A stretch of 64,000 nucleotides of DNA from a phage. Location of the stretch: the sequence record PZ242158.1, one strand, 5' to 3'. The notes beneath the pieces are model-generated. The model ran no database searches. It was not told the DNA's origin and saw nothing but the letters and a program-made list of their open reading frames with translations. The stretch's first letter is position 1; each line of letters begins with the position of its first letter. A program made the position numbers and the translations under genes. This document shows, one piece after another, positions 1 through 64,000 of this stretch.

Positions 1-20
1 TACCTCCTTACAAGTTCCAA

Positions 21-473
21 GTGGTTGTGTTTGGTGGTGCAACGGAGGACATTTGCCAAGCGCTTTACCAAACTATCGCCTGTACGAACAGGACTTATGG
101 TAATATTTTCTACGATGTCACTACATCTGACGGTCAAACTGAAAGAATTTATTACTCCAAGGCAAATACCTACCGCTTGGATGTAAGAATTACCTACTCC
201 GGTGCTGCGCTTTCCACAACCGAAAAAGATGCCATTGTAGAGGCTCTTTTGCAGGTTGTTAACGGACTGGATGTTGCAGATACGTTATACAATATCCAAT
301 TGGTCGGTGCTGCATCCGCTGCTGTGTCAATAGGCAGATTTAATAGACTGGTAATTCAAGTTAAATCCGTAGGAGCTTCTGATGAAGCTTACACTACAAA
401 CGATATTGTTGCGAACATGACCGAGGTGTTTGACCTCGACGAAAGTAATATAACTTTCCAACAAACTATTTAA
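21..473 (+). CDS. hypothetical virion-module protein, probably 5'-truncated by window edge
   Basis: Frame is open from nt 3 to the GTG at 21 with no stop, so the gene likely starts upstream of the window; sits in the + strand structural operon; no motif recognised. Confidence 0.4.
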   Translation: MVVFGGATEDICQALYQTIACTNRTYGNIFYDVTTSDGQTERIYYSKANTYRLDVRITYSGAALSTTEKDAIVEALLQVVNGLDVADTLYNIQLVGAASAAVSIGRFNRLVIQVKSVGASDEAYTTNDIVANMTEVFDLDESNITFQQTI

Positions 474-484
474 GGCGGCGAGAT

Positions 485-1171
485 ATGGCAGAGATTAAGT
501 CGGATGTTAACCACATCCACACTCTGCCAGATTTTGTTCAGGGAGGTCTTGACTACCTACCTGGAGATTTTCTGGCTGAGAAGGTTAATTTAGTCACATT
601 CTTAACCGTATACCTTAAAAGGTTGGAGGATGTTGATAAGATGCTGGTAGGTTTGGCTGAAGGAAGATTGCTTAACAATGCCAGCGGAAGATACCTTGAC
701 GAAGTTGGTAATCAGCTTGGTATTCTTAGGAATGGACTTTCAGATGCTGATTTTCGTGCCACACTAATTATTCAGCAGGCTGCAGCATCAAGGGGCGGGA
801 CTCGCGAAGATGTCATCTCCACCTTGCGACAATTGTTCGGAAGAGACAATTTCGATACGTGGAAAGGAGACAACTTCAGGTTTGACATAAATATTAGAAA
901 AACTTGCTTTGACATATTGCAGTCTATCGATCAGATCTTAGATATGCTACCATTACCTTGTCATTTGCGTCTTACAGAATCGCAAGGGCAAGCTTTTGGT
1001 TTTGAAGGGGACTCTACAGCTCTTGGCTTCGGATCAGTGTGGGAAGAAAGCCAATTCGGAGTTGGTGGGCTGGCTACTTTGCTATATGTTCCTGACGTAA
1101 GACCTGATTGGGACACCACAACCATTTATTGTGAAAGTATTACAGTAAACGCAACTAGACAGGAGGGTTAA
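485..1171 (+). CDS. hypothetical virion-module protein
   Basis: 228-aa ORF, ATG 8 nt after GGCGGCGAG, stop overlaps next start (TAATG); no motif recognised. Confidence 0.45.
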   Translation: MAEIKSDVNHIHTLPDFVQGGLDYLPGDFLAEKVNLVTFLTVYLKRLEDVDKMLVGLAEGRLLNNASGRYLDEVGNQLGILRNGLSDADFRATLIIQQAAASRGGTREDVISTLRQLFGRDNFDTWKGDNFRFDINIRKTCFDILQSIDQILDMLPLPCHLRLTESQGQAFGFEGDSTALGFGSVWEESQFGVGGLATLLYVPDVRPDWDTTTIYCESITVNATRQEG

Positions 1172-3243
1172 TGGCAACAGCTGTTTTTAAACCTTACCGT
1201 GATTACTCTACAATGGCTGCACAGTTTCATTACCGAACAGTTCAGGATACTGCCGTTCCTGGTAGGGATTATAATCATGTTGAGGGCGATATAACTATCC
1301 CAGTTGGGGCAACAAGTATTGAGATCCCCGTGGAAATTGTTGACAAATTACCCAACAGGTTGCCAAGAAGCTTCTTTATGGAGTTTTCATCAAAATCCCA
1401 AGGGGTAATGATTGGAACACAAAGGGCGAAATGTACAATAGTTTCAGATGAGAATCTTGACAGGATATCTTGGGATACTGTTGAGGAGAGAATGTTTCAC
1501 CCAAGGTATTGGGTTACAACTACTCAGCAGACTGAAAGTACCTGTATTGTTGCAGATAACAACTGTTGTATTAACCGTTTAGTGTCAAGAACATATGGAG
1601 GTATGGCTGGGTGTATTTGGGAAACAGTTGACAAGTATGACCATTTCGGCATTGGGTTTGATGATCACTATGAGATGAGAAACACCAAGCTCTGGTTCAG
1701 AATGTCAATAACCAACGCCAGCAACTTCTCCACTCCTGAAAAGATGATTATGACTGTAGACCTTGTTGATGGCACAATCATCTATGTTCCTTTAGCTCAA
1801 TATGCTGTCAGCATCTCAGAGGATAAGAATGTTGCAGAAATTCATATTGATTTTGAGGACTGCGTCGGGATGGACCAGAACAACAACATGATGGGTGTTG
1901 ATCCTCGGCAGGTGAGAAGGATTTTAATACCACTCATGCCTAAAGACTGGGTAAGTAATAGCACAGACCCGAGAACGGAAAATGTAGAGTGTGAGTTGCG
2001 CCTAGATCTGCTTCAGCCAGACACAGGCTGGAAAATGATGCAACTTAACAATATTCAGGTTAAAGAGCACGACGTTGGGATCTGCACCGCATATGACGAT
2101 ATGTGGAACGTATCTCCTTTAAGGGTGTTGAACAATATCAAGCGTCTGGGCTATACCGGAACCATAAACCATTATGTTGGTATGAGTCATTATTATGACT
2201 ACACATGGTCAGGAACCCAATGGTCTATAAACAGAACAGGGGCGCTAAACGCTGCAGCTTATAAATGGCATGATGATTTTATGTACAATGCCAAACGACA
2301 TAACTTCGACGTTATGCAATCTGTAAGTTTTGAGCTTTTCAGCGATGCCTGCCCGTTGGAATGGACCCAAAGAGACTGGAACGATAACTACGCTAAAACA
2401 GGGTATACACCCTGTAGCTACCTCCTGTCTCCAACCATTGAAGAGGGTATGAATTTCCTTACTGCAGTATTTAAGAATTTTGCATCAGCCGCTATGAGAA
2501 ACAACCTGCCAGTGATTATGCAGGTTGGTGAACCGTGGTGGTGGTACAATACCGATACTCGTAGACCTTGTATTTATGATTACCCTACAAAACAGGCGTT
2601 TTATGATGAGACAGGCGAGTATGCATTAGATATTGGGACTATTGACGATCCTAAAACTGGCGGTGTTTACGATAAGTATGTAGCATTTTGTCGTGGTAAG
2701 CTTGGCGCTCGTATTGCGGCTATTTCAAAGGCAATAAAGGCACACGCTGCATCAGCTCAGATGACAGCTCTGCTGTTTTTCCCAACCATTATGGAAACCG
2801 AGCTTACGCAAAAGCTTAACCTTGCTGACCAATATAAAAAGGAAGCAGGTGCTCTTGATTTCTTCTGCACCGAGTGCTACGATTGGGTGATGCAGGGAGG
2901 TATTGAAAAGGCAAAAGAGTCTGTAAACATACCTATCGTTAAGTTAGGTTGGCAACCGTCTGAAATACAATACCTTGCAGGGTTCGTTCCTAGTAAAGAG
3001 CTTGCTCCGGTATATGGTTACGACCCAACCAGGAATTACCAAGAATTTTTATGGAGATGTATTTGCGGAAACATGGCAACTATAGAGTATAGATATCCTG
3101 AGGTAAAACAGTATGTGTGGGCATACCCGCAAGTAATGTCTGACAGCATCACTGTTACCGCTAGAGATTCTACCGTGCTTCATATGGGGCAGGTTGCTCT
3201 GAAAGGGTATGTAGAAGATGTTGTCCCGCCAGACTTCTCATAA
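1171..3243 (+). CDS. large virion structural protein (baseplate or tail associated, function unknown)
   Basis: 690-aa ORF translationally coupled to upstream gene, immediately 5' of the tail-fibre genes; no catalytic motif recognised. Confidence 0.45.
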   Translation: MATAVFKPYRDYSTMAAQFHYRTVQDTAVPGRDYNHVEGDITIPVGATSIEIPVEIVDKLPNRLPRSFFMEFSSKSQGVMIGTQRAKCTIVSDENLDRISWDTVEERMFHPRYWVTTTQQTESTCIVADNNCCINRLVSRTYGGMAGCIWETVDKYDHFGIGFDDHYEMRNTKLWFRMSITNASNFSTPEKMIMTVDLVDGTIIYVPLAQYAVSISEDKNVAEIHIDFEDCVGMDQNNNMMGVDPRQVRRILIPLMPKDWVSNSTDPRTENVECELRLDLLQPDTGWKMMQLNNIQVKEHDVGICTAYDDMWNVSPLRVLNNIKRLGYTGTINHYVGMSHYYDYTWSGTQWSINRTGALNAAAYKWHDDFMYNAKRHNFDVMQSVSFELFSDACPLEWTQRDWNDNYAKTGYTPCSYLLSPTIEEGMNFLTAVFKNFASAAMRNNLPVIMQVGEPWWWYNTDTRRPCIYDYPTKQAFYDETGEYALDIGTIDDPKTGGVYDKYVAFCRGKLGARIAAISKAIKAHAASAQMTALLFFPTIMETELTQKLNLADQYKKEAGALDFFCTECYDWVMQGGIEKAKESVNIPIVKLGWQPSEIQYLAGFVPSKELAPVYGYDPTRNYQEFLWRCICGNMATIEYRYPEVKQYVWAYPQVMSDSITVTARDSTVLHMGQVALKGYVEDVVPPDFS

Positions 3244-3255
3244 TCAGGAGATAAA

Positions 3256-4296
3256 ATGTCAAAACCTAGTTTTCCATTAGAGATTTGGGCAGAGGAGGAT
3301 CAGGTTCTGCCTAACACCCACAGACAGAACAGGCTACGCCCGATTGATGATTTGTGGAGAAAAGGTTGGGATCTTGGTCAAAAGCCCTCATGTGAAGAAC
3401 TTAACTATATTTTCAATATGCTCGGGACTTGGGCAAAATACATCGCTGACGAGCAGATTCCCGCTCAAGAAGGCCGTTATCTGGTACGTGATAATAACTT
3501 GAGTGATCTTTTGAACATTCCTGTTGCCCGTAGAAACCTTGGGATTATTACTAAGGAAGAGGCAGACGCCAGGTATGTAAAAGTTACAGGTGATACAATG
3601 ACAGGCCCATTGGGTTTGCAACGTATCAACTTTAAAGCTGCCGAGTCAGATAAGGCTTGGATAGAGACAACTATTGGCCCAGATAAGACAACTCTCGACT
3701 TTGGGTTAAGTGATAATACCGGGTCGTTTGATGATGGTGGTACATCTACAGTGGATGCGTTCCGTTGGAGATTCCAGCCAACTCAGCCGGATATTAATCC
3801 AGAGTTCACTTTGATGTACCTTAACGCGATCACGGCTAACCGTGCGCTGTTGAAAGTGGTAGGCAATGTTGAAGTTGTCGATAACATGAGGTGCAATAAC
3901 CTTACTATCAGCAATACAGCGACATTCACCAACTGTAATGTGGCTAGTCAGTTGACGGCTGGGTCAGTGTATGTTAATGGTGGTGCAAGTTGTGACAGTA
4001 TGGTTGTAAGAAGCCAGCACTGTGTTGTCGGTAACAGAAATGTGGTTCGCTCTGTGAACGGAGTGACGGCTAACGGTAACGGTGATGTAACGATCACTAT
4101 CCCGCAGACAGGTGTGCAAGACATCAGAATCGGTGCAAGACTTGTGGACGGAGTTTCTGAATCTCCAATCCGCAACGGCTACGTTGTCACAGGCTGGCAT
4201 TTCGGTGACAAAAAAGAGATGCGTGGTTCAACCTACTGGGCAGGACCTTTACAAAAACTTGTAAATGGTCAATGGATCACTGTTAATTATGCATAG
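3256..4296 (+). CDS. tail fibre protein, paralog A
   Basis: AGGAG SD; blocks LGLQRI, PDKTTLDF, FRWRFQP, LNAITANRA and C-terminus QKLVNGQWITVNYA shared with ORF 5308..6354; fibre-like Gly/Asn/Thr/Val-rich repeats. Confidence 0.6.
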   Translation: MSKPSFPLEIWAEEDQVLPNTHRQNRLRPIDDLWRKGWDLGQKPSCEELNYIFNMLGTWAKYIADEQIPAQEGRYLVRDNNLSDLLNIPVARRNLGIITKEEADARYVKVTGDTMTGPLGLQRINFKAAESDKAWIETTIGPDKTTLDFGLSDNTGSFDDGGTSTVDAFRWRFQPTQPDINPEFTLMYLNAITANRALLKVVGNVEVVDNMRCNNLTISNTATFTNCNVASQLTAGSVYVNGGASCDSMVVRSQHCVVGNRNVVRSVNGVTANGNGDVTITIPQTGVQDIRIGARLVDGVSESPIRNGYVVTGWHFGDKKEMRGSTYWAGPLQKLVNGQWITVNYA

Positions 4297-4310
4297 ATCG
4301 GAGGACTAGC

Positions 4311-4895
4311 ATGAAAATACTTCAAGAGTTTAAACTTTACCAACCGGGATCTGGCGAATACCGCACCAACAAGGAAACCAAGGAGCTGACCCCTCAAGAG
4401 GTTGAGGATTACACAGCATACACTGGGTATTTTTTACGTAATGATGATGGCGATTGGTATGTGCAGTCACGAACATTACGACAAGAAAATCCGGGGTGTA
4501 TCTTCCTACTTGTTGACGAGAAGGGAATTCTTAAGACATCTACAGAAGAACCTGATGCCTTATGGCCTGCTCCAGGTCTTCGTGTGGTTATCGCCAAAAA
4601 AGAAGAGGTACCAGAAAACATTATGCTTCACCACGACGCTTTGCGTTTAGTTGGTGATGAATTTGTCACAGACAATGAATTCTTTGTTCAACAGGCAGAG
4701 GGTGTCATAGAGACAGAACTTGCTTGGGCTACTGCTAGAATTGGTGCCTATCAAGACATGATTGACCTTGAATATGATCTTACTGATGACCAGAAACGTA
4801 ACATCAGAGATTTGAAAATGTACAGGGTAAAACTTCTTGAAATAGATACATCTAAAGCCCCTGACATTTTCTTCCCGGAGCGACCTACCCTCTAA
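4311..4895 (+). CDS. tail fibre assembly chaperone (Tfa-like)
   Basis: 194 aa directly after tail fibre A; C-terminus MYRVKLLEIDTSKAPDIFFPERP resembles the conserved C-terminal region of lambda/P2-type Tfa proteins (from memory). Confidence 0.5.
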   Translation: MKILQEFKLYQPGSGEYRTNKETKELTPQEVEDYTAYTGYFLRNDDGDWYVQSRTLRQENPGCIFLLVDEKGILKTSTEEPDALWPAPGLRVVIAKKEEVPENIMLHHDALRLVGDEFVTDNEFFVQQAEGVIETELAWATARIGAYQDMIDLEYDLTDDQKRNIRDLKMYRVKLLEIDTSKAPDIFFPERPTL

Positions 4896-4906
4896 GAGGA
4901 GGTGTT

Positions 4907-5221
4907 GTGGAGTTGGATTTGGCGGCATTGTACGGTATCTGCATGGGTACCGTTGTCCCGATCTGTGTATGGGCTTTCAACCAGTGGCACACCAAATGGA
5001 AAGGCATTTCCAAGAGGTTGGATGAACTGGAGAAAGACCTCATCTTAGTGAAAAACAGTATGGTTACAAAAGATAAACTTGATTCCGTTATCGAGACCCG
5101 GTTAAGTAAGCTAGAGGCCGATATTAACGACCTTAAGCAGGATGTCAGGACAGATGTCTCCGGTATCCGAGCTGATGTACAAAAGATTTTGCACATGCTC
5201 GTAGAGCATAGTAAAAGGTAA
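4907..5221 (+). CDS. membrane-anchored coiled-coil protein
   Basis: N-terminal hydrophobic segment LAALYGICMGTVVPICVWAF followed by a heptad-like charged region; lies between the two fibre paralogs. Confidence 0.35.
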   Translation: MELDLAALYGICMGTVVPICVWAFNQWHTKWKGISKRLDELEKDLILVKNSMVTKDKLDSVIETRLSKLEADINDLKQDVRTDVSGIRADVQKILHMLVEHSKR

Positions 5222-5307
5222 ACAAAGGTCAGAACGGAAAGGACTCCGTTCTTGCATTTTGTTCCCTAAAGTGTTAAAATAGTCCTAAGGAATTTTCTCA
5301 GGAGAAC

Positions 5308-6354
5308 GTGATGACTAAACCAGTTATCCCTCTTGATATTTGGGCCAATCAGGATGTTGTGCTTGAAAATACGGGAGAGTTGAATAAGTCTCAACCAAAA
5401 AAAGAAGAGAGATTGAAAGGTTGGGATATGACACAAAGAGTGGCATGTGAAGTTGTTAACTTTGAACTTCACATGCTTTCTGCGTGGTTAAAGCATTTAA
5501 CAGAAGATGTTGTCCCGGGATGGGATAATAGATTCTTAAGGGTCACTAATAATCTAGCAGACGTTCCAGACAAAGCTGCTGCACGTCAAGTTCTCAATGT
5601 ATACTCGCCTGAAGAAATGGACGATCTGTATGTTGACAAGTCTGGAGACATAATGACTCAGACTCAAACTTTAGGTCTTCAAAGAATCGAGTTTGCATCT
5701 GCGTCAACAGACAATGCGGCAATATATACCACCATAACTCCAGACAAGACGACGATGGATTTCTGGATTATGGACAACATCGGTGGTGCTGACGGCACAG
5801 ACCTTGATGATCCTTCTCACCAAATAGACGGGTTCCGTTGGAGATTTCAACCTTCTGGTGGGCAGCCTGTGTTTTCGGCTATGAAGCTCAATGCTATAAC
5901 TGCCAACCGTGCAAGACTGGCTATCCAAGGGAATCTTGAATGCAACGATGCAAAAAGTTCCTCTGCAAATGCCAATGCGGTCACGATACCAAGAGCCACT
6001 GTTAATGGACAACAATCCTGCGGAAGCGCTCAAATAGGTGGAAGAGTTGATTGTAACGATGAAACCGTCAGGGGCCAATATGCAACAGTTGGTGGAAGAA
6101 ACGTGGTCCGCAGGGTAAATGGTAACGGCGCAGACAGTAGTGGTAACCTTACTATTCCTATGCCTAGCAGAGGGGTTGATGATGTAAGGATAGCAAACCG
6201 TTTTAAAACCACCTACAGAGAGTCAAGAGTCTACCCTGGACATGTGATGTGCTCTGGTAACTACGCTTATAAACACCCTTATCAAGGTGATTACTGGACA
6301 GGTGCTATCCAAAAACTTGTAAATGGTCAATGGATCACTATATCTTATGCTTAA
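5308..6354 (+). CDS. tail fibre protein, paralog B
   Basis: 348 aa; same conserved blocks as 3256..4296 and near-identical C-terminus QKLVNGQWITISYA. Confidence 0.6.
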   Translation: MMTKPVIPLDIWANQDVVLENTGELNKSQPKKEERLKGWDMTQRVACEVVNFELHMLSAWLKHLTEDVVPGWDNRFLRVTNNLADVPDKAAARQVLNVYSPEEMDDLYVDKSGDIMTQTQTLGLQRIEFASASTDNAAIYTTITPDKTTMDFWIMDNIGGADGTDLDDPSHQIDGFRWRFQPSGGQPVFSAMKLNAITANRARLAIQGNLECNDAKSSSANANAVTIPRATVNGQQSCGSAQIGGRVDCNDETVRGQYATVGGRNVVRRVNGNGADSSGNLTIPMPSRGVDDVRIANRFKTTYRESRVYPGHVMCSGNYAYKHPYQGDYWTGAIQKLVNGQWITISYA

Positions 6355-6365
6355 AAAGAGGGTAA

Positions 6366-6632
6366 ATGAAACTAACTCAGTTTTTATGGGGACTGGTTGC
6401 GGCATCTGATGACCCTACGAAAGTGTCCCAATCTAAGCTATGGTCGAACATAGGCATGGCGGTGATGACTGGGGTGTTTATTCATATGGGGTATAATGAT
6501 ACGCTTCCTGAATGGTATGCGTGGATATACGCGCCTTCAGTAGCTTGCCCCCAGCTTATTAGCAAATTCATCTCGCTCCGGTGGGGTTGCCAGCACCCTG
6601 ACCACGTTAAAAACGAAGAGCAAAAAGCTTAA
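6366..6632 (+). CDS. small membrane protein
   Basis: 88 aa with hydrophobic segment WSNIGMAVMTGVFIHMGY; SD GAGGG upstream. Confidence 0.35.
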   Translation: MKLTQFLWGLVAASDDPTKVSQSKLWSNIGMAVMTGVFIHMGYNDTLPEWYAWIYAPSVACPQLISKFISLRWGCQHPDHVKNEEQKA

Positions 6633-6641
6633 GGAGAAATC

Positions 6642-8387
6642 ATGGCGCAAGACATGACAAGCTTTGAGCAGGCGGTAGATCAAGTAATTGTTGATTCTGA
6701 ACGTTTGCACCTGATTGTCAACGGTAACGCTGTGGATGAAGTTGTCGTAGAGGATGGGACCACCATCCCTACGGTACGAAAAGCCATGCTTGACACCCTT
6801 TATTTTAAAACGCCACCGATCCCTTGGGCGTATGGTGCATCCACAACAGTTTTTAACCAGCTGTACGAGTTTAAAGGGGACACAGGCCCTCAGTGGTGGT
6901 ACGCTCCCGCAGCATCAAAATCTAACCCGGTTAGAATGCCAGCAGATCCTTCACAATCTCCAAACTGGAGATTATATACCGATTCTGCAGTAATGGCAAA
7001 ATACTACGCAAAACTTAACAGTCCGAGGTTCGAAGGTGACCCGCGAGTACCTACGCCTCCAATGGACGACAAATCCGAGTCTATAGCAAACACAGAGTTT
7101 GTTGTTGACTATGTGGATAGCATATTTGAAGCCATGGAGGGAATGAAAGTTACTGTAGGGTCTTTGGTGGTAAAAGGTCTTACAGAACTTGCTAACACTA
7201 TAGTTGGTGGCACACTCACCTTACATGGGCCTGTTAATGGAGCAGATTCTACTGCACGCTTCAGGAACCTAATCCTCACGGCAAATACTTCTACACTTAC
7301 TTTTGCGTGGAGTGATCCTAAGCATGCAGACTGGAGAAGCACAGAGCTGCAACCTCATGAAGTGTCCACCCACAGGGTTATAGCTGACACTATAACTTCT
7401 GGGAAACCAGTGGCTAATAATAACGATGTGCATTTTGATGGTCTAGGTAATAACTTTTTTGACTACGTGTACATTCGTGGTAATGCCATGAAGGCAGCAA
7501 CCGAACCGACATTGCAGGTAGATGGAACCACCAGGGTTAAGAACCTTGAGGTGACAGGCACTGTTACAGGGATAACCTACTCTGTCGATGGCACCATGAT
7601 TTACCCTAGCTATATTGAAAGCACGGGGGACGCATTAATAAATGGTGATTTAGAAGTTGGCGGATCTGTAGTTATTCGAGGTACAGCCTCTATCCAAAAC
7701 ATAGCTCTGAATACCCTAAGAGTCAATGAGCGTGCAACTTTTGAAGGGGAAGGGCTTACAGCCAACAAAGGTGTAATTACCGAGCTGACAACCACTACTT
7801 TAACTGCAACAACTGCAAACTCTGAAAACTGCAACGTTACCAGAAACTTGCAGGTAAATGGAGATGTTAGTTTAAACGCAGCAGGGACGGGCACCACCTA
7901 CCTTCACAACCTTGAAATATCCGGCACAGTGACTGGGTGGCTGCCAGACTTCTCTAATGTCAACTTTGTTTGTAATGGCATTAACTCCAGTGGCAAGATA
8001 ACCACCTCTCAAGAAATTGAGGCGGGTAAAACCATCACTGCCCCTACTTTCCACGCAGGAAAGGTAGATTTTGATTTAGAGGAGGTTGACGCGTCCAGTG
8101 GGACATGGACACCTAACGGGCAGGCCAGTATGTATGTTGTCCACGCGAAAGGGGATTTTACAATAGGACAGTGGCCTGGGACATCAGCGGAAGATAAACC
8201 TTATCCATTCACTGCAGTTATCTATGTCATTCAGGATGCTGTAGGTCACAACGTGACTTTGCACGATAAGTATGCTATCCTGTCGGCAACACCTGTTATT
8301 AACAACAAGGCTAACAGTGTTACCTTGCTGCAATTAACGTATTGTGGTGTTGGTGATATTGTAGACGTAGTAATTGCACAACGTTAA
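6642..8387 (+). CDS. tail fibre or tailspike-like protein
   Basis: 581 aa, Thr/Gly/Val/Asn-rich repetitive beta-type composition; SD AAGGAG; in fibre cluster. Confidence 0.5.
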   Translation: MAQDMTSFEQAVDQVIVDSERLHLIVNGNAVDEVVVEDGTTIPTVRKAMLDTLYFKTPPIPWAYGASTTVFNQLYEFKGDTGPQWWYAPAASKSNPVRMPADPSQSPNWRLYTDSAVMAKYYAKLNSPRFEGDPRVPTPPMDDKSESIANTEFVVDYVDSIFEAMEGMKVTVGSLVVKGLTELANTIVGGTLTLHGPVNGADSTARFRNLILTANTSTLTFAWSDPKHADWRSTELQPHEVSTHRVIADTITSGKPVANNNDVHFDGLGNNFFDYVYIRGNAMKAATEPTLQVDGTTRVKNLEVTGTVTGITYSVDGTMIYPSYIESTGDALINGDLEVGGSVVIRGTASIQNIALNTLRVNERATFEGEGLTANKGVITELTTTTLTATTANSENCNVTRNLQVNGDVSLNAAGTGTTYLHNLEISGTVTGWLPDFSNVNFVCNGINSSGKITTSQEIEAGKTITAPTFHAGKVDFDLEEVDASSGTWTPNGQASMYVVHAKGDFTIGQWPGTSAEDKPYPFTAVIYVIQDAVGHNVTLHDKYAILSATPVINNKANSVTLLQLTYCGVGDIVDVVIAQR

Positions 8388-8435
8388 TATATCTAACCGC
8401 TCCTGACGGGGCGGTTTTCTTATCTGGAGAACACA

Positions 8436-11400
8436 ATGCTTCCAATCCCTTTGCTAAAACTTGGTCGTCATTTCCTCGATAAGAGGGGTGGAATTAAGGA
8501 ACTTGCTGTTCTGTCATACCCAATAGACAACAGTGATGGTACAAGCAACACAGTATCCTATGTAAATAGCTTAGCTATACTTTTTGATGATGGTCAGCTT
8601 AATATTACTGGCTATAATAGGTTCGGAGAGTGTCGGACTGGAGATCTTGATACAATAAACTATCCTAATGAGGCAGCTTGGAACGTAGACCATGTTTGGA
8701 GAGCTGACCGTGCATTTGTAATCCGCACATTCGATAATAAATTTTTCTATATTGGTTGCACAGCTGGTCTTATCGGATCGGAGGCAGCAGGTGGAAACGA
8801 TGTTTGTGTCAGAGAGTGGACACCTTTGCCGGAACAGATCGTAACAGGGTTGCATTTGGACACCCATCCTGAGAGACTTGTTGAAGTAATGGGTGGCGTA
8901 AACAATACAGTGTGGGTAATTGCTGCACCAGAGGATGATGGTATGCTTCACCTGTACGGCTCTGGCAATAATACTTACGGCTCTCTTCATGTTGACAAAA
9001 GTCAACACGCTACTCCAGTTAAGATCGGTGAAACATCTGAAAGTCCAGAGACAGGTCCTTGGAAAAATCCAAGAATTAATTGTGAAGTTCATGACAACTC
9101 GGTTATTTTTGGTGGTCCTAACGGATTCTGGATTGCAGGTTACGATTTCTTAAGAAATAACAGCAAAAACACACTAGTTTATCCAGCCGAGCATGTGACT
9201 CTTGACCAGTTTAAAGGCATCCCGGTGGGCGAGACATGGAAAGGATTCATGTGTGGACCTAATGGTGCAATTATAGCCACAGAAAGGATGCACAAACCTG
9301 ATGACCAACAGCTTGTTAATGTGTTTTATGGTCAGGATGTTTGGGGTGACGACACGTGGAGAAGCCTTAACATCACCTATACCCATGAAGTAATTATGGC
9401 TCGCGGGTACGGGACTAGTGGAATTTTCTTCAATAATGGTACAAAACAGTACCGTGGTTTCTCCAGAAACCTGTGTAACGATATTGGTGCTCAATCTGCT
9501 AATAATAGTCCTAGGGCCAATTTTATTCATTACAGAGCGCTGGCAACAGCTAAGTTTGTTGAACAGACAGAGCCAGTAAGCTGGACAGAAAGCGTTTATT
9601 TCCAGGGTATCCACAGAGAAGGTTTCTTAGGGACCTTTACTGTTGTTAATGGCAAACTTTGGTGGTCAGGCATCCCAAGGGGAAGTTTTGCAGGCTCTAA
9701 TAACCTGTTTGGCGGCAGACTTAATAGTCAGGGGTTCACAGAGGTTCCTGAGAATTGGTATAAAAATGTCCCAGTAGACAGTTGGGGCGTTGATGATATT
9801 TTCGACGTTAATGGTGTTAGTAGTGTTAGCAATATCTACATTGGTGACACGGTCAAGATGAAATTGAAGCCTCAGCCAGAGGGGGCTACGTTCATTATTG
9901 ACAAGATTGAGTTGGTAAATGCTGCAGGTACGGTTGTTACAGATGCAAATTACCAATTCTCCACCAACTGGAACCACGGTGGGGCCAACGAAGTTGTTGT
10001 TACCCAGTATAACAGAAATGTTAACAGACGTGGCCTGTACTCTGTAAAAATAACCTATCATGACAAGCATGGCACAGGCAGAACCCATACGACAAGAACT
10101 TTGAACTGGAACACCATAGTTCCTGCGTATCCGTCCAACGGCAAGTGGCATACTGTCGGTAGAAACAAACAGTTCCATGTCAACGATACTGTATACTTCG
10201 GGCTTAACGCAGCTCAACCTGTTGTAGAAGGCGATACATCGTATATGGTACGACTCCATAGAATGGATGCCGGGTCTGTAACCTACGATGTGACTCAAGA
10301 GATCTACGATCAGAGACGTACCACGTATGACAATGTTGTGAAAACACAAGCCTTGTGGGAGTTCAACCCTAACGGCAGAGGCGGTAAAATGTTGCAGGTC
10401 AACGAGCAAAACGGAACATCGTTGACTGTCCATGAACATCCAGATCCTTGGCCTGATCCTGGAAAACCTAACTCTGGGGCTCGTACACTGAAAATTGTCA
10501 GCCATGATGCAGGATATTTCGGAATACGCTGGGAAGCTACAGTAAGATATGTCGACGGGACAACAAACAACATAGGGATTACACTTGGCGGCACTAGTGA
10601 AGATAACTCGCTGAAAATTGCCTACACGCCCAGAGGTATCTCTATTGATAATATGGATGTTGTTCGCAATGGTTACGGCGATGTGAATGTCAAAGTTACT
10701 CTTGGCGAACATCTTGGTGGGGAAAGGATCATCATGTATGCCTTTGATCATGATCCGCGCACCAATGGGACTTATGCAAATCAGGCATGGAGTTACCTGA
10801 TAAATGCACCTGAGCCGAATACTAAAGAGTTCTACTATGGTATGAAGCGAGATGTGTGCAAGAAAACAGGAACACATGACTGGATTGCTATCTGCGTTAA
10901 AGATGAGCGCACAGCTTGGGATGAGCCTGTTAACAGATGGTTCATAGGTATTCCTACCAGAAGTGATAAGTATGTCGCAGAATATATTGTATGCATGGGC
11001 GGTACCAACCTGAACATGTGTTGGAACGAAGATGTAAACAAATACTCTGATTATGACTATATGAGGGATTACTCTTGCAATCTGTGGTTTAACCAAACTA
11101 CAGGTTACCCTCCGCGTCAGGCAAGGGTAAATCCTGCAATCTTTACAGATACTCAGGTTTTCTTGACAAAACAGGCAAACGAGGTTCAGACCTTCAAGAA
11201 TAACTATGACCCTAACAAGTGGTTCTATAATTGTTACGGGGCATACTTTTGGGGGCCTGCTGAACTGCCTGACAGCGGTTCTTGCTTCGAGGCTGCAACC
11301 TACGGCAGCGACTATATCATGGGACAGGTCAAGAAGTACAAGATGATCCCAGGGCCTGAAACTTTAGGTAACGCTGTTGACCCATACATAAATTTCGCAG

Positions 11401-14072
11401 CTTTGCATGCGAATATGGATGGTGCAAGGTATCCGTTCGACGTTCCAGTTGCCAATGGGTACAGACGTGTCGTGATGATTATTAAATGCGATCTGATCGG
11501 AAAGCAAGTTCTTGCAGAAAACGGAACATCCACACATCCTTTTGAAGTTGCTCTGCACTACCAGTTTGCAGACTCACCATATGCGGGAGATAAAAGAATC
11601 TCCGACACAGACTCTAAGCGCTGTAAGAAAGTTTTACTTGGAGCCGGGTGGTGGTGGTACGAGTTTGATTTGACAGATAAGTTCACAGATGATACCAAAA
11701 CTCTCACAGGTATCCGTCTGGACCTTGGTGAAAACATGCACAAAGCTGTTTGTGATGGCACCTACGGTGATCCTACAGTATACTTGAAGTATGTCTCTCT
11801 TGAGCATCCAGAGGATGCCGTAATCGGTCCTAAACTGAAATTGTTCGGCTCATGGATTGCCAAGGATAGGGTAGGAATGGGTAAGAAAGTGAGAGGATTC
11901 CTGATAGACGCAGGGACAGAGGACATGCTGGTTAATGCAGTGTGGCCTACGCTAGAAGGCACCGCCTACAACAATGCAGCCAGGTCTATAAATTGGTTCA
12001 ACATTCACAGGGCTATGTGGACCACTAACTGCTACTTGTGGAGAGAGCTTAACGATCAGGCCTTTGGCTTTAGTGACGGCAGAAGGATGGCGATCATTTG
12101 CTGGACAACATTGCAAAGATGTTATGACCATGACTACGAGATTGGCGGTAGAGCATGGAAAGATATCAGAGATAGGGTTATATACAATTTTGCAGACGAC
12201 AACGGTGGTGGAGCATATAACTTTGGCACAAGCAGACTCATCCATTTGAACGGATCCTCAGCCTACAAGAAAGAAGGTTACTCCGGGTCCATGATCGAGT
12301 GGGGTCTGGTGAAAGATGCTCGTGTATTGATGGGCCAGCAACTTGCTGCTGCAATAGGTCCTAGTGCAGTGCAGTCTGCTAAACCAGCGTGGTTCGATAT
12401 CCCATTATGGTCCTCTGGAACACCAGGAGCTGCTGCAATCAACCCTACCACTGGGGATCTAGAAATCTCCTGGGAAGACCTGAAGCAGGTCGGTGGTTGG
12501 GACAAAACAGGGTATCAGGTTCAATGGTGGAGGGCTGACGGATCTTTAGCCGCTGATGAGTTTGTTAAGGACAATTTCTACACCATGTCCTCTGCAAAAG
12601 CACAGCAATTGTTCGGACAGGCTACTCCGTCAACAATCACCATGTCTATGTGCTGTAAAGACAACAGAACTGGAGCTCTGGGGCCAAGGGTTGCTAAAGT
12701 TTTCTCAGGTATTAAATGGAATCTACCTGTCCAAAGTATTTCATGGAAGCAAATAGGTGATAACAAGCTGCTGGTTACCCCTGCCTGTCAGTTCAACGCA
12801 ACTCTTAACGTTGATCCTGCTGTTGCGGCAAACTCAGCTAAAGCTTCTGACTTCTCTGTGTCTAACACTGCTATGGCAGATGTGAGGAAGATTGACACGC
12901 TGAACGCCAGAATTACCTGTAAAAACACTTATGGCACATTCCAAATCATCAACAACTTCACAGATGCTGATTCTAAGGTAGTGAGGACAGCAAGCCAGAC
13001 TCTGAGTTTAGGAACTCTGGCCTATGCGGCCCTGATCACCGAGCAGTCGGCAACACTCCAAGGAGGTGGTGTAGGCAAGTCCATTGCAACACCTGTGTGG
13101 AAGCCAAATGAGTGGGTTGTGTTTGATTTGACTGTGGACTTCTCCAGCGATAATAACTGGACATGGGTAAGGAATTGTTTGTCACAATTGATGGGAGGTC
13201 CAAGCTCCGTTAGTGATAGTCACGACTCTACTGACCCGAGTGTGTTCCAGGTAGGTAAAACTCACCCAGAGACTGGAGAAACGTTGCCTGACAGGAAGTA
13301 TGCGTTGGTTTGCATCTCTTACGGGAAGGCAGATGTCACCTTCTCAGGGACACACACTTATAACGGAACCTACAACTTCTCAAGGAAGTATAGTCTCAAA
13401 GCAGGGAACATTGTAGACGAGGTTGGTGTGCTGTATAATCCAGGTAACGGCATAGGGATTGTGGGTGGTAAACTGCAGATGCAGGAACCTTCTATTACCC
13501 CTTCCAACGTATCCGGTATTAGAAAGACTTGGGAAAGTAGTAATACCAACATTGCAACAGTGGATGCTGCCACAGGGCTGGTAACATTTAAAGCTACTGG
13601 GAATGTCACCATAAAGTTTGTAGTTACTGATGATGCAGGGCGCAAAACGTCTTCAACATCTTTTACTGTCAAACAGATGGCACCACAGTGGAGAATGTGG
13701 ATAGGTACAGCAACAAACGGGGCATACCCTAATCCGGCAGGTACTTCTGGTATGAAGACTTTCTCTACAAGCAAACCGATGGAGTACGGCAGCGGTCCTA
13801 AGGTAGGGCAGATGGTGTACTTTGGTGCGTATATTCCTGAAATTATAGGGCTTCCTAGAAGTCAGCTTCAGTTGCTGTTTGGGGCTGGTGTTGACGATCT
13901 TGCCACTTTCGGGTATAGCGACAACATCGAGGCTGCAAGGAGTTCAGGATGGGTAGGGTTCAGAATGGAGTCCGGAAAGGAAGGCAGGATTCTAGGGACA
14001 GCCTCTATAGGTGTTATGTTCCCTGGTGACCAGCAGTATCGTCTAGAAGCCTACGCAACCTTTTCTCGTTAA
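8436..14072 (+). CDS. giant fibre/adhesin-like virion protein with bacterial Ig-like (BIG2) domain
   Basis: 1878-aa ORF; near C-terminus SGIRKTWESSNTNIATVDAATGLVTFKATGNVTIKFVVTDDAGRKTSSTSFTV matches the BIG2 Ig-like fold pattern; last gene of structural operon. Confidence 0.6.
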   Translation: MLPIPLLKLGRHFLDKRGGIKELAVLSYPIDNSDGTSNTVSYVNSLAILFDDGQLNITGYNRFGECRTGDLDTINYPNEAAWNVDHVWRADRAFVIRTFDNKFFYIGCTAGLIGSEAAGGNDVCVREWTPLPEQIVTGLHLDTHPERLVEVMGGVNNTVWVIAAPEDDGMLHLYGSGNNTYGSLHVDKSQHATPVKIGETSESPETGPWKNPRINCEVHDNSVIFGGPNGFWIAGYDFLRNNSKNTLVYPAEHVTLDQFKGIPVGETWKGFMCGPNGAIIATERMHKPDDQQLVNVFYGQDVWGDDTWRSLNITYTHEVIMARGYGTSGIFFNNGTKQYRGFSRNLCNDIGAQSANNSPRANFIHYRALATAKFVEQTEPVSWTESVYFQGIHREGFLGTFTVVNGKLWWSGIPRGSFAGSNNLFGGRLNSQGFTEVPENWYKNVPVDSWGVDDIFDVNGVSSVSNIYIGDTVKMKLKPQPEGATFIIDKIELVNAAGTVVTDANYQFSTNWNHGGANEVVVTQYNRNVNRRGLYSVKITYHDKHGTGRTHTTRTLNWNTIVPAYPSNGKWHTVGRNKQFHVNDTVYFGLNAAQPVVEGDTSYMVRLHRMDAGSVTYDVTQEIYDQRRTTYDNVVKTQALWEFNPNGRGGKMLQVNEQNGTSLTVHEHPDPWPDPGKPNSGARTLKIVSHDAGYFGIRWEATVRYVDGTTNNIGITLGGTSEDNSLKIAYTPRGISIDNMDVVRNGYGDVNVKVTLGEHLGGERIIMYAFDHDPRTNGTYANQAWSYLINAPEPNTKEFYYGMKRDVCKKTGTHDWIAICVKDERTAWDEPVNRWFIGIPTRSDKYVAEYIVCMGGTNLNMCWNEDVNKYSDYDYMRDYSCNLWFNQTTGYPPRQARVNPAIFTDTQVFLTKQANEVQTFKNNYDPNKWFYNCYGAYFWGPAELPDSGSCFEAATYGSDYIMGQVKKYKMIPGPETLGNAVDPYINFAALHANMDGARYPFDVPVANGYRRVVMIIKCDLIGKQVLAENGTSTHPFEVALHYQFADSPYAGDKRISDTDSKRCKKVLLGAGWWWYEFDLTDKFTDDTKTLTGIRLDLGENMHKAVCDGTYGDPTVYLKYVSLEHPEDAVIGPKLKLFGSWIAKDRVGMGKKVRGFLIDAGTEDMLVNAVWPTLEGTAYNNAARSINWFNIHRAMWTTNCYLWRELNDQAFGFSDGRRMAIICWTTLQRCYDHDYEIGGRAWKDIRDRVIYNFADDNGGGAYNFGTSRLIHLNGSSAYKKEGYSGSMIEWGLVKDARVLMGQQLAAAIGPSAVQSAKPAWFDIPLWSSGTPGAAAINPTTGDLEISWEDLKQVGGWDKTGYQVQWWRADGSLAADEFVKDNFYTMSSAKAQQLFGQATPSTITMSMCCKDNRTGALGPRVAKVFSGIKWNLPVQSISWKQIGDNKLLVTPACQFNATLNVDPAVAANSAKASDFSVSNTAMADVRKIDTLNARITCKNTYGTFQIINNFTDADSKVVRTASQTLSLGTLAYAALITEQSATLQGGGVGKSIATPVWKPNEWVVFDLTVDFSSDNNWTWVRNCLSQLMGGPSSVSDSHDSTDPSVFQVGKTHPETGETLPDRKYALVCISYGKADVTFSGTHTYNGTYNFSRKYSLKAGNIVDEVGVLYNPGNGIGIVGGKLQMQEPSITPSNVSGIRKTWESSNTNIATVDAATGLVTFKATGNVTIKFVVTDDAGRKTSSTSFTVKQMAPQWRMWIGTATNGAYPNPAGTSGMKTFSTSKPMEYGSGPKVGQMVYFGAYIPEIIGLPRSQLQLLFGAGVDDLATFGYSDNIEAARSSGWVGFRMESGKEGRILGTASIGVMFPGDQQYRLEAYATFSR

Positions 14073-14083
14073 CAAGGGGGTAA

Positions 14084-14116
14084 ATAAAAAAAGGGGCCGT
14101 TTGGCCCCTTTCTTTT
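14084..14116. terminator. bidirectional intrinsic terminator between convergent operons
   Basis: AAAAAAA + AGGGGCC-gttt-GGCCCCT (7-bp GC stem) + TTTCTTTTT; A-run on one side, T-run on the other. Confidence 0.65.
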
Positions 14117-14121
14117 TATAG

Positions 14122-14322
14122 TTAGTAATACTCCCAACATGCCCCATCTTCAGACGGCTTGACGCGCTTACCTTTATGGTCAACATAGGTATAGCCACAA
14201 CCTTCACAAATAACAGGTGCTGCATAGCCTTCCTTCCACTGATCCTCAGTGATCAATCCTTTCAGATCTCCGCAGTCACGACCAAACAACTCTTCAGAAC
14301 AGTCTTTACAAAAATCAGCCAT
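14122..14322 (-). CDS. small zinc-ribbon protein
   Basis: 66 aa with CxxC...CxxC (CKDC, CEGC) spacing. Confidence 0.4.
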   Translation of the reverse strand: MADFCKDCSEELFGRDCGDLKGLITEDQWKEGYAAPVICEGCGYTYVDHKGKRVKPSEDGACWEYY

Positions 14323-14391
14323 CTCTATCAGTCTCCATATTTAACCAATCTATATTACATATTGCCGAAGAAACAGTATTTCATTTCATCA

Positions 14392-14610
14392 TCACAGATC
14401 TCCAACAACTTCCCAAATACCCCAGTGAGCATCTATATCCTTGATAAAGTATCTTTCTCCACGGTTTGTCCACACACCTATCCCAACTTTACCATCTATC
14501 CCATTGTATACATCTGCCTCATACTCTTTGCCCGGTGTAAAGTGTACACCCATCATAAGGGCTGTTATTCCATTAGGATTTTTAAATTTAACAAATTTTA
14601 CTTTGCTCAT
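14392..14610 (-). CDS. hypothetical protein
   Basis: 72-aa ORF packed tightly with neighbours; no motif recognised. Confidence 0.35.
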   Translation of the reverse strand: MSKVKFVKFKNPNGITALMMGVHFTPGKEYEADVYNGIDGKVGIGVWTNRGERYFIKDIDAHWGIWEVVGDL

Positions 14611-14611
14611 A

Positions 14612-14941
14612 TTACTTAATCCTTGCAGTTACAGTAGCGCTATACCCCATGTAGTTATGAGACATAAAGAATGTAAGCCCTTTAAGTTCAGGATTCTTTC
14701 TAAGAAATCGTTTCAATTTTCGAATGCAATTAACACCATGATCATAGTTTGAGAAATTAAATTTAATACCCTGCTCCATCATAGTGCACACTTCTTCATG
14801 GGTATGCCATTGTCTATCGTGGTCACAAAACCAGTAACCAATACCTTCTTTTTCTTGGATATGCAATCCCCAAAATACTTTATGCATTGGATATTTTGGT
14901 TTTCTACCATGATAATGTAGTTTAATATTCACATGTGCCAT
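14612..14941 (-). CDS. hypothetical protein (His/Cys-rich)
   Basis: 109-aa ORF, stop-start abutting downstream gene; no motif recognised. Confidence 0.4.
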   Translation of the reverse strand: MAHVNIKLHYHGRKPKYPMHKVFWGLHIQEKEGIGYWFCDHDRQWHTHEEVCTMMEQGIKFNFSNYDHGVNCIRKLKRFLRKNPELKGLTFFMSHNYMGYSATVTARIK

Positions 14942-15110
14942 TTTTTTGTTACTCCGTTCTGTATCTGTGATAATGAGAATAGCAAACTGGGGTGTGTGCT
15001 GTCAACAACATTTTTAAGCGTTTTGGGGAAGTTTTTTGAAAGGTGGGTGTAATCACAAGAGAGGGTGGAGTTATTGAAGGCACAGGCCTCTTTTGAGGCC
15101 TTAAAATCGA

Positions 15111-15491
15111 TTATGACACTTTGACGTAGCGCTCTGACAGAGCTGGAAAGCCAAAAGCAGTACCTATACTACCGTATGCTACCCACCATTGAAGTTCATC
15201 GTGACACCATTTTCCGATCAGGAAGGTGCTGGGGTAGCGGGTCAGTATTTTGGCATAAGCTTTAGGGTCTGCATCTTCTGGGATAATGATACTTGGAACA
15301 TCTTTGTTATGGCCACAGCAGCAGTTTAGAGTTTTCAATCCTGCCGCCCATAGACTCATGATAGGCTTAGCCATGCACTTATCAAGGCACACACGTTTTT
15401 TGCCGTCACGGAGCTTTTTAGGCACATCAACGATAACATTTTGATGCTTGGCACCTTTCACTTTCCAATTATAGGATTTACACTTGCACAT
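15111..15491 (-). CDS. hypothetical Cys-rich protein
   Basis: 126 aa with several Cys clusters (CKCK, CLDKC, NCCCGHNKD); possible metal binding. Confidence 0.4.
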   Translation of the reverse strand: MCKCKSYNWKVKGAKHQNVIVDVPKKLRDGKKRVCLDKCMAKPIMSLWAAGLKTLNCCCGHNKDVPSIIIPEDADPKAYAKILTRYPSTFLIGKWCHDELQWWVAYGSIGTAFGFPALSERYVKVS

Positions 15492-15688
15492 TTAATCAGT
15501 CTCCATCTAGAAAGCAATACTTTACTTAAAATCTTTGTCACCTATTACGATTGCACGAATCCACTCATTGTGATGTTCAATGGCGGTAAGGTGTAACATA
15601 ATGCAGTGATTGTCATTACCAAACACGGTGCGGTAAGCTTTAGCAGCACCATGATATAACTTCCACATCAGGTAATGATATCTTCGCC

Positions 15689-16168
15689 TCATGGCTCTTT
15701 CTCCGGTTCAGGATCTGGGTAATCTTCAATAATAAAGGGCCATCCGTTCCGCTTAGCCTCAGACTTGTACTCAATCTCCTTCATTGCAAACTCTAACTGA
15801 TTTTTAGCCGGAATACATGCCGGAGAATCATCAACCCAGATATCTGGGTAGATATCAAACTGCGCCAGGTAGGCTGCCTTCTGAACACCGCCAGTATAAA
15901 ACACACCAACATCGAGCTCCTTGCGCCAATACTCAATATCCACATTGTCTTGAGTAATGAATCGGAAAGTCACAAGGTATACTGTCCACCCCTCCTTCTT
16001 CAGGTCCCTGATCAGGCGGGAGAAGATGAAAGGGCTCGCATTAAACGTTCCATCAAAGTCAATGGCAATGATGTGCGTGCCGTGGCGAGTCTCATATGGA
16101 TTGCTTGTGGTAAGATTGCTGTAGTTAAAAGGGACCTCTTCCCCGCAGTAGCTGTAGTCCATATTCAC
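15689..16168 (-). CDS. HAD-superfamily phosphatase (possible nucleotidase)
   Basis: HAD motif I IAIDFDGTF (DxDGT), motif II-like VYLVT, motif IV-like DIWVDDSP. Confidence 0.5.
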   Translation of the reverse strand: MNMDYSYCGEEVPFNYSNLTTSNPYETRHGTHIIAIDFDGTFNASPFIFSRLIRDLKKEGWTVYLVTFRFITQDNVDIEYWRKELDVGVFYTGGVQKAAYLAQFDIYPDIWVDDSPACIPAKNQLEFAMKEIEYKSEAKRNGWPFIIEDYPDPEPEKEP

Positions 16169-16440
16169 ACCTTCTCGTTGATAAATTTACGGGCGGTTTG
16201 GTGAGTTGTTTCTGCTGTCTTCAGAATAATATTAATTTTATCGTCAAGATCATTCATCTCAGCAGTTAATTCAGGAATCTCTCCGGCATGCATAGTGAAA
16301 TCATACATAGACATGCCAAGAATCTCATTGATTCGGCGGTTGCATTCTGCAGCACGCTGGTTCATTTTCCAAGCTAACACCAGAGCCTCTTGCGTAGCCT
16401 CCAGTGCAAAGTCTAATACGTCAGCTTCTTCTTTCGTCAT
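16165..16440 (-). CDS. hypothetical protein
   Basis: 91-aa ORF overlapping neighbour by 4 nt. Confidence 0.35.
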   Translation of the reverse strand: MTKEEADVLDFALEATQEALVLAWKMNQRAAECNRRINEILGMSMYDFTMHAGEIPELTAEMNDLDDKINIILKTAETTHQTARKFINEKV

Positions 16441-16495
16441 CTCAGTCTCTCTTGTTGTATTGTTGGTAGGTGCATGAACACCTTATATCTCACTT

Positions 16496-17062
16496 TTATT
16501 CAAACTGCAATAGTAAGTCCACCACCGCGCTAGGTCTGTCAACAAATTCCCCAGGTCCACATGCCCACAGAGGGTATCCGTCTACATACCGCCAAATCCA
16601 ACCTGCAGTGTGTAGCTCAAGCAGGGCAGTACCGTCCTTACTGTCAACCACTCTTTCCCACAGTGTTGGGCAGCGAAGCTTGAGAATCGGATCACCTCCC
16701 TTATACCCGTCCATGTAGATACCCATTGCAAAGTTCAGCATCATCTTTTTGTGCACTGATCTCTTACTGAGAGTGCTCATCACTTCCTCTTTGTGAATGT
16801 TTGTAAGCTTCTCTTTGGCTACCCGCAGATCGTTGCAACCATTGTTCAGCAGATCTTCCAGACACTTGATCCGAAGGTCGTGAATGTCTTTGTCGTGTAC
16901 CGTTGGCACAGGGTCGTAGCGGTATAGCACTGTTGATACAAGGTTGCTCGGGTGTGGGTCTGACAGCAACCCATAACCCCAATACTCTTCTGTATCTGAA
17001 AGGACAAGACACCCAATGTCTCTGTCAAGCTTTCCTGTGTTGTAAGCCACATTGACCGCCAT
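16496..17062 (-). CDS. hypothetical protein
   Basis: 188-aa ORF; no motif recognised. Confidence 0.4.
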   Translation of the reverse strand: MAVNVAYNTGKLDRDIGCLVLSDTEEYWGYGLLSDPHPSNLVSTVLYRYDPVPTVHDKDIHDLRIKCLEDLLNNGCNDLRVAKEKLTNIHKEEVMSTLSKRSVHKKMMLNFAMGIYMDGYKGGDPILKLRCPTLWERVVDSKDGTALLELHTAGWIWRYVDGYPLWACGPGEFVDRPSAVVDLLLQFE

Positions 17063-17064
17063 GA

Positions 17065-17310
17065 CTATAGCTCCACTAACAAAGTGCTTTCAAAGTGCCG
17101 TTCATGCAGACCGTTGTAAGGGACCACTTCTACAACGCCATCACGGACATATGGGGCCATCATGGTGGTATAATCTCCAAACGGGTTGGTATTGTCACTA
17201 ACCACAACCACCTTCTGCCCTTCCTTGGCAGAGTGCCAAATAGATCTGCACTTCATCAGGTGTTCGAGAGCTCCAGGTAAAATTTTGTTACGTTCTTTAC
17301 GGGTCTTCAT
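17065..17310 (-). CDS. hypothetical protein
   Basis: 81-aa ORF overlapping upstream gene by 4 nt. Confidence 0.3.
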   Translation of the reverse strand: MKTRKERNKILPGALEHLMKCRSIWHSAKEGQKVVVVSDNTNPFGDYTTMMAPYVRDGVVEVVPYNGLHERHFESTLLVEL

Positions 17311-17756
17311 AATAGGTATAGCTCCTTATGAAAGTAGTCTTTTAATTTCTCACTGAGAAACCTCTTGATACCTTCCTCTAAAGTGTTTTCGATGTAGTCC
17401 AGCTTAACTGCTTCGATGGACATATCATAGATCGCCAGCTCTAAGCTGTCAAGTCCCATCATAGCATGAACCATAAGATTTTCATCTTCAGATACATTCA
17501 GGGGACTTCCTATAACATCTGTAGGTAGGATAGTTTCCCAATTATTCTGGGGGGTAGTTCTCCCACCCTCCACTTTACGGCGCAGTTCGAAGGTGTTCTT
17601 AGTGTAGAACACTTCATAAGAAACGATACGACTATCGCTCTCATAATAAACGAAGTTCAGGTAGGAGCCTAGCCGCAGTCGGCAAACTTCTACCCCAAAC
17701 CATTGTTTCTTATAAGAATTCAGGCTAATGCTGTCGCATTCACGCTTGCTCAACAC
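17307..17756 (-). CDS. hypothetical protein
   Basis: 149-aa ORF; no motif recognised. Confidence 0.4.
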   Translation of the reverse strand: MLSKRECDSISLNSYKKQWFGVEVCRLRLGSYLNFVYYESDSRIVSYEVFYTKNTFELRRKVEGGRTTPQNNWETILPTDVIGSPLNVSEDENLMVHAMMGLDSLELAIYDMSIEAVKLDYIENTLEEGIKRFLSEKLKDYFHKELYLL

Positions 17757-17772
17757 GGCTATCTCCTTTTTG

Positions 17773-18006
17773 TTAATCTTCGTAAATCAGGATCTCTGCT
17801 TTAGGTTTTCGTGCTTTCAGGTCCAGCTCTATCCAGTGCACCATAGCTGTTTCAAGAAAAACAGCCTGTATGCATCCGTCTTCAGCGTGCCCTACCAGCA
17901 TAACAAGATCTTCACCTTCATCATCTGCATCACGAACATACAAAATCTCTCCAGATTCAAAGTCTTTCACAACCTGATTGCTGGATAATTTACGAATTTT
18001 TGCCAT
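17773..18006 (-). CDS. hypothetical protein
   Basis: 77-aa ORF. Confidence 0.35.
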   Translation of the reverse strand: MAKIRKLSSNQVVKDFESGEILYVRDADDEGEDLVMLVGHAEDGCIQAVFLETAMVHWIELDLKARKPKAEILIYED

Positions 18007-18007
18007 A

Positions 18008-18271
18008 TCAGAAACCCTCTAAAAAGCTCTTGTAGAAAATAATCTCAGTATCCACACCAGTCACGATCTTGTCGTTCCTGATTTCATCTGTAAGATAGGT
18101 GTCAAAACGCAGCACCTGTGTGGTATTGTCACACATCCACTCGGCTGTGACCATGGCAAAAATCTTAGCATCTTCATTATCCGGTGTGAATGTTACCACC
18201 TCACCGCATTTAAACTTTTCGATAGGTTGCGTGTTAGCTTTTGGTTCTGCAATAGTGATTTTTGTAGTCAT
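18008..18271 (-). CDS. hypothetical protein
   Basis: 87-aa ORF. Confidence 0.35.
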   Translation of the reverse strand: MTTKITIAEPKANTQPIEKFKCGEVVTFTPDNEDAKIFAMVTAEWMCDNTTQVLRFDTYLTDEIRNDKIVTGVDTEIIFYKSFLEGF

Positions 18272-18537
18272 TACTCTTCCTTCATAGTTTCACCAAATAC
18301 TTCGATACGAGCGTCAAGCTCTGTTGCTTTCAGCTCCCCAACAAAATCTTTTAGTTCTTTCTCGTCCAGATCGTAAGCCCACACACAAGAAGAACATGCA
18401 GATTTCACAATCAGCAGCGTAGATACACGACCTGACTCTGTGATCATGCTCACAATGGTTCCCACAGGGAACGTGTTGATAGCTTTTTTAACTGGGCGTT
18501 CAGCTTTAATTACTACCTCTGTTGCCATAAATAACAT
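18271..18537 (-). CDS. hypothetical protein
   Basis: 88-aa ORF, stop-start overlap with neighbour. Confidence 0.35.
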   Translation of the reverse strand: MLFMATEVVIKAERPVKKAINTFPVGTIVSMITESGRVSTLLIVKSACSSCVWAYDLDEKELKDFVGELKATELDARIEVFGETMKEE

Positions 18538-18543
18538 CCTCTC

Positions 18544-20004
18544 TTACTTAGCGTACTCGATTAATTCCACAGTTTTACCAAAGCTAGGGATATAATTTTT
18601 ATTATACCCTTCGGTGAGAACCCATAAAGTATCGTACTTTTTCCACTTGTTGTCAACAGCCTTTTGTTCAAAGTTATGCTCAAAGTATAGGTCGGTCAGG
18701 ACGATGACATCTTTTGCATTTGGTATGTTGGCATCTAGATACTCGAACACGCAAGCAGCTGTTGTGCCCCATGTTGAGTGGACCTCATAGTTGATCATTT
18801 CGTCTATGTTGCCGCGAGTATATACTTTAACCTCTCCGACTTCAGTTGACCAACAGAACATTGTAACCTTAAACTCTTTATACAGATTGCACAATCCGGT
18901 GATTTCATTGAACATTTTCTTTAAAGTTCTTTGAGAGATTGAGCCAGAAACGTCTAAAGCTACCACAATATCTATGGTGTTTTCCGGATTACGACCAGGA
19001 ACAATAACGTGCTGGTTCTTGTTTATAGCCCCAACTTTTCGCATTGTGCTGGTCAAAGACCCAGATCGGCGACCAGGTTTTCTGTAGGTCAGTTCAGCCT
19101 TTCGTTTAGACAATATGCGTTGCTTAATAATGTCTATATAGTTGATTACAGGCTTACCTCTGTTCTTGACGAACTCACGCACCGCCTCAGGGCAACGACC
19201 TCCGGAAGCTTGCATTGCTGCCTCCAGCATGTCACCAGAGTCCTGCATGGCCTGATCTTTATCAGATTGGCTGATTACAGGTTGTGGCTGATCATACCCC
19301 ATAGCCTTTCCAAGATCATCACTGGTGCCACCGTTCCCACTCATGTGATCATCGGTTTGTCGCTTATCCCCTTGAGAGTTCTCACCTTTACCGCTCTTAC
19401 TTTTACCGTTATTCTGATCTCTTTGCTTATCAAGAACTGCATAAACGTTCTCAGCAATCCATCCATGAAACTTCATGTCGCAGTAGCAGCTGGCTAAGAA
19501 GCCAAAAGGCTTACCTTCCACAAACGTAGTGCTTTTCCCCTTCGGGAAGAAAACACAAGGAGGCTTACTAAAGTCAACCACAAGACCTGTGTTGATAACG
19601 TGATCACAAGCAATATTGAACAGTTCCGGCTCAAAACTTTTACCACGGACCAGGTGATCACAGATAATATGCCCCACCTCATGTGACAGAAGAAAGGCCA
19701 CCTCCTTCACAGATTTGGGGGAATAGAAAACCTCAGCCATCCCAAACTGTTCGTCAGTTAGAGAAGCCTTAAGAATAGCCCTGCGTTCATCAGCCAATCC
19801 CATAATGAACTCAGGACTGTAATAGATGCGTTTATGGTCGGTTGCCATGGTAGAGCACCATGTGTGGTTTTCTACAAACTGCAACCCTGACAGTAGCGTG
19901 CCATAAAACGGCAGCTTTTCAAGGAGATACATACGTGCAGCCTGCAACATTCTCAGGGCATCATCTTTCTGTGAGGCAATGATTTCTGAACTTCTGCTAT
20001 CCAT
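18544..20004 (-). CDS. VWA-domain protein with N-terminal HExxH metallopeptidase-like motif (CobT/DUF2201-like partner of MoxR-type ATPases)
   Basis: SHEVGHIICDH in N-terminal half; MIDAS-like VVALDVSGSI in C-terminal half; start moved to ATG 20004 (GGAG SD) because the TTG at 20025 lies inside an upstream hairpin. Confidence 0.6.
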   Translation of the reverse strand: MDSRSSEIIASQKDDALRMLQAARMYLLEKLPFYGTLLSGLQFVENHTWCSTMATDHKRIYYSPEFIMGLADERRAILKASLTDEQFGMAEVFYSPKSVKEVAFLLSHEVGHIICDHLVRGKSFEPELFNIACDHVINTGLVVDFSKPPCVFFPKGKSTTFVEGKPFGFLASCYCDMKFHGWIAENVYAVLDKQRDQNNGKSKSGKGENSQGDKRQTDDHMSGNGGTSDDLGKAMGYDQPQPVISQSDKDQAMQDSGDMLEAAMQASGGRCPEAVREFVKNRGKPVINYIDIIKQRILSKRKAELTYRKPGRRSGSLTSTMRKVGAINKNQHVIVPGRNPENTIDIVVALDVSGSISQRTLKKMFNEITGLCNLYKEFKVTMFCWSTEVGEVKVYTRGNIDEMINYEVHSTWGTTAACVFEYLDANIPNAKDVIVLTDLYFEHNFEQKAVDNKWKKYDTLWVLTEGYNKNYIPSFGKTVELIEYAK

Positions 20005-20016
20005 TAAAACTCCAGA

Positions 20017-20033
20017 AGGGGCCAATGGCCCCT
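20017..20033 (-). terminator. weak hairpin terminator after HNH gene
   Basis: AGGGGCC-aat-GGCCCCT hairpin; downstream on the - strand TCTGGAGTTTT, only moderately U-rich. Confidence 0.3.
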
Positions 20034-20037
20034 GTCA

Positions 20038-21081
20038 TTATTTAACGTGTTTGAAAATACCTGCCAACTCGGTCATTGTCATGCGGGTGGTCTTCATAAG
20101 ATCTGTCATAGCTTTCTCCATAATTGGAGATACTACCATAAAGTTACCTTTGGTGAAACCTTTATTCCAGTCGGTCACTAACAGGGGCTTAAGTCCAGCT
20201 CCGAGACGTTCACCAGTTAAAGCACAGCATTTGCGAACATACGAACTCTTAAATTGGCTGAACGACAGATCAACTTTCATACCTGCATCGTAGAACGTTT
20301 GACAATAGAAAGTGTAAGCCTTAGCAACCTCAACATCATCAGGCAGTGCAGGAACCTCTTCTGCAATCTCCTCTTCGACCTCCTGAGGCTCTTTTTCCTC
20401 TTCAGAGTTCTGTTCTCCAATTTCTTCTGTCACAGTTTCGTTTACGATGTCTGAAATGTGTTTGTTGGCTGCACGATCAGCCATGAAATTTTTAAAGTCC
20501 TGCATTGGTGACATATCTTCTTCCTCTTCGTCAAAAAGTGCTAGTTTATCTTCTTCTGTCCCGTATTGCAAGATGAAATCTTCAAAAGTATAATCACCTT
20601 TCAATTTCTCCATACGCTCTTCGCTCAGGTGAAGCATCATCTGCTGGACAATTTTTCGATCAGTTTTGTCTTTTATCAATATTGCAGTCTTTTTATCTAC
20701 CAGACAGTCTTTCAGAGCGTTGCACCTCAACCCTACCACACAACAATTGTCAATTGCGTAAGGACCTTCATCATCTATCCGCTCCAGAGATGGGTAGAAA
20801 GGATTCCCCAGCCCGTTTTCATCTGTGTGCATGTCGAAAGGTATAAGAGTATAGTCGCATACCCCCTCTCCTAAAAGTTTTTTACCAAATAGGAGGTATT
20901 CTTCCCATGACAGGTTGAACTCTATATCTCGTTTCCGTGCATTATTTTGTTTGCGTCTGTATTTTTTGAGCAGGCGCTCTAACTCTTCTGGTGTATAATA
21001 TTTTTCAAGATTCATGAGTTGTCTCTCGTGCTCTATAGGTGAAGAAATCTTATCAAGTGCCTCGACAGATGTCAACCTCAA
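20038..21081 (-). CDS. free-standing HNH-family endonuclease with acidic C-terminal extension
   Basis: SLERIDDEGPYAIDNCCVVGLRCNALK (xRID...N...N..K HNH pattern); start uncertain (alternative ATG at 21015). Confidence 0.5.
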   Translation of the reverse strand: MRLTSVEALDKISSPIEHERQLMNLEKYYTPEELERLLKKYRRKQNNARKRDIEFNLSWEEYLLFGKKLLGEGVCDYTLIPFDMHTDENGLGNPFYPSLERIDDEGPYAIDNCCVVGLRCNALKDCLVDKKTAILIKDKTDRKIVQQMMLHLSEERMEKLKGDYTFEDFILQYGTEEDKLALFDEEEEDMSPMQDFKNFMADRAANKHISDIVNETVTEEIGEQNSEEEKEPQEVEEEIAEEVPALPDDVEVAKAYTFYCQTFYDAGMKVDLSFSQFKSSYVRKCCALTGERLGAGLKPLLVTDWNKGFTKGNFMVVSPIMEKAMTDLMKTTRMTMTELAGIFKHVK

Positions 21082-21088
21082 AAACGTG

Positions 21089-21117
21089 TTGACTTTACTA
21101 TAAATCTACGATATAGT
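21089..21117 (+). promoter_or_regulatory. sigma70-like promoter for the + strand early/replication operon
   Basis: TTGACT, 17-nt spacer, TATAGT; in the divergent intergenic region. Confidence 0.5.
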
Positions 21118-21157
21118 GCACCCATTCGAAAGAAAACGAACACAGGAGCACTTAATC

Positions 21158-22057
21158 ATGGCAAATCTTAACAGCTTTAGCACTCGGTGGAAACAAGATA
21201 TCACAACCAATCTCTCAGCAGGTGATATCCTTTCTGCAATTTACGAGGCTTTGGATGATAAAGCTACTTCAAAATCGGTTTGTACCAACCCGCTAATTCC
21301 TATAGTAATGAAGGTTATTGAGCGTAGGCTGGTATCCGGATCTGATAAGTGGACATATCTGGATAATGGAGGCCACACTTACTCCAACGGCTATGTCGAT
21401 ATAAAAGTAGAATATGCGGTATCATATCGCCGGAGCGGCTCTGTAACTTTCAACTTTTCTGGAGGTTTCCGATCTCTGGCAACTTCACCTTTTGTTTCCT
21501 CAGAGGAGAGGTTTGAACTTCCGTTCCTTTGGATGATGGCTAACGCGACAGGCAAAACCCCTGTAAGCATTCGCGTAAAATACAACTACAACGGATCTAG
21601 TAAGATCTATGCCGAGAGTGTCTCAGCAAGTTTTTATTTTGTGATGGGGGATGGAATCCTCAAACATATAAAGATGTGTGATATGCATGATGTTATAAAT
21701 GAAGTGACTGATAAGAATGTTCTGGTGAAGGATCTCAACAATTTTTATACACCGGGAGACTATTACGTCAACCGTCCACTGTGCATCTTTAATGCTGCAC
21801 ACCCTTTAGGTGAGTATTTGATTGCCAATAGTGATATTGCCAATAACCGCTTCGAGGTAGCAAGAGTACAGAATGAGGTATTGACATCTTGCAAGAGCGG
21901 TGATAAGTTCACCGAAGAAGAGATGGGCGTTTTAGAAATGATGGGATATAAGTGTAGCCTTTGGGTAGATGAGGTGTTTAATGACGGCATCTATGGACAG
22001 GATATTTACCCGTTAAAGAAGTATACTGATTCCAGTTTAATTTACGCGGAGATTTGA
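21158..22057 (+). CDS. hypothetical protein
   Basis: Start moved to ATG 21158 (MANLNSF, SD ACAGGAG) because the tracked start at 21116 overlaps the promoter -10. Confidence 0.45.
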   Translation: MANLNSFSTRWKQDITTNLSAGDILSAIYEALDDKATSKSVCTNPLIPIVMKVIERRLVSGSDKWTYLDNGGHTYSNGYVDIKVEYAVSYRRSGSVTFNFSGGFRSLATSPFVSSEERFELPFLWMMANATGKTPVSIRVKYNYNGSSKIYAESVSASFYFVMGDGILKHIKMCDMHDVINEVTDKNVLVKDLNNFYTPGDYYVNRPLCIFNAAHPLGEYLIANSDIANNRFEVARVQNEVLTSCKSGDKFTEEEMGVLEMMGYKCSLWVDEVFNDGIYGQDIYPLKKYTDSSLIYAEI

Positions 22058-22332
22058 CTATGATGAAGGCATGTGGTAGTGTATACTATGTGGGTGAAAA
22101 TGTTCAGGCAGACAATGTGTGGAAATCCATTAAGTCCACCACCGATGATGCCTTCTTGAGCGGGTTATGTTTCCCCAATCCAGGGGACATCCTCCCTCAC
22201 CCTGGAGATTTTGTTGTTAACAAGATGGACGGTTATACCGTGTGCCTGATGGTTGAAAAAATCTTTTTAGACACTAGACACAATCACCGTCTTGTGTTAA
22301 AATTTCAAGAATGTAAAATGACAATTGCCTAA
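22054..22332 (+). CDS. hypothetical protein
   Basis: 92-aa ORF with 4-nt overlap to upstream gene. Confidence 0.35.
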   Translation: MTMMKACGSVYYVGENVQADNVWKSIKSTTDDAFLSGLCFPNPGDILPHPGDFVVNKMDGYTVCLMVEKIFLDTRHNHRLVLKFQECKMTIA

Positions 22333-22345
22333 GGAGGCCTTACCG

Positions 22346-22702
22346 ATGTCTAAAGCTACTTATCGTGCAGCTATTTACTGCAATGAACACCCCATCAATA
22401 ATGATGGTCACTGCCTTTTTAAAGAAAATCAGTTGGGCTGTATTGTCCTACCTGATGAAGGGAAAGGTTATCTGATTGCATTGACAGGGTTCGAGCCTGA
22501 AGCTTTGGAAGCCAATCTGGACTATCTGGTAGAAGAGGGTGCTGCAGACCTGGTTTCCAATGGCCTCGCCATAAGCCTTGACGAGGTGGAGCGCTTCATG
22601 GGCAATTACCGTGTAGTGCGTGAGTTTACTATCGAGGTGGAAACTCCAGAGTGGGGTAGCACTGAAACTAACGCCGAAGAAAAAGAAGAGGAGGCAGAAT
22701 AA
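22346..22702 (+). CDS. hypothetical acidic protein
   Basis: Start at ATG 22346 after AAGGAGG; acidic C-terminus EEKEEEAE. Confidence 0.4.
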   Translation: MSKATYRAAIYCNEHPINNDGHCLFKENQLGCIVLPDEGKGYLIALTGFEPEALEANLDYLVEEGAADLVSNGLAISLDEVERFMGNYRVVREFTIEVETPEWGSTETNAEEKEEEAE

Positions 22703-22959
22703 TGAAAGTGCAGATCTTGACTAATGCCGAGAAGATGTTTATTGAAGATACACCTTTTGAAGCTGGTGAGCTACAGTTCGTTTATTTTGTTGACTTAGAT
22801 AAGGTGTTCCCTGCACTGAATCTGGGTCTGGATGAAGTTCCTCATAAAGTTTTGTGCCAAGTTGTTCGTGCCTTAGCGGCAGATGGGGATTTCCACACCC
22901 TTGAAGATATCCAGACCTACGGGTATCTTGAACTGCAACGAGAAGAAGAGGTGGACTGA
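22702..22959 (+). CDS. hypothetical protein
   Basis: 85-aa ORF, TAATG overlap. Confidence 0.4.
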   Translation: MKVQILTNAEKMFIEDTPFEAGELQFVYFVDLDKVFPALNLGLDEVPHKVLCQVVRALAADGDFHTLEDIQTYGYLELQREEEVD

Positions 22960-22961
22960 TA

Positions 22962-23342
22962 ATGGCCCGGTGGAAGACAACAGTTGACCTTCATGATCAG
23001 TGGTTAGGACGCATCGCTGAAGACGGGAAACTAGTAGAGTGGGACAATAAGCATGTTAGCGAGTTGGCAAGCATTGTGGCTGGCAAGTTACGCTCCAAGT
23101 TCCCTGAACAACTGGATCCTGATAGTTCAAAGTTCGATCCTGAGTTGGAGGATGTTGTATACTACTTCGATACCGTGGATGACTACGATGCGTGGTTTGC
23201 AGCACGGGAGCTTTACCCACAAGGCTCTGCTATGCGCCAGATGGAAGAAGATTATCCTCCGTGTGAGCAATTCAATAGTGCAATGACTTGCCTCTATGAT
23301 TGGGCAGATAAGAACCTTGTCTGGATTCGGACTGCATTTTAG
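22962..23342 (+). CDS. hypothetical protein
   Basis: 126-aa ORF. Confidence 0.4.
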   Translation: MARWKTTVDLHDQWLGRIAEDGKLVEWDNKHVSELASIVAGKLRSKFPEQLDPDSSKFDPELEDVVYYFDTVDDYDAWFAARELYPQGSAMRQMEEDYPPCEQFNSAMTCLYDWADKNLVWIRTAF

Positions 23343-23386
23343 TGGGCAGTAATGGCGGCAAGGATGCTGCTTAAGGAGTAGTAGAG

Positions 23387-23656
23387 ATGTTATACCAGCA
23401 ATATGAACTTCGTGCAGAAAAAGAGTTAAATTTTGACAAAGATATTCACAGATATTATTATGGGAAAGTTAGAGGGCAAGCAAGAAAGTGTACTCCAACA
23501 CTCTTTTATGCCAGCAGACGACTAGCGCCAGAAGAGGCAACAGCAGAAAGGGTTGCGTTCAACTGGAAAGTCACGTATAATATTGACAGATCCGATGTGA
23601 TATCTGTTTTGGAAAACTTTGAAAACACTTACACACAAGTAGAGGACTTTTACTAA
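23387..23656 (+). CDS. hypothetical protein
   Basis: 89-aa ORF, SD AAGGAG. Confidence 0.4.
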   Translation: MLYQQYELRAEKELNFDKDIHRYYYGKVRGQARKCTPTLFYASRRLAPEEATAERVAFNWKVTYNIDRSDVISVLENFENTYTQVEDFY

Positions 23657-24840
23657 TGTCAAGAAACGTATTCGAAAGTGGTCAAATCACTGTCCGTGAG
23701 TTGCCAGCTATTATTCAGTTTGCCCAACGTCATAGCCGATCTGTCCTAATTTTGGGACCAATGGGTGTGGGTAAAAGCCAGGTGATGAAGCAGATCGCTG
23801 ATAATATGTTCGGTGAGCGAGATGACAACCTTGTTGACGTGCGACTGTCAGATAAAGATCCTGCCGACTTATCTGGGCTACCTATCCCTGTAGAAGCGGA
23901 TGGAACTACACGTACAGTGTTTGCAATTCCAGAATTTTGGCCTGCGGATCCTGACTGGAGCGGAATTATCTTTCTGGATGAGCTCACTCATGCAGATAAC
24001 TACCTGCAAAAGGTTGCAATGCAAATTATGCTTGACCACAAGTGCGGCACCTATGCATTCCCTAAGGGTTCTGTTTTTGTGGCTGCGGGTAACCGTTCTA
24101 CAGATGGTGCGGTTCTTTCGGCGCTCGAAGCCCCTCTGGCTAACCGTTTTATCATTGTAGAGGTTACAAGCAATGCAGAGGTGTTTATTGAGGACTACGC
24201 ATTCCTCAACGGGGTTCACTCCTCTGTAATTGGGTATCTGAAAAGAGTTCCATCAGCTATTGATAATTATGAGGCTATGGCTGAGATTAATTGTCCATCT
24301 TTTGCCACACCACGATCTTGGGTTGCTGCATCTGACATCTTGCACGATTTTGACAGCGGTATTATTTCTGACGCTATGGCCCGTGTTCTTCTACAAGGTG
24401 CTATTGGTCACACTGCAGCGGTAGAGATCTGGACTTACCACACCAAGAAACGTAATTTACCGGAAATCGGTCGGATTATGGCAGGTGGCTGCAAAGAATA
24501 CGTAGGTCCTAAGCAGCCAGACATTTTGTGGATTCTTGGATCTGAAGGTTGTATCGCTATTCGCAATATGATGGAAAATGCAAGTATCTCAGACGAAGAT
24601 CTTGTCAGCTGCGTGGCAAACTTCCTCGATTTCCTTTGGGAAAACTTCAAGGACGAGAACCGAGATTTTGTATTCTCAGTCTTTATGGCGATGATGAAAC
24701 CTAATGCCTTAGGAAATGCCTTGCTTATCGGTAAAGGGCGTGACAAGATTGTTGCTCAGCTGATCAAAGCATACCCAAACCTGATGAAGATTGTAAAAGA
24801 GTTTGGTGAAGAGTTTAGCGCCATTTTGGCTAAAGCTTAA
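23656..24840 (+). CDS. AAA+ ATPase, MoxR/AAA_5 type (CobS-like)
   Basis: Walker A LILGPMGVGKSQ, Walker B IIFLDELTHA; about 390 aa as expected for MoxR-type ATPases. Confidence 0.6.
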   Translation: MSRNVFESGQITVRELPAIIQFAQRHSRSVLILGPMGVGKSQVMKQIADNMFGERDDNLVDVRLSDKDPADLSGLPIPVEADGTTRTVFAIPEFWPADPDWSGIIFLDELTHADNYLQKVAMQIMLDHKCGTYAFPKGSVFVAAGNRSTDGAVLSALEAPLANRFIIVEVTSNAEVFIEDYAFLNGVHSSVIGYLKRVPSAIDNYEAMAEINCPSFATPRSWVAASDILHDFDSGIISDAMARVLLQGAIGHTAAVEIWTYHTKKRNLPEIGRIMAGGCKEYVGPKQPDILWILGSEGCIAIRNMMENASISDEDLVSCVANFLDFLWENFKDENRDFVFSVFMAMMKPNALGNALLIGKGRDKIVAQLIKAYPNLMKIVKEFGEEFSAILAKA

Positions 24841-24850
24841 GGGGGGTTGT

Positions 24851-25231
24851 ATGGCTAAAGTAGGTAAGCGGGGAAACTACCTGGTGGTATTGACCGAGGA
24901 GCCGGAGAAGGAGTACGAATGCAGCTCCACTTGCGTGATCGATATCCGAGAAAAAGATGTAGATGAAGTCTGGTTTAAAATATTGGACGCTTGCGATAGC
25001 AGTGATTATTTCTTCATTTATGTCAACGATAAGGCTGGATTCTTCCATGACGACGGAGAGTTGCCGTATGAAATCTATGAACTTGTAGAGGCTTGCCATC
25101 GTGGAGATGCGGAGTTGTTTGGCCTACGGCTGAAAAGCGGTAAATTCTTCTATCAAGATGAGTGCATAAATCTTCATAACTTTGTAGAGGGAACTTGCAA
25201 CGATGGAGAGATTTTGGCACACTACGATTAA
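24851..25231 (+). CDS. hypothetical protein
   Basis: Start chosen at ATG 24851 preceded by GGGGGG SD (track start 24803 overlaps upstream gene). Confidence 0.4.
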   Translation: MAKVGKRGNYLVVLTEEPEKEYECSSTCVIDIREKDVDEVWFKILDACDSSDYFFIYVNDKAGFFHDDGELPYEIYELVEACHRGDAELFGLRLKSGKFFYQDECINLHNFVEGTCNDGEILAHYD

Positions 25232-25244
25232 TTTCTAAGACCTC

Positions 25245-25271
25245 CCCCGCTTCGGCGGGGATTTTCTATTT
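25245..25271 (+). terminator. intrinsic terminator
   Basis: CCCCGC-ttcg-GCGGGG (6-bp stem) followed by ATTTTCTATTT. Confidence 0.6.
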
Positions 25272-25280
25272 GGAGTTATT

Positions 25281-25781
25281 GTGAAAATTAAGATCTTTGC
25301 TATTATTTTGAGCGCATTTTTATCGCTGCCTGTTGTTGCAGCACCAAAACAAAAAGTATATCATACTTGCAAGCCCTCAGATACTAAGGAAAACATTCTG
25401 GCATGCAATATCTACAGGGAGGCTAGAGGGGATGGCACGATGGGTATGCTGGCATCAGGGTTTGCCACACTAAACAGGAAATCTCACCCCAAATACCCAG
25501 ACACTATAAGAAAGATTGTCTACCAACCTAACCAGTTTTCGTGGACAAACCACGGCAAAATTTTTAAGGTGACAGAAAAAGATTCATGGGATCACGCTAA
25601 AAGTCTTGCAAAGATGCTTCTAAAGGTCTATAATAACAACCATGTTGCATACATGGCTATGGACATAACAGGTGGAGCAACACACTACCATACAACCAAA
25701 GTACGACCGAAATGGGCAAAAAAGATGCAGAGGACAGCTCAATTCGGGAGTCATATCTACTACAAGGAGCGCAATAAATGA
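25281..25781 (+). CDS. secreted cell-wall hydrolase, SleB/CwlJ (Hydrolase_2) type
   Basis: N-terminal signal-peptide-like MKIKIFAIILSAFLSLPVVAAP; Hydrolase_2-like motifs YREARGDG, ATLNR, QPNQFSW; GTG start with GGAG SD. Confidence 0.55.
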   Translation: MKIKIFAIILSAFLSLPVVAAPKQKVYHTCKPSDTKENILACNIYREARGDGTMGMLASGFATLNRKSHPKYPDTIRKIVYQPNQFSWTNHGKIFKVTEKDSWDHAKSLAKMLLKVYNNNHVAYMAMDITGGATHYHTTKVRPKWAKKMQRTAQFGSHIYYKERNK

Positions 25782-27760
25782 TTGTAAACAGTAATGAAAC
25801 TAAAGCAGTACTAACCGGAAATATGGAGGTCACCAGGGGCTCAATTTCTCTTAACAAAGAGACTTTTGGGCTAATCATTAAAGGGATTTACGAAGATAAG
25901 GTGCTGGCAAGCTGCCGTGAACCAATCTTCAATGCTGTGGACTCTCATGTTGAGTCTGGACGGGGTGATGTGCCGATCATTATTCACTCTCCTACAGACC
26001 TTGAACCATACTTCTTTGTGCAGGACGTTGGATTGGGCATGTCAGAAGAGATGGTCCGCAACACTTTCATGAACCTCGGTGAGTCAACCAAGCGCAACAG
26101 CAACGCTCTGGTTGGCAATAAAGGTGTTGGTTCAAAGGCTCCGTTCAGCATGGTGGACACTTTCGATGTTATCAGTGTGCACAATGGTATTGAAAGCACA
26201 TATCTATTATTCTTGGATCAGGGTATCCCAAACGTTACCAAGATCCGCGAGCGGAAGACTGAAGAGCACAACGGGGTAAAAGTTCAGTTCCATGTTAAGA
26301 AAGAGCATGTCCTGAAATATCGCACTGCTATTGCATCGTGCTTACGCTATGCGAAGTTTCCGTTCATCGTCACCGATCCAATGACCAGTAAGATGTTAGA
26401 AGGTGACAAGGTTGAGGCACAGTATCATTACGAGAAGGATGGCTGGAAAATGACCATCCTGAAAGGTTATACCAGTTCTGATGAGAGCCGTGTTGTGATG
26501 GGTCACCAACCTTACCGCTCCAAGTTCCTGGAGACATTGACCGATTACCCTGCAATCTGCGTAGAGATCCCTATCGGGGATTGCAATATTAACCCTGGGC
26601 GTGAATGGACCATAGAGGGCCATGACGACGGTGGATTCCAGGATCGCCTGGAGGCATTTGTCAAAGAAGGTATACGTCTTCGCGGGGCAGAAGTTGTTGC
26701 AGAACTGGAGACGGCAAAAACCTCCGCAGAAGCACGTGAAATGATGAAGAATAGTGGGGTGTTCGGACACATCTTCGGCAAAAACTTTATGTGGAACCGT
26801 TGGGAAGAAACAGGGCTTGGAGACTTAGGCGATTGTGAAATTTTCGCTGGCGGCTTAAATAAAGGCCGCATAGGCTATGCTCGTTATGGAAAGTCAGAGT
26901 TTTTGCGGGGAGTCTATTTAGTATTTAACGACGGAGACGGCAAATATAACCGAAATAAGTGTAACTACTTAAGCGAGATCACCGGACGCAACGTTTTCTA
27001 TTGCCGTAACACGGATCTGGTGGAAGAGATTAAAGAAGCGGCACACCACCCGTTCTTTGCAGATACGGTCAAATTGTTATCAGAGCTCCCTCGCCGACCT
27101 GTCAAGAAAGGTGAAACAAAAACTCGTTATGAGCCAGGTTATTGGGTTAAAAAACTTGAGAAGGATGGTTACTTTCGCCGTGAGCGTATTACTAAGGCAG
27201 AGTTCCGGAAGATTAAACACTGCATCCCTTATGAGGGTGATATCCAACGTGGAAGTTGTTGGCTGGGACAGCTGAGTAACATCTACCAGCAAAATTATGA
27301 CCGTGTGCGTGCGGCACTTCAGATTCCTGAAGGGGAAGATCTGTACCTGGTATCAGAATCTCGTCTGCTTTGGACTGATCCTGATTGCCAGTATGTTACA
27401 GAGAAGAGTGTGGAACATTTGTTGAAAGAGGATGCTTGGAAATTCTTACTGACTCGCGCAGCAAATGAAACTTCATATGACAGCCTGTATAGACAATTGG
27501 GGAAAATTATCCCCATGCAAGATTTTGGAAATTATCGGCCACATTTCCACAAGTGGGAAGGTAACACCGCGTGGAAGCATAGTGAGCTAAATCATCGTGC
27601 CAAAATCTTAATCGCCAACCGAGTCAAATGCGGGAAGGCCTATATTGCAAGATTGGAAAAGAAATATCCACTTTTGAAGCATGTAGGCTTGAAATATTGG
27701 GACACCCCTGCTATGATTGAATACCGTGAGCTGATTGATACAAAGAATAACACCAAATAA
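25778..27760 (+). CDS. GHKL (HATPase_c) ATPase-domain protein, rIIA-like
   Basis: VQDVGLGMSEEMV...LGESTKRNSNALVGNKGVGSKAPFSM matches GHKL ATP-lid/G-box pattern; 660 aa; followed by a second large gene as in rIIA-rIIB pairs. Confidence 0.5.
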   Translation: MIVNSNETKAVLTGNMEVTRGSISLNKETFGLIIKGIYEDKVLASCREPIFNAVDSHVESGRGDVPIIIHSPTDLEPYFFVQDVGLGMSEEMVRNTFMNLGESTKRNSNALVGNKGVGSKAPFSMVDTFDVISVHNGIESTYLLFLDQGIPNVTKIRERKTEEHNGVKVQFHVKKEHVLKYRTAIASCLRYAKFPFIVTDPMTSKMLEGDKVEAQYHYEKDGWKMTILKGYTSSDESRVVMGHQPYRSKFLETLTDYPAICVEIPIGDCNINPGREWTIEGHDDGGFQDRLEAFVKEGIRLRGAEVVAELETAKTSAEAREMMKNSGVFGHIFGKNFMWNRWEETGLGDLGDCEIFAGGLNKGRIGYARYGKSEFLRGVYLVFNDGDGKYNRNKCNYLSEITGRNVFYCRNTDLVEEIKEAAHHPFFADTVKLLSELPRRPVKKGETKTRYEPGYWVKKLEKDGYFRRERITKAEFRKIKHCIPYEGDIQRGSCWLGQLSNIYQQNYDRVRAALQIPEGEDLYLVSESRLLWTDPDCQYVTEKSVEHLLKEDAWKFLLTRAANETSYDSLYRQLGKIIPMQDFGNYRPHFHKWEGNTAWKHSELNHRAKILIANRVKCGKAYIARLEKKYPLLKHVGLKYWDTPAMIEYRELIDTKNNTK

Positions 27761-27770
27761 GGAGACAGTT

Positions 27771-28976
27771 ATGATTTTCATCTACGAACACTTCAAAACT
27801 CGTAAAGAAGCACGCGACCGCCGTGCAGAACTTGAGAAGAAGGGTTTCACATGTGCTATTGAGAAAGGCGACACAACCTGGACACTGGCAGTGGGTGCCC
27901 CAGAGTTGTTCGATCCTGACCGTGACAGCGTCTGCTACACCCGTGAGGATTTTGAAACCCGCGAAGAAGCCCGTTTATTTCGATACGGTCTGGAAGATAA
28001 CGGTAAGTACGCCATGATCTTAGATTTAGGCGAAGGTTCCGTTAAACGTTGGGGCGTGGTATACCCACTGTGTGTTGTTCACGGTGTGGGGTTCACTGGA
28101 GTAGCAATCAAGTCAGAAGAACCTTTAGTAGAAGTCAAAGATCCGGTGCTGGAAGTGGTGAGTAGTGTGTCTCAGCAACAGACTCGAAGCATCGAACCTT
28201 TGGTAGTTATTTGCGGGGAACTCCTCCAGATCACCTGCAACGAAGGCATTTTTGAAATTCGCCGCAGCGAAAGTGAGGAAGTTTACCAGAAAGTCTTCGA
28301 CCATATCTCTGTTCAGGAATATGATGAGGCAATTGGTGAAATCCTTGTCTGGCTGGAACGCAAGAATGAGTTCACCACACTTGCAGACAACCTGATCATG
28401 AAAGATGGTAAGCTCTACTACTACGGTGTAGAGATGCGATCCACCATTGCAAAGAAAATTGAGAAAGATTATGCAGACGGAACACTGGATGACCGCTATG
28501 TGAAATTCCTCGTTCGCCTGCTACGCAATCCTTCTGCAAAATCTGTAAACATGCTCTACGACTTTATGCAGGCCAACGATATCCAGATTGCAGAAGATGG
28601 TCGAATCATTTGCTACAAAGGGGTTCAGTTTAACGGCAGCAAGTGGGTGGATTGGCACAGTGGTAAAGTCCCACAATACCAAGGTGCTTTTGTATCCATG
28701 CCTCGTAACTTTGTAGAGGATGATCCTGAAGCTGCGTGCTCCTATGGCTTACACTGCGCCAGCAAAGAGTATGCAAAGAGCTACGGCACTGTAATGACTG
28801 TTATGGTTGACCCTGCAGATGTGGTTAGTGTGCCATACCAACACAATAGCGCTAAGTGCCGTGCATGCCGCTATGAGATTGTGGTAGCTCCGGAAGCACG
28901 CAAAGATGGAGACCCTATTGAATATGTAGTTGATCGTGACGGTAACACTATCGACATTCTTTACGAGGAGGCGTAA
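27771..28976 (+). CDS. hypothetical protein, possible rIIB-like partner
   Basis: 402-aa ORF immediately after the GHKL protein; assignment by gene order only; start at ATG 27771 after AGGAGA. Confidence 0.3.
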   Translation: MIFIYEHFKTRKEARDRRAELEKKGFTCAIEKGDTTWTLAVGAPELFDPDRDSVCYTREDFETREEARLFRYGLEDNGKYAMILDLGEGSVKRWGVVYPLCVVHGVGFTGVAIKSEEPLVEVKDPVLEVVSSVSQQQTRSIEPLVVICGELLQITCNEGIFEIRRSESEEVYQKVFDHISVQEYDEAIGEILVWLERKNEFTTLADNLIMKDGKLYYYGVEMRSTIAKKIEKDYADGTLDDRYVKFLVRLLRNPSAKSVNMLYDFMQANDIQIAEDGRIICYKGVQFNGSKWVDWHSGKVPQYQGAFVSMPRNFVEDDPEAACSYGLHCASKEYAKSYGTVMTVMVDPADVVSVPYQHNSAKCRACRYEIVVAPEARKDGDPIEYVVDRDGNTIDILYEEA

Positions 28977-30346
28977 TGGAAAAAGGGCAGTATGATGTAG
29001 GCACAGATGCTGCCCTCGTTGCAATCATGAGTGGTGAGAATGTCTTCGTTTCAGGACCCGCAGGTTGTGGGAAGACGTACCTCATCAACATGATCCAGTC
29101 AATGTATGGAGACTCTTGCATAACGGTTGCCCCGACAGGGGTAGCCGCTTTAAACGTTAATGGAGCAACAGCACACCGAACCTTCGATCTTGCAGCAGGT
29201 GTGAGCATGGAGTCAGACTGGACCGCAATAAGGGCAAAAACAGCAAAGCCTTTGAAAAGCAAGGCATTTACCATCCTAATTATCGATGAAATCTCTATGA
29301 TCCGTGCTGATAAGTTTATAGAGATGGATAGGAAACTCCGCTTCCTTCGAAAAAATGACAAACCTTTCGGAGGCATACAGGTCATATTGTTTGGCGATTT
29401 TTACCAGGCCCCTCCTGTTGTCTCTTCTATGGAGAAGGAGGCCTATTTCAACTTCTACCATACGGACCTGTGTTGCTATACCGAATCTTGGAAAGAGCTT
29501 GACCTCCACAACATAGCCCTAATAGATCAGTTCCGACAGGAGTCTATTCGATTTGCCACAATGCTCAACTGTGTTCGTGAGGGTCGTCGCATAAAAGAGG
29601 TTGTAGCAGAACTTAATGCTCGCTGTTACAAAGGTGGTGTACCAACAGATGCTCTCACAATTTGCGCCACCAACAAACAAGCAGAGGAAGTGAACAGAAG
29701 GTTCTATGATGCCATCAACGCCCCAGAGAAGGTATACACTGGTGAAATGAAGGGTAAGTTTCCCTCCACCCTGCCAGTTGAGCAGGAGATGAAGTTGAAA
29801 ATTGGCATGAAAGTTATGATAACCGCCAACGATGTTGACCCGACGCACAAAGTACCTTATTATGTTAACGGAACACGTGCCACAATTGTTAAATTTAAGA
29901 ACAAGGCAGTGGTGGTAGAGCTTGAAGATGGAACACAGGTTGACATAGAGCAAAGGTTGTGGGAGAATAACGAGTATAAGCCATCTCAGAGATACAACAT
30001 TGCAGAAAGGAAGATGGAGAAGTTTATAGAGAGGGTAGTGATTGGGTCATACAGGCAACTTCCTCTGAAATCTGGGTATGCCGTAACATCTCATAAAAGT
30101 CAAGGACTTACGCTAGATTGTTACAACCTGGACCTTGGAAAGAACGGAGCTTTCTCTCCTGGGATGACGTATGTTGCTTTGAGTCGGGTTAAGACAATAC
30201 AAGGAATAAACTTGTTGCGTCCACTAAGAGAAGTTGACATTATTGTTGACCCGCGAGTCGTAGAGTTTTACAATACAACATTCCCTGACTTAGACAAAAT
30301 TGTCAGGAAAGATTTTGAAACCAGAGCAGAAGAGGGGGACGTATGA
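28976..30346 (+). CDS. SF1B DNA helicase (Dda/Pif1/RecD-like)
   Basis: Walker A VFVSGPAGCGKTY, motif Ia APTGVAALNV, Walker B LIIDEISMI, motif III LFGDFYQAPPV, motif V TSHKSQGLTLD, motif VI VALSRVKT. Confidence 0.8.
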   Translation: MEKGQYDVGTDAALVAIMSGENVFVSGPAGCGKTYLINMIQSMYGDSCITVAPTGVAALNVNGATAHRTFDLAAGVSMESDWTAIRAKTAKPLKSKAFTILIIDEISMIRADKFIEMDRKLRFLRKNDKPFGGIQVILFGDFYQAPPVVSSMEKEAYFNFYHTDLCCYTESWKELDLHNIALIDQFRQESIRFATMLNCVREGRRIKEVVAELNARCYKGGVPTDALTICATNKQAEEVNRRFYDAINAPEKVYTGEMKGKFPSTLPVEQEMKLKIGMKVMITANDVDPTHKVPYYVNGTRATIVKFKNKAVVVELEDGTQVDIEQRLWENNEYKPSQRYNIAERKMEKFIERVVIGSYRQLPLKSGYAVTSHKSQGLTLDCYNLDLGKNGAFSPGMTYVALSRVKTIQGINLLRPLREVDIIVDPRVVEFYNTTFPDLDKIVRKDFETRAEEGDV

Positions 30347-30684
30347 GTTTGTGGAGAAATATCGTTAACTACGTGTGCGGCAATCCAACTCCTGAAGAGA
30401 AGGATGTTGTGATTCACGATTTTACTAAAAGATCTCGTGAAAAAGATCTACTGCTAACAAAGGTGACTGATAAAGATCCTGCAGTAGGGGACTGGGCAGG
30501 TTTTGCGTTTACATCGGACAAATACACCTTTAACAAAGGTGACTACCTTGTTGTGGATTTTAACGAAGACATTGAGGGTGCTGAACCTTACTATCAAACC
30601 CTTATTGTTGCAGGGTGTGTTGATCTCTCTGCAGGCATGCACAGTTTGATTCTTTTTGAGCTTGACTCTGAAGACCTTGAGTAG
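30343..30684 (+). CDS. hypothetical protein
   Basis: 113-aa ORF overlapping helicase stop. Confidence 0.35.
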   Translation: MSLWRNIVNYVCGNPTPEEKDVVIHDFTKRSREKDLLLTKVTDKDPAVGDWAGFAFTSDKYTFNKGDYLVVDFNEDIEGAEPYYQTLIVAGCVDLSAGMHSLILFELDSEDLE

Positions 30685-30744
30685 TAAGATGTGAGTATAA
30701 AGGGGAGGCACTCCTCCCCACAAAAACTAAGGAAGCACTAAACG

Positions 30745-31047
30745 ATGAAACGTTATAAACCATACACTTTTGAAATCGATTTCGAACTTGACGATATGTT
30801 TACTGTGGAAGCTCAGGCAGTTGTCCAGTTGCCAGACTCGGAGTGCCGTGACTCTGATGTTGACTATTACGGGTTTAGACAAATTACCGATGTGCGTGTT
30901 TACCACAACGGTGAAGAGGTGGACTTCCACCAACTGCCAAACGATATGCGCCACTCAATTTACAAACGTGCAGCCCGTGAACTAGAGTCCTATCTGGATG
31001 CAGCGACGACAGCAGCTGCATTTGCTGAAGAAGTGGGAGGTTTCTGA
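30745..31047 (+). CDS. hypothetical protein
   Basis: 100-aa ORF, SD AAGGAAG. Confidence 0.4.
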   Translation: MKRYKPYTFEIDFELDDMFTVEAQAVVQLPDSECRDSDVDYYGFRQITDVRVYHNGEEVDFHQLPNDMRHSIYKRAARELESYLDAATTAAAFAEEVGGF

Positions 31048-31442
31048 TGATTACAGGTGTGAAGATTATCCAATACCACTTAACCAAATTGGAAGATGCT
31101 GAAAAAGAGCTTGCAGAAGTTCTGAATAGTGGATATACTTTGCTATCATGCGCCTGCTCAGACACATACGCTGTGTGGACACTTATCCGGAAGGAAGAGC
31201 CTGCGGGGATCTTGGTGCCAAACCCTAAGATCATTAGTGAGGTGGATGACTACGCTCAGGACGGCCTGCCAGAAGGCTGGGAAGTATGGGAAGGTGGTGA
31301 AAACCCTGCACCAGGTAAGTGGGTAAAATACAAACTGCGTAGTGGCGCACAGTACGCTGACTATTCTGATGACCTGGACTGGAGTCATTCTTCACCAGAA
31401 TCATCTGCAAGTTCCTATGATATCATAGCTTTTAAGGAATAA
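31047..31442 (+). CDS. hypothetical protein
   Basis: 131-aa ORF. Confidence 0.4.
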   Translation: MITGVKIIQYHLTKLEDAEKELAEVLNSGYTLLSCACSDTYAVWTLIRKEEPAGILVPNPKIISEVDDYAQDGLPEGWEVWEGGENPAPGKWVKYKLRSGAQYADYSDDLDWSHSSPESSASSYDIIAFKE

Positions 31443-31454
31443 GGAGAAGGTGGT

Positions 31455-31937
31455 ATGTCAGATTTTATGTGGAAAGTTGGTTATTCCTCCCCTGAAATGT
31501 GTAAGGCCTGTTTTGTGAAAATAGGTCGCGAGGATATCGACAAAGTGATTCTTAAGTTTCGTGATGTGGCTGTAATCGGCAACCGAGTGCTTAAGCACTT
31601 AAAGAATCTGAAGCTCACCAAAAAGAAGTTCTTTGGACTTTTCGAAGAGAAGGTTGATGCTTGGACCCATTGCATTCAGGAAGCTAAATCTCACTACAGT
31701 GCTATCATTACCCCAGAACGGGTAGCCAAGATGGAAGGATTCATCAACAGCACAGAGTTTGAGTGCCTGAAAGCTGCACTTGATAGTTATCCGAAATGCC
31801 TCAAGCACTTGGACAAGTATGTAGAAAAGGATGGGGAAATGTACCTAACCCTGGACGCATATTATGAGATGCAAGAAATTTTAAATTTAGATTTGACATT
31901 GGTATCCACCGAGTATACAATAGGTATCCGGGTTTAA
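31455..31937 (+). CDS. hypothetical protein
   Basis: 160-aa ORF, SD AAGGAGAAGG. Confidence 0.4.
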   Translation: MSDFMWKVGYSSPEMCKACFVKIGREDIDKVILKFRDVAVIGNRVLKHLKNLKLTKKKFFGLFEEKVDAWTHCIQEAKSHYSAIITPERVAKMEGFINSTEFECLKAALDSYPKCLKHLDKYVEKDGEMYLTLDAYYEMQEILNLDLTLVSTEYTIGIRV

Positions 31938-31943
31938 CACTAG

Positions 31944-31970
31944 GCCCTGCCCGAAAGGGTGGGGCTTTTT
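31944..31970 (+). terminator. intrinsic terminator (copy 1 of a duplicated hairpin)
   Basis: GCCCTGCCC-gaaa-GGGTGGGGC + TTTTT; the same 22-nt hairpin recurs at 43605. Confidence 0.6.
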
Positions 31971-31988
31971 GCATTAGGAGACAGCAAA

Positions 31989-32753
31989 TTGAAATTCATC
32001 TACAAAGAACACTACCACAAAGGTGTTGTGTGGAGTCTATTTGACGGGTCTGGTGGTGCAGTTATTGACTGGGCGAAAGCTGGGTACCTGTGCCTGTGCT
32101 TTAATGCAGAAGGTGCTGACCACGGCAGTTATGCAGAGGTGATAACCGATCATCCTAACATTCACTATGTGGATTATTGGATTGACCCATGGTTCCCTCA
32201 GGAAACTTTTTGCATGTATCCAGCTCCAGACTTTATTCTTGCATTTCCTCCGTGCACGCATTTAGCGGTATCAGGTGCTGCACATTTTAAGAAAAAGCTG
32301 GCTAAGGATCCTTTGATCCAAATTAATGCTGTAAAGGATGCTCGGGTTGCGGAAGAGTTGGGAGAGATTTACGATTGCCCGTGGCATGTAGAGAATCCTG
32401 TAGGGGTTATGTCCACACTGTGGCGAAAACCTGATTACCGTTTTCATCCTTCGGATTATGGTGGGTATTTACCGGAGGATGATGTAAACCCCTGGTTTCC
32501 TGAATTTATAGCTCCACGTGATGCCTATCCAAAAATAACTTGCGGCTGGATAGGCAATGGATTTATAATCCCGGCCACAAAACCTGTCCCGCAAATAGTT
32601 GACGCGGTTAGCGGGTATTCCATGCAACACGCCAAGCTGGGTGGAAAGAGTGCAAGAACGAAGATGATCCGAAGCCTCACGCCACGTGGCTGGGCAAAAG
32701 CCGTATTCTTAGCAAACGAGCCTGTAGTAAGGAGCAGAATTAATGGGAAGTAA
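31989..32753 (+). CDS. C5-cytosine DNA methyltransferase-like protein (small, atypical)
   Basis: Motif I-like LFDGSGG, motif IV-like AFPPCTHLAVSG (Pro-Cys), motif VI-like VENPVG; start placed at TTG 31989 after AGGAGA; the tracked GTG 31959 lies inside the terminator. Confidence 0.4.
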   Translation: MKFIYKEHYHKGVVWSLFDGSGGAVIDWAKAGYLCLCFNAEGADHGSYAEVITDHPNIHYVDYWIDPWFPQETFCMYPAPDFILAFPPCTHLAVSGAAHFKKKLAKDPLIQINAVKDARVAEELGEIYDCPWHVENPVGVMSTLWRKPDYRFHPSDYGGYLPEDDVNPWFPEFIAPRDAYPKITCGWIGNGFIIPATKPVPQIVDAVSGYSMQHAKLGGKSARTKMIRSLTPRGWAKAVFLANEPVVRSRINGK

Positions 32754-34821
32754 ATTTATGGCATCTGCATACAACCGTTTCGGTGAGCCAAACCCGAAAG
32801 CAACTAAGTATAAAAGTGGGGGGAGTGTGAAACGAGACTATCGTGATGAAAAAGAGGTTGAAACTGTAGAGACTGTTTTAGAAAATACTAAAATCGTCCC
32901 TGTCCCACAACAAAATATCGGTCTGATGGCTGCACAATATTTTGGTGTGCGATCAGCATTATCCCAAGAAGATGGTGTGACAGTCACTGCAACATATTTC
33001 CCATATTACGACCGCTACGGAAATCTGTCCGGTTTCAAAAAGCGTGACTGGACGATTCCTAAAGAGCAAAGAGGCCATTTCTCCGTTGTTGGCATAGTAA
33101 AGGCTAACTCTCAGATGTTTGGTCAAAAGCTGTGTGCATCTTCCAACAACCGTAAGCAGATTAACGTTTGTGAGGGAGAAGGTGATGTTATTGCAGCATG
33201 GCAGGCTGCATATCAGATACAAGTAAAAGGGATTCTCACCAACGCTAAAGCCCCGGCAAAGGTGAAACAGTGGGCTAAAGAGGTCCAGGACGGGATCGAT
33301 GCAGTTATCAACGGTGGCGATCTGGCAGGAAAACCATGCCTGCCTTTTGTTGGAATTAACTGTGGATGTGCAAACGCAGTAGATACTTTTGCAAACAATG
33401 AGAAGTTTATCCGTAGCTATGGAACAGTTGTGCTGGCAATGGATAACGATGCAGCTAACGAGGTAGAGAAGCAAAAACACGTCATTAAAGGTGTTGAGGC
33501 CACGCACAATATCGCAGCATTTTTGATGGCTGATAACGTTTACCACGTAGAATACCCTGGTGAAGTAAATGACCCTGACGGGGTAAAAGATATCCGTGAC
33601 ATGCTGAAGGCTAAAAAGCTGGAAGATATTGTCAACATGTTCCGGCACCCTGTTAAATATGTGCCTGATGCTGTGTCGGATTTAGAAGACTTCTCTATCG
33701 AGTCTTTGCGGAAAAAGACTTCCAACGGGGTAGATATCAGCGCAGAGTTCCCAAAACTGCAAAAAATGCTAAAAGGCTTGCACAAAGGGACACTCGTAAT
33801 GCTTACAGGGCCATCAGGGGGCGGTAAAACAACTGTAGCTAAAAAACTGGAACATTGTATTGCAAGATACCTAATGGACCCGACATGCCCGAAGGCTGAT
33901 GACTATGAAGAGGATGATCGTCTATGTATGATCCATCTTGAGGAGGACCCAGAGGAAGCAATTAACTCCTTGTATGCAAACCAGTTAGGGTTTGATGTTA
34001 AAGAGTTTGTTGAAGATCCTAGCCAGTTTTTAACTGATCAAGAACACGCAGAGATTCACCAATCATGGGCAAAAGCTGGAAAAATCAAAGTGTTCAAACA
34101 TTTCGGATCTATTCCGGTGGACGAGTTGATTACCAAGCTTAAGCAAATGGTTTGCCTGTACCATTGCCGTTATATTGTGCTGGATCACCTGTCCATGGTA
34201 ATTTCAGGGCTTAATGTTAAGGATGAGCGAAAAGAACTGGACATGGCTATGACTCAGCTGGCTGCGTTTTGTAAGCAGTTTAACGTGTTTATCTTGGTGA
34301 TCGCTCACCTCAAACGTACAGAGATTGTGCCTCCTAAGGACAAGGATGGTAACCCGTTACCTTTCTGGTATCCTGTGCGAAAAGAGAATTTGCGAGGATC
34401 GGCGGGGCTTGAACAGTTGAGTTGGGTAGTCATAGGTGTCGAGGCCGAAGAAATGGTGGATCGTTCTCGTGGACGTGTCCGTCTGGTAGGTCTTAAAAAC
34501 CGTCCAGCAAAAACTCTAGGTATTGCTGACACTTTGGTTATGGACCCGCACACAGGTAAGTTCCATGATGCCAGTAATTGGTACTGGGACAAAGAAATGC
34601 AAATGTTTACAGACGGAGAAGGTGGGGAGGTTGTTTGGAGACCTCAGGCTATGTTTGAGGATCAGGAGCATGCAGTTGTAGAAACACCTATGGGCAAGGT
34701 TGTGGCTGATAAGGTTGTAACTCCTACTGTTAAGCCTGTTGACACGCAGGAAGACCTCCAGTACGATGATCCATCCTCTGACCCGGTCCCTGGTTTTGAG
34801 GATGATGAAACGCCTTTTTAA
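32743..34821 (+). CDS. bifunctional DNA primase-helicase (TOPRIM + DnaB-family, T7 gp4-like)
   Basis: TOPRIM VCEGEGDVIAA and VVLAMDNDAANE; helicase Walker A LTGPSGGGKTT, Walker B-like IVLDHLS, H4-like RGSAGLEQLS; acidic C-terminus ending DDETPF. Confidence 0.8.
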   Translation: MGSKFMASAYNRFGEPNPKATKYKSGGSVKRDYRDEKEVETVETVLENTKIVPVPQQNIGLMAAQYFGVRSALSQEDGVTVTATYFPYYDRYGNLSGFKKRDWTIPKEQRGHFSVVGIVKANSQMFGQKLCASSNNRKQINVCEGEGDVIAAWQAAYQIQVKGILTNAKAPAKVKQWAKEVQDGIDAVINGGDLAGKPCLPFVGINCGCANAVDTFANNEKFIRSYGTVVLAMDNDAANEVEKQKHVIKGVEATHNIAAFLMADNVYHVEYPGEVNDPDGVKDIRDMLKAKKLEDIVNMFRHPVKYVPDAVSDLEDFSIESLRKKTSNGVDISAEFPKLQKMLKGLHKGTLVMLTGPSGGGKTTVAKKLEHCIARYLMDPTCPKADDYEEDDRLCMIHLEEDPEEAINSLYANQLGFDVKEFVEDPSQFLTDQEHAEIHQSWAKAGKIKVFKHFGSIPVDELITKLKQMVCLYHCRYIVLDHLSMVISGLNVKDERKELDMAMTQLAAFCKQFNVFILVIAHLKRTEIVPPKDKDGNPLPFWYPVRKENLRGSAGLEQLSWVVIGVEAEEMVDRSRGRVRLVGLKNRPAKTLGIADTLVMDPHTGKFHDASNWYWDKEMQMFTDGEGGEVVWRPQAMFEDQEHAVVETPMGKVVADKVVTPTVKPVDTQEDLQYDDPSSDPVPGFEDDETPF

Positions 34822-34879
34822 TGTTTAACAAAGAGTGGGAGGGGTAGTACAACCGCCTCCCCTTTAAGGAGAACTGTAT

Positions 34880-37303
34880 ATGAGCATGTGGTCGTTCGAT
34901 TTTGAGTCATCCGGTTTGCTGGAAGACCCAGATCTTTATTATCACTGCGGCCTGTTTAAAGAGCTGAATAAGAACCGTTTTATGCTGTTCCTTCCTCTGA
35001 ATGACCGCACACACTACTCCGAGGAGGATATAGAGAAGGCCAAGAACTTTATTCTGGCAAAGAAAACTCTTTATAAGGATTTTGAAGTTCGCATAGCAGA
35101 TTTTTCGGAGTTGGAAGGTTGGCTTACAGGAAATTCCGACTGGTCACCAACAGCTTTGAACTGCCATAACTGCTACAGTTATGACTTTATGCTGATGGAG
35201 AGATTATCCGGTATTCATTTTGATATGTTCCGTGATCCTAAATGCATGGGGACTATCAACGACCACCAGGTTAACCTGTTTGATACGTTGGCTATGAGCC
35301 GAATCTTGTGGCCTGATCGCCCTTTACCAAAAGGTTGTCCGGACGCTGTATTCAACCCGGTTACTAAGAAAATGCAACCTGTTGGTCCTCACGGCCTTAT
35401 GGCATGGGGCTACGCCCTTGGTAACCAGAAAGTTCAAATTGATGACTGGCGCGATCTTCCGCTGTGGAAATATGTGGATCGTGTGTTCGAGGACGTTATC
35501 ATCCAGGAGTTGCTCTGGAAAGAGTTGGTAGCGGAATCAAAAGGTGTATTCTACGGCAAATCTGACATGCAGAACTTTATGTATGACCCTGCCAAAGAGA
35601 AGCCTAAAGGATTCAAGAAGATTACCTGGAAGAATGCATTACGCCGAGGCATGCTGCAGCATTTCCTGATGGAGCTGCAGGCTCGACAGGGTGTGTATTT
35701 CGACATAGATGGGGCTATTGCTTTACGTGACCGCTGCGATGCGTGGATGAAAGAGATCGCTGATCGTGTTGAACCACAACTTCCTTTAAAAGAGTTATCA
35801 ATGTCTCAGCGGCCTAAGTTCCCTGAAAAGCCGTTTAACCAGGATGGGACAATCTCCAATAATGGTTGGAAATGGTTAAAAGACAAGCTTGGCTACCCTG
35901 TGGACATGAGTGCTTTAGAATTCAAAGCTCCTCCTAAGCGAGCATTTACCTCCACAGGAGATGTCAGTAAGATGGGGATAAAATGGTGTGAAGAGATGGG
36001 CTGTAAAGACCCTGACAAGATGGCGGATTTCTTGAGGGGCTATATCAAGGGCACCTCCACACCACAACCTTTACCTAAAGAGCTAATGGATCAGGCAATA
36101 AGTGATCTACAGCAGAAGCGAATGCCTGACTGCAAGATACCTATGAAAATCAGTAATCAGGACGATATTAAGCGATACCTGATCAGTGCTGGTTGGCTTC
36201 CGACAATGTGGAGAACTAAGGATGTAACTAAAGACAGCAAGAAGAAAGCTCTACCTGATGCAGATGTTGATGCACGAGTGTATGCATATATGGACGAGCT
36301 TTTAGAGTCAGAGTATTGTGACCTAATTATCAACTTCTGGAACAAAACTGATGCTAAGTTCCAGACAACCGTGCACAAGTTCCGAAGCTTTCCTAACTCC
36401 GAAAGGATTAAAAAGGAAGTATTCGGGAAAATACGTAGAAAAGCTAGGGCACTTATTACTTCTCCGCAACTGAAAGATACGTTTGGACACCTATGCCCGA
36501 ATCTTGAAAAATTGAACGGAGAGATGGCTAAAGATATCGTCTTGTGGTTATCATTGCGAAACCGCAGATCGGTCCTTGATCCAATCAAGGAGGATAAGGT
36601 TGATACTGGTCTTCTTAATCACCCACGTTTGAAGATTGACCATAAGCTTCCTGCTAAAAGTTCTGGATTAACAAACACTTCCCGACAGAAACACAGTATT
36701 TGTGCAAACATGCCTAAACCATCTCCTAAAGTGGTTATGGGTAAAGAGATGCGTAGTCTGTGGGGTGTTCCTCCAGGATACTTTGAGATCGGTATTGACG
36801 GGTCCAACTTAGAGCAGCTTATCGGGGCTTGGGGTGCCTTTGAGTTCGACAACGGCCTGTATTACGATGTTGTAAGTAACGGGGACGCACACCAAAACAA
36901 TGCTGAGGCATATACAAAAGTAGCAGGTAGAGAGGTGTCTCGTAACGACGGTAAACCTATCACGTATGGGGTTATGTATGGGGCACAAAAAGATAAAGTT
37001 GCAGATATGCTGGACATCTCTCCAGAGTTGGGACAAAGGGTAATCGATGCACTCTGGGATGCCAACCCTGGTCTTAAGGGGCGTAAAGAAGATCTGGAGA
37101 AATTCTGGGAAGCAACGGGTAAGAAGTTTATCTACTCTTTTGATGGTCATGCTATCTGGACCCGATCTAAACACTCTTTACTTAATGCATACCAACAAAA
37201 TGGCGGCGCATCGTTGTGTGACTTAGTTGGGATACTCATGCACCATCAAATGGTGAAGCGTGGGTGGTACGATGAAGGTGTTCGTCGTATTATCTATTAC
37301 CAT
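34880..37303 (+). CDS. family A DNA polymerase, exon 1 (3'-5' exonuclease plus polymerase motifs A and B)
   Basis: Exo I FDFESSG; motif A EIGIDGSNLEQL; motif B RNDGKPITYGVMYG; frame ends ...RIIYYH just before motif C, then K and stop inside the intron. Confidence 0.8.
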
Positions 37304-38145
37304 AAATAACATTGTGGCTTCGTGCAGTGATGCACGTCGAAAACCTCTTTAATTGACGGGAAGGCTAAGTTGACTTTTACACCTAAACATGGTAAAAGCT
37401 CAATATGCTAATCCGCAGCGAAGACTAAAGGGGTGTAGTTAAAATGGCTAGATCAGTTGATTATCACGGATATACCGTGTTTGATGATGGAACAATACCT
37501 TTATCGAAACGTGATCATACAACAATGTTTTGTTTTGATAATGGTCGAGGTTACCTTTGCGTAACCATGTTCATCGAGGGGAAGCAGTGCACAAAAGGTG
37601 TCCACCACTTGGTTGCTGAATGCTTTGTATCAAACCCTGATCCTGAAAGGCTCACATGGGTGAACCATAAGGACGGAAACAAATACAACAATGCATACTG
37701 GAACCTTGAATGGACCACCCCTGGTGGAAATATCAAACACGCTTATGATAATGACCTCAGAGTAAGGCCAGTCGGTGAGTATAATGCCAACGCTGTACTG
37801 ACCGAGGATGAGGTAACGGAGATTTGCGAACTGTTACAGAGTGGTCTACGACAATGCGAGATTAGGGATCTTGGGTATCCTTATGAGACGGTCAGAGCCA
37901 TAAAGCAAAGAAGACAGTGGAAACATATCTCTAAAAACTACACCTGGTAGTAACGTTCAGAGACTATCGAAAGCATAGCGCCAACATAAATTGGTGCGAA
38001 GAAGCGAGTAGAGTAGGCCAGCAAGTGCGGTCGAAATGGGAGGTGCCTTGGTAACAAGGTAGTGAGATAGTCCGATCCATACAGGAAACTGTATGGCTGT
38101 GCACGTAATGGTGCGGGGTAGCTTAACGACCTACCTGAACTATTG
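37304..38145 (+). mobile_element. group I self-splicing intron (842 nt) carrying an HNH homing endonuclease
   Basis: Conserved P (aattgacgggaagg, 37341), Q (aatccgcagc, 37400), R (gttcagagacta, 37955) and S (agatagtcc, 38065) elements; 5' exon ends in U, intron ends in G at 38145; splice joins YYH to DEYQLQV. Confidence 0.75.
37444..37950 (+). CDS. intron-encoded HNH homing endonuclease
   Basis: VNHKDGNKYNNAYWNLEWTT (HNH_3-type motif); own SD AAAGGGG; lies between the Q and R elements. Confidence 0.7.
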   Translation: MARSVDYHGYTVFDDGTIPLSKRDHTTMFCFDNGRGYLCVTMFIEGKQCTKGVHHLVAECFVSNPDPERLTWVNHKDGNKYNNAYWNLEWTTPGGNIKHAYDNDLRVRPVGEYNANAVLTEDEVTEICELLQSGLRQCEIRDLGYPYETVRAIKQRRQWKHISKNYTW

Positions 38146-38499
38146 GATGAGTACCAACTTCAGGTCCCTGACACACCTAAGTATAAGACTGTGTACACCT
38201 TCGACACAATTGAAGAATTGGAAGCATTTAAGGCAGAGCAGGAGGCCAAACTTCATGTGTTCGACGGTCATAAGTACAAAAAGGCACGCAAGGATGAAAA
38301 CGGAAACGAAGTGGTTGACAGAGACGGAAACACGGTGTACGATCCTATCCTGAACGATGACGGAAAGCTTGAACTTATCTGGAGCCCTGTGGGTGAAATG
38401 GTGGTGCATTGCTTCTGGCAAGCTTCTAAAATGATGGGAGTCCCGTTCCAGATCACAGGTGAATACTTGTGTGGTCGTAACTGGGGTGATTGTCACTAA
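38146..38499 (+). CDS. family A DNA polymerase, exon 2 (motif C and C-terminus)
   Basis: Frame opens at 38122, no ATG/SD; begins DEYQLQV (completes the HDE motif C) and ends GRNWGDCH with the C-terminal His conserved in Pol A enzymes. Confidence 0.6.
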   Translation, partial: DEYQLQVPDTPKYKTVYTFDTIEELEAFKAEQEAKLHVFDGHKYKKARKDENGNEVVDRDGNTVYDPILNDDGKLELIWSPVGEMVVHCFWQASKMMGVPFQITGEYLCGRNWGDCH

Positions 38500-38866
38500 T
38501 GTAAACTATCAACACATGGAAGTGTTGTTGAGCAAAGAGGAGACTTTTATGGTAGTAGAACCAACAAAAACATTTACATCCATGACTATCCCTGTTATTA
38601 TGCAGGTGGAGTGTGTTCAGGTATCTCAAGTGTGGCCAGGCACTAAAATCCCAACAGGGCCTGATTTCTTTCAGGTTGGGAAAGTGTACAATGTCTGGAA
38701 AGCACCAGATTGTCACCCTTTCATTAAAGAGAAGGCACCAAATTGCTACCCTTTCATCAAAGATGACCGTGGAATGCTGTGGTATCTTGGAAATGACTTG
38801 ACACTGCACCTTGGGAATGCTATTATTGCAGTATTCAGACTTAACAAGAAGGAGACTGATCAATGA
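38459..38866 (+). CDS. hypothetical protein
   Basis: 135-aa ORF overlapping the end of polymerase exon 2; start uncertain. Confidence 0.35.
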   Translation: MNTCVVVTGVIVTNVNYQHMEVLLSKEETFMVVEPTKTFTSMTIPVIMQVECVQVSQVWPGTKIPTGPDFFQVGKVYNVWKAPDCHPFIKEKAPNCYPFIKDDRGMLWYLGNDLTLHLGNAIIAVFRLNKKETDQ

Positions 38867-39090
38867 CGACTTTGGTTAAAGCTACCTTTGTAGAAGAAAA
38901 GATGACAGACCTGTCATTCTTTAAAGAAGGAAAGACCTACGAGGTTTATTACGATAAAGCTCGTGCAAACAAAATGATTAAAGACGAGGAAGGGGTTGCC
39001 TGGTATATCTCTCACCTGGCAAACGGTGAGTATCATATCTACGGAACCACTTTGCTTGCCAAGTTTGTAGTTGTTGAAGAGGACCTATGA
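38863..39090 (+). CDS. hypothetical protein
   Basis: 75-aa ORF, 4-nt overlap. Confidence 0.4.
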   Translation: MTTLVKATFVEEKMTDLSFFKEGKTYEVYYDKARANKMIKDEEGVAWYISHLANGEYHIYGTTLLAKFVVVEEDL

Positions 39091-39281
39091 AAGTAAAGTA
39101 TCTGGCTGAGGGTATGAGTAGGTATTTCACCCTTGGTGAAGAATATTGGCCCTTTACAAGCAACGGCGATGTCTACGTGAAAGATAATTTCGGCACGCCG
39201 TGGTTTCTGCACCCTAATGGGCTGGGATACTCCATTTACTGCGGTGCAGTGAACAACACAACACTTGCAGAGTTTGTATAG
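39087..39281 (+). CDS. hypothetical protein
   Basis: 64-aa ORF, 4-nt overlap. Confidence 0.4.
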   Translation: MKVKYLAEGMSRYFTLGEEYWPFTSNGDVYVKDNFGTPWFLHPNGLGYSIYCGAVNNTTLAEFV

Positions 39282-39291
39282 AGGAGGTAGA

Positions 39292-39663
39292 ATGTTAGTA
39301 AAAGGTACCCACACAGTCAAACAACGTATTGAAGTTGAGATTGATGACTGCGAGCTGAAGCATATTTTACGGTCATGCTCCAACGTTTTGCTCCTTAGCA
39401 TTCTTCAGGAGCGAGCAGAGAACGAGTTCTTAAATGCACTGGCAGGCCGTCCTGGTGACTTCTGTGTGCGTAAGCGTGGTGACAACAAGTCATGGCTGTG
39501 GGAAATCGATGCCGACTGGGATTACCACAAAAATGAGGGTATAGATGAGCCTATTCGTGAATTGACAGACAAAGAGGTTCAGACGTACAATGAAGTTTGT
39601 CATTGGGCAACACGCCAACAAATCTACCTCGACCCTGTGTGGCTGATTGAAAATAGCCATTGA
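39292..39663 (+). CDS. hypothetical protein
   Basis: Start at ATG 39292 after GAGGAGG. Confidence 0.4.
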   Translation: MLVKGTHTVKQRIEVEIDDCELKHILRSCSNVLLLSILQERAENEFLNALAGRPGDFCVRKRGDNKSWLWEIDADWDYHKNEGIDEPIRELTDKEVQTYNEVCHWATRQQIYLDPVWLIENSH

Positions 39664-39739
39664 CAAGAAGTAAGATTAGATATAAGATGCTTCACACAAA
39701 CAGAGCGTTGATTTTTAAATAACTAAGGAGACTGCCAAG

Positions 39740-39994
39740 ATGAAAATTACTTTGAAGCCAGAATGCGTTGCAAATGACCGAGCTTTTAAAGATTGCACAG
39801 TCGGTGCAATTTATGAAGCAGAGTTTTGTGAGAACCCTCTGGTAAAAGCCCTTCTGGAAGAAGGGGCCCCTTTATCACAAGAAGAGATTGATGAGCTGGA
39901 AAACTCAGCACAGTGCCTTACCTTTAAAGATGACGAAGGAGACTCTGTCTGGTGCACTGTTAATGAAGTAGTTTTTGTAAAACCTGAACATTAA
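39740..39994 (+). CDS. hypothetical protein
   Basis: 84-aa ORF, SD AAGGAG. Confidence 0.4.
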   Translation: MKITLKPECVANDRAFKDCTVGAIYEAEFCENPLVKALLEEGAPLSQEEIDELENSAQCLTFKDDEGDSVWCTVNEVVFVKPEH

Positions 39995-40057
39995 TACTTG
40001 ACAACAGTGATGGGGCCTAATATAATGGCCCTATCAAAACGAAAGGGGACCACAGCA

Positions 40058-40330
40058 ATGACCAAACAATATCAACGAATTAAAGCCAAGGTTAAGCCAG
40101 ACTATCTGGAAAAGGACTCTGCTTTTCGGGACTGCACAGCTGACAAAGTTTACACAGGGGCCGTCCTGCTGAACGATGAATTTGAAGTATATGTTCTGGG
40201 TAAAGAGGCCACTATTAAGGACGACCAAGGAGATTATGTTTGCTGCACCACACGTGAGCTAGAAATCTTAGAATACTTCGGTGAAATCTTCACCTCTCTT
40301 GATGATTACTTAGACGACGAGGAAGCGTGA
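40058..40330 (+). CDS. hypothetical protein
   Basis: Start at ATG 40058 after AAAGGGGA; resembles the 39740 product (KDC/RDCT...EVYVLGKEA pattern), possible paralog. Confidence 0.35.
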   Translation: MTKQYQRIKAKVKPDYLEKDSAFRDCTADKVYTGAVLLNDEFEVYVLGKEATIKDDQGDYVCCTTRELEILEYFGEIFTSLDDYLDDEEA

Positions 40331-40719
40331 TGAAAAATATTTGGGATATTGATATCTTTGAAGCCTCTAAGCTTGACGGTGCTGATGGAGTGATTATGGT
40401 GTCTGATGGCAAGGCAACACTAACTTCAGGAGATATCATCTATGCCTTGGACGAGCTGGCGCTTCTGAAATCTACCGGTAACACTTTAGAGGAGCGTCTT
40501 CAAGGCTTCGCCTTCAAAGAAGGCACAAATACAGCCATGATGTGCACCACACGGACAGTTCAGGTGGGTAACGGTGTCTATATGATCATTGCTGTGTGTC
40601 CTAAATTCAGCAACGTCAACAAAGATGATGCTGACGCTGTCAACGATGTGGTTGTTCTCTTCGTGGGTGACGCTATGGCAGACCTGATGAATGCAGGAGA
40701 AGCGGCAAATGAAGACTGA
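40327..40719 (+). CDS. hypothetical protein
   Basis: 130-aa ORF. Confidence 0.4.
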   Translation: MMKNIWDIDIFEASKLDGADGVIMVSDGKATLTSGDIIYALDELALLKSTGNTLEERLQGFAFKEGTNTAMMCTTRTVQVGNGVYMIIAVCPKFSNVNKDDADAVNDVVVLFVGDAMADLMNAGEAANED

Positions 40720-41011
40720 AAACATTACCCCAGCAGGGTTCTTAAAAGTATACCGTGAACTGCTATATACTACAGAGGACAGTGTTCTAGAGTATCCAGA
40801 ATATCTTTTGCTGTATAAGTATCTACAGGAAGCTGGTGAAAATCTGCCAGTTAGTGCAGAAGGCGGTCCGAACTGGGTATACAGCGCATGGAGAAAGGTT
40901 GGCATTCTCCCAGATCCAGGTAAAGATATGGTAGTTTGGCAGCTTATCAACAACATCGGGATTCCAATCTTTGATGAAGCTGTTAAAATCTATTTTGAAC
41001 TTGACGATTAA
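40709..41011 (+). CDS. hypothetical protein
   Basis: Start at ATG 40709 after GCAGGAGAAG. Confidence 0.35.
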   Translation: MKTENITPAGFLKVYRELLYTTEDSVLEYPEYLLLYKYLQEAGENLPVSAEGGPNWVYSAWRKVGILPDPGKDMVVWQLINNIGIPIFDEAVKIYFELDD

Positions 41012-41028
41012 TATCAGGAGACCTTAAG

Positions 41029-41274
41029 ATGACTGAAGTAGTTGCTCGCGCAGGACAGAAAGTACGTTGTGTTGAAGTAGGTTTTGGTGGCAAAGGGTGT
41101 CAAAACTTGACTCAAGGTAAGGAATACGCTGTTATTTCTGGTGGTGGCGACGAAAGTATTGTGTTCGAGGGCCACATCCTGGATGCTGAAAACTTTGAAA
41201 TCTTTGACGACGATGGGGATCCGATCACCTGCCTGCTGGACGGGAATTGGGGAACTTTTGAAGTGATTGGCTAA
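41029..41274 (+). CDS. hypothetical protein
   Basis: 81-aa ORF, SD CAGGAGA. Confidence 0.4.
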   Translation: MTEVVARAGQKVRCVEVGFGGKGCQNLTQGKEYAVISGGGDESIVFEGHILDAENFEIFDDDGDPITCLLDGNWGTFEVIG

Positions 41275-41357
41275 CAAATATCTATTGTAATTTACAGAAG
41301 GGGATGCTAAAATAGTGTCTCCTTCTATGTTGTTCAAATAAAATCGGAGATTCCATA

Positions 41358-41723
41358 ATGGAACAAATGAACGATCAAGCGTCGGTTGCGATGAACGAGC
41401 AAGAACAACCTCAAGAATTTTTCTTAGGGTTAAGTAAAGATCAAGTGTCTCTTCTGCTAGTGCTTTCTTCTTTCATGGGAAGACTTCAGGAGCTTACACA
41501 ACAGCCAGAGGCTGAACAATTATTTCAGGCTCTGCGCGAAGAAGAAAAATATCGTCGTTTGGACTATGCCTTAGGTTGGGTAGCTCAACAACGAGATATG
41601 CTGATGGCTCTCTCTGGGACCACAAGTTTTGCAATGGGCCTGTTGGCTCAAGTTCAGGACAAATTAATTCAGGCAGGGTTTGCACACACGGCGAACACTA
41701 ACGAAGAACAAGGAGACAAATAA
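41358..41723 (+). CDS. hypothetical protein
   Basis: 121-aa ORF, SD ATCGGAGA. Confidence 0.4.
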   Translation: MEQMNDQASVAMNEQEQPQEFFLGLSKDQVSLLLVLSSFMGRLQELTQQPEAEQLFQALREEEKYRRLDYALGWVAQQRDMLMALSGTTSFAMGLLAQVQDKLIQAGFAHTANTNEEQGDK

Positions 41724-42994
41724 TGAGCGTTATTCAACAATTCGCTAACCCGATGAATCCGCGTGAAACTGTTTTACTGGCTCACGGCATGATTAAACGT
41801 GTCAGCATCAAACCTATCAAAGGTGCTGATCCTACAACAGGTATTAAAACCACTGTGTGGCAAGGTAAGAAAATTGAATCCAGCCACACCATCTCTTTAC
41901 TGATTTCTGAACTGGATTCCTCTGATAACCTGCTTCAAGGTGGTGAAGAAGTTTGGATCAGTATGGGTGATAAGCTGCTTAAACCTGGTCATCAAGACTC
42001 TGTCTCTGTTAAAATTGATGACAAGTGGGAAACCGTAACGCCGGGATGGATCGTAAATATCCCTTTGAAGGCAAACGAGCATAACGGTAAGACCTATTAC
42101 AAAGGCTCACTGGCTAAGATGGTCAAACTGGGTGCAGGAGAGGCTCCAGCAGCGACTCAGCAGCAAAAACAGCAACAAGGTGCACAATCACAAGGTCAGA
42201 AGCAGAAACCCCAGCAGAATGCCAATCAGGACGTTTTACGCATCTATGGGGATGTGACTCAGATTGTTGGCAACGTGGTTACTGTAAATGACCACAAGAT
42301 TGGCGAAGGTGCTATGGTTGTAACTGATGAGCAGCTTAAAGACCTGGTGGTAGGTGGTCGTGTTGCAGCCATTGTTGACAAAGACACCGGAAACATTATC
42401 AGTGGTTTCAAAGCCTATCCACCTAAGGCAGAGAACGGCACTCAAGGCTCTGGTGGCAAGCGTAAATCCTCTTACGACCCTATTGGTGTAGAGACGGGGC
42501 ATAGCATCAATGCTTTGCAGATCATCCTGGATCGCGGGTTTAAGGTGGATGACCCACTAAGCGTGGCTAAAACACTGCACGTAGTCACCATTGAGCTTAA
42601 GAAAGAGTATGCTCAAGCCACCAACCGAACTGAAGATGAAGTAGGTGCCAGTGTCGGTAATGCGGTGTTGAACGCTTGTCGCCGTATTGACAAGAAAACG
42701 AAAGTTGATGATTTTGCAGCGGCAATTACTGCAGAAGCAAAAGATGTCTTGACTAATCTGGCTGAGCCGTTGTACGATTGGATCAAGAACGGTGCTGAGT
42801 CCACTGACCATCAAGAACCTCAAGCTGCCAAACAGGAAGCCGCTCCACAGCAAAACACTGTAGACGCTCCTCCTGTAAATGATGAGGAAGATGACCCGAT
42901 GGGTCAGAATCCGGCGCAGTATGACTTCTGTGATGACATACCTTTCGCTCCGGTAGGTTTGCAATATGGCAAAAGTAGAATCCACGCATTGTAA
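41723..42994 (+). CDS. hypothetical protein, possible single-stranded DNA-binding protein
   Basis: 423 aa; central Gln-rich linker [20 protein letters not shown]; acidic tail with ...YDFCDDIPF; in replication module; assignment speculative. Confidence 0.3.
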
Positions 42995-43589
42995 GAGGTG
43001 CATCAAGTGCGGAGAGGTGAAAGACCTCTCCGAGTTCTACAAACACCCAAAGATGTCTGACGGTCATCTTAATAAGTGCAAAGAGTGTTGCAAGAAGGCC
43101 AGCAGGGAGGCTGACCAATTTTCCCACGACTCTTCAGAAAAAGGTGTAATACGCGTGCTGTACAAGGCTCAAAAGTGCAACAGCAAGCAAAGAGGTCACC
43201 CGCCTCCGACTTACACCAAAAAAGAGTTTAAGGAGTGGCTATACCTAAACGGTTACAAAGAGTTGTATGATCAGTGGGTAGCCAGCGGATACGACAAAAG
43301 GAAAAAGCCTTCTTGTGACAGGATAGATGATTTCAAAGGGTACTCTTTTGATAATATCCGTTTAACGACTTGGGGAGAAAATAAAGACAAGCAGACAGAG
43401 GATATTCTGTTGCATAGAAGCACCAGCGGTAGACGGTGTAAAAATGTAAGGAGGCTGGACATGAATGGCAACGTTCTTAAAGAATGGGTATCCCACAATT
43501 CTTGTAGAAGAGAAACCGGAATATGTGTTGATTACTACATTCATGAAAAAATTCCAGCCCCAGATGGATACCTCTATGAATACTTTTAG
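42966..43589 (+). CDS. free-standing HNH endonuclease with N-terminal zinc ribbon
   Basis: Cys4 cluster CKRCIKCG...CKECCK; HNH motif [23 protein letters not shown]. Confidence 0.6.
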
Positions 43590-43604
43590 CACCTAACTAA
43601 CATA

Positions 43605-43632
43605 GCCCTGCCCGAAAGGGTGGGGCATTTTT
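43605..43632 (+). terminator. intrinsic terminator (copy 2 of the duplicated hairpin)
   Basis: GCCCTGCCC-gaaa-GGGTGGGGC + ATTTTT; identical hairpin to 31944. Confidence 0.6.
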
Positions 43633-43651
43633 GTATAAGGAGATCTGAAAA

Positions 43652-44068
43652 ATGACATTAGAAGATATCATTGTTAAACCTGAGAACTATGACCAATACA
43701 ACCTGTCAACTCAATCTGTAGACTTTGGATGCGCCACGGTCAGTGCGTGGCTGGTTAACGGAAAAGAGCTGGATAAATGCTTAGAAGCTCACATGTCTAT
43801 TAACAAGTTTCTGGATGAAAATACTCACTGGCTTGAGGGTGCAGGCGTATATGCTTCATGGTTGGAGAGTATGGGATTCGACTACCAATCTGAAGAGGGG
43901 TGGTGGAGCTATTTAGCTATCTGCCCAGAGACGCTGCAATGCTTCATGAAATATTCTGAAGATTTAGAGTATCGCGCTGTGGTTGACAGTGCTATTGCCC
44001 GTTATAGCCGTAAACCTTTTTCCCACGACATTAAAACTGTGGAAGAATTTGTTGAAGTTTTCTGTTGA
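43652..44068 (+). CDS. hypothetical protein
   Basis: 138-aa ORF, SD AAGGAGA. Confidence 0.4.
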   Translation: MTLEDIIVKPENYDQYNLSTQSVDFGCATVSAWLVNGKELDKCLEAHMSINKFLDENTHWLEGAGVYASWLESMGFDYQSEEGWWSYLAICPETLQCFMKYSEDLEYRAVVDSAIARYSRKPFSHDIKTVEEFVEVFC

Positions 44069-44164
44069 CACAGGTTGAAAGGTGTGCAATTATAACTTCA
44101 TAGAACGGGAGGACGTGATGAACGAAGAAAACTGGGATGTATAACTAACAGGAGGCCACTGCCC

Positions 44165-44362
44165 ATGATTTATAGAATCCGTGTAAGAGAAGATGCACCA
44201 GGTTGTTACTTTGACTGGCGTGGGTGGTGGTTTCTCCACCCGATGGATGGACTCACAGATAGAATGCTGGATGCTGCCCTTTATACAGATACCGATATAG
44301 AATATAATCTCTATCTGAAGGATGGTATAGATAACGGTCTATTTGAAGCAATTCCTGTGTAA
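44165..44362 (+). CDS. hypothetical protein
   Basis: 65-aa ORF, SD CAGGAGG. Confidence 0.35.
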   Translation: MIYRIRVREDAPGCYFDWRGWWFLHPMDGLTDRMLDAALYTDTDIEYNLYLKDGIDNGLFEAIPV

Positions 44363-44430
44363 GAAACTGTGATAGCCATGTTTTATGATCTTCCTGTAGC
44401 ACCACCACCTGTTGAACCCGGAGAACTAAG

Positions 44431-44856
44431 ATGATCTATGAAATGCCAAAACTGATTCGTGATGATGCCCAAAACGCTCACACCATTATTATGGGCAAAC
44501 GTATGGATATTATTTGTCATAAAGATTTCTGGGAAGGAAGTTACTTCACAGAGTATTTTGGTAAACTGGACAATGGTCTGCTGATCCAGTTCTACACCGA
44601 TGCGGAAAACAACATTCACTGGGAGTTCGAAACTGAAGATATCCATAAACTTTTCACCTTCCTCGGTATTAAGGTTGAGGCCAAGTTTGAAGAAGGTGAG
44701 TGCGACGATTGTGGATTCTATGAGGTAACAGATTTCTACCTTCCAAGTGGTAAAAATCTCTACTACGAAAGCCACTTCGGCAACTCAAATATGCCACAGG
44801 GTTGGGATGAGTTTTTGGAAATTGCAGAAGAGGAGCTGGAATACCGTGATTATTGA
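44431..44856 (+). CDS. hypothetical protein
   Basis: 141-aa ORF, SD GGAGAA. Confidence 0.4.
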   Translation: MIYEMPKLIRDDAQNAHTIIMGKRMDIICHKDFWEGSYFTEYFGKLDNGLLIQFYTDAENNIHWEFETEDIHKLFTFLGIKVEAKFEEGECDDCGFYEVTDFYLPSGKNLYYESHFGNSNMPQGWDEFLEIAEEELEYRDY

Positions 44857-45304
44857 TACTGTAAAGGGAGATCTAATCTCCATTTTCAAGAAAGGGTCAG
44901 GCCACATGATCCACGGTTGTAACTGCTTTCACACAATGGGTGCAGGTATAGCGAAAGATATTGCCCGTGAGTTCCCTCAAGCACTGGCAGCCGACAAAGA
45001 GACTGCTTATGGTAATCTAGACAAGCTGGGTATGTTTTCTTGTTGGGAGCATTTTGCCAAGGCCAGGGTCGTATATGGAATCAACCTGTATACCCAGTTC
45101 TACCCAGGGCCCAATGCTGAATACTTCTCAATCATGAAAGGTTTTGAGCGAGTCAACGAGGTATTCAAAGGTATGTCATTGCCGTTCTACATTCCTAAAA
45201 TCGGATGCGGTATTGGAGGTCTAAAGTGGAAACATGTAGAAGATGTAATTAATCTTGCAACCACAGATATTGATGTGGTTGTAGTAGAGTACAAAAAGTG
45301 TTGA
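44846..45304 (+). CDS. macro-domain protein (ADP-ribose binding/processing)
   Basis: MIHGCNCFHTMGAGIAKDI (macro N-terminal Gly-rich loop), YGINLYTQFYPGP, SLPFYIPKIGCGIGGLKW (macro diphosphate-binding loop pattern); GTG start at 44846. Confidence 0.55.
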   Translation: MIIDTVKGDLISIFKKGSGHMIHGCNCFHTMGAGIAKDIAREFPQALAADKETAYGNLDKLGMFSCWEHFAKARVVYGINLYTQFYPGPNAEYFSIMKGFERVNEVFKGMSLPFYIPKIGCGIGGLKWKHVEDVINLATTDIDVVVVEYKKC

Positions 45305-45555
45305 CGACCATCTTCTGAGGTGATATAGTTTCCACAACAACTAAGAGAGGAGAGCACTGTGGAGACTAAAATCTTAATTCTTGCTGTGGTAGATACAACC
45401 GAAGGAGCTATATTCGAATCTGCAGGAGGGTATTTCTACCTACCATACGGAAAAAGAACTTCCGAGCCAAGTAAAGATTCAATCCTCAAAGTGTTCCCGT
45501 GTGCTTTCTGGCTGGAGATTTTGGTATAAGATTGCAGATGATTTGGGAGAGAATT

Positions 45556-45750
45556 ATGAGAAACAAGAAAGAACTTTACTCTGGTGAGTGGATCAACGAT
45601 CAACAGGTGGGAGAGGTAACCTGCTTCCGATGTTTTACCAGGTACAATCTTAAAACTGCACCAAAAAGTGTTCCAAAGACTGATGGTTATTATATAAAAG
45701 AACCTCATTGCCCAAAATGTAAATGCCGATTGTACTGGAGCAATCTGTAA
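45556..45750 (+). CDS. small zinc-ribbon protein
   Basis: Start at ATG 45556 after GGGAGAG; CFRCF...CPKCKC. Confidence 0.35.
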   Translation: MRNKKELYSGEWINDQQVGEVTCFRCFTRYNLKTAPKSVPKTDGYYIKEPHCPKCKCRLYWSNL

Positions 45751-45813
45751 GAGGTTGACATCTGAAAACTGCAGTGTATAATATACGCATAAACTAACAG
45801 AGAGCGATGTATT

Positions 45814-46005
45814 ATGGTAATTTTTAACCGAGATGGTATCATAGTTAGACAGCACCCGTTCCTTGAATACTATCAAATTGAGCAATGGTGCTACGGGGAT
45901 TGCAGTCACTCCTATGGGCAAAGTTGGGGATACCGTACAGTTTTTGAATCCACAGACCTTGACAAAGTAAGACAGAAAGTTTTAGAACTTATTAACAACA
46001 AGTGA
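45814..46005 (+). CDS. hypothetical protein
   Basis: 63-aa ORF. Confidence 0.3.
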   Translation: MVIFNRDGIIVRQHPFLEYYQIEQWCYGDCSHSYGQSWGYRTVFESTDLDKVRQKVLELINNK

Positions 46006-46012
46006 GTATGAT

Positions 46013-46348
46013 ATGGTAACATTGGAAAGACGTAAAGCTATCGCCGCCACACTGGCAGACATCTTTTGGGATTGCAATTTAAAAGATACCCGATATTGTG
46101 GCGCATCTGTAGATGCATTATTCCCACGGCCCACTATTGTTGCAATGGGAAACCTGTCAAACGTGGTGTATGGAGCATGGGACAAAGAAGGTGGATTTTA
46201 TATCTGGCAACCTGACTACGGGACCTGGAAAGAGGTAAGGGGTGCGGATGACTTTGGGCCTGCAGTTGCCAAAACGATGGATGGCTGGCAAATTTATGTT
46301 GGAAATGACATGAAGCTGAAAGGCGAGATTGTTTACTGGTTACCTTAA
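46013..46348 (+). CDS. hypothetical protein
   Basis: 111-aa ORF. Confidence 0.4.
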   Translation: MVTLERRKAIAATLADIFWDCNLKDTRYCGASVDALFPRPTIVAMGNLSNVVYGAWDKEGGFYIWQPDYGTWKEVRGADDFGPAVAKTMDGWQIYVGNDMKLKGEIVYWLP

Positions 46349-46368
46349 GAAAGTGCAGGAGATAAAGT

Positions 46369-46614
46369 ATGAACAAAGGGTGGACATTTGTAGACGGCGT
46401 TGAAAACATGCCTCTAGGAAAGTATATTGTAGCCATGGCAGATGAGAATGGTAAGGTAGATTTCGGAGCTTGCGAGATTGTTCTTGCAGGATCTGGTGAC
46501 CATGTGCACAAAACTGGGATAATTAACGGTCATTTCTACTTTGATTACAACCCTGTTGTGGCGTATATGGCTATGCCAGAATTCGAGTTCCCAAAGGAGG
46601 GTGCGGATGTTTAA
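46369..46614 (+). CDS. hypothetical protein
   Basis: 81-aa ORF, SD GCAGGAGA. Confidence 0.4.
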   Translation: MNKGWTFVDGVENMPLGKYIVAMADENGKVDFGACEIVLAGSGDHVHKTGIINGHFYFDYNPVVAYMAMPEFEFPKEGADV

Positions 46615-46804
46615 GCTTAAATCTGCATGGAACATCGCTGTGGGAGACGAGATCCGCATCCCAGGCGGAAAGACAATCATGAAGATATCTCGTATCGAGT
46701 ACGAAGGTGATCGTGTATTCCACATCTTTGCAGAAGATGGTCGAGAAATTTATATACAGGCAGGTTCTCACATTTATATCCGTAAGAAAGGGGACGACAA
46801 ATGA
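46607..46804 (+). CDS. hypothetical protein
   Basis: Start at ATG 46607 after AAAGGAGG. Confidence 0.35.
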   Translation: MFKLKSAWNIAVGDEIRIPGGKTIMKISRIEYEGDRVFHIFAEDGREIYIQAGSHIYIRKKGDDK

Positions 46805-47130
46805 CAGAGATCATCATTTCAACTGCAGGGTATGTGTTCCTGACAATCATTGCACTGACTATTTTGGTTACAGTGTATGGGTTTGTTATCCTTCCTATCC
46901 TTGAGACATTTAGTTTGTGTCGGTGTTGGAGAAAAGCTTACGGGCCACAACCGTGGAAGGACTGGCCTCACCTGGTGCGCTTAGCGTTCTCTTATGCTTA
47001 CGATCACTCTAGCAGTGCATGCATAACCGGATACCACGCCCACAATTGGAGCTGGGAAGGGTTGAGGAAGTGGAATGTTACAAAGACTATACCTCTCCGC
47101 ATGTATAAACCTAAAAACAAAGATAGCTGA
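46801..47130 (+). CDS. membrane protein
   Basis: N-terminal hydrophobic stretch IIISTAGYVFLTIIALTILVTVYGFVILPIL. Confidence 0.4.
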   Translation: MTEIIISTAGYVFLTIIALTILVTVYGFVILPILETFSLCRCWRKAYGPQPWKDWPHLVRLAFSYAYDHSSSACITGYHAHNWSWEGLRKWNVTKTIPLRMYKPKNKDS

Positions 47131-47441
47131 TACTTGAAAATTTCTGGCATATCAAGTATAAGGGGGATTTCTAAAATGGATTTCCTCCTTTTTGATATTT
47201 CACCAGGCCAGATATTTTAAAATTCTTAGAAAATCAGAAAACGGATAGAAAACTAAAATGGATTTTTCAGGGTAGACACGATGAGCTGAGCCACTCATCC
47301 TATCGTTTGCGTCATATTCCGGGCTACCATTCCAGATTTTCCGCGTATGCTCACACCCTTCTACCAGAACTTTCCCACTCGCCCTTGGCCTTTTATGGCA
47401 ATAATCCAGCCACTATCTTGAAGTTGCGGTACAGCTCTCCA

Positions 47442-47529
47442 AGTACTCGATCTGTTTTTCGTTTCAAAGATTGAATTTTCTGAAAATTTTTCTCGATAAA
47501 TTTCTCAGTACTCGATCTGTTTTTCGTTT
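47442..47529. repeat. 23-bp iteron pair in an AT-rich region (candidate replication origin or protein-binding array)
   Basis: AGTACTCGATCTGTTTTTCGTTT at 47442 and 47507, a degenerate third copy near 47560; nearby (C)TAAAATGGATTT x3. Confidence 0.5.
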
Positions 47530-47732
47530 TCTGAATCGGATTTTCTGGAAATCGTTCCAGCTCTCGACCTGAAATTTTTGGGGACGAAATCGATTTTTCG
47601 TTTTCAGAAATGGATTTTTAAAATTTCTATATGGGAATATTTTATGGGATACTGTTTTATAGGAAATTGTTACGGAGGGTAATTAGCATGCTAATTAAAT
47701 TTATTAAATGCGAGGAGTTCTCATTTAGAATT

Positions 47733-47751
47733 TTGAATGATAATCATTCTC
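47733..47751. promoter_or_regulatory. Fur-box-like palindromic operator, site 1
   Basis: ttGAATGATAATCATTCTC matches the Fur consensus GATAATGATAATCATTATC at 15 of 19 positions. Confidence 0.4.
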
Positions 47752-47868
47752 GTTTGCAGAATAACGGGCAGGCCCGGTGATTGTCTCCCGGCCCCTGTTG
47801 CCCCGGCTTGTTATTATAGTATCACACAGGACAAAGAAAGCAAGGATTTTTTGCATAAATTTTTAAAT

Positions 47869-47887
47869 GATAATGATAACCGTTCTC
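47869..47887. promoter_or_regulatory. Fur-box-like operator, site 2
   Basis: GATAATGATAACCGTTCTC matches the Fur consensus at 16 of 19 positions; followed, like site 1, by ..gcag..ccccggtgRttgtctccc. Confidence 0.4.
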
Positions 47888-48406
47888 ATTTTATGCAGCG
47901 CCCATCCCCGGTGGTTGTCTCCCCCGTCACCGGTGCCTGCCGTCCTTTCGATAGGCATATTGTGCCACCTGGCGGGGCCGCTGTCAACACTTCTTCAAAA
48001 ATTTTTTCTAACATAATGCACCAACCGCTGCAACCTGGCGGGGCCAGCCTGGCAGGACCTGACTGACCAGGTAGGAGAGAGTGAAAACTTGCAAACCTGG
48101 TAGGCCTATGCTACAGGGCAGGTAACAATTGAAGAGGAGGTACAAAAATGAAAAGTAATATAATCCCCTGGAAAATGTAGCGATCAACGCCGCTGAAGTT
48201 ATCACCCTGGTTGAAAAGGCTATGGCGGGAGCGTTGGAACATAAAGAAGAGTACGAAAAATGATGGTTAACCTGGCAGGGGCGGCGGCTGGAGAATTCTT
48301 CCCAAAAAATAATTCTAACTAATGGTTGACAGCTCGGAGAGTTCTGTTATTCTTATCCTCGCAAGGTGAACAACACCACACTAATTAACAGAGAGGATAA
48401 AAAATC

Positions 48407-48604
48407 ATGAACGCCTACGGAATTAAAGTACGTCGCAACACTCACCAGGCCGTCACCGATCAAATGGTTTGCCAGGTGGACGTAACCATCAACAACGGGC
48501 AAGGCCTTTATAAATTCCGTCGCGGTCAGAGCTATACCCGGCAACAGCTTAATCGTTGCGCCCTGACAAAAGGCCAGATCAACCACTGGTTTAATAAAAA
48601 ATAA
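48407..48604 (+). CDS. hypothetical small basic protein
   Basis: 65-aa ORF, SD GAGAGGA. Confidence 0.4.
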   Translation: MNAYGIKVRRNTHQAVTDQMVCQVDVTINNGQGLYKFRRGQSYTRQQLNRCALTKGQINHWFNKK

Positions 48605-48607
48605 GTA

Positions 48608-48636
48608 TTGACATATAGTCTGACACCAAATACACT
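48608..48636 (+). promoter_or_regulatory. sigma70-like early promoter
   Basis: TTGACA, 17 nt, TACACT. Confidence 0.55.
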
Positions 48637-48668
48637 AAAAGCACAAAAGACACTAAGAGGATAAAATC

Positions 48669-49067
48669 ATGAAAACCACTACCTTTAATTTTGATAATGC
48701 GGACTTTTCTTTTTCTGATGTCAAGAACTGCCGCCGTGATCGTGGATTTTACAAGGCTTATAATCTGGTGGGCCTGGACGATGACAATAATTTGCACGAA
48801 GTAGCTGAGATCCGGTATTATGCCGCCGCCAGTGGTAACACTCACTACTGCGTGTTTTGGATTCACGACAACAAGAACAATAAGTACGGTTATACTGGCG
48901 GCAAGGCGAGCGGTCACGGTTACGATAAAGCTAACGCAGCACTTGAGAGCGCATTAAATGCTATGGGGATCACTGCCGACGGCTGGATCTACGAAGAAGA
49001 GTTTTTGTCGGCACTTGCTGACCACCTGGGCTATAAAAAGCACATTGTGACATGCGCCCACGAATAA
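48669..49067 (+). CDS. hypothetical protein
   Basis: 132-aa ORF, SD AAGAGGA. Confidence 0.45.
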   Translation: MKTTTFNFDNADFSFSDVKNCRRDRGFYKAYNLVGLDDDNNLHEVAEIRYYAAASGNTHYCVFWIHDNKNNKYGYTGGKASGHGYDKANAALESALNAMGITADGWIYEEEFLSALADHLGYKKHIVTCAHE

Positions 49068-49074
49068 AAATCAT

Positions 49075-49102
49075 TGACACGCTGCAAAATTTAAGTAAAC
49101 TA
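49075..49102 (+). promoter_or_regulatory. sigma70-like early promoter
   Basis: TTGACA, 16 nt, TAAACT; followed by leader hairpin GGCGGGAA-tgt-TTCCCGCC (49113..49131). Confidence 0.5.
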
Positions 49103-49149
49103 GACACAAAAGGCGGGAATGTTTCCCGCCAACACAAAGGAAAAAGATC

Positions 49150-49554
49150 ATGAATAAGAACGTACGCCGCATCATGAATGAACTGGCAAACGATGAAAAA
49201 ATTATTGACATGCATTTGATCAACATTTGCCGCCGTTGTGTAACATATAACAACCGCGCCGCAAAAGCGCGTGAGATGAACGCAAAAGGCACCTTAAAGC
49301 CATTCCAGGTGGTGGTAAAGGCCATTAAAGATGTAACTAATACGGCAAACCAGGTACAGGGGAGCACCAACGAGAGTACCAATATTGATCCGGCTTACAT
49401 CATGAAACGGATCCGGACCTGCAAGAACAAAGAGCAAGTGTATAATGTCATAGACTGGTTGGATTCTATGGGCGATGTGGTGTACAATAGATTCTCTGCA
49501 GCTATTGAGATCCAGCTTGACAGGTTAGACGGTAAAGTACTTAAAACTTACTAA
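49150..49554 (+). CDS. hypothetical protein
   Basis: 134-aa ORF, SD AAAGGAAAAAG. Confidence 0.45.
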   Translation: MNKNVRRIMNELANDEKIIDMHLINICRRCVTYNNRAAKAREMNAKGTLKPFQVVVKAIKDVTNTANQVQGSTNESTNIDPAYIMKRIRTCKNKEQVYNVIDWLDSMGDVVYNRFSAAIEIQLDRLDGKVLKTY

Positions 49555-49559
49555 ATTTA

Positions 49560-49600
49560 TTTTTAGATGGCCTTGACTCCAGGGCCATCAATAAAGTAAA
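49560..49600 (+). repeat. repeated intergenic hairpin element, copy A
   Basis: TTTTTAGATGGCCTTGACTCCAGGGCCATCAATAAAGTAAA; 9-bp stem GATGGCCTT/AGGGCCATC, loop GACTCC; TTGACT in the loop. Confidence 0.6.
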
Positions 49601-49634
49601 TTAATCTCAGCTAAGCGAAAAAGGGGGCTTTAAG

Positions 49635-49754
49635 ATGAGCACTACACGCCAATACACAAAGGTAACTATTATCGCCTGCGTTGTCGGTTACATCCTGGCG
49701 CAAATGTTAATGAGCAGCGCTAACAGTTTTGCAAAATTTTTCTTAAATTTTTAA
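49635..49754 (+). CDS. 39-aa hydrophobic peptide (below ORF-track cutoff)
   Basis: ATG 49635 after AAAGGGGG; MSTTRQYTKVTIIACVVGYILAQMLM... Confidence 0.3.
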   Translation: MSTTRQYTKVTIIACVVGYILAQMLMSSANSFAKFFLNF

Positions 49755-49782
49755 TTGACAAGCTAACTTAGATTGATATACT
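49755..49782 (+). promoter_or_regulatory. sigma70-like early promoter
   Basis: TTGACA, 16 nt, TATACT. Confidence 0.6.
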
Positions 49783-49833
49783 TAAACACGTAAACGGGAA
49801 AACTTCCCAGAGCACACAAAAGGAGAAAACACC

Positions 49834-50175
49834 ATGACTACTATGACCGCCGCAGAAAAAGCTATTCAGATCGCCGCACTGAAAAAACAGATCGCAGACC
49901 TTGAGAACAAGATCGATAACTTTGAAATCGACGAGGACAAGTACGACGAAAACTATGATGAATGGTTAGACGAGATCTACGGCGAAATTATGATCGGAAA
50001 CATTTCTTTTCTTCCGTCGCGTATCCTCAAGGAGCTAGATCCTATCGCTTACCGCTGCGGATTTAGCGACTACATCGACAGCCTGGATATTGAGGACGAT
50101 GAAGAATACCAGGAATTACAGACAGAGTTAGAAGAAGCAAAAGAAGAGCTTGCAGAACTGGAAGAAAACGAGTAA
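49834..50175 (+). CDS. highly acidic small protein
   Basis: 113 aa with long Asp/Glu runs (DEDKYDENYDEWLDE, DIEDDEEYQELQTELEEAKEELAELEENE). Confidence 0.45.
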   Translation: MTTMTAAEKAIQIAALKKQIADLENKIDNFEIDEDKYDENYDEWLDEIYGEIMIGNISFLPSRILKELDPIAYRCGFSDYIDSLDIEDDEEYQELQTELEEAKEELAELEENE

Positions 50176-50180
50176 GATTA

Positions 50181-50221
50181 TTTTTAGATGGCCTTGACTC
50201 CAGGGCCATCAATAAAGTAAA
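50181..50221 (+). repeat. repeated intergenic hairpin element, copy B
   Basis: Identical 41-mer to copy A. Confidence 0.6.
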
Positions 50222-50264
50222 CTTTATACTGTTAACACTGAACTAATGCATAGGAGTTAAAACC

Positions 50265-50510
50265 ATGGCAGCACTAATCACCAAATATTATGCCCCTACC
50301 AACACCAAAAGCGCCCGTATCATGGTAAAAGGCTTCGGACGTAAAAAGGTGTACACCTGGGATTATGCCTTAGACACGGAAGACAACTACACCAACGCGA
50401 TGACCGATTTTATTAATGATCTGAACACGCGGATCTTGACAAATTATAAAATTACCGATATTGCCTATATAGGGGAAGGCGGGATCTGTTTTGTCGGTAT
50501 CGTCAAATAA
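50265..50510 (+). CDS. hypothetical protein
   Basis: 81-aa ORF, SD TAGGAG. Confidence 0.45.
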   Translation: MAALITKYYAPTNTKSARIMVKGFGRKKVYTWDYALDTEDNYTNAMTDFINDLNTRILTNYKITDIAYIGEGGICFVGIVK

Positions 50511-50514
50511 GCTG

Positions 50515-50556
50515 TTTTTTCGGTGGTCCTGGTAGCAGGGCCATCTATAAAGATAG
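50515..50556 (+). repeat. repeated intergenic hairpin element, variant copy D
   Basis: TTTTTTCGGTGGTCCTGGTAGCAGGGCCATCTATAAAGATAG; 3' arm identical to other copies, 5' arm has two transitions (A>G, C>T) that keep pairing only as G-U wobbles. Confidence 0.5.
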
Positions 50557-50585
50557 TTTATCAATACAATGAAAGGAGAAAGTAC

Positions 50586-50939
50586 ATGATCAGCGGGGCA
50601 AGTTTTATTATTGGCGCTATTGCTACGGCTTTAATTGTAAACAAGATCCAATCTAAAAACGAAAAAGATAGCAACGCCCTTACAGAATACCCGTTTTGGG
50701 TATTCAACGACAATGAAGACTATATTATCAAGTACAAGAATGAGAAGGGCGACCAGGTAACACCGCGACCGATCCCGGCTTACAAGATGCAAGAAACACT
50801 ATACCGCCTAAAGGCTGGAGGCGCAAAAATCGTAGACTTTTGGGGATACGATCACACAGATCAGGAAGTTATAAAGCGCCGTATCCGGGCTATTCAGGCC
50901 AATATTGAAGTTAGCAAGGGGGGAATATATGAAGATTAA
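50586..50939 (+). CDS. membrane protein
   Basis: Start at ATG 50586 after GAAAGGAGAAAG; N-terminal hydrophobic helix ISGASFIIGAIATALIV. Confidence 0.4.
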   Translation: MISGASFIIGAIATALIVNKIQSKNEKDSNALTEYPFWVFNDNEDYIIKYKNEKGDQVTPRPIPAYKMQETLYRLKAGGAKIVDFWGYDHTDQEVIKRRIRAIQANIEVSKGGIYED

Positions 50940-51126
50940 TTTTGAGAAGATTGTAAAGCGATCTCATGCTTCCGAAGAGCTGCCGGAACGCCGCCAGCGC
51001 AACAATAAACTGAATAAGCCAAAAAGATTTGGGAAGATCTGGCGAAATCATTATGATCGCAAATTACCGGGCCTGCTTTTGGAACGTGAACGACAGGCGG
51101 AACGATACCGCCACAAAGGCAAATAA
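50929..51126 (+). CDS. small basic protein
   Basis: Start at ATG 50929 after AAGGGGGGAA; Lys/Arg-rich. Confidence 0.35.
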   Translation: MKINFEKIVKRSHASEELPERRQRNNKLNKPKRFGKIWRNHYDRKLPGLLLERERQAERYRHKGK

Positions 51127-51134
51127 CAACCAAC

Positions 51135-51160
51135 GCCCCGCCATTGTGCGGGGCTTTTTA
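51135..51160 (+). terminator. intrinsic terminator
   Basis: GCCCCGC-cattgt-GCGGGGC + TTTTTATTT. Confidence 0.6.
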
Positions 51161-51307
51161 TTTCTATCCTACGAATAGCGCCCCCGGTTGGCCCTGTAAG
51201 CGCCAAAAAGGCCCCACCTATGCAATCGCCCCCCTTTAACCTGAAAACATCGCTTAGGGCCGTTTTATGGCGTTAAAAATATCATTGACAGTGATTTTAT
51301 TTAAAGC

Positions 51308-51335
51308 TTGACATCTTAAACAGGTTAGCTATACT
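51308..51335 (+). promoter_or_regulatory. sigma70-like early promoter
   Basis: TTGACA, 16 nt, TATACT. Confidence 0.55.
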
Positions 51336-51367
51336 AACCACATCAAAGAGAGAAAGGAGTAAACGCC

Positions 51368-51628
51368 ATGCGTAAATTAAAAAATTTTGATAAAGTTGAT
51401 GTTGTCCTGAATAATTTTTACTACTGCAACAACAAGGCCATTTGGTGGCGTGATAGTTCCACCGATAAAGTTAAAGCTCGCTTTCTCCAAGGGCACTGGC
51501 AAGGCCGTCCAGTGATTAAAATACTGGGGCAACTGGTAGCGTTTAAAAATTGCCGCCGTGTTGATGACGTTGAAGAGATCTTGAACATTTTACGCCACAA
51601 TAATTTAAAAAATAGTGTTGACAAGTAA
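51368..51628 (+). CDS. hypothetical protein
   Basis: 86-aa ORF, SD AAAGGAG. Confidence 0.45.
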   Translation: MRKLKNFDKVDVVLNNFYYCNNKAIWWRDSSTDKVKARFLQGHWQGRPVIKILGQLVAFKNCRRVDDVEEILNILRHNNLKNSVDK

Positions 51629-51645
51629 ATCTCGATAAGTATACT
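51618..51645 (+). promoter_or_regulatory. sigma70-like early promoter
   Basis: TTGACA, 16 nt, TATACT; followed by leader hairpin GGCGGGAAAACTTCCCGCC (51656..51674). Confidence 0.6.
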
Positions 51646-51702
51646 TAAACACACAGGCGGGAAAACTTCCCGCCACTAACAAAGAAAATAGGAGAAAATA
51701 TC

Positions 51703-52326
51703 ATGACCACCGTTAACATTACCACAGGTTACAATTTATCTTTCGACGTGCTGACCGACGAACAAAAAGAAAAAGCTATTGAAATGGTCCGCGAAAGAGA
51801 AGAACACAGCGGGGATAATTTTTTTGCAGAAAGTGTAATTGAACACTATAAAGAATATGTCTTTCCAGAGTACGGCCTTGAAGATACCGAAGTACGTTGG
51901 TCCGGCTTTTGGTGTCAAGGCGATGGCGCGTCAATCAGTGCTGAAAACGTGGATTTAGAAAAATTCTTGCGTAAAGTAAAGGCCCTGACCAAGTTCCGAT
52001 CAATTCGTCACTTGTTCGGCACAATGCACGATGGCGAGTTATCAGCCAGTGTTGAACGTATCCCGTTTAGCCATTATCATCACGAAAACACAATAGGAGG
52101 GTGCATCGATACTAATTGGCTAGACCTGACCACCAAGCAAGAGGACAAAGTTGAAGAGCTGGAAGAGCTGATCACCGAGACGGTACGGGAGCTATCCCGC
52201 AAGGTTTACGTAGACCTGGAGGAGGCCTATCTTGAACAGTTTACTACCGAAAACCTGATCGGCCTTATTGAAGCCAATGATTGGCGGTTTGATGTGGATG
52301 AATATGGGGAGATGAGTTTTTCATAA
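51703..52326 (+). CDS. hypothetical acidic protein
   Basis: 207-aa ORF, SD TAGGAGAAAA. Confidence 0.45.
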   Translation: MTTVNITTGYNLSFDVLTDEQKEKAIEMVREREEHSGDNFFAESVIEHYKEYVFPEYGLEDTEVRWSGFWCQGDGASISAENVDLEKFLRKVKALTKFRSIRHLFGTMHDGELSASVERIPFSHYHHENTIGGCIDTNWLDLTTKQEDKVEELEELITETVRELSRKVYVDLEEAYLEQFTTENLIGLIEANDWRFDVDEYGEMSFS

Positions 52327-52334
52327 ATAAAGTG

Positions 52335-52362
52335 TTGCAATAATCTAAAAACCTGCTATATT
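52335..52362 (+). promoter_or_regulatory. sigma70-like early promoter
   Basis: TTGCAA, 16 nt, TATATT; followed by leader hairpin GGGGCGAG...TTGCCCC (52373..52392). Confidence 0.5.
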
Positions 52363-52416
52363 AAAAACTCAAGGGGCGAGATGACTTGCCCCCCACAAAA
52401 CAAAGAGGAAAACATC

Positions 52417-52797
52417 ATGAAAAACACTACTAAAGCTATTGACACCGTTATGTTTAACCTGGTTACATTCCGTGAAGATATGAAAGATCTTCCACGTGAA
52501 ACAGTGTGCGACCATATCGAAAACTATCGCAAACTAATCAAAGAGTTGCCTTTAAAACGTGACCAGTACGCGGCTAACGCTATGCTTAACGCCATGATCA
52601 AAAAGATGATCCAGTGTGATTTAACTCTGGCCTATGATTATGCAGGCGGTCGTTTTGCAGTATACAATCAGCCCGTGCCCGGTATGAGCACCACCGAAGA
52701 ATTGCACGCGTTAAATCTGAAACAAGATGTATGGGATAACATGCCCCGCGTGGTGGTGTGGGCAGAAAGCGGAAAGATTTACGGCGATAATTTTTAA
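52417..52797 (+). CDS. hypothetical protein
   Basis: Start at ATG 52417 after AAGAGGAAAA. Confidence 0.45.
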   Translation: MKNTTKAIDTVMFNLVTFREDMKDLPRETVCDHIENYRKLIKELPLKRDQYAANAMLNAMIKKMIQCDLTLAYDYAGGRFAVYNQPVPGMSTTEELHALNLKQDVWDNMPRVVVWAESGKIYGDNF

Positions 52798-52861
52798 TCA
52801 GGTAACAGGCGGCATATTTGCCGCCTTATTGTTAAACAGAACTGCAAAAGAGGTACATAGA

Positions 52862-53233
52862 ATGGAATTTATTATTTTGGCTGTAGTAGTTGCCTTGTTC
52901 AACGCCTGGATCGCTGGCAAGATGGGTAGATCCGCTTTTTTATGGTTTATTATATCTATTTTCCTGGGGGTGGTTGCAACTATTGTACTTGTTATCCTTG
53001 CAATTGTTGACAAGGGGAATAATAGAAAGGGTAAAGTATTTTCAGACCTGTACGACGCTCAAACATTTGTCAACGCCTACTACAGCGATCTTCCAGTCTC
53101 CCTACGTTGCAGCCTTGCACAACAGGTTTTCGATGAAGCTAAAACCAGAGATCACGCCCATGAGATTTGTTTAACTGAGGCGGATCGCCTATTTGAGAGG
53201 AATAGAAAATATGTGGACCAGCCGTTTAAATAA
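52862..53233 (+). CDS. membrane protein
   Basis: Start at ATG 52862 after AAGAGG; two hydrophobic helices (FIILAVVVALFNAWIA, FLWFIISIFLGVVATIVLVILAIV). Confidence 0.4.
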   Translation: MEFIILAVVVALFNAWIAGKMGRSAFLWFIISIFLGVVATIVLVILAIVDKGNNRKGKVFSDLYDAQTFVNAYYSDLPVSLRCSLAQQVFDEAKTRDHAHEICLTEADRLFERNRKYVDQPFK

Positions 53234-53432
53234 TGCCACGTTAATTAACCCCTTTAGTGAAGATTTGAAGCCAGCCGCCTGGCGGGATGGATTCAATAAC
53301 GAAAGCTTTATTTTCAGGCCTGATCTTAAGGAATTTTATAACAATGGATCGAACAACGACAGAGATAATTTTTCTTGTAATGTGCGTGGTGATAATACTC
53401 CTGGGAGCCATTGCAAACCACGTCACTGCTAA
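53211..53432 (+). CDS. hypothetical small protein (weak)
   Basis: ATG 53211 after GAGAGGAA; overlaps end of upstream gene. Confidence 0.25.
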   Translation: MWTSRLNNATLINPFSEDLKPAAWRDGFNNESFIFRPDLKEFYNNGSNNDRDNFSCNVRGDNTPGSHCKPRHC

Positions 53433-53452
53433 CAGGAGGAAAGGGGGAGACG

Positions 53453-53572
53453 ATGACACCCAAGGATAAGCCCCGCACCGATAAGGCGCGCCGTGTTATG
53501 GTATGGCTTGAGATCATCGCCCTTGAAATATTGTTAGGCGTAGGGATGTATTTTATCGCTGTAAGTAATTGA
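53453..53572 (+). CDS. 39-aa membrane peptide (below ORF-track cutoff)
   Basis: ATG 53453 after AGGAGGAAAGGGGGAG; hydrophobic VMVWLEIIALEILLGVGMYFIAV. Confidence 0.35.
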   Translation: MTPKDKPRTDKARRVMVWLEIIALEILLGVGMYFIAVSN

Positions 53573-53576
53573 TAAC

Positions 53577-53615
53577 GGCCCCGATCCCTGGGGCCTAACT
53601 TTTCAAATTTTTTTT
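53577..53615 (+). terminator. intrinsic terminator
   Basis: GGCCCC-gatccct-GGGGCC followed by TAACTTTTCAAATTTTTTTTC. Confidence 0.5.
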
Positions 53616-53626
53616 CTCCCTGAGTG

Positions 53627-53655
53627 TTGCAATCCGATCCAGAATATGGATAATA
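53627..53655 (+). promoter_or_regulatory. sigma70-like early promoter
   Basis: TTGCAA, 17 nt, ATAATA; shares core AATATGGATAATAA with the promoter at 54791; followed by hairpin GGGGAG-aca-CTCCCC. Confidence 0.5.
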
Positions 53656-53713
53656 ACAATCAACGGGGAGACACTCCCCACCGCATAGACAAAGTTCCAA
53701 AAGGAGAAACAAA

Positions 53714-53914
53714 ATGAGCAACAATATCCGCGTTATTAACTTCAAAAAAGAAGAAAAAATTGCCGTGCTGATTGACGGTCAAGAAATCTTTAAAGGTGAT
53801 TATGAAGATCATCAAACGGCGATTAGTATCACTCGCGTGATTGGTTACCATAATTTTTACCCTCAAGGCGCTGAGGCAGCAGTAAAACTAATTAAAGAGA
53901 TTGTAGGCCTGTAA
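53714..53914 (+). CDS. hypothetical protein
   Basis: 66-aa ORF, SD AAAGGAGAAA. Confidence 0.45.
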   Translation: MSNNIRVINFKKEEKIAVLIDGQEIFKGDYEDHQTAISITRVIGYHNFYPQGAEAAVKLIKEIVGL

Positions 53915-53920
53915 AATTTA

Positions 53921-53961
53921 TTTTTAGATGGCCTTGACTCCAGGGCCATCAATAAAGTAAA
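53921..53961 (+). repeat. repeated intergenic hairpin element, copy C
   Basis: Identical 41-mer to copies A and B. Confidence 0.6.
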
Positions 53962-54005
53962 TTTAAACCCTGTTAAAATAATCAGTGCAAAAAGGAGTAA
54001 TGATC

Positions 54006-54305
54006 ATGTTTATCCAGGCTAATAATCTTTATTTCTTTGATGGTCAGATCGTAGACGGCGTGGAGGTGGAAATCACCGGGTGCCCTGGCGGTCAGGTTAT
54101 GACTTTTCGGAATAATGCCTTTGATGATTCTCATATCGTTATGAGAATGGAAGTTAGTAAGCTGGATGACAAGAAAACACTCATTGATTATTCCGTGAAA
54201 GATCATCCAGACTACCACATGATCTATGGTGATTTGTGCATTGTTGACCGTGACAAGGTGGGCGGCATTGTGATCGCTATTGTGAACGATGTTTTCTCAA
54301 ACTAA
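54006..54305 (+). CDS. hypothetical protein
   Basis: Start at ATG 54006, 8 nt after AAAGGAG. Confidence 0.4.
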   Translation: MFIQANNLYFFDGQIVDGVEVEITGCPGGQVMTFRNNAFDDSHIVMRMEVSKLDDKKTLIDYSVKDHPDYHMIYGDLCIVDRDKVGGIVIAIVNDVFSN

Positions 54306-54322
54306 TTTCAGCAGGTGATTTT

Positions 54323-54673
54323 ATGAAAGTAAAACTATATTACCTTAATGAGCTTAACCCCCTTGCCCAGGTCCGCGCCCTGGCTAATACCTTGATTTGT
54401 GAGAAATCTGTATATTGTGTTGAGCTTAACTCCATGCGTGAACGTCTCAAAGGTGGTTACTTTGACATCCATGCTGCAATCAACGGCCTGAATATGGAAT
54501 TTATCCGCTTACGTAACAGCCGCCAGAATCTGGCAAGAATGGAACAAGATCCGGCCCACCTTCGTAAGCTGGTTATTGAAAATCATCTAATGTTTAATGC
54601 CGATGGTGATTATTACCATTTTCACCGTAAACGCTGGTACCGTAGCGGCAATATAGGAAAGAATGCAAAATAA
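54323..54673 (+). CDS. hypothetical basic protein
   Basis: 116-aa ORF. Confidence 0.4.
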   Translation: MKVKLYYLNELNPLAQVRALANTLICEKSVYCVELNSMRERLKGGYFDIHAAINGLNMEFIRLRNSRQNLARMEQDPAHLRKLVIENHLMFNADGDYYHFHRKRWYRSGNIGKNAK

Positions 54674-54708
54674 GGCCCCTGGCAGGGCCTGCAGCGATAT
54701 AATCACAT

Positions 54709-54742
54709 AAAGGCTATGCGGTTGCATAGCCTTTATTATTTT
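54709..54742 (+). terminator. intrinsic terminator
   Basis: AAAGGCTATGC-ggtt-GCATAGCCTTT (11-bp stem) + ATTATTTTGG. Confidence 0.6.
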
Positions 54743-54790
54743 GGCGTTACAGCGGCCCCCAAGGCGCTTAAAAAATTTTTAAAGAAGTAC

Positions 54791-54819
54791 TTGCATCAAG
54801 TCCTACAATATGGATAATA
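54791..54819 (+). promoter_or_regulatory. sigma70-like early promoter
   Basis: TTGCAT, 17 nt, ATAATA. Confidence 0.5.
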
Positions 54820-54879
54820 AAGGGTGTCGGGGGGCGGTGAGGCCTCCAATCATTAACCGGATAGATAGGAGTTAAAACC

Positions 54880-55164
54880 ATGGCTATTGTTACCGTTGGC
54901 GATGTAGTAGAAATGGAAGCCAAATACTTAAAAGCTGGTATGCATATCATACGGAATGATCAAGAATTGTTATTAACCATGGTTGAATATAATCCCGGTC
55001 AGGATTATCCAAGCATTGACTACTTTTTCCAGTATGTTGATGAAGAATTAAAAGAGGATGAGGCTTATCAGGGTGAATTTTGTAATTTCTTTTGCCCTGA
55101 TGAGGTTGTAAAAGTTATCTATCAACCTGGCGTACCTTTCCCGCTGCACGCTATCAACAAATAA
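54880..55164 (+). CDS. hypothetical protein
   Basis: 94-aa ORF, SD TAGGAG. Confidence 0.45.
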   Translation: MAIVTVGDVVEMEAKYLKAGMHIIRNDQELLLTMVEYNPGQDYPSIDYFFQYVDEELKEDEAYQGEFCNFFCPDEVVKVIYQPGVPFPLHAINK

Positions 55165-55219
55165 ACCTGGCGGGGCCGAAAAGGCCCCCAATTATGAAAA
55201 TAAAGAGAGGCAAATCATC

Positions 55220-55453
55220 ATGATGGAACAAATTAAACGCGCCGAGGCTATTAATGGCAACGTGATCTATTTTGTCAGCAAAAACGAAAAAGGCGTACCC
55301 TATGCGGCGGTAATAGTACAGCCTGACGGCGATTATTGGTGTACTGTGTACGGCGCTTATTCTTTTGGGCGTCCAGTGCATGATAAAATTTTGAAAGTAG
55401 CGAACCCTACCGGGAAAAATATCACAGCAGAAAAATTTTTTGAAAATAGTTGA
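55220..55453 (+). CDS. hypothetical protein
   Basis: 77-aa ORF, SD AAAGAGAGG; leader hairpin GGGGCC-gaaaa-GGCCCC upstream. Confidence 0.45.
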   Translation: MMEQIKRAEAINGNVIYFVSKNEKGVPYAAVIVQPDGDYWCTVYGAYSFGRPVHDKILKVANPTGKNITAEKFFENS

Positions 55454-55477
55454 CATGACCATATAAGACTGTAGTAT
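55450..55477 (+). promoter_or_regulatory. sigma70-like early promoter
   Basis: TTGACA, 16 nt, TAGTAT; followed by leader hairpin GGGGC-aa-GCCCC. Confidence 0.5.
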
Positions 55478-55524
55478 ATAAATCAAAGGGGCAAGCCCCA
55501 CCAACCACAAAGAGGATAAAAATC

Positions 55525-55704
55525 ATGGCTATTATTGCAAAGACTGAGATCGTAGGCTTGGATTCTATTCTCCTCGCATATGAGGAAGCTATAGAAATGT
55601 ATGTGGTTTCCTATGGTGAGTATATCCGTGAATATAAATCTATTGATCTGGCTTTTGAATGTTATATTCGCCAGGTTAATAAAGCGTACGATGATTATCG
55701 TTAA
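55525..55704 (+). CDS. 59-aa hypothetical protein (below ORF-track cutoff)
   Basis: ATG 55525 after AAAGAGGATAAAAATC. Confidence 0.35.
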   Translation: MAIIAKTEIVGLDSILLAYEEAIEMYVVSYGEYIREYKSIDLAFECYIRQVNKAYDDYR

Positions 55705-55794
55705 AATAGTTTGAAAACAAACAACCATCTTACAAAGCATAATACATAAGGCGGTGGAATGGTCCGCCACCTGGAACAAGAAGAGGAAAACAAA

Positions 55795-55899
55795 ATGAAA
55801 CAGAAATTAATTGATGCGGTGATCCTGGTTATTGCCCTGGGTATTGGCCTGATTGCAACCATGGCTAATGTGATCTTGTCTTCCAACGGTATCGGGTGA
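55795..55899 (+). CDS. 34-aa membrane peptide
   Basis: ATG 55795 after AAGAGGAAAA; hydrophobic DAVILVIALGIGLIATMANVIL; leader hairpin upstream. Confidence 0.3.
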   Translation: MKQKLIDAVILVIALGIGLIATMANVILSSNGIG

Positions 55900-55908
55900 G
55901 GTTGGCAA

Positions 55909-56124
55909 ATGATCACTAACAAAACAGGCAAAACGGAATTTTTACGCAACTTACAGATCGGCAAGCCTGAGATCTGGTATTGCACTAAAACACCACGTGA
56001 CGAAATGAAAGACTTCACCGCCACGCTGCAACGGGTAAAGATATCCATCACGCAGAAAAAGGCCTTGATAGTGGTGGAAGGTGAGATCCCTCAAACCGTT
56101 GTTATAGTTGAGCGTACAGCATAG
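55909..56124 (+). CDS. hypothetical protein
   Basis: 71-aa ORF. Confidence 0.35.
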   Translation: MITNKTGKTEFLRNLQIGKPEIWYCTKTPRDEMKDFTATLQRVKISITQKKALIVVEGEIPQTVVIVERTA

Positions 56125-56215
56125 TTTAATTTATACCGATACCCGAAAATTAACCAACAAAGCATAAACAGGCGGTTACCGCCGCCTTAAACGTAGCAGA
56201 AAGAGGATAGACACA

Positions 56216-56500
56216 ATGAAAAAGATGATCGCAGTGGTTGCCCTGGTTGTTGGACTTAATGCGCCTGTAATGGCTAAAGAGCTGGCAAAAGAGGTTGATC
56301 TAACGGATATCCATGCCGTCAATCAAATCGGGGTTACTTATCGCTTATGCCTTGCCGCTAAAACTTTTAATGACGGCACAACAGAGTACTACGGATTCGA
56401 GGGTATCCGGTGCGGTGAGCTTGCTCGCGACCTTAAGGAAGATCCAGACCTGGAAGATCTGCCCATCACCGTAAACGGTAAAGCTTACGTAAACCGTTAA
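56216..56500 (+). CDS. secreted small protein
   Basis: Signal-peptide-like MKKMIAVVALVVGLNAPVMA; SD AAGAGGA; leader hairpin AGGCGG...CCGCCT upstream. Confidence 0.45.
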   Translation: MKKMIAVVALVVGLNAPVMAKELAKEVDLTDIHAVNQIGVTYRLCLAAKTFNDGTTEYYGFEGIRCGELARDLKEDPDLEDLPITVNGKAYVNR

Positions 56501-56502
56501 CC

Positions 56503-56640
56503 ATGAGAAAGATAATCATCACCTTGGGGATTGTGGCGGGATCGCTGGCGCTCTTTCTCCTTATGGTTAGGTATGTGCTGATCGGTATTGTCCTGGTAGT
56601 CAGTGATCTATTGGAAACGGTTGGCACCTTGTTTTAAAGA
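56503..56640 (+). CDS. 45-aa membrane peptide
   Basis: ATG 56503; IIITLGIVAGSLALFLLMVRYVLIGIVLVV. Confidence 0.3.
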
Positions 56641-56649
56641 GCGGTAAAA

Positions 56650-56841
56650 ATGAATATCGAACAAGTTAGAAAGGTATTGGCGGTACTGCGTTATCATAAT
56701 CATAGAAAGGTCATAGACGATCCTGATTATGTCGATTCAAGCCTGGAAGGGGATACACTACAAGCCATAAGTAATATGCAAGAATTGCTAAAGCGCATGA
56801 CAGAGAAAAACCGACCGGACTACATAGGCGAAAAAATATAA
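56650..56841 (+). CDS. hypothetical protein
   Basis: 63-aa ORF. Confidence 0.4.
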   Translation: MNIEQVRKVLAVLRYHNHRKVIDDPDYVDSSLEGDTLQAISNMQELLKRMTEKNRPDYIGEKI

Positions 56842-56856
56842 TCCTTATAAACTACA

Positions 56857-56887
56857 AAACAGGGCTTGCAATGGTCCTGTTTTTTTG
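56857..56887 (+). terminator. intrinsic terminator
   Basis: ACAGGGC...GTCCTGT hairpin + TTTTTTTG. Confidence 0.55.
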
Positions 56888-56970
56888 TTATACTTGTTTC
56901 ACGGCAGGCACCTGGCGACGGGGGGAGACAATCACCGGGTGTGCCTGCTATATAAAAACTATAAAAACCG

Positions 56971-56999
56971 TTGACATCTGCCAGGTGCTGGGGTAGCAT
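56971..56999 (+). promoter_or_regulatory. sigma70-like early promoter
   Basis: TTGACA, 17 nt, TAGCAT. Confidence 0.5.
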
Positions 57000-57054
57000 T
57001 TATCTCGAAGGGGGCAAAAGCGCCCACACAACAACCGGAAGAGAGGAAAACGCC

Positions 57055-57327
57055 ATGTTAAGCTGGATTAACCAAGAAGTTGAATCACGTTTTAATGCTA
57101 TTTGGGATCTCATCGAAAAAGAAGACGGCACATCAAGCCCCTACCTCAACAATTTGGAATTCCATTTTGTGGAAGCGATGAACGCAGAACATGATCACGA
57201 AGGTGGCGCGGATGAGTTCGCTAAAGGTTATGGCTTTAACAATGCCAACGAAATGATCGAGGCGGTAGTACTCCAGGCTGAGGAAGATTATCAATTAAAA
57301 ACGCTTGAATTCTGCCGCCGCAAGTAA
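57055..57327 (+). CDS. hypothetical acidic protein
   Basis: Start at ATG 57055 after AGAGAGGAAAA. Confidence 0.45.
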   Translation: MLSWINQEVESRFNAIWDLIEKEDGTSSPYLNNLEFHFVEAMNAEHDHEGGADEFAKGYGFNNANEMIEAVVLQAEEDYQLKTLEFCRRK

Positions 57328-57389
57328 TAAGATAATGACACGGGCCAAAAGGCCCACTAAACAAAAACCACATAAAGAGGAAAAACATC

Positions 57390-57653
57390 ATGAAACGCCT
57401 TGATCAGCTCAAATTAGTTCAATATATGGCTTATCGTGTTCTTGAAGTCCAGAAAGGTAGCAAAAAAGAGGTTTGCGAGAAAGCTTATAAGATCTTCACT
57501 CGCAAAAAAGATGACTGGATGCTACGCCAGACCAAAAAGGCTGACATCTTGGGGTACCTGGAAGAAGAGATCCGACTTGAAGAGCAAGAAGAGATCCGCC
57601 GTAGTGAGGCAGATTATCAGGCAGCTTGGGAAAACTGGATGAGCAACAAATAA
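57390..57653 (+). CDS. hypothetical protein
   Basis: 87-aa ORF, SD AAAGAGGAAAAA; leader hairpin GGGCC-aaaa-GGCCC upstream. Confidence 0.45.
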   Translation: MKRLDQLKLVQYMAYRVLEVQKGSKKEVCEKAYKIFTRKKDDWMLRQTKKADILGYLEEEIRLEEQEEIRRSEADYQAAWENWMSNK

Positions 57654-57718
57654 TACAACAAGGTGCACGGTCAGGGGCTTAAAGCCCCTTGATCACATAA
57701 AAATTATGCTATCCCTGG

Positions 57719-57747
57719 TTGACAGGGATCGGCAGTTTTGCTATATT
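57719..57747 (+). promoter_or_regulatory. sigma70-like early promoter
   Basis: TTGACA, 17 nt, TATATT. Confidence 0.55.
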
Positions 57748-57796
57748 CTTTTTTGAAGGGAAGTTGTAAGAAAATTAACTAAGAGGTAAAAACACC

Positions 57797-58216
57797 ATGA
57801 ACATTAAATCTAATAATCCGGCATATAGCTTTGATAACGCTTTTTGTCACGGTCCGGCGGCGAAAGGATTCGAAATCGATGGTAAACTAATTATTGTCAA
57901 TGTTGACGGGGAAGAGGTTGCAGTATATCCGGTGGCAGACGTAAAAAGCCGTTTACAATGCCGCATGGATGTTACCGCCTATCAGCTTGATCCGGTCCGC
58001 ATAGTTGCCCTGGTCCTGGAAGAAGAAATTAAAGCCATGCACCATAGCAACAGGTTTATTGGTGACGCTCAGGATAATATGAAGGTGTGCCGCCATAAAG
58101 TTAATGAAGTGCTTAAAGAGTACGGCTATAAAGATCTTATGATCAAACGTGATGAAAAATTCCGGTACCGTAACGACCTGGCAAATCGGATTTTTGAAAT
58201 ATACGAATCATTATAA
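57797..58216 (+). CDS. hypothetical protein
   Basis: 139-aa ORF, SD TAAGAGGTAAAAA. Confidence 0.45.
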   Translation: MNIKSNNPAYSFDNAFCHGPAAKGFEIDGKLIIVNVDGEEVAVYPVADVKSRLQCRMDVTAYQLDPVRIVALVLEEEIKAMHHSNRFIGDAQDNMKVCRHKVNEVLKEYGYKDLMIKRDEKFRYRNDLANRIFEIYESL

Positions 58217-58234
58217 TTTTTTAACTGAATTATC

Positions 58235-58259
58235 AAGGGGCTTAGGTCCCTTTCTTTTT
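58235..58259 (+). terminator. intrinsic terminator ending the + strand early array
   Basis: AAGGGGC-ttag-GTCCCTT + TCTTTTT. Confidence 0.5.
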
Positions 58260-58870
58260 GTCTGCTCTTCCTCCCTACCATAAACGGCCCTACCTGGCAA
58301 GTGGAATAATTGACGAGCCATCAATCCCACACACTGTACAAATATACATGTAAAATAACTATTGCATAACCTTTCATTGTGTGGTAGCGGTGCTATTTTT
58401 ACCCGTTTTCCTTCCAAAATTGCACGTAATGCAGCTATTGCACAAAATTTAACCTGATGCGCATCTTCAATATCTTGTCAACAACTAAAAATCTTTATAA
58501 GTCATACACTTACACAAACCAAAAAGCGTGTTCTACGTGAAAAATCGAGTATAACTATAGCCGACAGATCTCAGAATTTACGTACGCTCACCATTCTATA
58601 GCCTGCTAAGTATTTATTCCGACCATAGAATAACAGAATAGTCAATACCTGCATAAAATAATTATTCGTTTAAATTGCATAACATAAATCAGCTCAGGTG
58701 TCAACATTTTTCGTAAACAGTCTGAAATTGTCACGGCAAGTTATCATAATCAGAGAAATCTTTAGTCGTCTAATGTTTACTGTACGTTACTATACTAACT
58801 GGAATCATTAGATGACTAATAGAAAGATAAGAAATAATTAACAATACAATTATTTTATCTGTAACAATAA

Positions 58871-59044
58871 GGCAACTATGCAAACGAATGGCATGGCGCG
58901 ACGGAGTCGCGACATAATATAAAAGCAGTAACCATCACCCCCGTGATAGTTTGTCTGCAATCTATTAATCAGATCATAGTTGCCTTGTATTTAGTTAATC
59001 ATGACATAACAAGCAAGGCAACTATAGATCTTCTAATAGTTGCC
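58871..59044. repeat. array of inverted 9-bp half-sites GGCAACTAT/ATAGTTGCC (operator- or centromere-like)
   Basis: Half-sites at 58871 (+), 58976 (-), 59017 (+), 59036 (-); the last pair forms a palindrome with a 10-bp spacer; 20-mer ATGCAAACGAATGGCATGGC repeated at 58878 and 59150. Confidence 0.45.
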
Positions 59045-59282
59045 CTGCTTTTATATTATGTCATATATTATTAACTTGTTAATTGTTAGTCAGTCAAATC
59101 AACAGCGTTATCATTTCAGTCTTTATTGTTGTTGATCGTTATTGTTATCATGCAAACGAATGGCATGGCTTATCATCTCTGTATAAACAGTTTATGCGTG
59201 AACAGTGAGGCATGCAATAGTAACAATTGTTATTGTGTCATCATGTCAAGGGTAAAGTGTCATAGTATGTCAGACATGTTTT

Positions 59283-59716
59283 TCCCCTCTTTGTCAAGTG
59301 CTGCATGAAAAAATTTACAAGCTGGTATGGTAGCATTTTTGCGGCCTTGTTTACATTCAGGAGTGTATGTATAATCCTTGTTGTGTGGGCGTTTATACGT
59401 CTGGACGGTCAGAAGTCTGCAGGTTAATATCTAATCTATTGGCTGCTAACTATATCCCACACAAATGATAAGAAATATAATTGTTATATGCGTAAACTGT
59501 AACTCATGTTATCAATCCCTGTATGTATCGCCAGTGGTGCGCATAATGGGTATTATGTTAAATTGCCCGTAATGATAACAGTTCTCACAATGATAGGTAT
59601 TCTCATTCATCCACACAAAATAGGTTGCAAATGTTGTGCCACTGTGTGAACGGCCTGGCCTATTAATTTCTCTCACTGCCTCGATATTTGAGAATTGTTA
59701 TAAGAATGAGAAGTAT
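59283..59716. repeat. 434-bp perfect direct repeat, copy 1
   Basis: Identical by eye to 59843..60276 over the full 434 bp; contains a promoter-like TTGTTT, 17 nt, TATAAT. Confidence 0.8.
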
Positions 59717-59842
59717 CCATGTTTATATTACATCTACTTGGTTCAGAACCAAAATGCGCGAAAGCGTTTCACGATAACTAGCGACCACGGTCTGTTCCCT
59801 GGCGGCCATACGGCTTCTACTGAACGCAGCAGAGGGCGATAA

Positions 59843-60276
59843 TCCCCTCTTTGTCAAGTGCTGCATGAAAAAATTTACAAGCTGGTATGGTAGCATTTTT
59901 GCGGCCTTGTTTACATTCAGGAGTGTATGTATAATCCTTGTTGTGTGGGCGTTTATACGTCTGGACGGTCAGAAGTCTGCAGGTTAATATCTAATCTATT
60001 GGCTGCTAACTATATCCCACACAAATGATAAGAAATATAATTGTTATATGCGTAAACTGTAACTCATGTTATCAATCCCTGTATGTATCGCCAGTGGTGC
60101 GCATAATGGGTATTATGTTAAATTGCCCGTAATGATAACAGTTCTCACAATGATAGGTATTCTCATTCATCCACACAAAATAGGTTGCAAATGTTGTGCC
60201 ACTGTGTGAACGGCCTGGCCTATTAATTTCTCTCACTGCCTCGATATTTGAGAATTGTTATAAGAATGAGAAGTAT
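59843..60276. repeat. 434-bp perfect direct repeat, copy 2
   Basis: Offset exactly 560 bp from copy 1, separated by a unique 126-bp spacer (59717..59842). Confidence 0.8.
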
Positions 60277-61304
60277 TCCCATTCCGTCCGCCTGGCAGCG
60301 CTCCTGTAGGTCCTGCAAGGACTCTAGCTTTCAGCTAGACCCTTCGGGCCTCCCTACAGGTCAGGTCAAAATCGTGGTAGAATTGGGCCTATTCAGATAT
60401 TTCTGGCTGACTCTTCAGGTCTGTGTGGGAAAAGCCAACCTCTCCGGCGGGGCAGGGGGAGGTCAATTAAAAAATTTACGTGGTGTATGAAGCGCTCTTC
60501 AGGTAAGGCAGGTATTATGGGATGAAACCCTCTTCAGGCAATGATATTTGTGGGTGTGATATTTGCTGGAAAGCCAGATATGACGGGACTCCCGGCGGGG
60601 CAGGGGTAGTACAGACAGGGAAAATATGAGAATGTAGTTGGGGAAATTGATCAGACAGGTAGAGTATGGAATATGTTACAAGTATGTTAAATATGGAGGT
60701 TGAATATCTGTAGGATTTGTGTGTAAAATCAAAGACTTAAGGGGTGTTGTGATATTTTCTATAAATAATTCAAGTTTAATAGGTGATATTTGTCTCTATC
60801 CGCTTTGTGTGGTAAACAGATTCAGATGAGATTGGTTTACAAGTGTATACATAATATACAAATTAAAGATACAAGAAACCCCCCATCCCCCTTCGGCTAC
60901 CATTCACCTTTTCCTCTGACTGGTACTTAAACACTTATTCAGACTCTTCAGGTTATCACCCATATATCATATGGCAGTGACTGGTGTCCTCCGGCCCCTC
61001 TTTCGTCACCCGTCCGCTTCGCCATGCTAATGCCATAGCCAATGGTTCGGTTGTTCACCCTGTTCACTCAGGTGTATCTCCATACCCCTTCAAACCGAAG
61101 AGAACAGAAAACCCGAATTACTCGGTAAAAGAAAAGAGAAGAACTTAATTTTATCAGGATAGGCAAGAATGTCAAGGCATGACTGCTCACTAAACAAGCA
61201 AACAGTCATGTGTGGGAGGTAAGTGATTGTGGTGGTGGGAAATTTAGTTGAAAGATGTGTTATAGGTGCGCTTCCAGCACTTTAGCCGGGCAGCTAATTG
61301 TGTG

Positions 61305-61520
61305 TCAGTCCAGTGGTTCATCACCTACTTCACTGAAATCAATGTTCATGGTCTCCTCCCAACCATCAATCTCAGCACCAGAGTAGAGATCTTTAGGACT
61401 TACTCCCAAAGCATCAGCAACAGAGTCCATATTTAACACCTCTGGCAGGTATGATTCATCGAATTCAAGGTAAATCAGGCCACGAGTGTTGTCAGCTCCA
61501 CCAAATATTTCTATCTTCAT
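61305..61520 (-). CDS. hypothetical acidic protein
   Basis: 71-aa ORF, SD on - strand (GGAGA); first gene of the - strand small-gene block. Confidence 0.4.
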   Translation of the reverse strand: MKIEIFGGADNTRGLIYLEFDESYLPEVLNMDSVADALGVSPKDLYSGAEIDGWEETMNIDFSEVGDEPLD

Positions 61521-61641
61521 GAAATCTCCTCTGGAAATGAGAGTGTGAACAGGGTTTTATACGTTCCGATGCACAGGAATTATGCACGTTTGCCTCTTCA
61601 GGCCATGCTTTAGCATGAGGAACCTGTGTGGGCTCGGTGCT

Positions 61642-61854
61642 TCATAGTCTACCACCCCTGAACTCTTCGTGCTCAGGCATAATAGAGAACCAGATATCTA
61701 CGATGTCTTCCCACGTTAGGTCATCAGCCTCAGGATCTACCTGGAGCGAAGATGGAGAATCTTCAGAATCTAAGTTTTCCTCTTTCACTGGCTCAGCCAA
61801 GGGACATATAGTCACTCCTTTGGATGTCTCTTCAGATGCATGTGTGTTTATCAT
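61642..61854 (-). CDS. hypothetical acidic protein (weak)
   Basis: 70-aa ORF, no clear SD; an overlapping + strand ORF (61628..61867) is equally plausible by eye. Confidence 0.25.
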   Translation of the reverse strand: MINTHASEETSKGVTICPLAEPVKEENLDSEDSPSSLQVDPEADDLTWEDIVDIWFSIMPEHEEFRGGRL

Positions 61855-62214
61855 GTTCCACCCGTGAGTATTCCGGCAACAGCCGCTATGGACGTAATGA
61901 TCATCAGGATCACCACTAAAACTTCGGACAATGTTCTCATTGTGTACTCCATATTCTACAAACTATGTGTGGATACTATCACTGGATCGGTAATGTGTCA
62001 ACAGAAACGCCGCGAGGGTTTGGTTAAAATCCGAGCGTATGGTGATTTGGGTCAAAACGGACGTGCGTTCTCGCTACGCTCGAAATATGGAGTTGTTTGT
62101 AGGGAGCTCTTAAACGCTCTGTAATGAGATTAACTGCCCAAGGTATGCAATCGTGCACCAGATAAAGAAAAGGACGCCACAGAGCGTCCTAGGTGTCTTA
62201 AATTTGATATTTTG

Positions 62215-62526
62215 CTATACCCACGAGGGCTTATCAAGGTTGGAGTAGCTGAAAGGTGTCAAAAGGTGACTGTCAAAATCTCTCAAACTATCCAAATCTT
62301 TTTCCTCGTCCTGACACCATCTGTGCCTACATTTGTTGTTGTAGTGCATGGAATGCATAGCGTTCTGCAACTTAACAGGCACAAGTGATTCAGGAGTAGA
62401 TAGTATTGTTGGGTATGCCAGAACCACCTCAAACAGTGGAAACACATCGAAACTAAAGTCTACCTCTGCAGAGGTTGATGGCATGTAGGAGTATTTAGCC
62501 GCCTTTGTAGACATAATCCACCTCAC
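62215..62526 (-). CDS. hypothetical protein
   Basis: 103-aa ORF, 4-nt overlap with upstream gene. Confidence 0.4.
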   Translation of the reverse strand: MRWIMSTKAAKYSYMPSTSAEVDFSFDVFPLFEVVLAYPTILSTPESLVPVKLQNAMHSMHYNNKCRHRWCQDEEKDLDSLRDFDSHLLTPFSYSNLDKPSWV

Positions 62527-62855
62527 ACAGGTTTGATAATACCTTCACCGAATAGCTCTTCGTATCTAATCTTGTCCGGATCCCACTCCTGGAGAATTTC
62601 GAAGACAATATCCAACCCAGGAACAATCACTTCTCCAGTGTCAAGCTTAGCAAGAACAAAACCGGAAGGTTGAATGGTTTCCCAGTTACGGCGATCAGAA
62701 TAAAATACTTCGAAAATATCACCAACCTCAATCCGTTTCTGTTGCTCAAGATGCTCAAGGTTCTCTTTCATACGGATGCAGCGTATTTTTCGTGCAGGCC
62801 ATAGACCACCTGCATCACGTTCATTCAATTCTTTTACAGTGATCGGTATACCCAT
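62523..62855 (-). CDS. hypothetical protein
   Basis: 110-aa ORF, SD GAAGGAGA on - strand. Confidence 0.45.
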   Translation of the reverse strand: MGIPITVKELNERDAGGLWPARKIRCIRMKENLEHLEQQKRIEVGDIFEVFYSDRRNWETIQPSGFVLAKLDTGEVIVPGLDIVFEILQEWDPDKIRYEELFGEGIIKPV

Positions 62856-62871
62856 CTCAAATCTCCTTCAT

Positions 62872-62901
62872 AGATAGTAAAAGAGGGGCCCAAGCCCCTC
62901 T
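62872..62901 (-). terminator. hairpin terminator between - strand genes
   Basis: AGAGGGGC-ccaa-GCCCCTCT (8-bp stem); on the - strand followed by TTTACTATCT. Confidence 0.4.
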
Positions 62902-62909
62902 CTTTGTCA

Positions 62910-63215
62910 TTATTCTACAGAGCGTTTGAACAGAATGTCTGCCTCGGACATGTGCTCAACCTCTTCTTCGATTTTAGCTCGACGTTTTTCAGCCTCATAG
63001 CGAATATCGAACTCGGTAGCCACCAGAGATTTGATGAATTTAGGAGAATACAGGTGATCCTGCTTCTCAACGAGAATGATATCCTTAATGGCATCTTTCA
63101 GATCTTTAATCTGAAGTTGGAGTTCCACCAGTTCTTCGATTGTCTTGCGAAGGCGATCACGCTCTGCAGTGTCAGAAGGAAGAGAGGTGAACAGTTCAAC
63201 TTTAGATTTAGCCAT
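62910..63215 (-). CDS. coiled-coil protein
   Basis: 101 aa, heptad-like charged sequence; SD AAGGAGA on - strand. Confidence 0.45.
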   Translation of the reverse strand: MAKSKVELFTSLPSDTAERDRLRKTIEELVELQLQIKDLKDAIKDIILVEKQDHLYSPKFIKSLVATEFDIRYEAEKRRAKIEEEVEHMSEADILFKRSVE

Positions 63216-63243
63216 AGTAAGAGTCTCCTTATGTTGTTTTAAA

Positions 63244-63561
63244 TTAACGTTCTACAAAAATATCGTTCAGTTCAATAACCAGGAATTTCTGGTCTTCACT
63301 GTCGTCTCGTGCCAGCACCTCACAGACGTATCGGTCATCTCCATCATCATCGCAGTCAAATACAAGACTGAGGACTTTATCATGGTAAACCTTCGCCACT
63401 ACCGCCTCGTAAGTATTGCCGATTGTGAATCCAAGATAATCTCCGATGCATTTGACAACAACATGGTCTCCAGCATTTAAGTCAATCTTCGTCATTACTG
63501 CGCTCCTTGGGTAATAATACTGTATGTAAAACTTTAACCAGAGATGTGAATAACGCCCCAA
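63244..63561 (-). CDS. hypothetical protein
   Basis: 105-aa ORF, SD AGGAG on - strand. Confidence 0.45.
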   Translation of the reverse strand: MGRYSHLWLKFYIQYYYPRSAVMTKIDLNAGDHVVVKCIGDYLGFTIGNTYEAVVAKVYHDKVLSLVFDCDDDGDDRYVCEVLARDDSEDQKFLVIELNDIFVER

Positions 63562-63650
63562 AACACACCGATAGCGCTAAAACAGACAAGGCCATCATTA
63601 AAGCTTCAGTAAAATCAGTCACCCCTCACCTCTTGTTAGTCACTATACTG

Positions 63651-63914
63651 TCATTTATCCTTGCCGTCAAGAACTTTTTTAAATCTTTCAGGGATATCGC
63701 CTGTTCTTAGATAGCTCATGACCTCACAAGGTTCCCACTTAAATTTCTTACAAAGCAGGGCGGCTGAGATTGTTTCATTGCGAAAAGAAAGGATATTAAT
63801 ATCCCATTCTGAGAACCCCAACTTCCGAAGGGTAGCTACAGAAATCCTCACCGCAACCCAGCAGCAAAAACATGCAACAAACGCCACTGCTATAACCCAC
63901 ATCAGGATGTTCAT
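63651..63914 (-). CDS. membrane protein
   Basis: N-terminal hydrophobic helix MNILMWVIAVAFVACFCCWVAV. Confidence 0.4.
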   Translation of the reverse strand: MNILMWVIAVAFVACFCCWVAVRISVATLRKLGFSEWDINILSFRNETISAALLCKKFKWEPCEVMSYLRTGDIPERFKKVLDGKDK

Positions 63915-64000
63915 ACAAGCACCTCACTGAAATACAAGACACAGTGTTAAGGTTACTGACCAGCAAATAATTAACAGTGCCGTTGCAACCTTGGCAAGAT

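Follow-up and report, generated by a model that had tools for sequence, protein, structure and literature searches.

A conserved non-coding module of rV5-like phages that combines an origin-type iteron array with predicted Fur-controlled small RNAs

The window, the whole 64 kb stretch of DNA that was analysed, comes from an rV5-like phage (Vequintavirus) and is 92-96% identical to other rV5-like phages. Positions 47131-48148 are non-coding, and the ORFs that can be drawn there are broken in relatives. A fixed series of elements occupies this stretch (Table 1): the terminator of the upstream operon is followed by GATATTT and AAAATGGATTT sites, three iterons of 65-75 bp and an AT-rich tract, and then by an array of Fur boxes, an sRNA-like unit of about 100 nt (A1) with a weaker tandem copy (A2), and an early sigma-70 promoter that faces them (Panti). 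The order and spacing of these elements are kept across the Vequintavirinae and Stephanstirmvirinae; an unannotated gap of 900-950 bp is found at the same location in Certrevirus, Seunavirus, Mydovirus and Phapecoctavirus. The entire module of ~800 bp can be aligned to other genera with nhmmer, and A1 is the sole part of the region that BLAST detects there. Within Vequintavirus, identity is 93% for the iterons and 97% for the segment of Fur boxes, A1, A2 and Panti (97% within the genus for A1 itself), with 68-72% in the internal spacers and 86% in the adjacent small ORF. Around it, the early genes form a block with a single direction of transcription.

Table 1. Features of the non-coding region and of the second A locus, in window coordinates.
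Feature	Position	Strand	Basis or remark
Intrinsic terminator of upstream operon	47160..47195	+	hairpin GGGGGA...TCCTCC then T run
Two exact AAAATGGATTT sites (47173, 47255)	47173..47265	+	sequence
Two GATATTT sites (47194, 47211)	47194..47217	+	sequence
Poorly conserved spacer	47272..47440	.	72% mean pairwise identity, 40% invariant columns
Three iterons, period 65 and 74 bp	47433..47625	+	repeats
Iteron 3 and AT-rich tract (GC about 0.30)	47578..47682	.	equivalent of 'essential gene' bas54_0101
Perfect 18-bp palindrome TAATTAGCATGCTAATTA	47680..47697	.	sequence
Degenerate Fur box AAATGCGAGGAGTTCTCATTT, -50 position	47706..47726	.	aligns with intact -50 boxes of Kashira, anhysbys, Certreviruses
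Fur box 1 TGATAATCATTCTCG (47738-47752) over promoter	47733..47762	+	consensus match
A1, sRNA-like unit	47764..47862	+	covariance model, conservation
Fur box 2 GATAATGATAACCGTTCTC	47863..47888	+	best Fur-consensus match in window, 3 mismatches
A2, truncated second A copy	47895..47958	+	hairpin CCGGTGG / UCACCGG, loop UUGUCUCCCCCG
Panti, leftward early sigma-70 promoter (predicted)	47959..47987	-	TTGACA-N17-(TG)CACAAT
Variable segment with second 13-mer copy (48033-48045)	47991..48148	.	68% identity
A3, complete paralogous sRNA gene (putative)	56849..56948	-	covariance-model match 87 bits; fold z-score -3.0

The module opens with a terminator whose loop contains the first AAAATGGATTT copy, and the segment 47160-47271 is 92% identical among eight Vequintavirus genomes, compared with 72% for the segment that follows. 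One to five copies of GATATTT are located 520-690 bp upstream of the -10 element of the Fur promoter in all 15 of the lineages examined, with a density of 4.7/kb at this position and 0.16/kb elsewhere. The AAAATGGATTT repeats listed in a preliminary description of this DNA are present as it gave them, with one-mismatch copies at 47587(-) and 47607 in addition to the two exact sites. The total for this motif in the whole window is unremarkable (6 against 3.5 expected), and four of the six matches fall inside 450 bp. It is present again, as 'box c', in each iteron (47534, 47587 and 47607), giving a density of 1.8/kb in the module versus 0.03/kb elsewhere. The ORFs in the spacer before the iterons (rV5 ORF199; window ORF 47307-47474) are not conserved, and their annotation differs between relatives.

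Each iteron is composed of GTACTCGATCT, TTTTCG, a box of the AATCGGATTT type and an A/T tract (GAAAATTTTT). The 23-mer AGTACTCGATCTGTTTTTCGTTT recurs exactly at 47442 and 47507, with a period of 65 bp, and a third copy at 47572-47618 is 74% identical; the two exact iterons and degenerate third described earlier are therefore confirmed, where none is expected in shuffles. The motif search in related phages that had been proposed recovers exactly three iterons with the same sub-boxes in 12 lineages of six or more genera, at about -320/-260, -250/-186 and -177/-119 relative to the -10 element. GATC sequences occur in the iterons of most genera and are absent from those of Hena1-like lineages. The arrangement expected of an iteron origin, at least three direct repeats adjoining an AT-rich unwinding tract, is found here at 47433-47625, the AT-richness of the tract being only moderate (GC 0.30 over 47580-47760 in the GC profile). 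The palindrome that follows the tract has one arm mutated in rV5 and FV3 and is missing from other genera, and is therefore probably not essential.

An array of boxes for the host regulator Fur, a key feature that the preliminary description had missed, belongs to the module. Candidate boxes were identified by comparison with the 19-bp consensus GATAATGATAATCATTATC or with the 7-1-7 inverted repeat TGATAAT-N-ATTATCA. The matches at 47733 (four mismatches) and 47869 (three mismatches) are the top two to the consensus in 64 kb, in which 0.22 are expected at four mismatches or fewer. Boxes of the 7-1-7 type with one to three mismatches are present in 16 lineages and are 39-fold enriched (10.5/kb in the module versus 0.27/kb elsewhere); a module holds two boxes in this phage and up to five in SD2 and KaOmega, and the genome has more Fur-box clusters elsewhere. 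In 15 of the 16 lineages the proximal box is positioned exactly 21 bp before the GAAT of the -10 element, with more boxes at 29-bp steps. The box in this window overlaps the core promoter, lying between -35 TTGAAT and -10 CAGAAT (47757-47762; 18-bp spacing), elements that are predicted from their consensus match alone. The critical A at position 2 of the -10 is missing from some lineages, as in Mydovirus (CTGAAT) and L012 (CGGAAT). The half-site TGAGAAT is also present in the Fur box of E. coli ryhB. We consider it very probable that these predicted boxes are real Fur operators.

A1 contains the conserved core (CCGGTGATTGTCTCC) and a C-rich loop on a stem of 4 bp, together with an AU-rich linker and a decayed terminator that closes with U6. 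A covariance model built from the copies at the second site, around 56.9 kb, matches A1 over its full length on the + strand with 38.5 bits (E about 1e-7) and A3 with 87 bits, both on the predicted strands, and also finds every copy at the first site in other genera. The A1 stem is 95.5% paired, with compensatory changes in four of four pairs, in a stem alignment set by hand; this alignment and a further one fitted to the model are both biased towards the structure under test. The covariation score is 0.241, compared with 0.126 in shuffles, and none of 500 shuffles reaches 0.241. Covariation was seen only in the hand-registered or model-fitted alignments; RNAalifold returned no consensus structure from unsupervised (plain MAFFT) alignments of the A 5' domain, and the predicted fold of A1 by itself shows no advantage over shuffled sequences (z = +0.44). 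A2 has a weak match to the model (15.6 bits, E 0.13) and a fold z-score of -2.2, and is limited to Vequintavirus. Its position in other genera is occupied by a different element, B, which appears to be a second, unclassified structured RNA of these sister genera. A clean intrinsic terminator is absent from both A1 and A2, the latter having none at all.

The putative third member, A3, has an 8-bp outer stem (GCAGGCAC/GUGCCUGC) around the conserved core; behind an AU-rich linker comes its terminator, a hairpin plus U run, which also serves the + strand gene at 56650-56841. The second-site copies have a common layout of promoter, core, outer stem, AU linker and terminator with U run, and the compensatory terminator stems among them include CAGG/CCUG, GGGG/CCCC and GCGAG/CCCGC. 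The island at 56853-56954 lacks annotation in Phapecoctavirus, Seunavirus and Certrevirus, in which it is 78-80% conserved. The orthologs carry Fur boxes and terminators with compensatory changes; the A3 copy of this phage has only a weak -35 element and nothing recognisable as a Fur box. A discrete unit of ~60-120 nt with a Rho-independent terminator is seen for A3 and its orthologs. Where G·U pairs occur, they lie on the sense strand (CCGG/CUGG in Alma, and the A2 and A3 hairpins).

The preliminary description had located a GC-rich element in two places; both are present, and the core CCGGTGRTTGTCTCCC has three copies rather than two, at 47774(+), 47908(+) and 56923(-), with 0.02 expected. 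In its extended form, CCGGTG(A/T)TTGTCTCC, the core is near-invariant in all copies and genera with variable flanks, as expected of a conserved exposed seed; a search of the window for targets of the core returned the three A copies only. The suggestion that the region is regulatory or RNA-coding has gained support, as its ORFs are not conserved and a covariance model places the GC-rich element in an sRNA-like family with several copies. Rfam searches gave nothing at gathering thresholds, chance-level matches at E <= 10 for the region and none at E <= 1 for the second-site loci, and the window contains no tRNA or tmRNA. A host-derived origin of the A segment was rejected, since 47725-47990 has no E. 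coli match at E <= 1, as was a role as an anti-RyhB sponge, the duplex energies of A1, A2 and A3 with RyhB being no better than those of shuffles. A scan of IMG/VR with a 16-mer core gave >100 matches, nearly all of them chance identity within a prophage gene and irrelevant here; judging from its translation, this gene may encode an HK97-type major capsid protein. Overall, we judge it rather probable that the A family is a transcribed sRNA family.

Panti faces A2 and A1, and every genus has an equivalent promoter whose spacer is GC-rich; in EmilHeitz the -10 element reads CATAAT. The 13-mer ACCTGGCGGGGCC has three exact copies, at 47967, 48033 and 55165, as first described, and two-mismatch variants at 48270 and 54677 bring the matches to five versus 0.64 expected. 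Its reading as a structured repeat in its own right proved mistaken, and we rejected it as a functional repeat: the copies act as promoter spacer, small hairpin or terminator arm. The first (47967-47979) is the spacer of Panti, the second lies in a deletion-prone segment in which about 48 bp past it are deleted in FV3, slur16 and EmilHeitz, and the copy at 55165 supplies one arm of the hairpin in an ordinary terminator that follows a stop codon.

The requirement for this DNA can be judged from published HIDEN-SEQ transposon data on the sister phage Bas54, whose positions were mapped to the window by means of ORF lengths, TA counts and spacing. In the counterpart of iteron 3 and the AT tract (47578-47682), 0/11 TA sites were hit; in the segment of Fur boxes, A1, A2 and Panti, 5/15 were hit, with counts about 10-fold lower. 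One of three sites was hit in bas54_0100, which is equivalent to the iteron region, as is part of bas54_0101 (0/11); the screen ranks bas54_0101 among the essential genes and assigns a strong fitness defect to bas54_0102. Because the flanking genes were freely disrupted (18/21 and 13/13 TA sites), these counts indicate that the region is an essential non-coding element, and the requirement in cis expected of an iteron origin is found in these literature data from a sister phage. The fitness defect in the Fur/A1/A2 segment cannot stem from a Fur-repressed RNA alone, since such an RNA should be silent in rich medium.

The origin-like layout claimed in the preliminary description is plausible and has independent support, in that the number, spacing and position of the iterons are kept across genera and the iteron-3/AT segment is free of insertions in Bas54. 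No DnaA box (TTWTNCACA) was found in the region, no initiator gene is adjacent or evident, the flanking genes matching only PHROGs of unknown function, and GC skew follows transcription, with no origin signal and no change at the region; the same conclusion, that skew is uninformative for the origin, was reached in PMC3606486. We found no paper on Fur, sRNAs or the origin in rV5-like phages. That the iteron module is a replication origin is a candidate assignment to which we give slightly less than an even chance.

The absence of DnaA boxes and of an initiator gene, and the position in a co-directional early block without a skew change, would also suit a purely regulatory locus. In that case, a phage transcription factor would set the timing of the early programme through operators formed by the iterons and the GATATTT/AAATGGATTT boxes, the RNA output would consist of the A family and Panti, and the true origin would lie at ~58.2-60.7 kb. 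This second non-coding region of ~2.5 kb was singled out as insertion-free by the HIDEN-SEQ authors; it separates opposed transcription units, contains a direct repeat of 560 bp together with Fur-like boxes and five GATATTT sites, and is an equally good candidate origin that could be the real one. However, non-essential timing operators are not expected to be fully intolerant of insertions while all neighbouring early genes are dispensable, the layout of three phased iterons of 65-75 bp, with their A/T tracts and an adjoining AT-rich tract, is that of a classical origin, and one genome can hold two essential non-coding regions, such as an origin plus a site for packaging or entry. We regard the purely regulatory explanation as unlikely, though one to be taken seriously. 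A packaging (pac), genome-entry or other DNA-handling site would likewise be essential in cis, as the DNA is in Bas54, and the GATC sequences in the iterons of most genera recall the P1 pac site, which contains GATC; the location in an early-gene block far from the terminase genes, and the missing GATC in Hena1-like iterons, make such a site quite improbable.

The Fur boxes might instead act as a sink, replicating boxes titrating host Fur and derepressing iron uptake and the Fur regulon, with A serving as a leader or as structural DNA without RNA function. Derepression of the regulon by multicopy Fur boxes is the principle of the Fur titration assay, and two to five high-quality boxes per site, with more clusters elsewhere in the genome, exceed the need of one promoter. 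A passive sink needs neither the fixed 21-bp register of the proximal box to the -10-like GAAT, nor a conserved and covarying stretch of ~100 nt downstream, nor the terminator in which this stretch ends at the second site, so that we hold this explanation to be improbable, although titration may remain as a side effect. Least probable of all, to the point of being barely tenable, is that the region encodes small proteins, some of them essential, as annotated in relatives (bas54_0100-0102, rV5 ORF197-199). GenBank records do annotate one to five small ORFs here, and HIDEN-SEQ scores two of them as genes that matter. Nevertheless, the annotations conflict (one ORF in inoa, none in Alma and PDX), the frames begin with GTG or TTG or lack a start, and they are broken by an in-frame stop in FV3 and by frameshifts in Alma; the 'ORF' equivalent to bas54_0101 has a TTG start and is the one interrupted in FV3. 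The 109-aa ORF at 47737-48066, which the preliminary description had already doubted as a gene, begins with an ATG inside a Fur box; the same frame stays open for 6-26 codons in anhysbys, BIS47, PVP-SE1 and LNA4, and for 14 codons in Alma, a phage of the same genus. With no Pfam match, reading frames broken in relatives and other genera, and near-invariance rather than third-position variation, protein coding was rejected.

Taken together, these results suggest that rV5-like phages carry, in the ORF-free stretch, a composite control module that is conserved, non-coding and built of two coupled halves. Its best reading, which we hold with about as much belief as doubt, is an origin-type iteron module coupled to Fur-gated small RNAs. 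The left half (47160-47732) would be a platform for DNA-protein assembly, with its GATATTT and AAAATGGATTT sites, its AT-rich tract and three iterons that carry phased A/T tracts. Essential in cis, this half is most likely a replication origin or the initiator-loading part of one. A phage protein would bind the iterons, and Panti (47987->47959), transcribing towards the AT-rich tract, may assist in its opening or priming, in the manner of T7- and T4-type origins. The right half (47733-47958) would be a host Fur operator array over a sigma-70 promoter. When iron is low, Fur would leave the DNA and the promoter would yield the small RNA A1, of ~100 nt, with the degenerate tandem copy A2; A1 would belong to a phage-specific sRNA family whose full third copy, A3, has its own terminator on the opposite strand at 56.9 kb. 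The core CCGGUG(A/U)UUGUCUCC is presumably the seed for base-pairing with putative targets, as it is invariant over 13-17 nt and displayed in a loop or single-stranded stretch. The predicted Panti transcript would be antisense to A2 and A1 and carries a near-perfect complement of the A1/A3 core, so that it could be a built-in anti-sRNA.

More broadly, and with considerable reserve, we propose that virulent rV5-like and phi92-like phages read host iron through Fur operator arrays, that their own sRNA family is an analogue of RyhB without homology to it, and that an essential origin of the iteron type is physically fused to this switch, which an early antisense promoter opposes. Such a fusion, if true, would tune early expression or replication to iron. 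Confirmation would make this the first iron- and Fur-controlled small-RNA family in strictly lytic phages, conserved over two subfamilies whose hosts include Escherichia, Klebsiella, Salmonella, Serratia, Cronobacter, Pectobacterium and Erwinia. Candidates for therapy or biocontrol, used in iron-poor host environments, are numerous among them. Two 'essential genes of unknown function' of Bas54 apparently are parts of an essential non-coding element, and the rV5-like group gains a concrete candidate for its replication origin.

The predicted right half resembles the loci of RyhB, PrrF, NrrF and IsrR in having Fur boxes that overlap the promoter, and RyhB-type sRNAs in a length of ~90-100 nt, a short 5' stem-loop, an AU-rich linker, a Rho-independent terminator (in A3) and a short invariant seed-like stretch. 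The E. coli ryhB operator has the TGAGAAT half-site in common with it, and the 12-mer TTGTCTCGCGAT in common with the PVP-SE1 copy. By contrast, there is no sequence or covariance-model similarity to RyhB (RF00057; no Rfam match at E <= 10 in the region) and no special complementarity of the A RNAs to RyhB itself, and the phage family differs in occurring in virulent phages, in two to three copies per genome, with up to five tandem Fur boxes and an early antisense promoter opposite.

The left half is comparable to lambda ori, P1 oriR and iteron plasmids in its direct repeats with phased A/T tracts adjoining an AT-rich tract, in its cis-essentiality (Bas54) and, in this genus, in the palindrome after the AT tract. 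Its iterons are only three, longer and composite (65-75 bp versus the classical 18-22 bp), and the module has no DnaA boxes and is not in or beside a recognisable initiator gene. Like the T7 primary origin and T4 oriF and oriG, it has a predicted strong promoter, Panti, aimed at an AT-rich tract that is easily unwound and lies about 230-370 bp downstream, and insertions between the two are deleterious in Bas54; R-loop priming here would be purely conjectural, and the T7 and T4 origins, unlike this module, have neither iteron arrays nor host-repressor operators between promoter and DUE. The A/Panti pair has no homology to lambda oop, P22 sar or the EHEC prophage AgvB/AsxR, and its pairing is predicted from sequence, but it is similarly a small-RNA locus with a convergent promoter whose product complements the sRNA core, and it would adjoin a candidate replication region as oop does. 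Finally, the stx1 promoter of Shiga-toxin prophages is a phage-borne promoter under host Fur with an iron-responsive phage product; there a single box in a temperate prophage controls a protein toxin, whereas the boxes described here are arrayed in a virulent phage and their predicted output is non-coding.

The stretch from 47100 to 48450 is 92-96% identical by Megablast to ECO111 5-P, inoa, FFH2 and rV5, of the genus Vequintavirus. The small, early, co-directional genes on both sides of the gene-free region (47131-48148) have PHROG matches of unknown function only, and annotation between them is inconsistent in relatives, with 0-5 small 'hypothetical' ORFs. The 109-codon ORF at 47737-48066 starts at an ATG within a predicted Fur box; its frame stops at 6-26 codons in four other lineages and at 14 codons in the congeneric Alma, and a Pfam search with it gave no match. 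Two smaller annotated 'ORFs' across the iterons have GTG/TTG starts and are disrupted, one by an in-frame stop in FV3 and the other by a frameshift in Alma. With frames broken or unconserved, poor starts and no Pfam match, these three ORFs are rejected as genes and the region is therefore non-coding, as the preliminary description had supposed. The next small ORF (48149-48331) has a strong SD (GAGGAGG), but a 1-nt deletion leaves it only 10 codons in the window, against 60 aa in MaxTheCat bas57_0100 (PHROG 21957); other indels occur in rV5 and in the retrieved locus L014, the A-run before its end varies from A5 to A8, and either a decaying gene or homopolymer sequencing errors could account for the disruption. 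Some 16-18 'Campylobacter phage' records (MG0656xx), 90-93% identical to E. coli rV5-like phages in the region, look like mislabelled or contaminant Vequintavirus genomes.

Conservation across 47160-48330 in an alignment of eight Vequintavirus genomes is patchy and out of step with ORF boundaries. A transposon-insertion map (HIDEN-SEQ) is published for the sister Vequintavirus Bas54 (bioRxiv 10.1101/2025.11.20.689424), in which ORF lengths and spacing are the same as in MaxTheCat and the window; TA-site counts from bas54_0099 to bas54_0104 are 21/3/11/15/14/13, vs 21/4/10/14/12/12 in the window. Mean counts for bas54_0102 are ~13, against 150-600 for its neighbours. The equivalents of bas54_0101 and bas54_0102 have unconserved frames, stops and frameshifts and were rejected as genes; since these insertion-intolerant 'genes' are not genes, the data show that the region is an essential non-coding element in Bas54. 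The authors of the map do not discuss the essential element of bas54_0100-0102 (bioRxiv 10.1101/2025.11.20.689424).

Features of the module and of its relatives. Identities are mean pairwise values among eight Vequintavirus genomes; TA-site data are from bioRxiv 10.1101/2025.11.20.689424. A1 and A2, first-site copies of GC-rich element A; Panti, predicted leftward sigma-70 promoter; second site, the element A locus at 56.9 kb and its orthologs; L-numbers, retrieved loci.
Feature	Position	Observation
Terminator, GATATTT x2, AAAATGGATTT x2	47160-47271	92% identity
Spacer	47272-47440	72% identity
Iterons 1-3	47441-47625	93% identity
AT tract, palindrome, degenerate Fur box	47626-47732	93% identity
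Fur boxes, A1, A2, Panti	47733-47990	97% identity; ~90% of columns invariant
Variable segment with second 13-mer	47991-48148	68% identity; ~48-bp deletion in three phages
Next small ORF	48149-48330	86% identity
bas54_0099 (upstream gene)	46801-47130	18/21 TA sites hit; non-essential
bas54_0100	iterons 1-2	1/3 TA sites hit; not classified
bas54_0101	47578-47682 (iteron 3, AT tract)	0/11 TA sites hit; essential
bas54_0102	47737-48012 (Fur boxes, A1, A2, Panti)	5/15 TA sites hit; strong fitness defect
bas54_0103	48149-48331	12/14 TA sites hit; intermediate
bas54_0104	48407-48604	13/13 TA sites hit; non-essential
All genera: GATATTT sites	at/after upstream gene stop codon, -520 to -690 from promoter -10	1-5 copies
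All genera: AAATGGWTTT-type boxes	after GATATTT sites	
All genera: composite iterons	period 65-76 bp	exactly three; GGTWCTCGATCG, TTTTC, AATCGTATTT, GAAAAAATTTTT in each
All genera: AT-rich tract	between iterons and Fur boxes	
All genera: Fur boxes	before GC-rich element A	one to five
All genera: leftward sigma-70 promoter	last part of module	GC-rich hairpin spacer
Second-site first element		Fur box(es) in Mydovirus, L012, EspYZU15, SSBI34, DU_PP_IV; TATATA in Phapecoctavirus and window
Second-site core		GC(G/A)GGCAGG, then near-invariant (T)CCGGTG(T/A)TTGTCTCCCCC
Second-site return strand		pairs with 5' end
Second-site linker		AU-rich (AUAACAAAAA)
Second-site hairpin		compensatory stems CAGG/CCUG, CCAGG/CCUGG, GGGG/CCCC, GCGAG/CCCGC; U run in most cases
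Second-site sRNA copies	L010 4335-4435, L017 5000-5100, L016 9802-9902, L012 1200-1301	
Element B	L007 2147-2240, L004 2690-2780, L006 2183-2275	outside window
Leftward small gene	L004 2814-3080, L008 2280-2546, L007 2294-2476, L006 2326-2511	

Within the left half, the 23-mer iteron reported from the sequence has exact copies at 47442 and 47507 (0 expected by chance) and a degenerate third, 74% identical, at 47572; the AAAATGGATTT repeat is exact at 47173 and 47255, but its other copies, at 47587 and 47607, are inexact. Sensitive BLAST against other genera matched only window ~47700-47850, unannotated there in every case; nhmmer aligned ~800 bp of the module to Seunavirus, Mydovirus, Certrevirus, Serratia phage Kashira and Hena1-like phages, and a shorter stretch to Phapecoctavirus, with a gene-free gap of 900-950 bp at the equivalent position in all matched genera. 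The motif comparison in related phages that had been proposed finds the parts in one and the same order in all genera compared. GATATTT density is 4.7/kb in its interval vs 0.16/kb elsewhere, and iteron positions are kept in 12/12 Vequintavirinae-type lineages examined. The separately listed box TAAAATGGATTT is the same box found inside each iteron; it reads AAATGGATTT in Hena1-like phages. To the right of the antisense promoter, other genera have a leftward small gene of two unrelated types, 88-aa with motif LGWQGGTVHQVA or 60-aa starting MENxxVxTSETMVTL; both have PHROG matches of unknown function only, and the window has no counterpart. The motif TCTTTACAA / TTGTAAAGA recurs at L007 2120-2145 and, in L252 and L255, on both flanks of the second-site sRNA. 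At the first site it follows A as an 11-bp-phased direct repeat (TCTTTACAAATCTTTACAAA); around the second-site gene it has the opposite orientation on either flank. A phage protein probably binds it; by eye, none was seen in Vequintavirus sequences.

The elements described from the sequence are all present, and the preliminary interpretation is partly supported: the region is non-coding, but the Fur boxes of the right half were overlooked. Scored against the E. coli Fur consensus, the entire 64 kb has its best two matches here, with 4 mismatches at 47733 and 3 at 47869, where 0.22 would be expected at <=4 mismatches. Across 16 lineages, 7-1-7 Fur boxes reach a density of 10.5/kb over the 215 bp preceding the -10, vs 0.27/kb in the rest of these loci; the proximal box starts 21 bp before 'GAAT' wherever detected (15/16 lineages), and further boxes lie at -50 and -79, giving five boxes in SD2 and KaOmega, four in PBES02 and three in anhysbys, phiWec181 and POP15. 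The degenerate AAATGCGAGGAGTTCTCATTT at 47706 is a remnant of the -50 box. The half-site TGAGAAT is common to the phage boxes and the E. coli ryhB promoter, and tandem Fur boxes of the typical bacterial kind are present in L011 and L020, unrelated contigs that this pattern also retrieved. That a host operator is kept in phages of seven host genera argues that the predicted boxes truly bind Fur. The 12-mer TTGTCTCGCGAT is common to the E. coli ryhB promoter/+1 (L245) and element A of PVP-SE1 (L007 2050-2062), and in both places a GCGA...UCGC stem follows, its loop 12-13 nt long; the shared 12-mer may reflect chance or a trace of common ancestry.

The GC-rich element downstream of these boxes is real and has the reverse-complement copy noted at 56.9 kb, but its core CCGGTGRTTGTCTCCC has three copies rather than two, at 47774(+), 47908(+) and 56923(-) (0.02 expected), within A1, A2 and the second-site copy A3, respectively. 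Window 56853-56954 is an unannotated island with 78-80% identity in Phapecoctavirus, Seunavirus and Certrevirus, and its orthologs, compared on the minus strand, have one architecture throughout. Their terminator hairpin is recovered by RNAalifold; A3 folds with z = -3.0, and its hairpin doubles as the terminator of the + strand gene 56650-56841. A covariance model built from ten second-site copies scores A3 at 87 bits, finds A1 at full length on the + strand (47764-47862; 38.5 bits, E ~1e-7), detects every first-site copy in other genera (E 1e-9 to 1e-3) and is marginal for A2 (15.6 bits, E 0.13). In a 24-sequence alignment, which is model-fitted and so leans to the structure tested, 76.6% of cells are paired, with a covariation score of 0.241 vs 0.126 in shuffles (0/500 reach it) and <=0.133 with partners slid, and two-sided changes in 5/5 terminator pairs. 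First-site copies have a 4-bp stem right after TTGTCTC (CCGG/CCGG, GCGA/UCGC, GCGC/GCGC, CGCA/UGCG, CGGG/CCCG), which in an alignment registered by hand is 95.5% paired, with 4/4 pairs compensatory and a score reached by 0/500 shuffles. G·U pairs fall on the A-sense strand in Alma and in the A2 and A3 hairpins. The fold stability of A1 alone is not unusual (z = +0.44), its 'terminator' being a decayed homolog of that of A3 with only U6 kept, and unsupervised alignments gave no consensus 5' fold. No Rfam family matches any A copy, E. coli has no sequence resembling the element, and we found no paper on it. These patterns point to element A as an sRNA-like gene family, with the invariant core its probable seed. 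In Mydovirus and a Hena1-like phage the second-site copy is inverted and 7-8 kb from the first (9.1 kb in the window); the arrangement being that of the window, the pair bracketing the early-gene block is therefore itself conserved.

Several further matches were met around element A. The 16-mer core CCGGTGATTGTCTCCC has a chance identity with a gene in very many enterobacterial prophage contigs (L122-L240, IMG/VR), which dominates pattern scans with the core; its translation (...GLPVIVSQYVGDQLVLVNAPDIYLADDGG...) resembles what we take to be an HK97-type major capsid protein. A weak Rfam match to the L2-Alphaproteobacteria ribosomal-protein leader at 56985-57048 (+) (18.9 bits, E 0.021; gathering score 37.8) lies across the promoter and 5' UTR of the following gene and is most probably a chance hit. 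In other genera, A and the antisense promoter flank element B, a conserved, structured element of ~90 nt. Its P2 hairpin has recurrent compensatory changes (CAACC/GGTATG, CGACC/GGTACG, CATGC/GCTATG, ATAGC/GCTAT), a second pairing (CCCC/GGGG, CCAG/CTGG or CCAA/TTGG) would form a pseudoknot with CGCC/GGCG, two CU-rich stretches are anti-SD-like, and it has no Rfam match.

The 13-mer reported at 47967, 48033 and 55165 is exact at all three positions (allowing 2 mismatches, 5 matches vs 0.64 expected). At 47967 it serves as the 17-bp spacer in a promoter on the minus strand, TTGACA(47987)-N17-TG-CACAAT(47959), at 48033 it lies within a variable, deletion-prone segment, and at 55165 it is one arm of a plain terminator; it is thus no functional unit in itself. 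This promoter, Panti, has a counterpart in every genus, always with a GC-rich and often with a hairpin-forming spacer, and agrees with the Certrevirus early promoter pattern 'AAAA-N3-TGTTGAC...TATAAT' (PMC7344957); in EmilHeitz the -10 is CATAAT, nearer consensus. Transcription from it would run antisense through A2, then A1, and the 5' part of the transcript includes GGGGGAGACAACCACCGG, complementary to 18/19 A3 core positions, with which it may pair.

The left half is a conserved, essential array of binding sites. The origin-like layout first proposed for it is plausible, with three conserved iterons and, in Bas54, no insertions in iteron 3 and the AT tract, but the region has no DnaA boxes and no adjacent initiator gene; GC skew is uninformative, as in the rV5 genome paper (PMC3606486). 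A serious alternative is that the true origin lies in the large gene-free region at window ~58217-60730, the equivalent of the bas54_0134/0135 intergenic region, which has no HIDEN-SEQ insertions. This region contains five GATATTT sites and a ~560-bp direct repeat (59380-59940, repeated from 59940; main interest to ~60300), each copy with adjacent Fur-like boxes (CGTAATGATAACAGTTCTCACAATGATAGGTATTCTCATT, 59568/60128) and GATATTTGAGAATTGTTATAAGAATGAGAAG. In our working model for the 47-48 kb module, a phage protein would bind the iterons and box-c sites, the motif inside each iteron, and the AT tract would be unwound; transcription entering the tract from the leftward early promoter, ~230-370 bp to the right, would activate or prime it. 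A Fur-repressed RNA should be silent in rich medium, and such transcription would account for the harm done in that medium by insertions lying between promoter and tract. In the right half, a promoter under host Fur would produce A1, perhaps A2, under iron limitation, joining A3; titration of Fur by replicating phage DNA is likely a side effect.

These predictions are directly testable and concern iron-dependent phage behavior as well as the origin, so far unmapped, in this phage group. The left half is likened to iteron and transcription-activated origins of the lambda, T7 and T4 types, but differs from classical iteron origins, of which an adjacent initiator gene and DnaA boxes are defining accessories. 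The module works like a RyhB-class Fur-repressed sRNA locus; homology to the RyhB family was tested and not found. Virulent phages appear not to have been described before as carrying a multi-copy sRNA family that is operated by Fur and fused to an essential non-coding element; the nearest known case of a phage using Fur is the stx1 promoter in temperate Shiga-toxin phages.

Follow-up and report, generated by a model that had tools for sequence, protein, structure and literature searches.

Results

A gene-free gap in the small-gene array of an rV5-like phage

The DNA analyzed here, a stretch of 64,000 nucleotides to which we refer as the window, originates from an rV5-like lytic coliphage of the genus Vequintavirus with a genome of approximately 137 kb. 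A sequence search with the 1.2 kb surrounding two Fur-box-like elements, designated boxes 1 and 2 (Table 1), matched 122 phage records at 80-99% identity, none of them reaching 99%, and nearly all of these records were rV5-like myoviruses of Vequintavirus with genomes of approximately 135-140 kb. By comparison with the annotated relatives MaxTheCat, FFH2 and rV5, the boxes are located in a gap of about 1 kb within a long plus-strand array of small genes, downstream of the replication genes. The gene to the left of this gap ends at position 47130, and the first intact gene to its right starts at 48407. A preliminary description of this DNA had stated that no open reading frame with a Shine-Dalgarno sequence follows the boxes for about 500 bp. 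This is roughly right with respect to the next intact gene, but a Shine-Dalgarno sequence with an ATG, the first to the right of the boxes, is present at 48136/48149 and belongs to a small gene that is frameshifted in the window. No convincing small open reading frame was found on either strand of the gap, and nothing in it corresponds to the leftward gene that Seunavirus and Mydovirus possess. The window as a whole contains no tRNA and no Rfam family at the gathering score.

The genes that neighbor the gap vary, while the gap itself is conserved. To the left of the boxes lies an AT-rich repeat block that is near-invariant within the genus. GC skew is negative over 47200-47500 and 47800-48100, which is consistent with leftward transcription of the gap. 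With respect to a possible replication origin, the gap has AT-rich repeats of 47 nt and a predicted leftward promoter; DnaA boxes are absent, and GC skew follows gene orientation. A σ54 reading of the CCTGGCGGGGCC repeats was rejected by eye, the GC at -12 being missing or the spacing being off by one.

Table 1. Features of the gap and of the second box locus, with positions in the window
Feature	Position	Strand	Basis or remark
AT-rich block with three 47-nt repeats (spacing 65 and 74 bp) and AAATGGATTT motifs	47433-47618		Repeat families D1-D3; six-genome alignment
Box 0, decayed palindrome copy, AATGCGAGGAGTTCTCATT	47707-47725		4 mismatches to the family palindrome
Predicted -35 of rightward promoter, TTGAAT	47734-47739	+	Sequence reading; kept in 6/7 other phages aligned
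Box 1, Fur-type palindrome, AATGATAATCATTCTCGTT	47736-47754		23.6 bits; conserved in seven other phages
Shared predicted -10 region	47757-47763		Plus strand reads CAGAAT (47757-47762), minus strand reads TATTCT (47763-47758)
GC-rich segment of unit 1, CCCGGTGATTGTCTCCC	47773-47789	-	Repeat match and multi-genus alignment
One repeat period, 134 bp	47781-47914		Precisely absent from AlexBoehm (six-genome Vequintavirus alignment)
Box 2, Fur-type palindrome, AATGATAACCGTTCTCATT	47872-47890		22.0 bits
GC-rich segment of unit 2, CCCGGTGGTTGTCTCCC	47907-47923		Duplicate of 47773-47789; repeat family D7, 94% identity
Strong leftward early-type σ70 promoter (predicted), TGTTGACA, 17 nt, CACAAT	47987-47959	-	Promoter scan 10/12 with TG
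Second locus, two Fur-like boxes 18 bp apart	59571-59607		59571, 17.4 bits; 59589, 15.8 bits
Duplicate second-locus boxes (60131, 60149) and AATGAGAAGTATTCCCATT at 60265 (14.6 bits)	60131-60283		Second copy of a 437-bp direct repeat

Two Fur-type palindromes in the gap

The strings quoted in the preliminary description as Fur-box-like operators, TTGAATGATAATCATTCTC (47733-47751) and GATAATGATAACCGTTCTC (47869-47887), are present and match the classical Fur consensus at 15 and 16 of 19 positions, respectively. GATAATGATAACCGTTCTC is the sole match with three or fewer mismatches in the window, and at least one such match occurred in 4 of 100 shuffles. Sites with four or fewer mismatches number three in the 64 kb, compared with an expectation of 0.23 ± 0.48, and two such sites within 200 bp of each other were obtained in none of 300 resamples. 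The two-box observation is real and far beyond chance.

Seven related phages of other genera place the natural frame of the boxes 3 nt to the right of the frame originally proposed. The consensus of the element in these phages is a 19-bp palindrome, AATGAGAAT-C-ATTCTCATT, and in the corrected frame the element coincides with the enterobacterial Fur motif in its 19-bp palindromic form, AATGATAATnATTATCATT. The boxes of the window are copies of this palindrome (AATGAKAAT-N-ATTMTCATT), with two mismatches to AATGATAATnATTATCATT in box 1 and three in box 2, compared with one in the promoter-proximal box of most genera. Both have a 9-1-9 architecture in which eight of nine positions pair, the inverted-repeat form of a Fur site. 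Each box is also overlapped by a weaker site 6 bp upstream, at 47730-47748 for box 1 and at 47866-47884 (15.2 bits) for box 2; such overlaps at a 6-bp offset are typical of clustered Fur sites (PMC2189734). Additionally, a decayed copy that has lost its left half and retains its right half intact, box 0, lies exactly 29 bp upstream of box 1, a phasing identical to the spacing found in other genera. The MaxTheCat equivalent of box 0 scores 10.0 bits with a matrix derived from E. coli sites only.

The boxes score as Fur operators

This matrix, which is palindromic, was built from the best site in each of eight Fur-regulated promoters of E. coli K-12 (fepA-fes, fepD-entS, fepB-entC, fhuA, ryhB, cirA, fecI and fiu). 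In the matrix scan, a check that had been proposed along with the original observation, box 1 scored 23.6 bits and box 2 scored 22.0 bits, as against 17.2-22.9 bits for the eight training sites. The two boxes take the first and second ranks in the window (64 kb) as well as in the complete MaxTheCat genome (135 kb), for which the resample maxima were 13.4 ± 2.0 and 14.1 ± 1.6 bits, respectively. The best sites of the eight K-12 promoters carry two to four mismatches to the palindrome and thus match it no better than do the phage boxes. Box 1 is identical at 17 of 19 positions to the best Fur-consensus match in the ryhB promoter (AATAATAATCATTCTCATT) and likewise to that in the fhuA promoter (TATAATAATCATTCTCGTT), and the ATTCTC half-site is present in both of these matches. 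According to Chen et al. (2007; PMC2189734), Fur gel-shifted predicted sites in the ryhB and fhuA promoters, with oligonucleotides that may differ from the 19-mers compared here.

The perfect palindrome, AATGAGAATNATTCTCATT, was searched for in bacteria, one genome per species, and was found, mostly in intergenic positions, in at least 120 species-representative genomes from many phyla. Among the bacterial matches listed, 150 open reading frames start within 350 bp of the palindrome and point away from it. Their Pfam matches include the TonB-receptor Plug domain (11), Fe3+-type binding proteins (9), FUR (7), ZnuA/SitA (5), FeoB (4), FeoA (4), ECF sigma factors (4) and FTR1 (3). Since the perfect palindrome adjoins iron-uptake genes and fur, the GAGAAT variant is, to judge by these neighbors, a genuine Fur-regulon operator in bacteria.

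No phage-encoded Fur homologue was detected by tblastn (E>1). An annotated phage "transcriptional regulator" considered as a possible Fur was rejected; it is an HTH_36/DUF6945 protein. The E. coli-only matrix, the near-identity to the ryhB and fhuA sites and the iron-uptake neighbors in bacteria together lend strong support, at the level of the motif, to the initial designation of the boxes as Fur-box-like operators. The Fur-box reading held in every test run here, and from it we infer Fur binding and a response to iron.

A tandem duplication within Vequintavirus

The impression that the unit is duplicated proved true; the boxes are part of a 134-bp tandem duplication specific to Vequintavirus, with a repeat match between 47723-47755 and 47859-47891 and a period of 134-136 bp. 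The similar GC-rich segment said to follow each box is also present. One repeat period is missing from AlexBoehm, a viable isolate, in which CCCGGTGA is joined to TTGTCTCCCCC at the deletion junction and which therefore lacks box 2. At the -10 position, unit 2 reads TATGCA/TGCATA, which is unusable on either strand. In the other genera a single GGTGwTTGTCTC segment is found. Since AlexBoehm lacks one period and the other genera have a single such segment, unit 2 is, on this comparative evidence, a dispensable duplicate confined to the genus, in which a strong double Fur-type site is preserved. Natural variants with two units (MaxTheCat) and with one unit (AlexBoehm) are both available in the BASEL collection.

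Conservation of box 1 in distant genera

A total of 251 phage records were retrieved by a sensitive search with positions 47640-47990 as the query. In phages that do not belong to Vequintavirus, conservation is confined to some 60-160 nt surrounding box 1, at 72-86% identity. Box 1 and its flanks are retained in Seunavirus (GAP31), Mydovirus (Mydo and Klebsiella phages), Certrevirus (CB7 and CR8), one phage each of Serratia and Salmonella, and, from a different subfamily, Phapecoctavirus (phAPEC8); they constitute the only part of the approximately 1-kb gap that is common to distant genera. In every case from another genus the element is set in a gene-free gap of about 0.8-1.2 kb inside a co-directional gene array. 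The core conserved in the multi-genus alignment consists of the proximal box and its flanks, TTGAATGAnAATCATTCTCATTTGCAGAAT...GGCA-n5-GGTGwTTGTCTC. Furthermore, Seunavirus, Mydovirus, Certrevirus and Phapecoctavirus possess two to four boxes whose starts are exactly 29 bp apart. Across six Vequintavirus genomes box 1 is invariant and the region 47696-47780 is near-invariant. A conserved GC-rich block of about 110 nt in the other genera is absent from the window and is too invariant for covariation testing.

Besides boxes 1 and 2, only the sites at 59571, 59589, 60131, 60149 and 60265 are clearly above background in the window (14.6-17.4 bits). The first two of these, which have equivalents at 91464 and 91482 in MaxTheCat, form a second locus, and all five lie within the non-coding region where the plus-strand and minus-strand gene arrays converge. 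This region is approximately 2.5 kb in MaxTheCat and is longer in the window because of a 560-bp duplication.

Fur-type boxes in other viruses

The pattern AATGANAATNATTCTCATT occurs in at least 120 IMG/VR contigs with GC contents of 0.21-0.58, and the perfect palindrome is present in 53 among the matches listed; complete scans with controls of the same composition found a mirror repeat in 2 contigs and a direct repeat in 7. The loci listed contain 319 boxes in viruses and 163 in bacteria, and the spacing of the boxes at the viral loci peaks at 6, 29 and 35 bp. Four of the array-bearing viral contigs are T5-like. In unrelated viral contigs the same box directly follows consensus promoters, as in TTGACA-17-GATAAAAT with the box 9 nt later. 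Among the 120 viral loci listed, boxes are enriched at -20 to +20 of predicted promoters, a comparison confounded by the resemblance of the half-sites to -10 hexamers. The recurrence of the palindrome across phages suggests that lytic phages may read or exploit host Fur. No report linking Fur boxes to Vequintavirus, Phapecoctavirus or Tequintavirus was found in the literature searched.

In T5, Fur-type boxes are found at 9552, 9656 and 9691 (within 9552-9715), with scores of 19.1, 24.3 and 19.9 bits, and half-boxes recur every 29-35 bp. The region that contains them, the injection stop signal (iss)/Repeat Region 3, resembles the gap described here in that both are conserved, untranslated over at least approximately 1 kb, dense in repeats and palindromes, and bear Fur-type boxes. 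However, the T5 region is part of the terminal repeat and has DnaA boxes and a perfect LexA box, neither of which is present in the gap, and homology in sequence is limited to the box. A preprint that dissects the T5 region discusses its DnaA boxes and never mentions Fur (10.1101/866236).

Predicted promoters at and near box 1

Box 1 is associated with two predicted promoters of opposite orientation that share a -10 region, in which CAGAAT and TATTCT overlap with an offset of one base. In the rightward direction TTGAAT and CAGAAT are separated by a predicted spacer of 17-18 nt, and the 17-nt spacer (47740-47756) is filled by box 1. In the leftward direction TGTCTC at 47782-47787 reads GAGACA on the minus strand, a predicted -35 element located 18 nt from TATTCT. 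The predicted start sites, 47769 on the plus strand and 47751 on the minus strand, are 18 bp apart, and box 1 covers roughly -3 to +17 of the predicted leftward promoter. By filling the rightward spacer and covering the leftward start, box 1 would thus occupy two classical repressor positions. In the middle of the leftward spacer 5 nt vary freely (GGCCC, CCCCC, GGTTC, GGGGT and others), and the distance to TTGTCTC is fixed in most genera. The GC-rich segment is best accounted for by this putative leftward promoter, of which it would form the spacer and -35 element.

In the commonest layout of bacterial bidirectional promoters, as given in a summary (PMC10268837) of Warman et al. (2021), -11A and -7T are reciprocally paired and the starts are 18 bp apart. 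The phage sequence has the same -11A/-7T pairing and the same separation of its predicted starts as these bidirectional σ70 promoters, but both of its -35 elements are imperfect and its starts are predicted from sequence. The key -10 base deviates in Mydo (CTGAAT) and in CB7 (CGGAAT), and Seunavirus and Mydovirus have a poor leftward -35 element. In a generic promoter scan neither the rightward nor the leftward predicted promoter at box 1 passed the threshold.

A strong predicted leftward promoter (47987-47959) is situated to the right of both boxes. It has an A/T tract upstream and is invariant in six genomes, and leftward promoters occupy the same position in other genera. From its predicted start, box 2 is encountered about 60-85 nt downstream, followed by box 1. 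The promoter matches the TGTTGAC early-promoter consensus of Certrevirus (PMC7344957).

Discussion

We favor, albeit with reserve, an interpretation in which the boxes serve host Fur as operators and are set on a promoter module that is conserved and probably bidirectional, within a control region devoid of genes. The occupancy of the boxes by Fur, the two promoters and the positions at which they start, and any consequence for the phage are what we infer from the DNA sequence. When iron is plentiful, dimers of Fur-Fe2+ would bind to box 1, together with its overlapping site and box 0, as well as to box 2. Bound Fur would silence the bidirectional promoter at box 1 and might also impede leftward transcripts on their way into the AT-rich repeats, and box 2 would add a Fur site on the route of transcription from the 47987-47959 promoter. 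Upon iron limitation Fur would leave and the gene-free region would be transcribed. Downstream of the box-1 promoters no gene, structured RNA or terminator was seen in either direction. The preliminary description had also raised iron-responsive control of the downstream early array. Such control seems unlikely, since the predicted leftward promoter at 47987-47959 intervenes and both array genes checked at the start of the array (48326 and 48608) have TTGACA promoters of their own.

Several observations are at odds with plain repression of a promoter, namely that 29-bp arrays are commoner in viral loci than beside bacterial iron genes, that the T5 boxes lie in the injection-stop region, and that box 2 is dispensable. 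The 29-bp viral arrays and the placement of the T5 boxes give a hint that the boxes may serve some purpose different from the usual repression of a promoter. In the main alternative to the operator reading, which we consider unlikely but of some weight, Fur binds to the boxes yet serves as a device at the level of DNA rather than as an iron-sensing repressor. Dimers phased at 29 bp could form a nucleoprotein block that pauses DNA entry, marks or protects a cis-acting region such as an origin, or blocks transcription; alternatively, the boxes could soak up Fur, in which case host iron uptake and nucleotide reduction could be derepressed. This alternative would account for the exact 29-bp phasing of two to four boxes in five genera, in T5-like phages and in other viral contigs, a spacing found at 10 of the 120 viral loci listed and at 1 of the 120 bacterial loci listed. 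It would also fit the T5 boxes of up to 24.3 bits, which neighbor DnaA boxes and a perfect LexA box within the annotated injection stop signal, and the character of the gap, which like the T5 iss is a conserved, untranslated, repeat-rich region amid varying genes; the second cluster of boxes is likewise in a large non-coding region. In the window, however, only boxes 1 and 2 are strong, box 0 having decayed and box 2 being dispensable, and the non-coding regions contain neither DnaA nor LexA boxes. The GC skew, which tracks the orientation of the genes, likewise gives no origin signal. Moreover, Fur is abundant, so that a few sites per genome would probably make a poor sponge.

The remaining alternatives, a different DNA-binding protein and a small RNA, are less likely than either the Fur-operator reading or a DNA-level use of Fur. 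That another protein, whether a phage early protein or another host factor, binds the palindrome and that its likeness to a Fur box is convergent or irrelevant appears improbable. The family consensus, GAGAAT/ATTCTC, does differ from the classical E. coli form, GATAAT/ATTATC, the 29-bp arrays are largely phage-specific, and the products of the phage comprise numerous small early proteins to which no function is assigned and at least one HTH protein. Yet the exact palindrome recurs in mutually unrelated viral contigs with GC contents from 0.21 to 0.58, which favors a conserved host factor, and in bacteria it marks iron-uptake genes and fur itself. The ATTCTC half-site is part of the best Fur-consensus matches of ryhB and fhuA, and in most genera the promoter-proximal box is one mismatch from the classical Fur palindrome. 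Very improbable, in our estimation, is the proposal made in the preliminary description, that each unit is the gene of a short regulatory RNA repressed by Fur, arranged in tandem like PrrF1/PrrF2. It is true that both duplicated units begin with a strong Fur-type box, that a plausible rightward promoter in unit 1 carries the box between its -35 and -10 elements, and that the proximal box of other genera is identical to the ryhB box at 18 of 19 positions. However, no intrinsic terminator follows either box on the plus strand up to 48700, and single-sequence folds downstream of the boxes gave z-scores of -1.3 to +1.3, the same as shuffles. The cross-genus consensus structure obtained with RNAalifold is negligible (-2.9 kcal/mol, 4 pairs), and a search of 47000-48500 and of four related loci against Rfam at E<=10 returned nothing relevant, including RyhB and PrrF. 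Conservation across genera extends only about 25 nt downstream of the box, and linked substitutions in the GC-rich segment are not compensatory; by these measures the segment is not a conserved RNA. Finally, unit 2 lacks a -10 element and is deleted in the viable AlexBoehm. The idea of tandem Fur-regulated small-RNA loci was not borne out. A TTGTCTCGCGAT common to the ryhB promoter/5' end and Salmonella phage R7, considered as a trace of a RyhB-like RNA, was taken as chance; it has no Rfam support, and its position relative to the box differs.

Among known systems, the Fur operators of ryhB and fhuA are close to the putative Fur operators of the phage, with which they share nearly the same 19-mer (17 of 19 positions with box 1 in each case) and the presence of weaker overlapping sites 6 bp away. 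The ryhB operator and box 1 both overlap a core promoter, which is a predicted one in the case of box 1. In contrast to ryhB and fhuA, the phage box lies on lytic-phage DNA in a gene-free region with nothing iron-related downstream, and it occurs as a tandem duplicate here and in 29-bp-phased arrays in sister genera. PrrF1 and PrrF2 are tandem Fur-regulated small RNAs. They resemble the phage locus in their tandem duplication and in the Fur-type box at the start of each unit, whereas the phage locus has no terminator, conserved structure or Rfam match, and its second unit lacks a -10 and is dispensable.

Fur is among the best-understood bacterial regulators, and to our knowledge Fur boxes on phage DNA are known only upstream of prophage cargo genes. 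One such cargo gene of temperate phages is stx1. Another Fur box on temperate-phage cargo is that of sitABCD, carried on lambdoid phages (PMC6969025). These phages and the one examined here both carry an operator, a predicted one in the present case, for the Fur protein of the host. The cargo boxes control an accessory prophage gene within the host Fur regulon, whereas the phage described here is virulent and its box belongs to the non-coding core, without a cargo gene. Fur operators are a known kind of element, and what appears to be undescribed is their conserved presence, often phased, in core non-coding regions of virulent phages.

We tentatively propose that phased arrays of host Fur boxes, 19-bp palindromes that are often exactly 29 bp apart, might constitute a recurrent and apparently undescribed cis-element of virulent phages, used either for sensing host iron or for employing DNA-bound Fur as a structural block early in infection. 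On the same tentative footing, such arrays could be conserved in rV5-like and phAPEC8-like phages, within their core non-coding regions, in T5-like phages, within the injection-stop region, and in many uncultivated viruses. Should top-scoring Fur operators indeed be maintained in the conserved control region of a virulent phage, the lytic program would receive input from the iron status of the host or from Fur itself. This would bear on the performance of phages in iron-poor settings such as serum, the gut and sites of infection, and hence on phage therapy. The palindromes of the T5 injection stop signal have long been without an assigned function, and Fur is a concrete candidate for the protein that recognizes them.

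A natural one-box variant and the surroundings of the tandem repeat

Comparison with the window shows that the related Vequintavirus AlexBoehm (MZ501048.1) has cleanly lost one 134-bp repeat unit, through a deletion between the two CCGGTG(A/G)TTGTCTCC copies. The BASEL collection thus holds a natural pair, a one-box phage (AlexBoehm) and a two-box phage, that differ in the number of predicted Fur-binding sites.

The same gap and its right edge contain further elements (see table). An AT-rich block holds three 47-nt repeats, spaced 65 and 74 bp apart, together with AAATGGATTT motifs and a pair of GATC sites. Across six Vequintavirus genomes the block is nearly unchanged, while the adjoining segment is highly variable; the block may act in cis as a DNA element. 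A AACCTGGCGGGGCC-like repeat, present in four or five copies, constitutes the densest cluster of CCWGG (Dcm) sites in the window: 8 sites fall within some 300 bp, compared with an average of 0.83 per 400 bp. A Dcm-like methyltransferase is encoded in this phage family. Two 1-nt indels, each within a homopolymer run, break a homologue of bas57_0100 / FFH2 ORF178 (58-60 aa) into three reading frames. Frameshifts also affect the copies in rV5 and AlexBoehm; either the gene is decaying or the same sequencing error has recurred.

Coordinates of repeats, boxes and associated elements
Feature	Sequence	Position	Remark
Unit deleted in AlexBoehm (L260)	window	47781-47914	
AT-rich block	window	47433-47660	
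Variable segment	window	47260-47440	
AACCTGGCGGGGCC-like repeats	window	47966-48285	
bas57_0100 / FFH2 ORF178 homologue	window	48149-48322	
437-bp direct repeat	window	59284-59720 = 59844-60280	period 560 bp; inside non-coding region 59.2-61.4 kb
Single-copy counterpart of 437-bp repeat	MaxTheCat	91088-91637	MaxTheCat coordinates
T5 injection stop signal	NC_005859.1 (L276)	9440-9720	annotated
Locus paired with the T5 injection stop signal	L029 (IMG/VR contig)	4860-5200	
GC-rich block, ~110 nt	L003 (Salmonella phage R7)	about 205-300	
GC-rich block, ~110 nt	L004	about 2660-2760	
GC-rich block, ~110 nt	L005-L009	equivalent positions	
TTGTCTCGCGAT	L252 (E. coli ryhB promoter)	1517-1545	-10/start region
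TTGTCTCGCGAT	L003 (Salmonella phage R7)	114-130	conserved segment

Fur-like boxes at a second locus and in other phages

Fur-like boxes also occur in a second non-coding region of the window, the point at which the plus- and minus-strand gene arrays converge. Each copy of the 437-bp repeat carries such boxes and one predicted promoter with a perfect TTTACA-17-TATAAT match. The cumulative GC skew of MaxTheCat, the relative with a single copy, peaks at 92.1 kb (own coordinates), within the counterpart of this region.

The T5 injection stop signal contains Fur-type boxes, for which the E. coli matrix gives scores as high as 24.3 bits, and half-boxes recur there at 29-35-bp intervals. DnaA boxes and a perfect LexA box (TACTGTATAAATATACAGTA) adjoin them. 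Fur is not mentioned in the preprint that analyses this region (10.1101/866236). Among the matches listed, many IMG/VR viral contigs unrelated to one another carry the Fur-box palindrome, often in arrays or directly 3' of consensus sigma-70 promoters, and a 29-bp start-to-start box spacing was found at 10 of 120 viral loci versus 1 of 120 bacterial loci.

A GC-rich block (CTACCGGCGATCCACCTTCC...GTTAGCCCCGCCTTTTCGCCGTGGGGTGGCG) that hardly varies is common to the genera outside Vequintavirus and missing from the window. In those genera it lies directly downstream of a strong predicted leftward promoter facing the Fur boxes. This block may encode a leftward non-coding RNA; its conservation is too high for a covariation test. 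The 12-nt string common to ryhB and phage R7 is probably a chance identity, since RNA-family support for the match was not found.

In the hit table of the locus search, 16 'Campylobacter phage' records (host C. jejuni) match this coliphage locus over its full length at 92-93% identity, which suggests that the public collection includes rV5-like genomes that are mislabelled or represent contamination.

Follow-up and report, generated by a model that had tools for sequence, protein, structure and literature searches.

The array of small genes at positions 48400-58216 of the 64-kb window (the whole stretch of DNA analysed here) is probably organised by two portable, PeSL-like families of regulatory cassettes, one of which, class A, carries hairpins that are predicted to act as 5' mRNA stabilisers and RBS insulators. 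The window comes from an rV5-like Vequintavirus, an E. coli phage with 99.4% identity to rV5_ev156, and the region matches 236 phage records. It is a variable, distal 'hyperplastic' block in the genome of this rV5-like myovirus, made up of small early ORFan genes; a downstream gene block is convergent with it. The sequence-only reading had proposed about 25 small genes here; 28 are present, all on the + strand:

48407..58216, + strand: gene array, 28 genes with products of 34-207 aa, mapped from the rV5_ev156 annotation
Gene starts 1-10: 48407, 48669, 49150, 49635, 49834, 50265, 50586, 50929, 51368, 51703
Gene starts 11-20: 52417, 52862, 53211, 53453, 53714, 54006, 54323, 54880, 55220, 55525
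Gene starts 21-28: 55795, 55909, 56216, 56503, 56650, 57055, 57390, 57797

The small products that had been predicted are all encoded, namely four hydrophobic peptides of 34-44 aa, a 94-aa signal-peptide-like protein and a 113-aa protein of pI 4.1. Small ORFs described as missing from the ORF track do exist, but are already annotated in related GenBank records. When the 28 array proteins were compared with Pfam, PADLOC and NCBIfam, a T7 gp1.1 homologue was the sole family match, and nothing in these databases supported the suggestion of a host-takeover or anti-defence island. The fold of the largest array protein is predicted with confidence and has no neighbour among solved structures.

Promoters are enriched across the array. 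Promoter-like sites numbered 43 compared with 26.5 ± 5.4 in shuffles, 31 of them on the + strand; sites with 10 or more of 12 positions matched were split 10 to 1 between the + and - strands. The -35 hexamers were invariant in 11 relatives (0/42 columns variable), whereas 29/113 spacer columns varied (Fisher 4e-5). Independent sigma70-type promoters for array genes are therefore plausible from sequence, and because such promoters are served by host RNA polymerase, the genes would be early. The assertion that nearly every gene has its own promoter went too far: the promoters are non-random, but only about 14 of the 28 genes have a sigma70-like one (at least 9/12 match), 7 genes overlap the upstream gene or start less than 20 nt from it, and no promoter could be recognised in 7 of the intergenic regions that measure 50 nt or more. 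Promoters outside the class-A cassettes include:

48326..48353, + strand: TTGACA-16-TATTCT, gene 48407; no GC leader hairpin; P195B in the rV5 record
48608..48636, + strand: TTGACA-17-TACACT, gene 48669; leader unstructured; P195A in rV5
51308..51335, + strand: TTGACA-16-TATACT, gene 51368; second, relic TTGACA at 51286
57719..57747, + strand: TTGACA-17-TATATT, last gene 57797; P164 in rV5

Since window promoters also occur without a GC hairpin downstream, the hairpin is no general requirement. Seven window promoters do have one, and the leader that comes next is poor in U, rich in A and C, and carries a strong SD; these units constitute class A:

49074..49149, + strand: TTGACA-16-TAAACT (49074-49101), hairpin 49112-49130, A/C-rich leader, SD, gene 49150; covariance model 40.2 bits
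49755..49833, + strand: TTGACA-16-TATACT (49755-49782), weaker hairpin 49796-49808, leader, SD, gene 49834; 23.9 bits, outside the seed alignment
51618..51702, + strand: TTGACA-16-TATACT (51618-51645), hairpin 51656-51674, leader, SD, gene 51703; covariance model
52335..52416, + strand: TTGCAA-16-TATATT (52335-52362), hairpin 52373-52392, leader, SD, gene 52417; covariance model
53627..53713, + strand: TTGCAA-16-GATAAT (53627-53654), hairpin 53665-53679, leader, SD, gene 53714; covariance model
55450..55524, + strand: TTGACA-16-TAGTAT (55450-55477), hairpin 55488-55499, leader, SD, gene 55525; covariance model
56971..57054, + strand: TTGACA-17-TAGCAT (56971-56999), hairpin 57012-57025, leader, SD, gene 57055; covariance model

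In four further hairpin-leader units, no promoter can be recognised in this genome:

55172..55219, + strand: promoterless hairpin 55172-55188, leader, SD, gene 55220; stem kept in 11 relatives
55750..55794, + strand: hairpin 55750-55771, leader, SD, gene 55795; promoter decayed (TTGAAA, 21-nt spacer), two relatives carrying TTGACA-17-CATAAT there
56171..56215, + strand: promoterless hairpin 56171-56183, leader, SD, gene 56216; the ESCO13 orthologue has a different stem in the same place
57342..57389, + strand: promoterless hairpin 57342-57355, leader, SD, gene 57390; leader duplicated around an extra gene in rV5

All ten hairpins named earlier lie where they were placed, but the promoter-hairpin pairing holds for only seven promoters, and four of the named hairpins lack a recognisable one here. 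The account of A-rich leaders with a good SD was borne out: leaders contain 55% A, 19% C, 17% G and 8% T (region, 32/20/23/25%), and the SD duplex reaches -5 kcal/mol or stronger in 25/28 genes.

The spacing of class A is tightly set. The gap from -10 box to hairpin is 10-12 nt (about 11) in 6/7 window cassettes and 14 in the seventh; of 73 distinct cassettes, counted from the -10 box, 31 begin their hairpin at the 11th nucleotide and 51 within the range of the 10th to the 13th. A covariance model ('-10 box, gap, hairpin, leader') run over the 64 kb gave 8 matches; every one is on the + strand, and 7 fall within 49096-57039. Each class-A hairpin comes after the promoter of its own cassette, and the 8 nt beyond it contain no T or a single T (7/7), whereas the U-tract terminators at 51135 and 56856 precede the next promoter. 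Terminators and other hairpins of the array are:

51135..51163, + strand: intrinsic terminator after gene 50929, GC hairpin and TTTTTATTT
54707..54742, + strand: intrinsic terminator after gene 54323, 13-bp hairpin and T-rich tail TTATTATTTT, preceded by a hairpin at 54673-54690
56856..56887, + strand: intrinsic terminator after gene 56650, hairpin and T7 run
57673..57689, + strand: hairpin AGGGGCTTAAAGCCCCT after gene 57390, recombination partner of the hairpin at 58235
58235..58260, + strand: array-end terminator, AAGGGGCTTAGGTCCCTT and TCTTTTTG

Several statistics bear on the hairpins. Over the 50-nt leader segments of the 21 intergenic regions that are 50 nt or longer, the summed MFE was -194 kcal/mol compared with -119 ± 9.5 kcal/mol for dinucleotide shuffles (z = -8, 0/500). 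Among 11 relatives, 18/136 columns varied in stems versus 19/42 in loops (Fisher 4e-5). Combining paralogous and orthologous copies, 47 cells were changed on both sides compared with 26 ± 5 after shuffling, and the covariation score was 0.196 versus at most 0.062 for slid controls. Close orthologues alone showed no two-sided compensatory changes, their pair variants comprising 6 compatible and 9 disruptive ones, some of the latter being alignment shifts. Covariance-model matches across 16 sources fell on the gene strand in 88/89 cases, and six unrelated loci gave none. Judged from these alignments, class A is gene-strand-specific, with purifying selection on the -35 box and stems. Folding energy showed no asymmetry between the + and - strands (-12.0 versus -11.8 kcal/mol, p = 0.92), so that a sense-strand role of the hairpins at the RNA level remains putative.

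Cassettes of class A are also present, in more regular form, in Phapecoctavirus, Justusliebigvirus and another Vequintavirinae lineage; the sequence-only reading did not include this recurrence in another phage subfamily. ESCO13 has about 20 class-A hairpins 3' of their own -10 box, nearly identical to one another in sequence, and its orthologous cassettes keep the position of the stem with a different stem sequence. In phage A7_1, one orthologous cassette has lost the hairpin.

Class B, which the sequence-only reading did not include, is a 50-nt repeat with three copies and one degenerate copy, in which the hairpin embraces the -35 box:

49553..49602, + strand: copy 1, 10-bp hairpin GATGGCCTTG/CAGGGCCATC around -35 box TTGACT, -10 box TAAATT; 5' of gene 49635
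50174..50223, + strand: copy 2, 94% identity to copy 1; 5' of gene 50265
50509..50558, + strand: copy 3, degenerate, 68% identity, hairpin kept and -35 box lost; 5' of gene 50586
53914..53963, + strand: copy 4, 100% identity to copy 1; 5' of gene 54006

Breakpoints of gene gain and loss among relatives fall inside these elements (-35 box, leader/SD, hairpins and class-B units). In rV5, an extra gene is flanked by a duplicated leader, that of gene 57390; in JLBYU08, a gene insertion comes with a duplicated leader/SD, the junction being the leader/SD of unit 55750; and a 540-nt indel has a -35/-35 junction. Gene 57797 is deleted in EdH4 and L003 through a hairpin/hairpin junction (57673 x 58235). 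Deletions between class-B units occurred in two independent cases, with copy 1 (49553) as crossover partner in L003 and copy 3 (50509) in 241Ecol014PP, which has lost gene 50265. A gene-block replacement in 241Ecol014PP has its left breakpoint in the -35 box of the 55450 cassette. As read from these genome comparisons, class-A and class-B elements are crossover points at which genes have been inserted, deleted or swapped, and the region is therefore hyperplastic in the PeSL-like sense. This breakpoint role is likewise additional to the earlier reading.

We read the class-A hairpins as 5'-terminal stabilisers and RBS insulators rather than terminators because they have no U-tract, have their own promoter upstream and precede U-poor, A/C-rich leaders. 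As the hairpin starts a fixed distance of about 11 nt past the -10 box, its predicted transcript position is about +5, and a location at the mRNA 5' end is plausible. Host RNA polymerase would start about 7 nt past the -10 box, which would leave the hairpin 2-5 nt from the 5' end. There it could shield the transcript against 5'-end-dependent decay (RppH/RNase E) and insulate the unstructured leader and the RBS from whatever sequence lies upstream; with both effects, each small gene would be expressed strongly, independent of where its module landed. Hairpins that have lost their promoter may serve the same purpose in RNA that arises by read-through or processing, although the presence here of four conserved hairpins without a promoter counts against the stabiliser reading. 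The earlier phrase 'stabilised, independently driven transcripts' is thus tenable in part: independent promoters and a 5'-end hairpin are plausible given the -35 invariance, fixed spacing and missing U-tract, but promoters serve only about 14/28 genes, and stabilisation is what we infer from the hairpin. Stem-loops at the 5' terminus stabilise mRNAs in E. coli, as with the ompA leader (Belasco laboratory), and a stem-loop forms the start of T7 class III transcripts. A context of RNase E evasion is suggested by an Srd-like domain encoded at 20038-21081 on the - strand; where PMC4980113 cites Qi et al. 2015, T4 Srd is described as activating RNase E on host mRNA.

Under the original PeSL proposal, the hairpins would be transcription terminators or attenuators that damp upstream read-through, each gene being driven mainly by its own promoter. 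An RB49 PeSL stem-loop without an obvious U-tract cut lacZ expression as much as rrnB T1 (PMC2839356), the EdH4 record marks several hairpins, among them the counterparts of 49112 and 55488, as putative terminators, four hairpins come after a stop codon with no promoter between, and the class-B hairpin lies directly 3' of stop codons. However, every one of the 7 hairpins of class A, like about 20 in ESCO13, sits at a fixed distance 3' of its own -10 box, where a terminator would kill its own transcript, and the 0-1 T in the following 8 nt differ from the T-runs of the true terminators at 51135, 54707, 56856 and 58235. We consider terminator activity of class A unlikely. Somewhat less probable still is that the hairpins have no RNA function and are repeated DNA spreading with gene modules, or DNA-level recombination hot spots such as cruciforms. 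The indel breakpoints within cassettes, the strand-symmetric folding energy and the near-identical ESCO13 copies, as expected for recent spread or gene conversion, fit this explanation. Yet stems are conserved while loops drift, stem sequences differ between cassettes and orthologues with pairing and position kept, and mapped crossovers lie mostly in the leader/SD, -35 box or class-B unit rather than in class-A stems.

We give very little credence to the palindromes being operators at about +5 to +22, at which a phage-encoded dimeric DNA-binding protein shuts off early promoters. GGCGGGAA-N3-TTCCCGCC is a perfect inverted repeat at a repressor-roadblock position, and the ESCO13 copies are uniform in sequence; but the window stems comprise at least seven unrelated sequences of 4-9 bp, 17 hairpins contain G-T wobble pairs, and a search for a DNA-binding protein among the array products identified none. 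Equally improbable is termination of antisense transcription entering from the convergent downstream genes. Several hairpins are followed by T/G-rich tracts on the - strand, where a terminator scan flags 49130, 51674, 53683 and 56187. These T-rich tails, however, simply reflect, on the opposite strand, how A-rich the sense transcript is at its start, the ESCO13 - strand tail (CTATGTGAT) is not T-rich, and neither the fixed -10 box distance nor the link to the SD would be explained.

As stabilisers and insulators, class-A units would resemble the E. coli ompA 5' UTR and the T7 class III (phi10) leader, in which a stable hairpin, no more than a few nucleotides from the mRNA 5' end, precedes a strong SD and a leader that is unstructured and rich in A/U or A/C. 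For ompA and T7, 5' ends are mapped and half-lives measured, whereas both are predictions for class A; it is the phage polymerase that makes T7 transcripts, whereas the array promoters are sigma70-type.

The published rV5 annotation (Kropinski et al. 2013, PMC3606486; NC_011041) contains the same gene array, with six promoters in the equivalent stretch (P195B, P195A, P192, P186, P168 and P164); neither a text search of that paper nor the GenBank features turned up a mention of the hairpin-leader unit, of the class-B repeat or of their part in gene shuffling. PeSL cassettes were described in the T4-like phages RB49/phi1, PST/T4 and nt-1/KVP40 (Arbiol et al. 2010, PMC2839356; Comeau et al. 2014, PMC4122927). 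They share with the present cassettes a repeated intergenic unit of consensus sigma70 promoter, GC stem-loop, SD and start codon, a location 5' of small ORFan genes in variable regions, and the flanking of genes that differ between close relatives, deletions leaving one chimeric cassette. PeSL stem-loop positions include 'overlapping the -35 box', as in class B, and 'downstream of the -10 box', as in class A. By contrast, the lineage here is Vequintavirinae and Stephanstirmvirinae, and blastn of the cassette found no sequence similarity to T4-like phages. The dominant class here has its hairpin at a fixed position after the -10 box, whereas the phi1/RB49 stem-loops most commonly overlap the -10 box or occupy the spacer between it and the -35 box. 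Experiments demonstrated terminator activity and mini-circles for RB49; for class A, terminator activity seems unlikely. The cassette is thus a known, PeSL-like kind of element in a new phage lineage rather than a new system.

Over window 48400-58216, the array of 28 small + strand genes shares 99.4% identity with Escherichia phage rV5_ev156; this segment matched 236 phage records, nearly all of them Vequintavirus. A long + strand transcription unit, which starts near 21-22 kb and contains rIIB, helicases, primase and DNA polymerase, has the array at its distal end; 3' of the last gene (57797-58216), a non-coding gap is followed by a convergent gene block. In the rV5 reference record the array corresponds to ORFs 164-196, every one hypothetical, with six annotated sigma70 promoters; genome-wide, 33 promoters and 20 terminators were described in rV5 (PMC3606486). 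The gene array and several of its promoters were already annotated before our analysis, and a text search of the rV5 paper returned no description of the hairpin-leader unit (PMC3606486). Mapping the annotation onto the window gave 27 genes, and a 44-aa ORF brought the count to 28, with products of 34-207 aa. This hydrophobic ORF (56503-56637), already annotated in rV5 and WalterGehring, lacks an SD and begins 2 nt past the gene 56216 stop codon, so coupled translation is likely; phage JLBYU08 lacks the gene.

Repeats flank the array on both sides. Just upstream, in a gap of about 600 nt without annotated genes, three repeats of 47-51 nt (47433-47618; 65-74-nt spacing, 74-80% identical) include one copy that overlaps a long AT-rich hairpin (47574-47611). 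Downstream, in the largely non-coding gap before the convergent block, a perfect 300-nt direct repeat occupies 59283-59582 and 59843-60142, 560 nt apart; an exact 60-mer of it was absent from seven related loci, several of which may end short of that part.

The sequence-only reading had interpreted the region as an anti-defence or host-takeover island. Searching the 28 proteins against Pfam, PHROGs, PADLOC and NCBIfam identified one family only, PF08200 (T7 gp1.1, function unknown), and no known anti-defence or host-takeover family, a result that concerns homology and leaves room for such a function. The array's sole Pfam match is gene 50929 (50929-51126), which encodes a basic 65-aa protein of the T7 gene 1.1 family (PF08200, 2.3e-10). 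In the 207-aa protein, a WSGFWxQGDGA motif is conserved. AlphaFold gave a confident model of it, for which no solved structural neighbour was found; an IMG/VR search for relatives of its gene returned two vequintavirus contigs only. The four hydrophobic peptides, the signal-peptide-like protein and the protein of pI 4.1 are all as that reading described them.

A scan detected 43 promoter-like sites, compared with 26.5 +/- 5.4 in shuffles, with 31 on the + strand; at least 10 of 12 positions were matched by 10 sites on the + strand and 1 on the - strand. A promoter-like site lies just upstream of approximately 14 of the 28 genes, which falls short of the 'nearly every' gene proposed: reading all intergenic regions, we recognised no promoter in seven spacers of at least 50 nt, and seven genes overlap the preceding gene or start no more than 20 nt from it. 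Seven promoter-hairpin units are real, but the claim that a hairpin follows most promoters was too broad, and although all ten hairpins that had been named are present, four have no recognisable promoter in this genome. The repeated architecture of promoter, leader hairpin and SD is nevertheless a real observation. Besides the ten hairpins, the 50-nt segments 5' of the SD have a summed MFE of -194 kcal/mol, compared with -119 +/- 9.5 kcal/mol in dinucleotide shuffles (z = -8, 0/500), the leaders from hairpin to ATG are composed of 55% A, 19% C, 17% G and 8% T, and 25 of the 28 genes have a strong SD. The window's other strong promoters have short leaders and no hairpin. An exact 20-nt repeat, ATAGGAGTTAAAACCATGGC, covers the SD, start codon and second codon of the unrelated genes 50265 and 54880 (50250-50269 and 54865-54884).

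Recurrent elements in and next to the array (all + strand)
Starts at 49074, 49755, 51618, 52335, 53627, 55450 and 56971, + strand: class-A cassette, seven copies (intergenic reading)
Hairpins at 55172, 55750, 56171 and 57342, + strand: promoter-less units of hairpin, leader and SD (intergenic reading)
49553, 50174 and 53914, + strand: class-B 50-nt repeat, 94-100% identical, with a degenerate copy at 50509 (repeat comparison)
51135, 54707, 56856 and 58235, + strand: ordinary terminators, hairpins followed by T-runs (scan for hairpins with U-tracts)

The class-A cassette has a fixed order: TTGACA or TTGCAA, 16-17 nt, TAnnnT, a GC hairpin, a CA/A-rich leader, an SD of the AAGAGGAAAA type and ATG. 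As in the promoter-early stem-loop (PeSL) cassettes of T4-like phages, the promoters are close to the sigma70 consensus (9-11 of 12 positions in the seven class-A and three class-B units) and adjoin or overlap a stable stem-loop, which in class A is a GC stem of 4-9 bp starting about 11 nt past the -10 box. This distance is 10-12 nt in six class-A copies; in the seventh it is 14 nt. Class B, which is absent from the sequence-only reading, instead has a 10-bp hairpin that embraces its TTGACT -35 box; among phages, the loop base may be T, A, C or G, and the stem is invariant. The promoter-less unit at 55750 has TTGAAA with a 21-nt spacer in the window, compared with TTGACA-17-CATAAT in two relatives, indicating that promoters decay and reappear while the hairpin stays.

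A covariance model was built from 22 seed copies, spanning the -10 box through the hairpin into the leader, and run on the 64 kb with filters off. All eight matches were on the + strand: seven fell in 49096-57039, including a copy at 49777 that was absent from the seed, and the eighth lay at 30685. Across 16 sources, 88 of 89 matches fell on the gene strand, and six unrelated phage loci gave none. The class-A unit is a specific, strand-bound element. Seven class-A cassettes, four promoter-less hairpin leaders and four class-B copies are packed into 9 kb, whereas the other 54 kb of the window contains one class-A unit only (30662-30729: TTGACT-17-TAAGAT, a 12-nt gap, then GGGGAGGCACTCCTCCCC). 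An E-value scan of 44000-60000 against Rfam 15 produced no match at gathering score; its only hit, a weak one to Clostridium-PBP RNA over one class-A cassette (52348-52419; 33 bits, where the gathering score is 94; E = 0.37), was taken as chance.

Comparison with relatives indicates that the cassette elements are under selection. Among 11 relatives, none of 42 columns in the -35 hexamers varied, compared with 29 of 113 in the promoter spacers (Fisher 4e-5), and variable columns made up 18 of 136 in stems and 19 of 42 in loops (Fisher 4e-5), with loops drifting freely, for example from TGT to ACA or from AAAA through GAAA to GGGA. In a model-fitted alignment of 73 distinct copies, which follows the structure and contains paralogues as well as orthologues, changes on both sides of the stem occurred in 47 cells, compared with 26 +/- 5 in shuffles, and the covariation score was 0.196, compared with at most 0.062 for slid controls. 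Orthologues in the phapecoctavirus ESCO13 carry other stems at the same position, such as GGCGG/CCGCC versus GGGGCG/CGCCCC before the 94-aa secreted protein. Three results weaken this case. Close orthologues showed no two-sided compensatory changes, because their divergence is too low. Folding energy did not differ between the + and - strands of the 73 cassettes, and one orthologue in phage A7_1 lacks the hairpin.

The cassettes also coincide with points at which genes are gained or lost. Block alignments and nucleotide-level reading resolved six junction types, which join leader to leader (twice), -35 to -35, hairpin to hairpin and class B to class B (twice); in PeSLs, too, junctions fall inside the cassettes. 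In rV5, an extra gene lies between duplicated leader copies, 'ACTAAnCAnAACCACAnAAAGAG' (window 57366-57383), and in JLBYU08 another lies between repeated leader/SD copies (55775-55807). In the IMG/VR contig L004, 540 nt are inserted at a junction formed by a duplicated 'ATTGACA' -35 box. In the window, a relic second TTGACA (51286-51291) precedes the -35 box of the 51308 promoter by 22 nt; judged from this alignment, a -35/-35 crossover left this scar when it removed the segment still present in L004. Gene 57797 is missing from phage EdH4 and an IMG/VR contig, with the junction inside a pair of similar hairpins at 57673 and 58235. One contig lacks genes 49635-50175 owing to a crossover between class-B copies 1 and 2, and phage 241Ecol014PP lacks gene 50265 owing to one between copies 2 and 3. 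In the latter phage, 55455-56853 is replaced by one gene with an ESCO13-type cassette, and the left breakpoint falls exactly on the -35 box with which the 55450 promoter begins. EdH4 has, at this hot spot, a gene that its annotators called identical to ESCO13_00009. On the evidence of these junctions, cassette elements mark recombination sites.

Such cassettes are not confined to rV5-like phages. In ESCO13 (Stephanstirmvirinae), a class-A-type unit, more uniform in form, occurs at approximately 20 of 30 small genes, running from a TAA stop through an A-rich tract, TTGACA-16-TAnnnT, 'GTATCACATAG' and a GGGCGG... hairpin to the leader and SD; the covariance model matched 24 times in 9.4 kb. The unit is also found in A7_1, from another Vequintavirinae lineage. 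A blastn search with one ESCO13 cassette found several copies per genome in Phapecoctavirus, Justusliebigvirus and some vequintaviruses. Cassettes of the phapecoctavirus type (GTATCACGTAGGGCGGCAATGGTGCCGCTC) with a foreign small gene are present in the loci of 241Ecol014PP (L019, 8216-8497) and EdH4 (L012, 8705-8896), where they sit at the 55.4-56.9 kb hot spot; their presence in some vequintaviruses suggests that entire modules are exchanged between subfamilies. Searching the literature for transcriptomes or cassette descriptions of rV5-like or phAPEC8-like phages yielded nothing relevant, and in the searchable literature we found no account of the cassette families and their fixed geometry, of their occurrence in two subfamilies or of their role at indel junctions.

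What might the hairpin do? Hairpins at the 5' terminus are familiar from the ompA leader and from the stem-loop that opens T7 class III transcripts, and RNase E and RppH depend on the 5' end. E. coli RNA polymerase would start about 7 nt past the -10 hexamer; with the transcript predicted to begin at the 7th nt after the box and the hairpin at about the 11th, the class-A stem would be preceded by 2-5 unpaired nt and the hairpin would extend from about +5. By analogy with ompA and T7, it should slow 5'-end-dependent decay. The U-poor, A/C-rich leader would not pair with itself and would offer few U-containing cleavage sites, such that the SD would stay open whatever lies upstream. Hairpins that lack a promoter would have their effect on RNA from read-through or processing. 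The terminator or attenuator role ascribed to PeSL stem-loops is unlikely for class-A hairpins, because they lie downstream of their own promoters with only 0-1 T in the next 8 nt (0-3 for all 11 leader hairpins); the ordinary terminators do have T-runs, and those at 51135 and 56856 are placed upstream of the next promoter. If this reading is right, annotators can regard the leader hairpins as probably not terminators. Antisense termination as the main role was rejected since ESCO13 copies lack a T-rich complement, as were RNase III processing sites, the stems being merely 4-10 bp.

Protection from decay could be linked to a phage protein. On the - strand, beside a divergent promoter region, 20038-21081 encodes a 347-aa protein that matched the PHROGs HNH endonuclease (4e-110), 'decoy of host sigma70' (5e-14) and 'Srd anti-sigma factor' (2e-9); its rV5 counterpart, gp11, was noted as Srd-like (PMC3606486). 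T4 Srd is reported to stimulate RNase E on host mRNA (Qi et al. 2015, as cited in PMC4980113). Together, the Srd-like domain and this action of T4 Srd raise the speculative possibility that the hairpins let phage transcripts escape. The Srd-like protein would speed RNase E attack on host mRNA, from which early phage transcripts would be exempt. That the fixed 5' hairpin and U-depleted leader constitute such an RNase E 'self' mark, and at the same time a context-independent module for gene movement between two myovirus subfamilies, is a tentative proposal that we consider rather unlikely to be correct. If true, RNase E evasion would connect the architecture of mRNAs with the control that the phage exerts over host RNA decay.

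If the reading holds, the cassettes represent compact natural promoter-5'UTR modules that may be of use for strong, context-insulated expression in E. coli, and they pinpoint where genes enter and leave the genomes of therapeutic rV5-like and phAPEC8-like phages. The array itself is real and ordinary in kind: it is the hyperplastic early ORFan region of a phage of the rV5 type, and cassettes resembling PeSLs organise it. Like PeSLs, these occur in many copies in variable regions upstream of ORFans. In RB49 and phi1, PeSLs flank differential ORFans, and excision leaves one chimeric cassette (PMC2839356); the indel behaviour at the cassettes here is the same. The two are alike in architecture but not detectably homologous: blastn with the cassette returned 141 records, all Stephanstirmvirinae or Vequintavirinae and none T4-like. 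If this holds, 'plug-and-play' cassettes of the PeSL type are not a speciality of T4-like phages, and would represent a convergent solution by which large virulent myoviruses carry, express and exchange small accessory genes.
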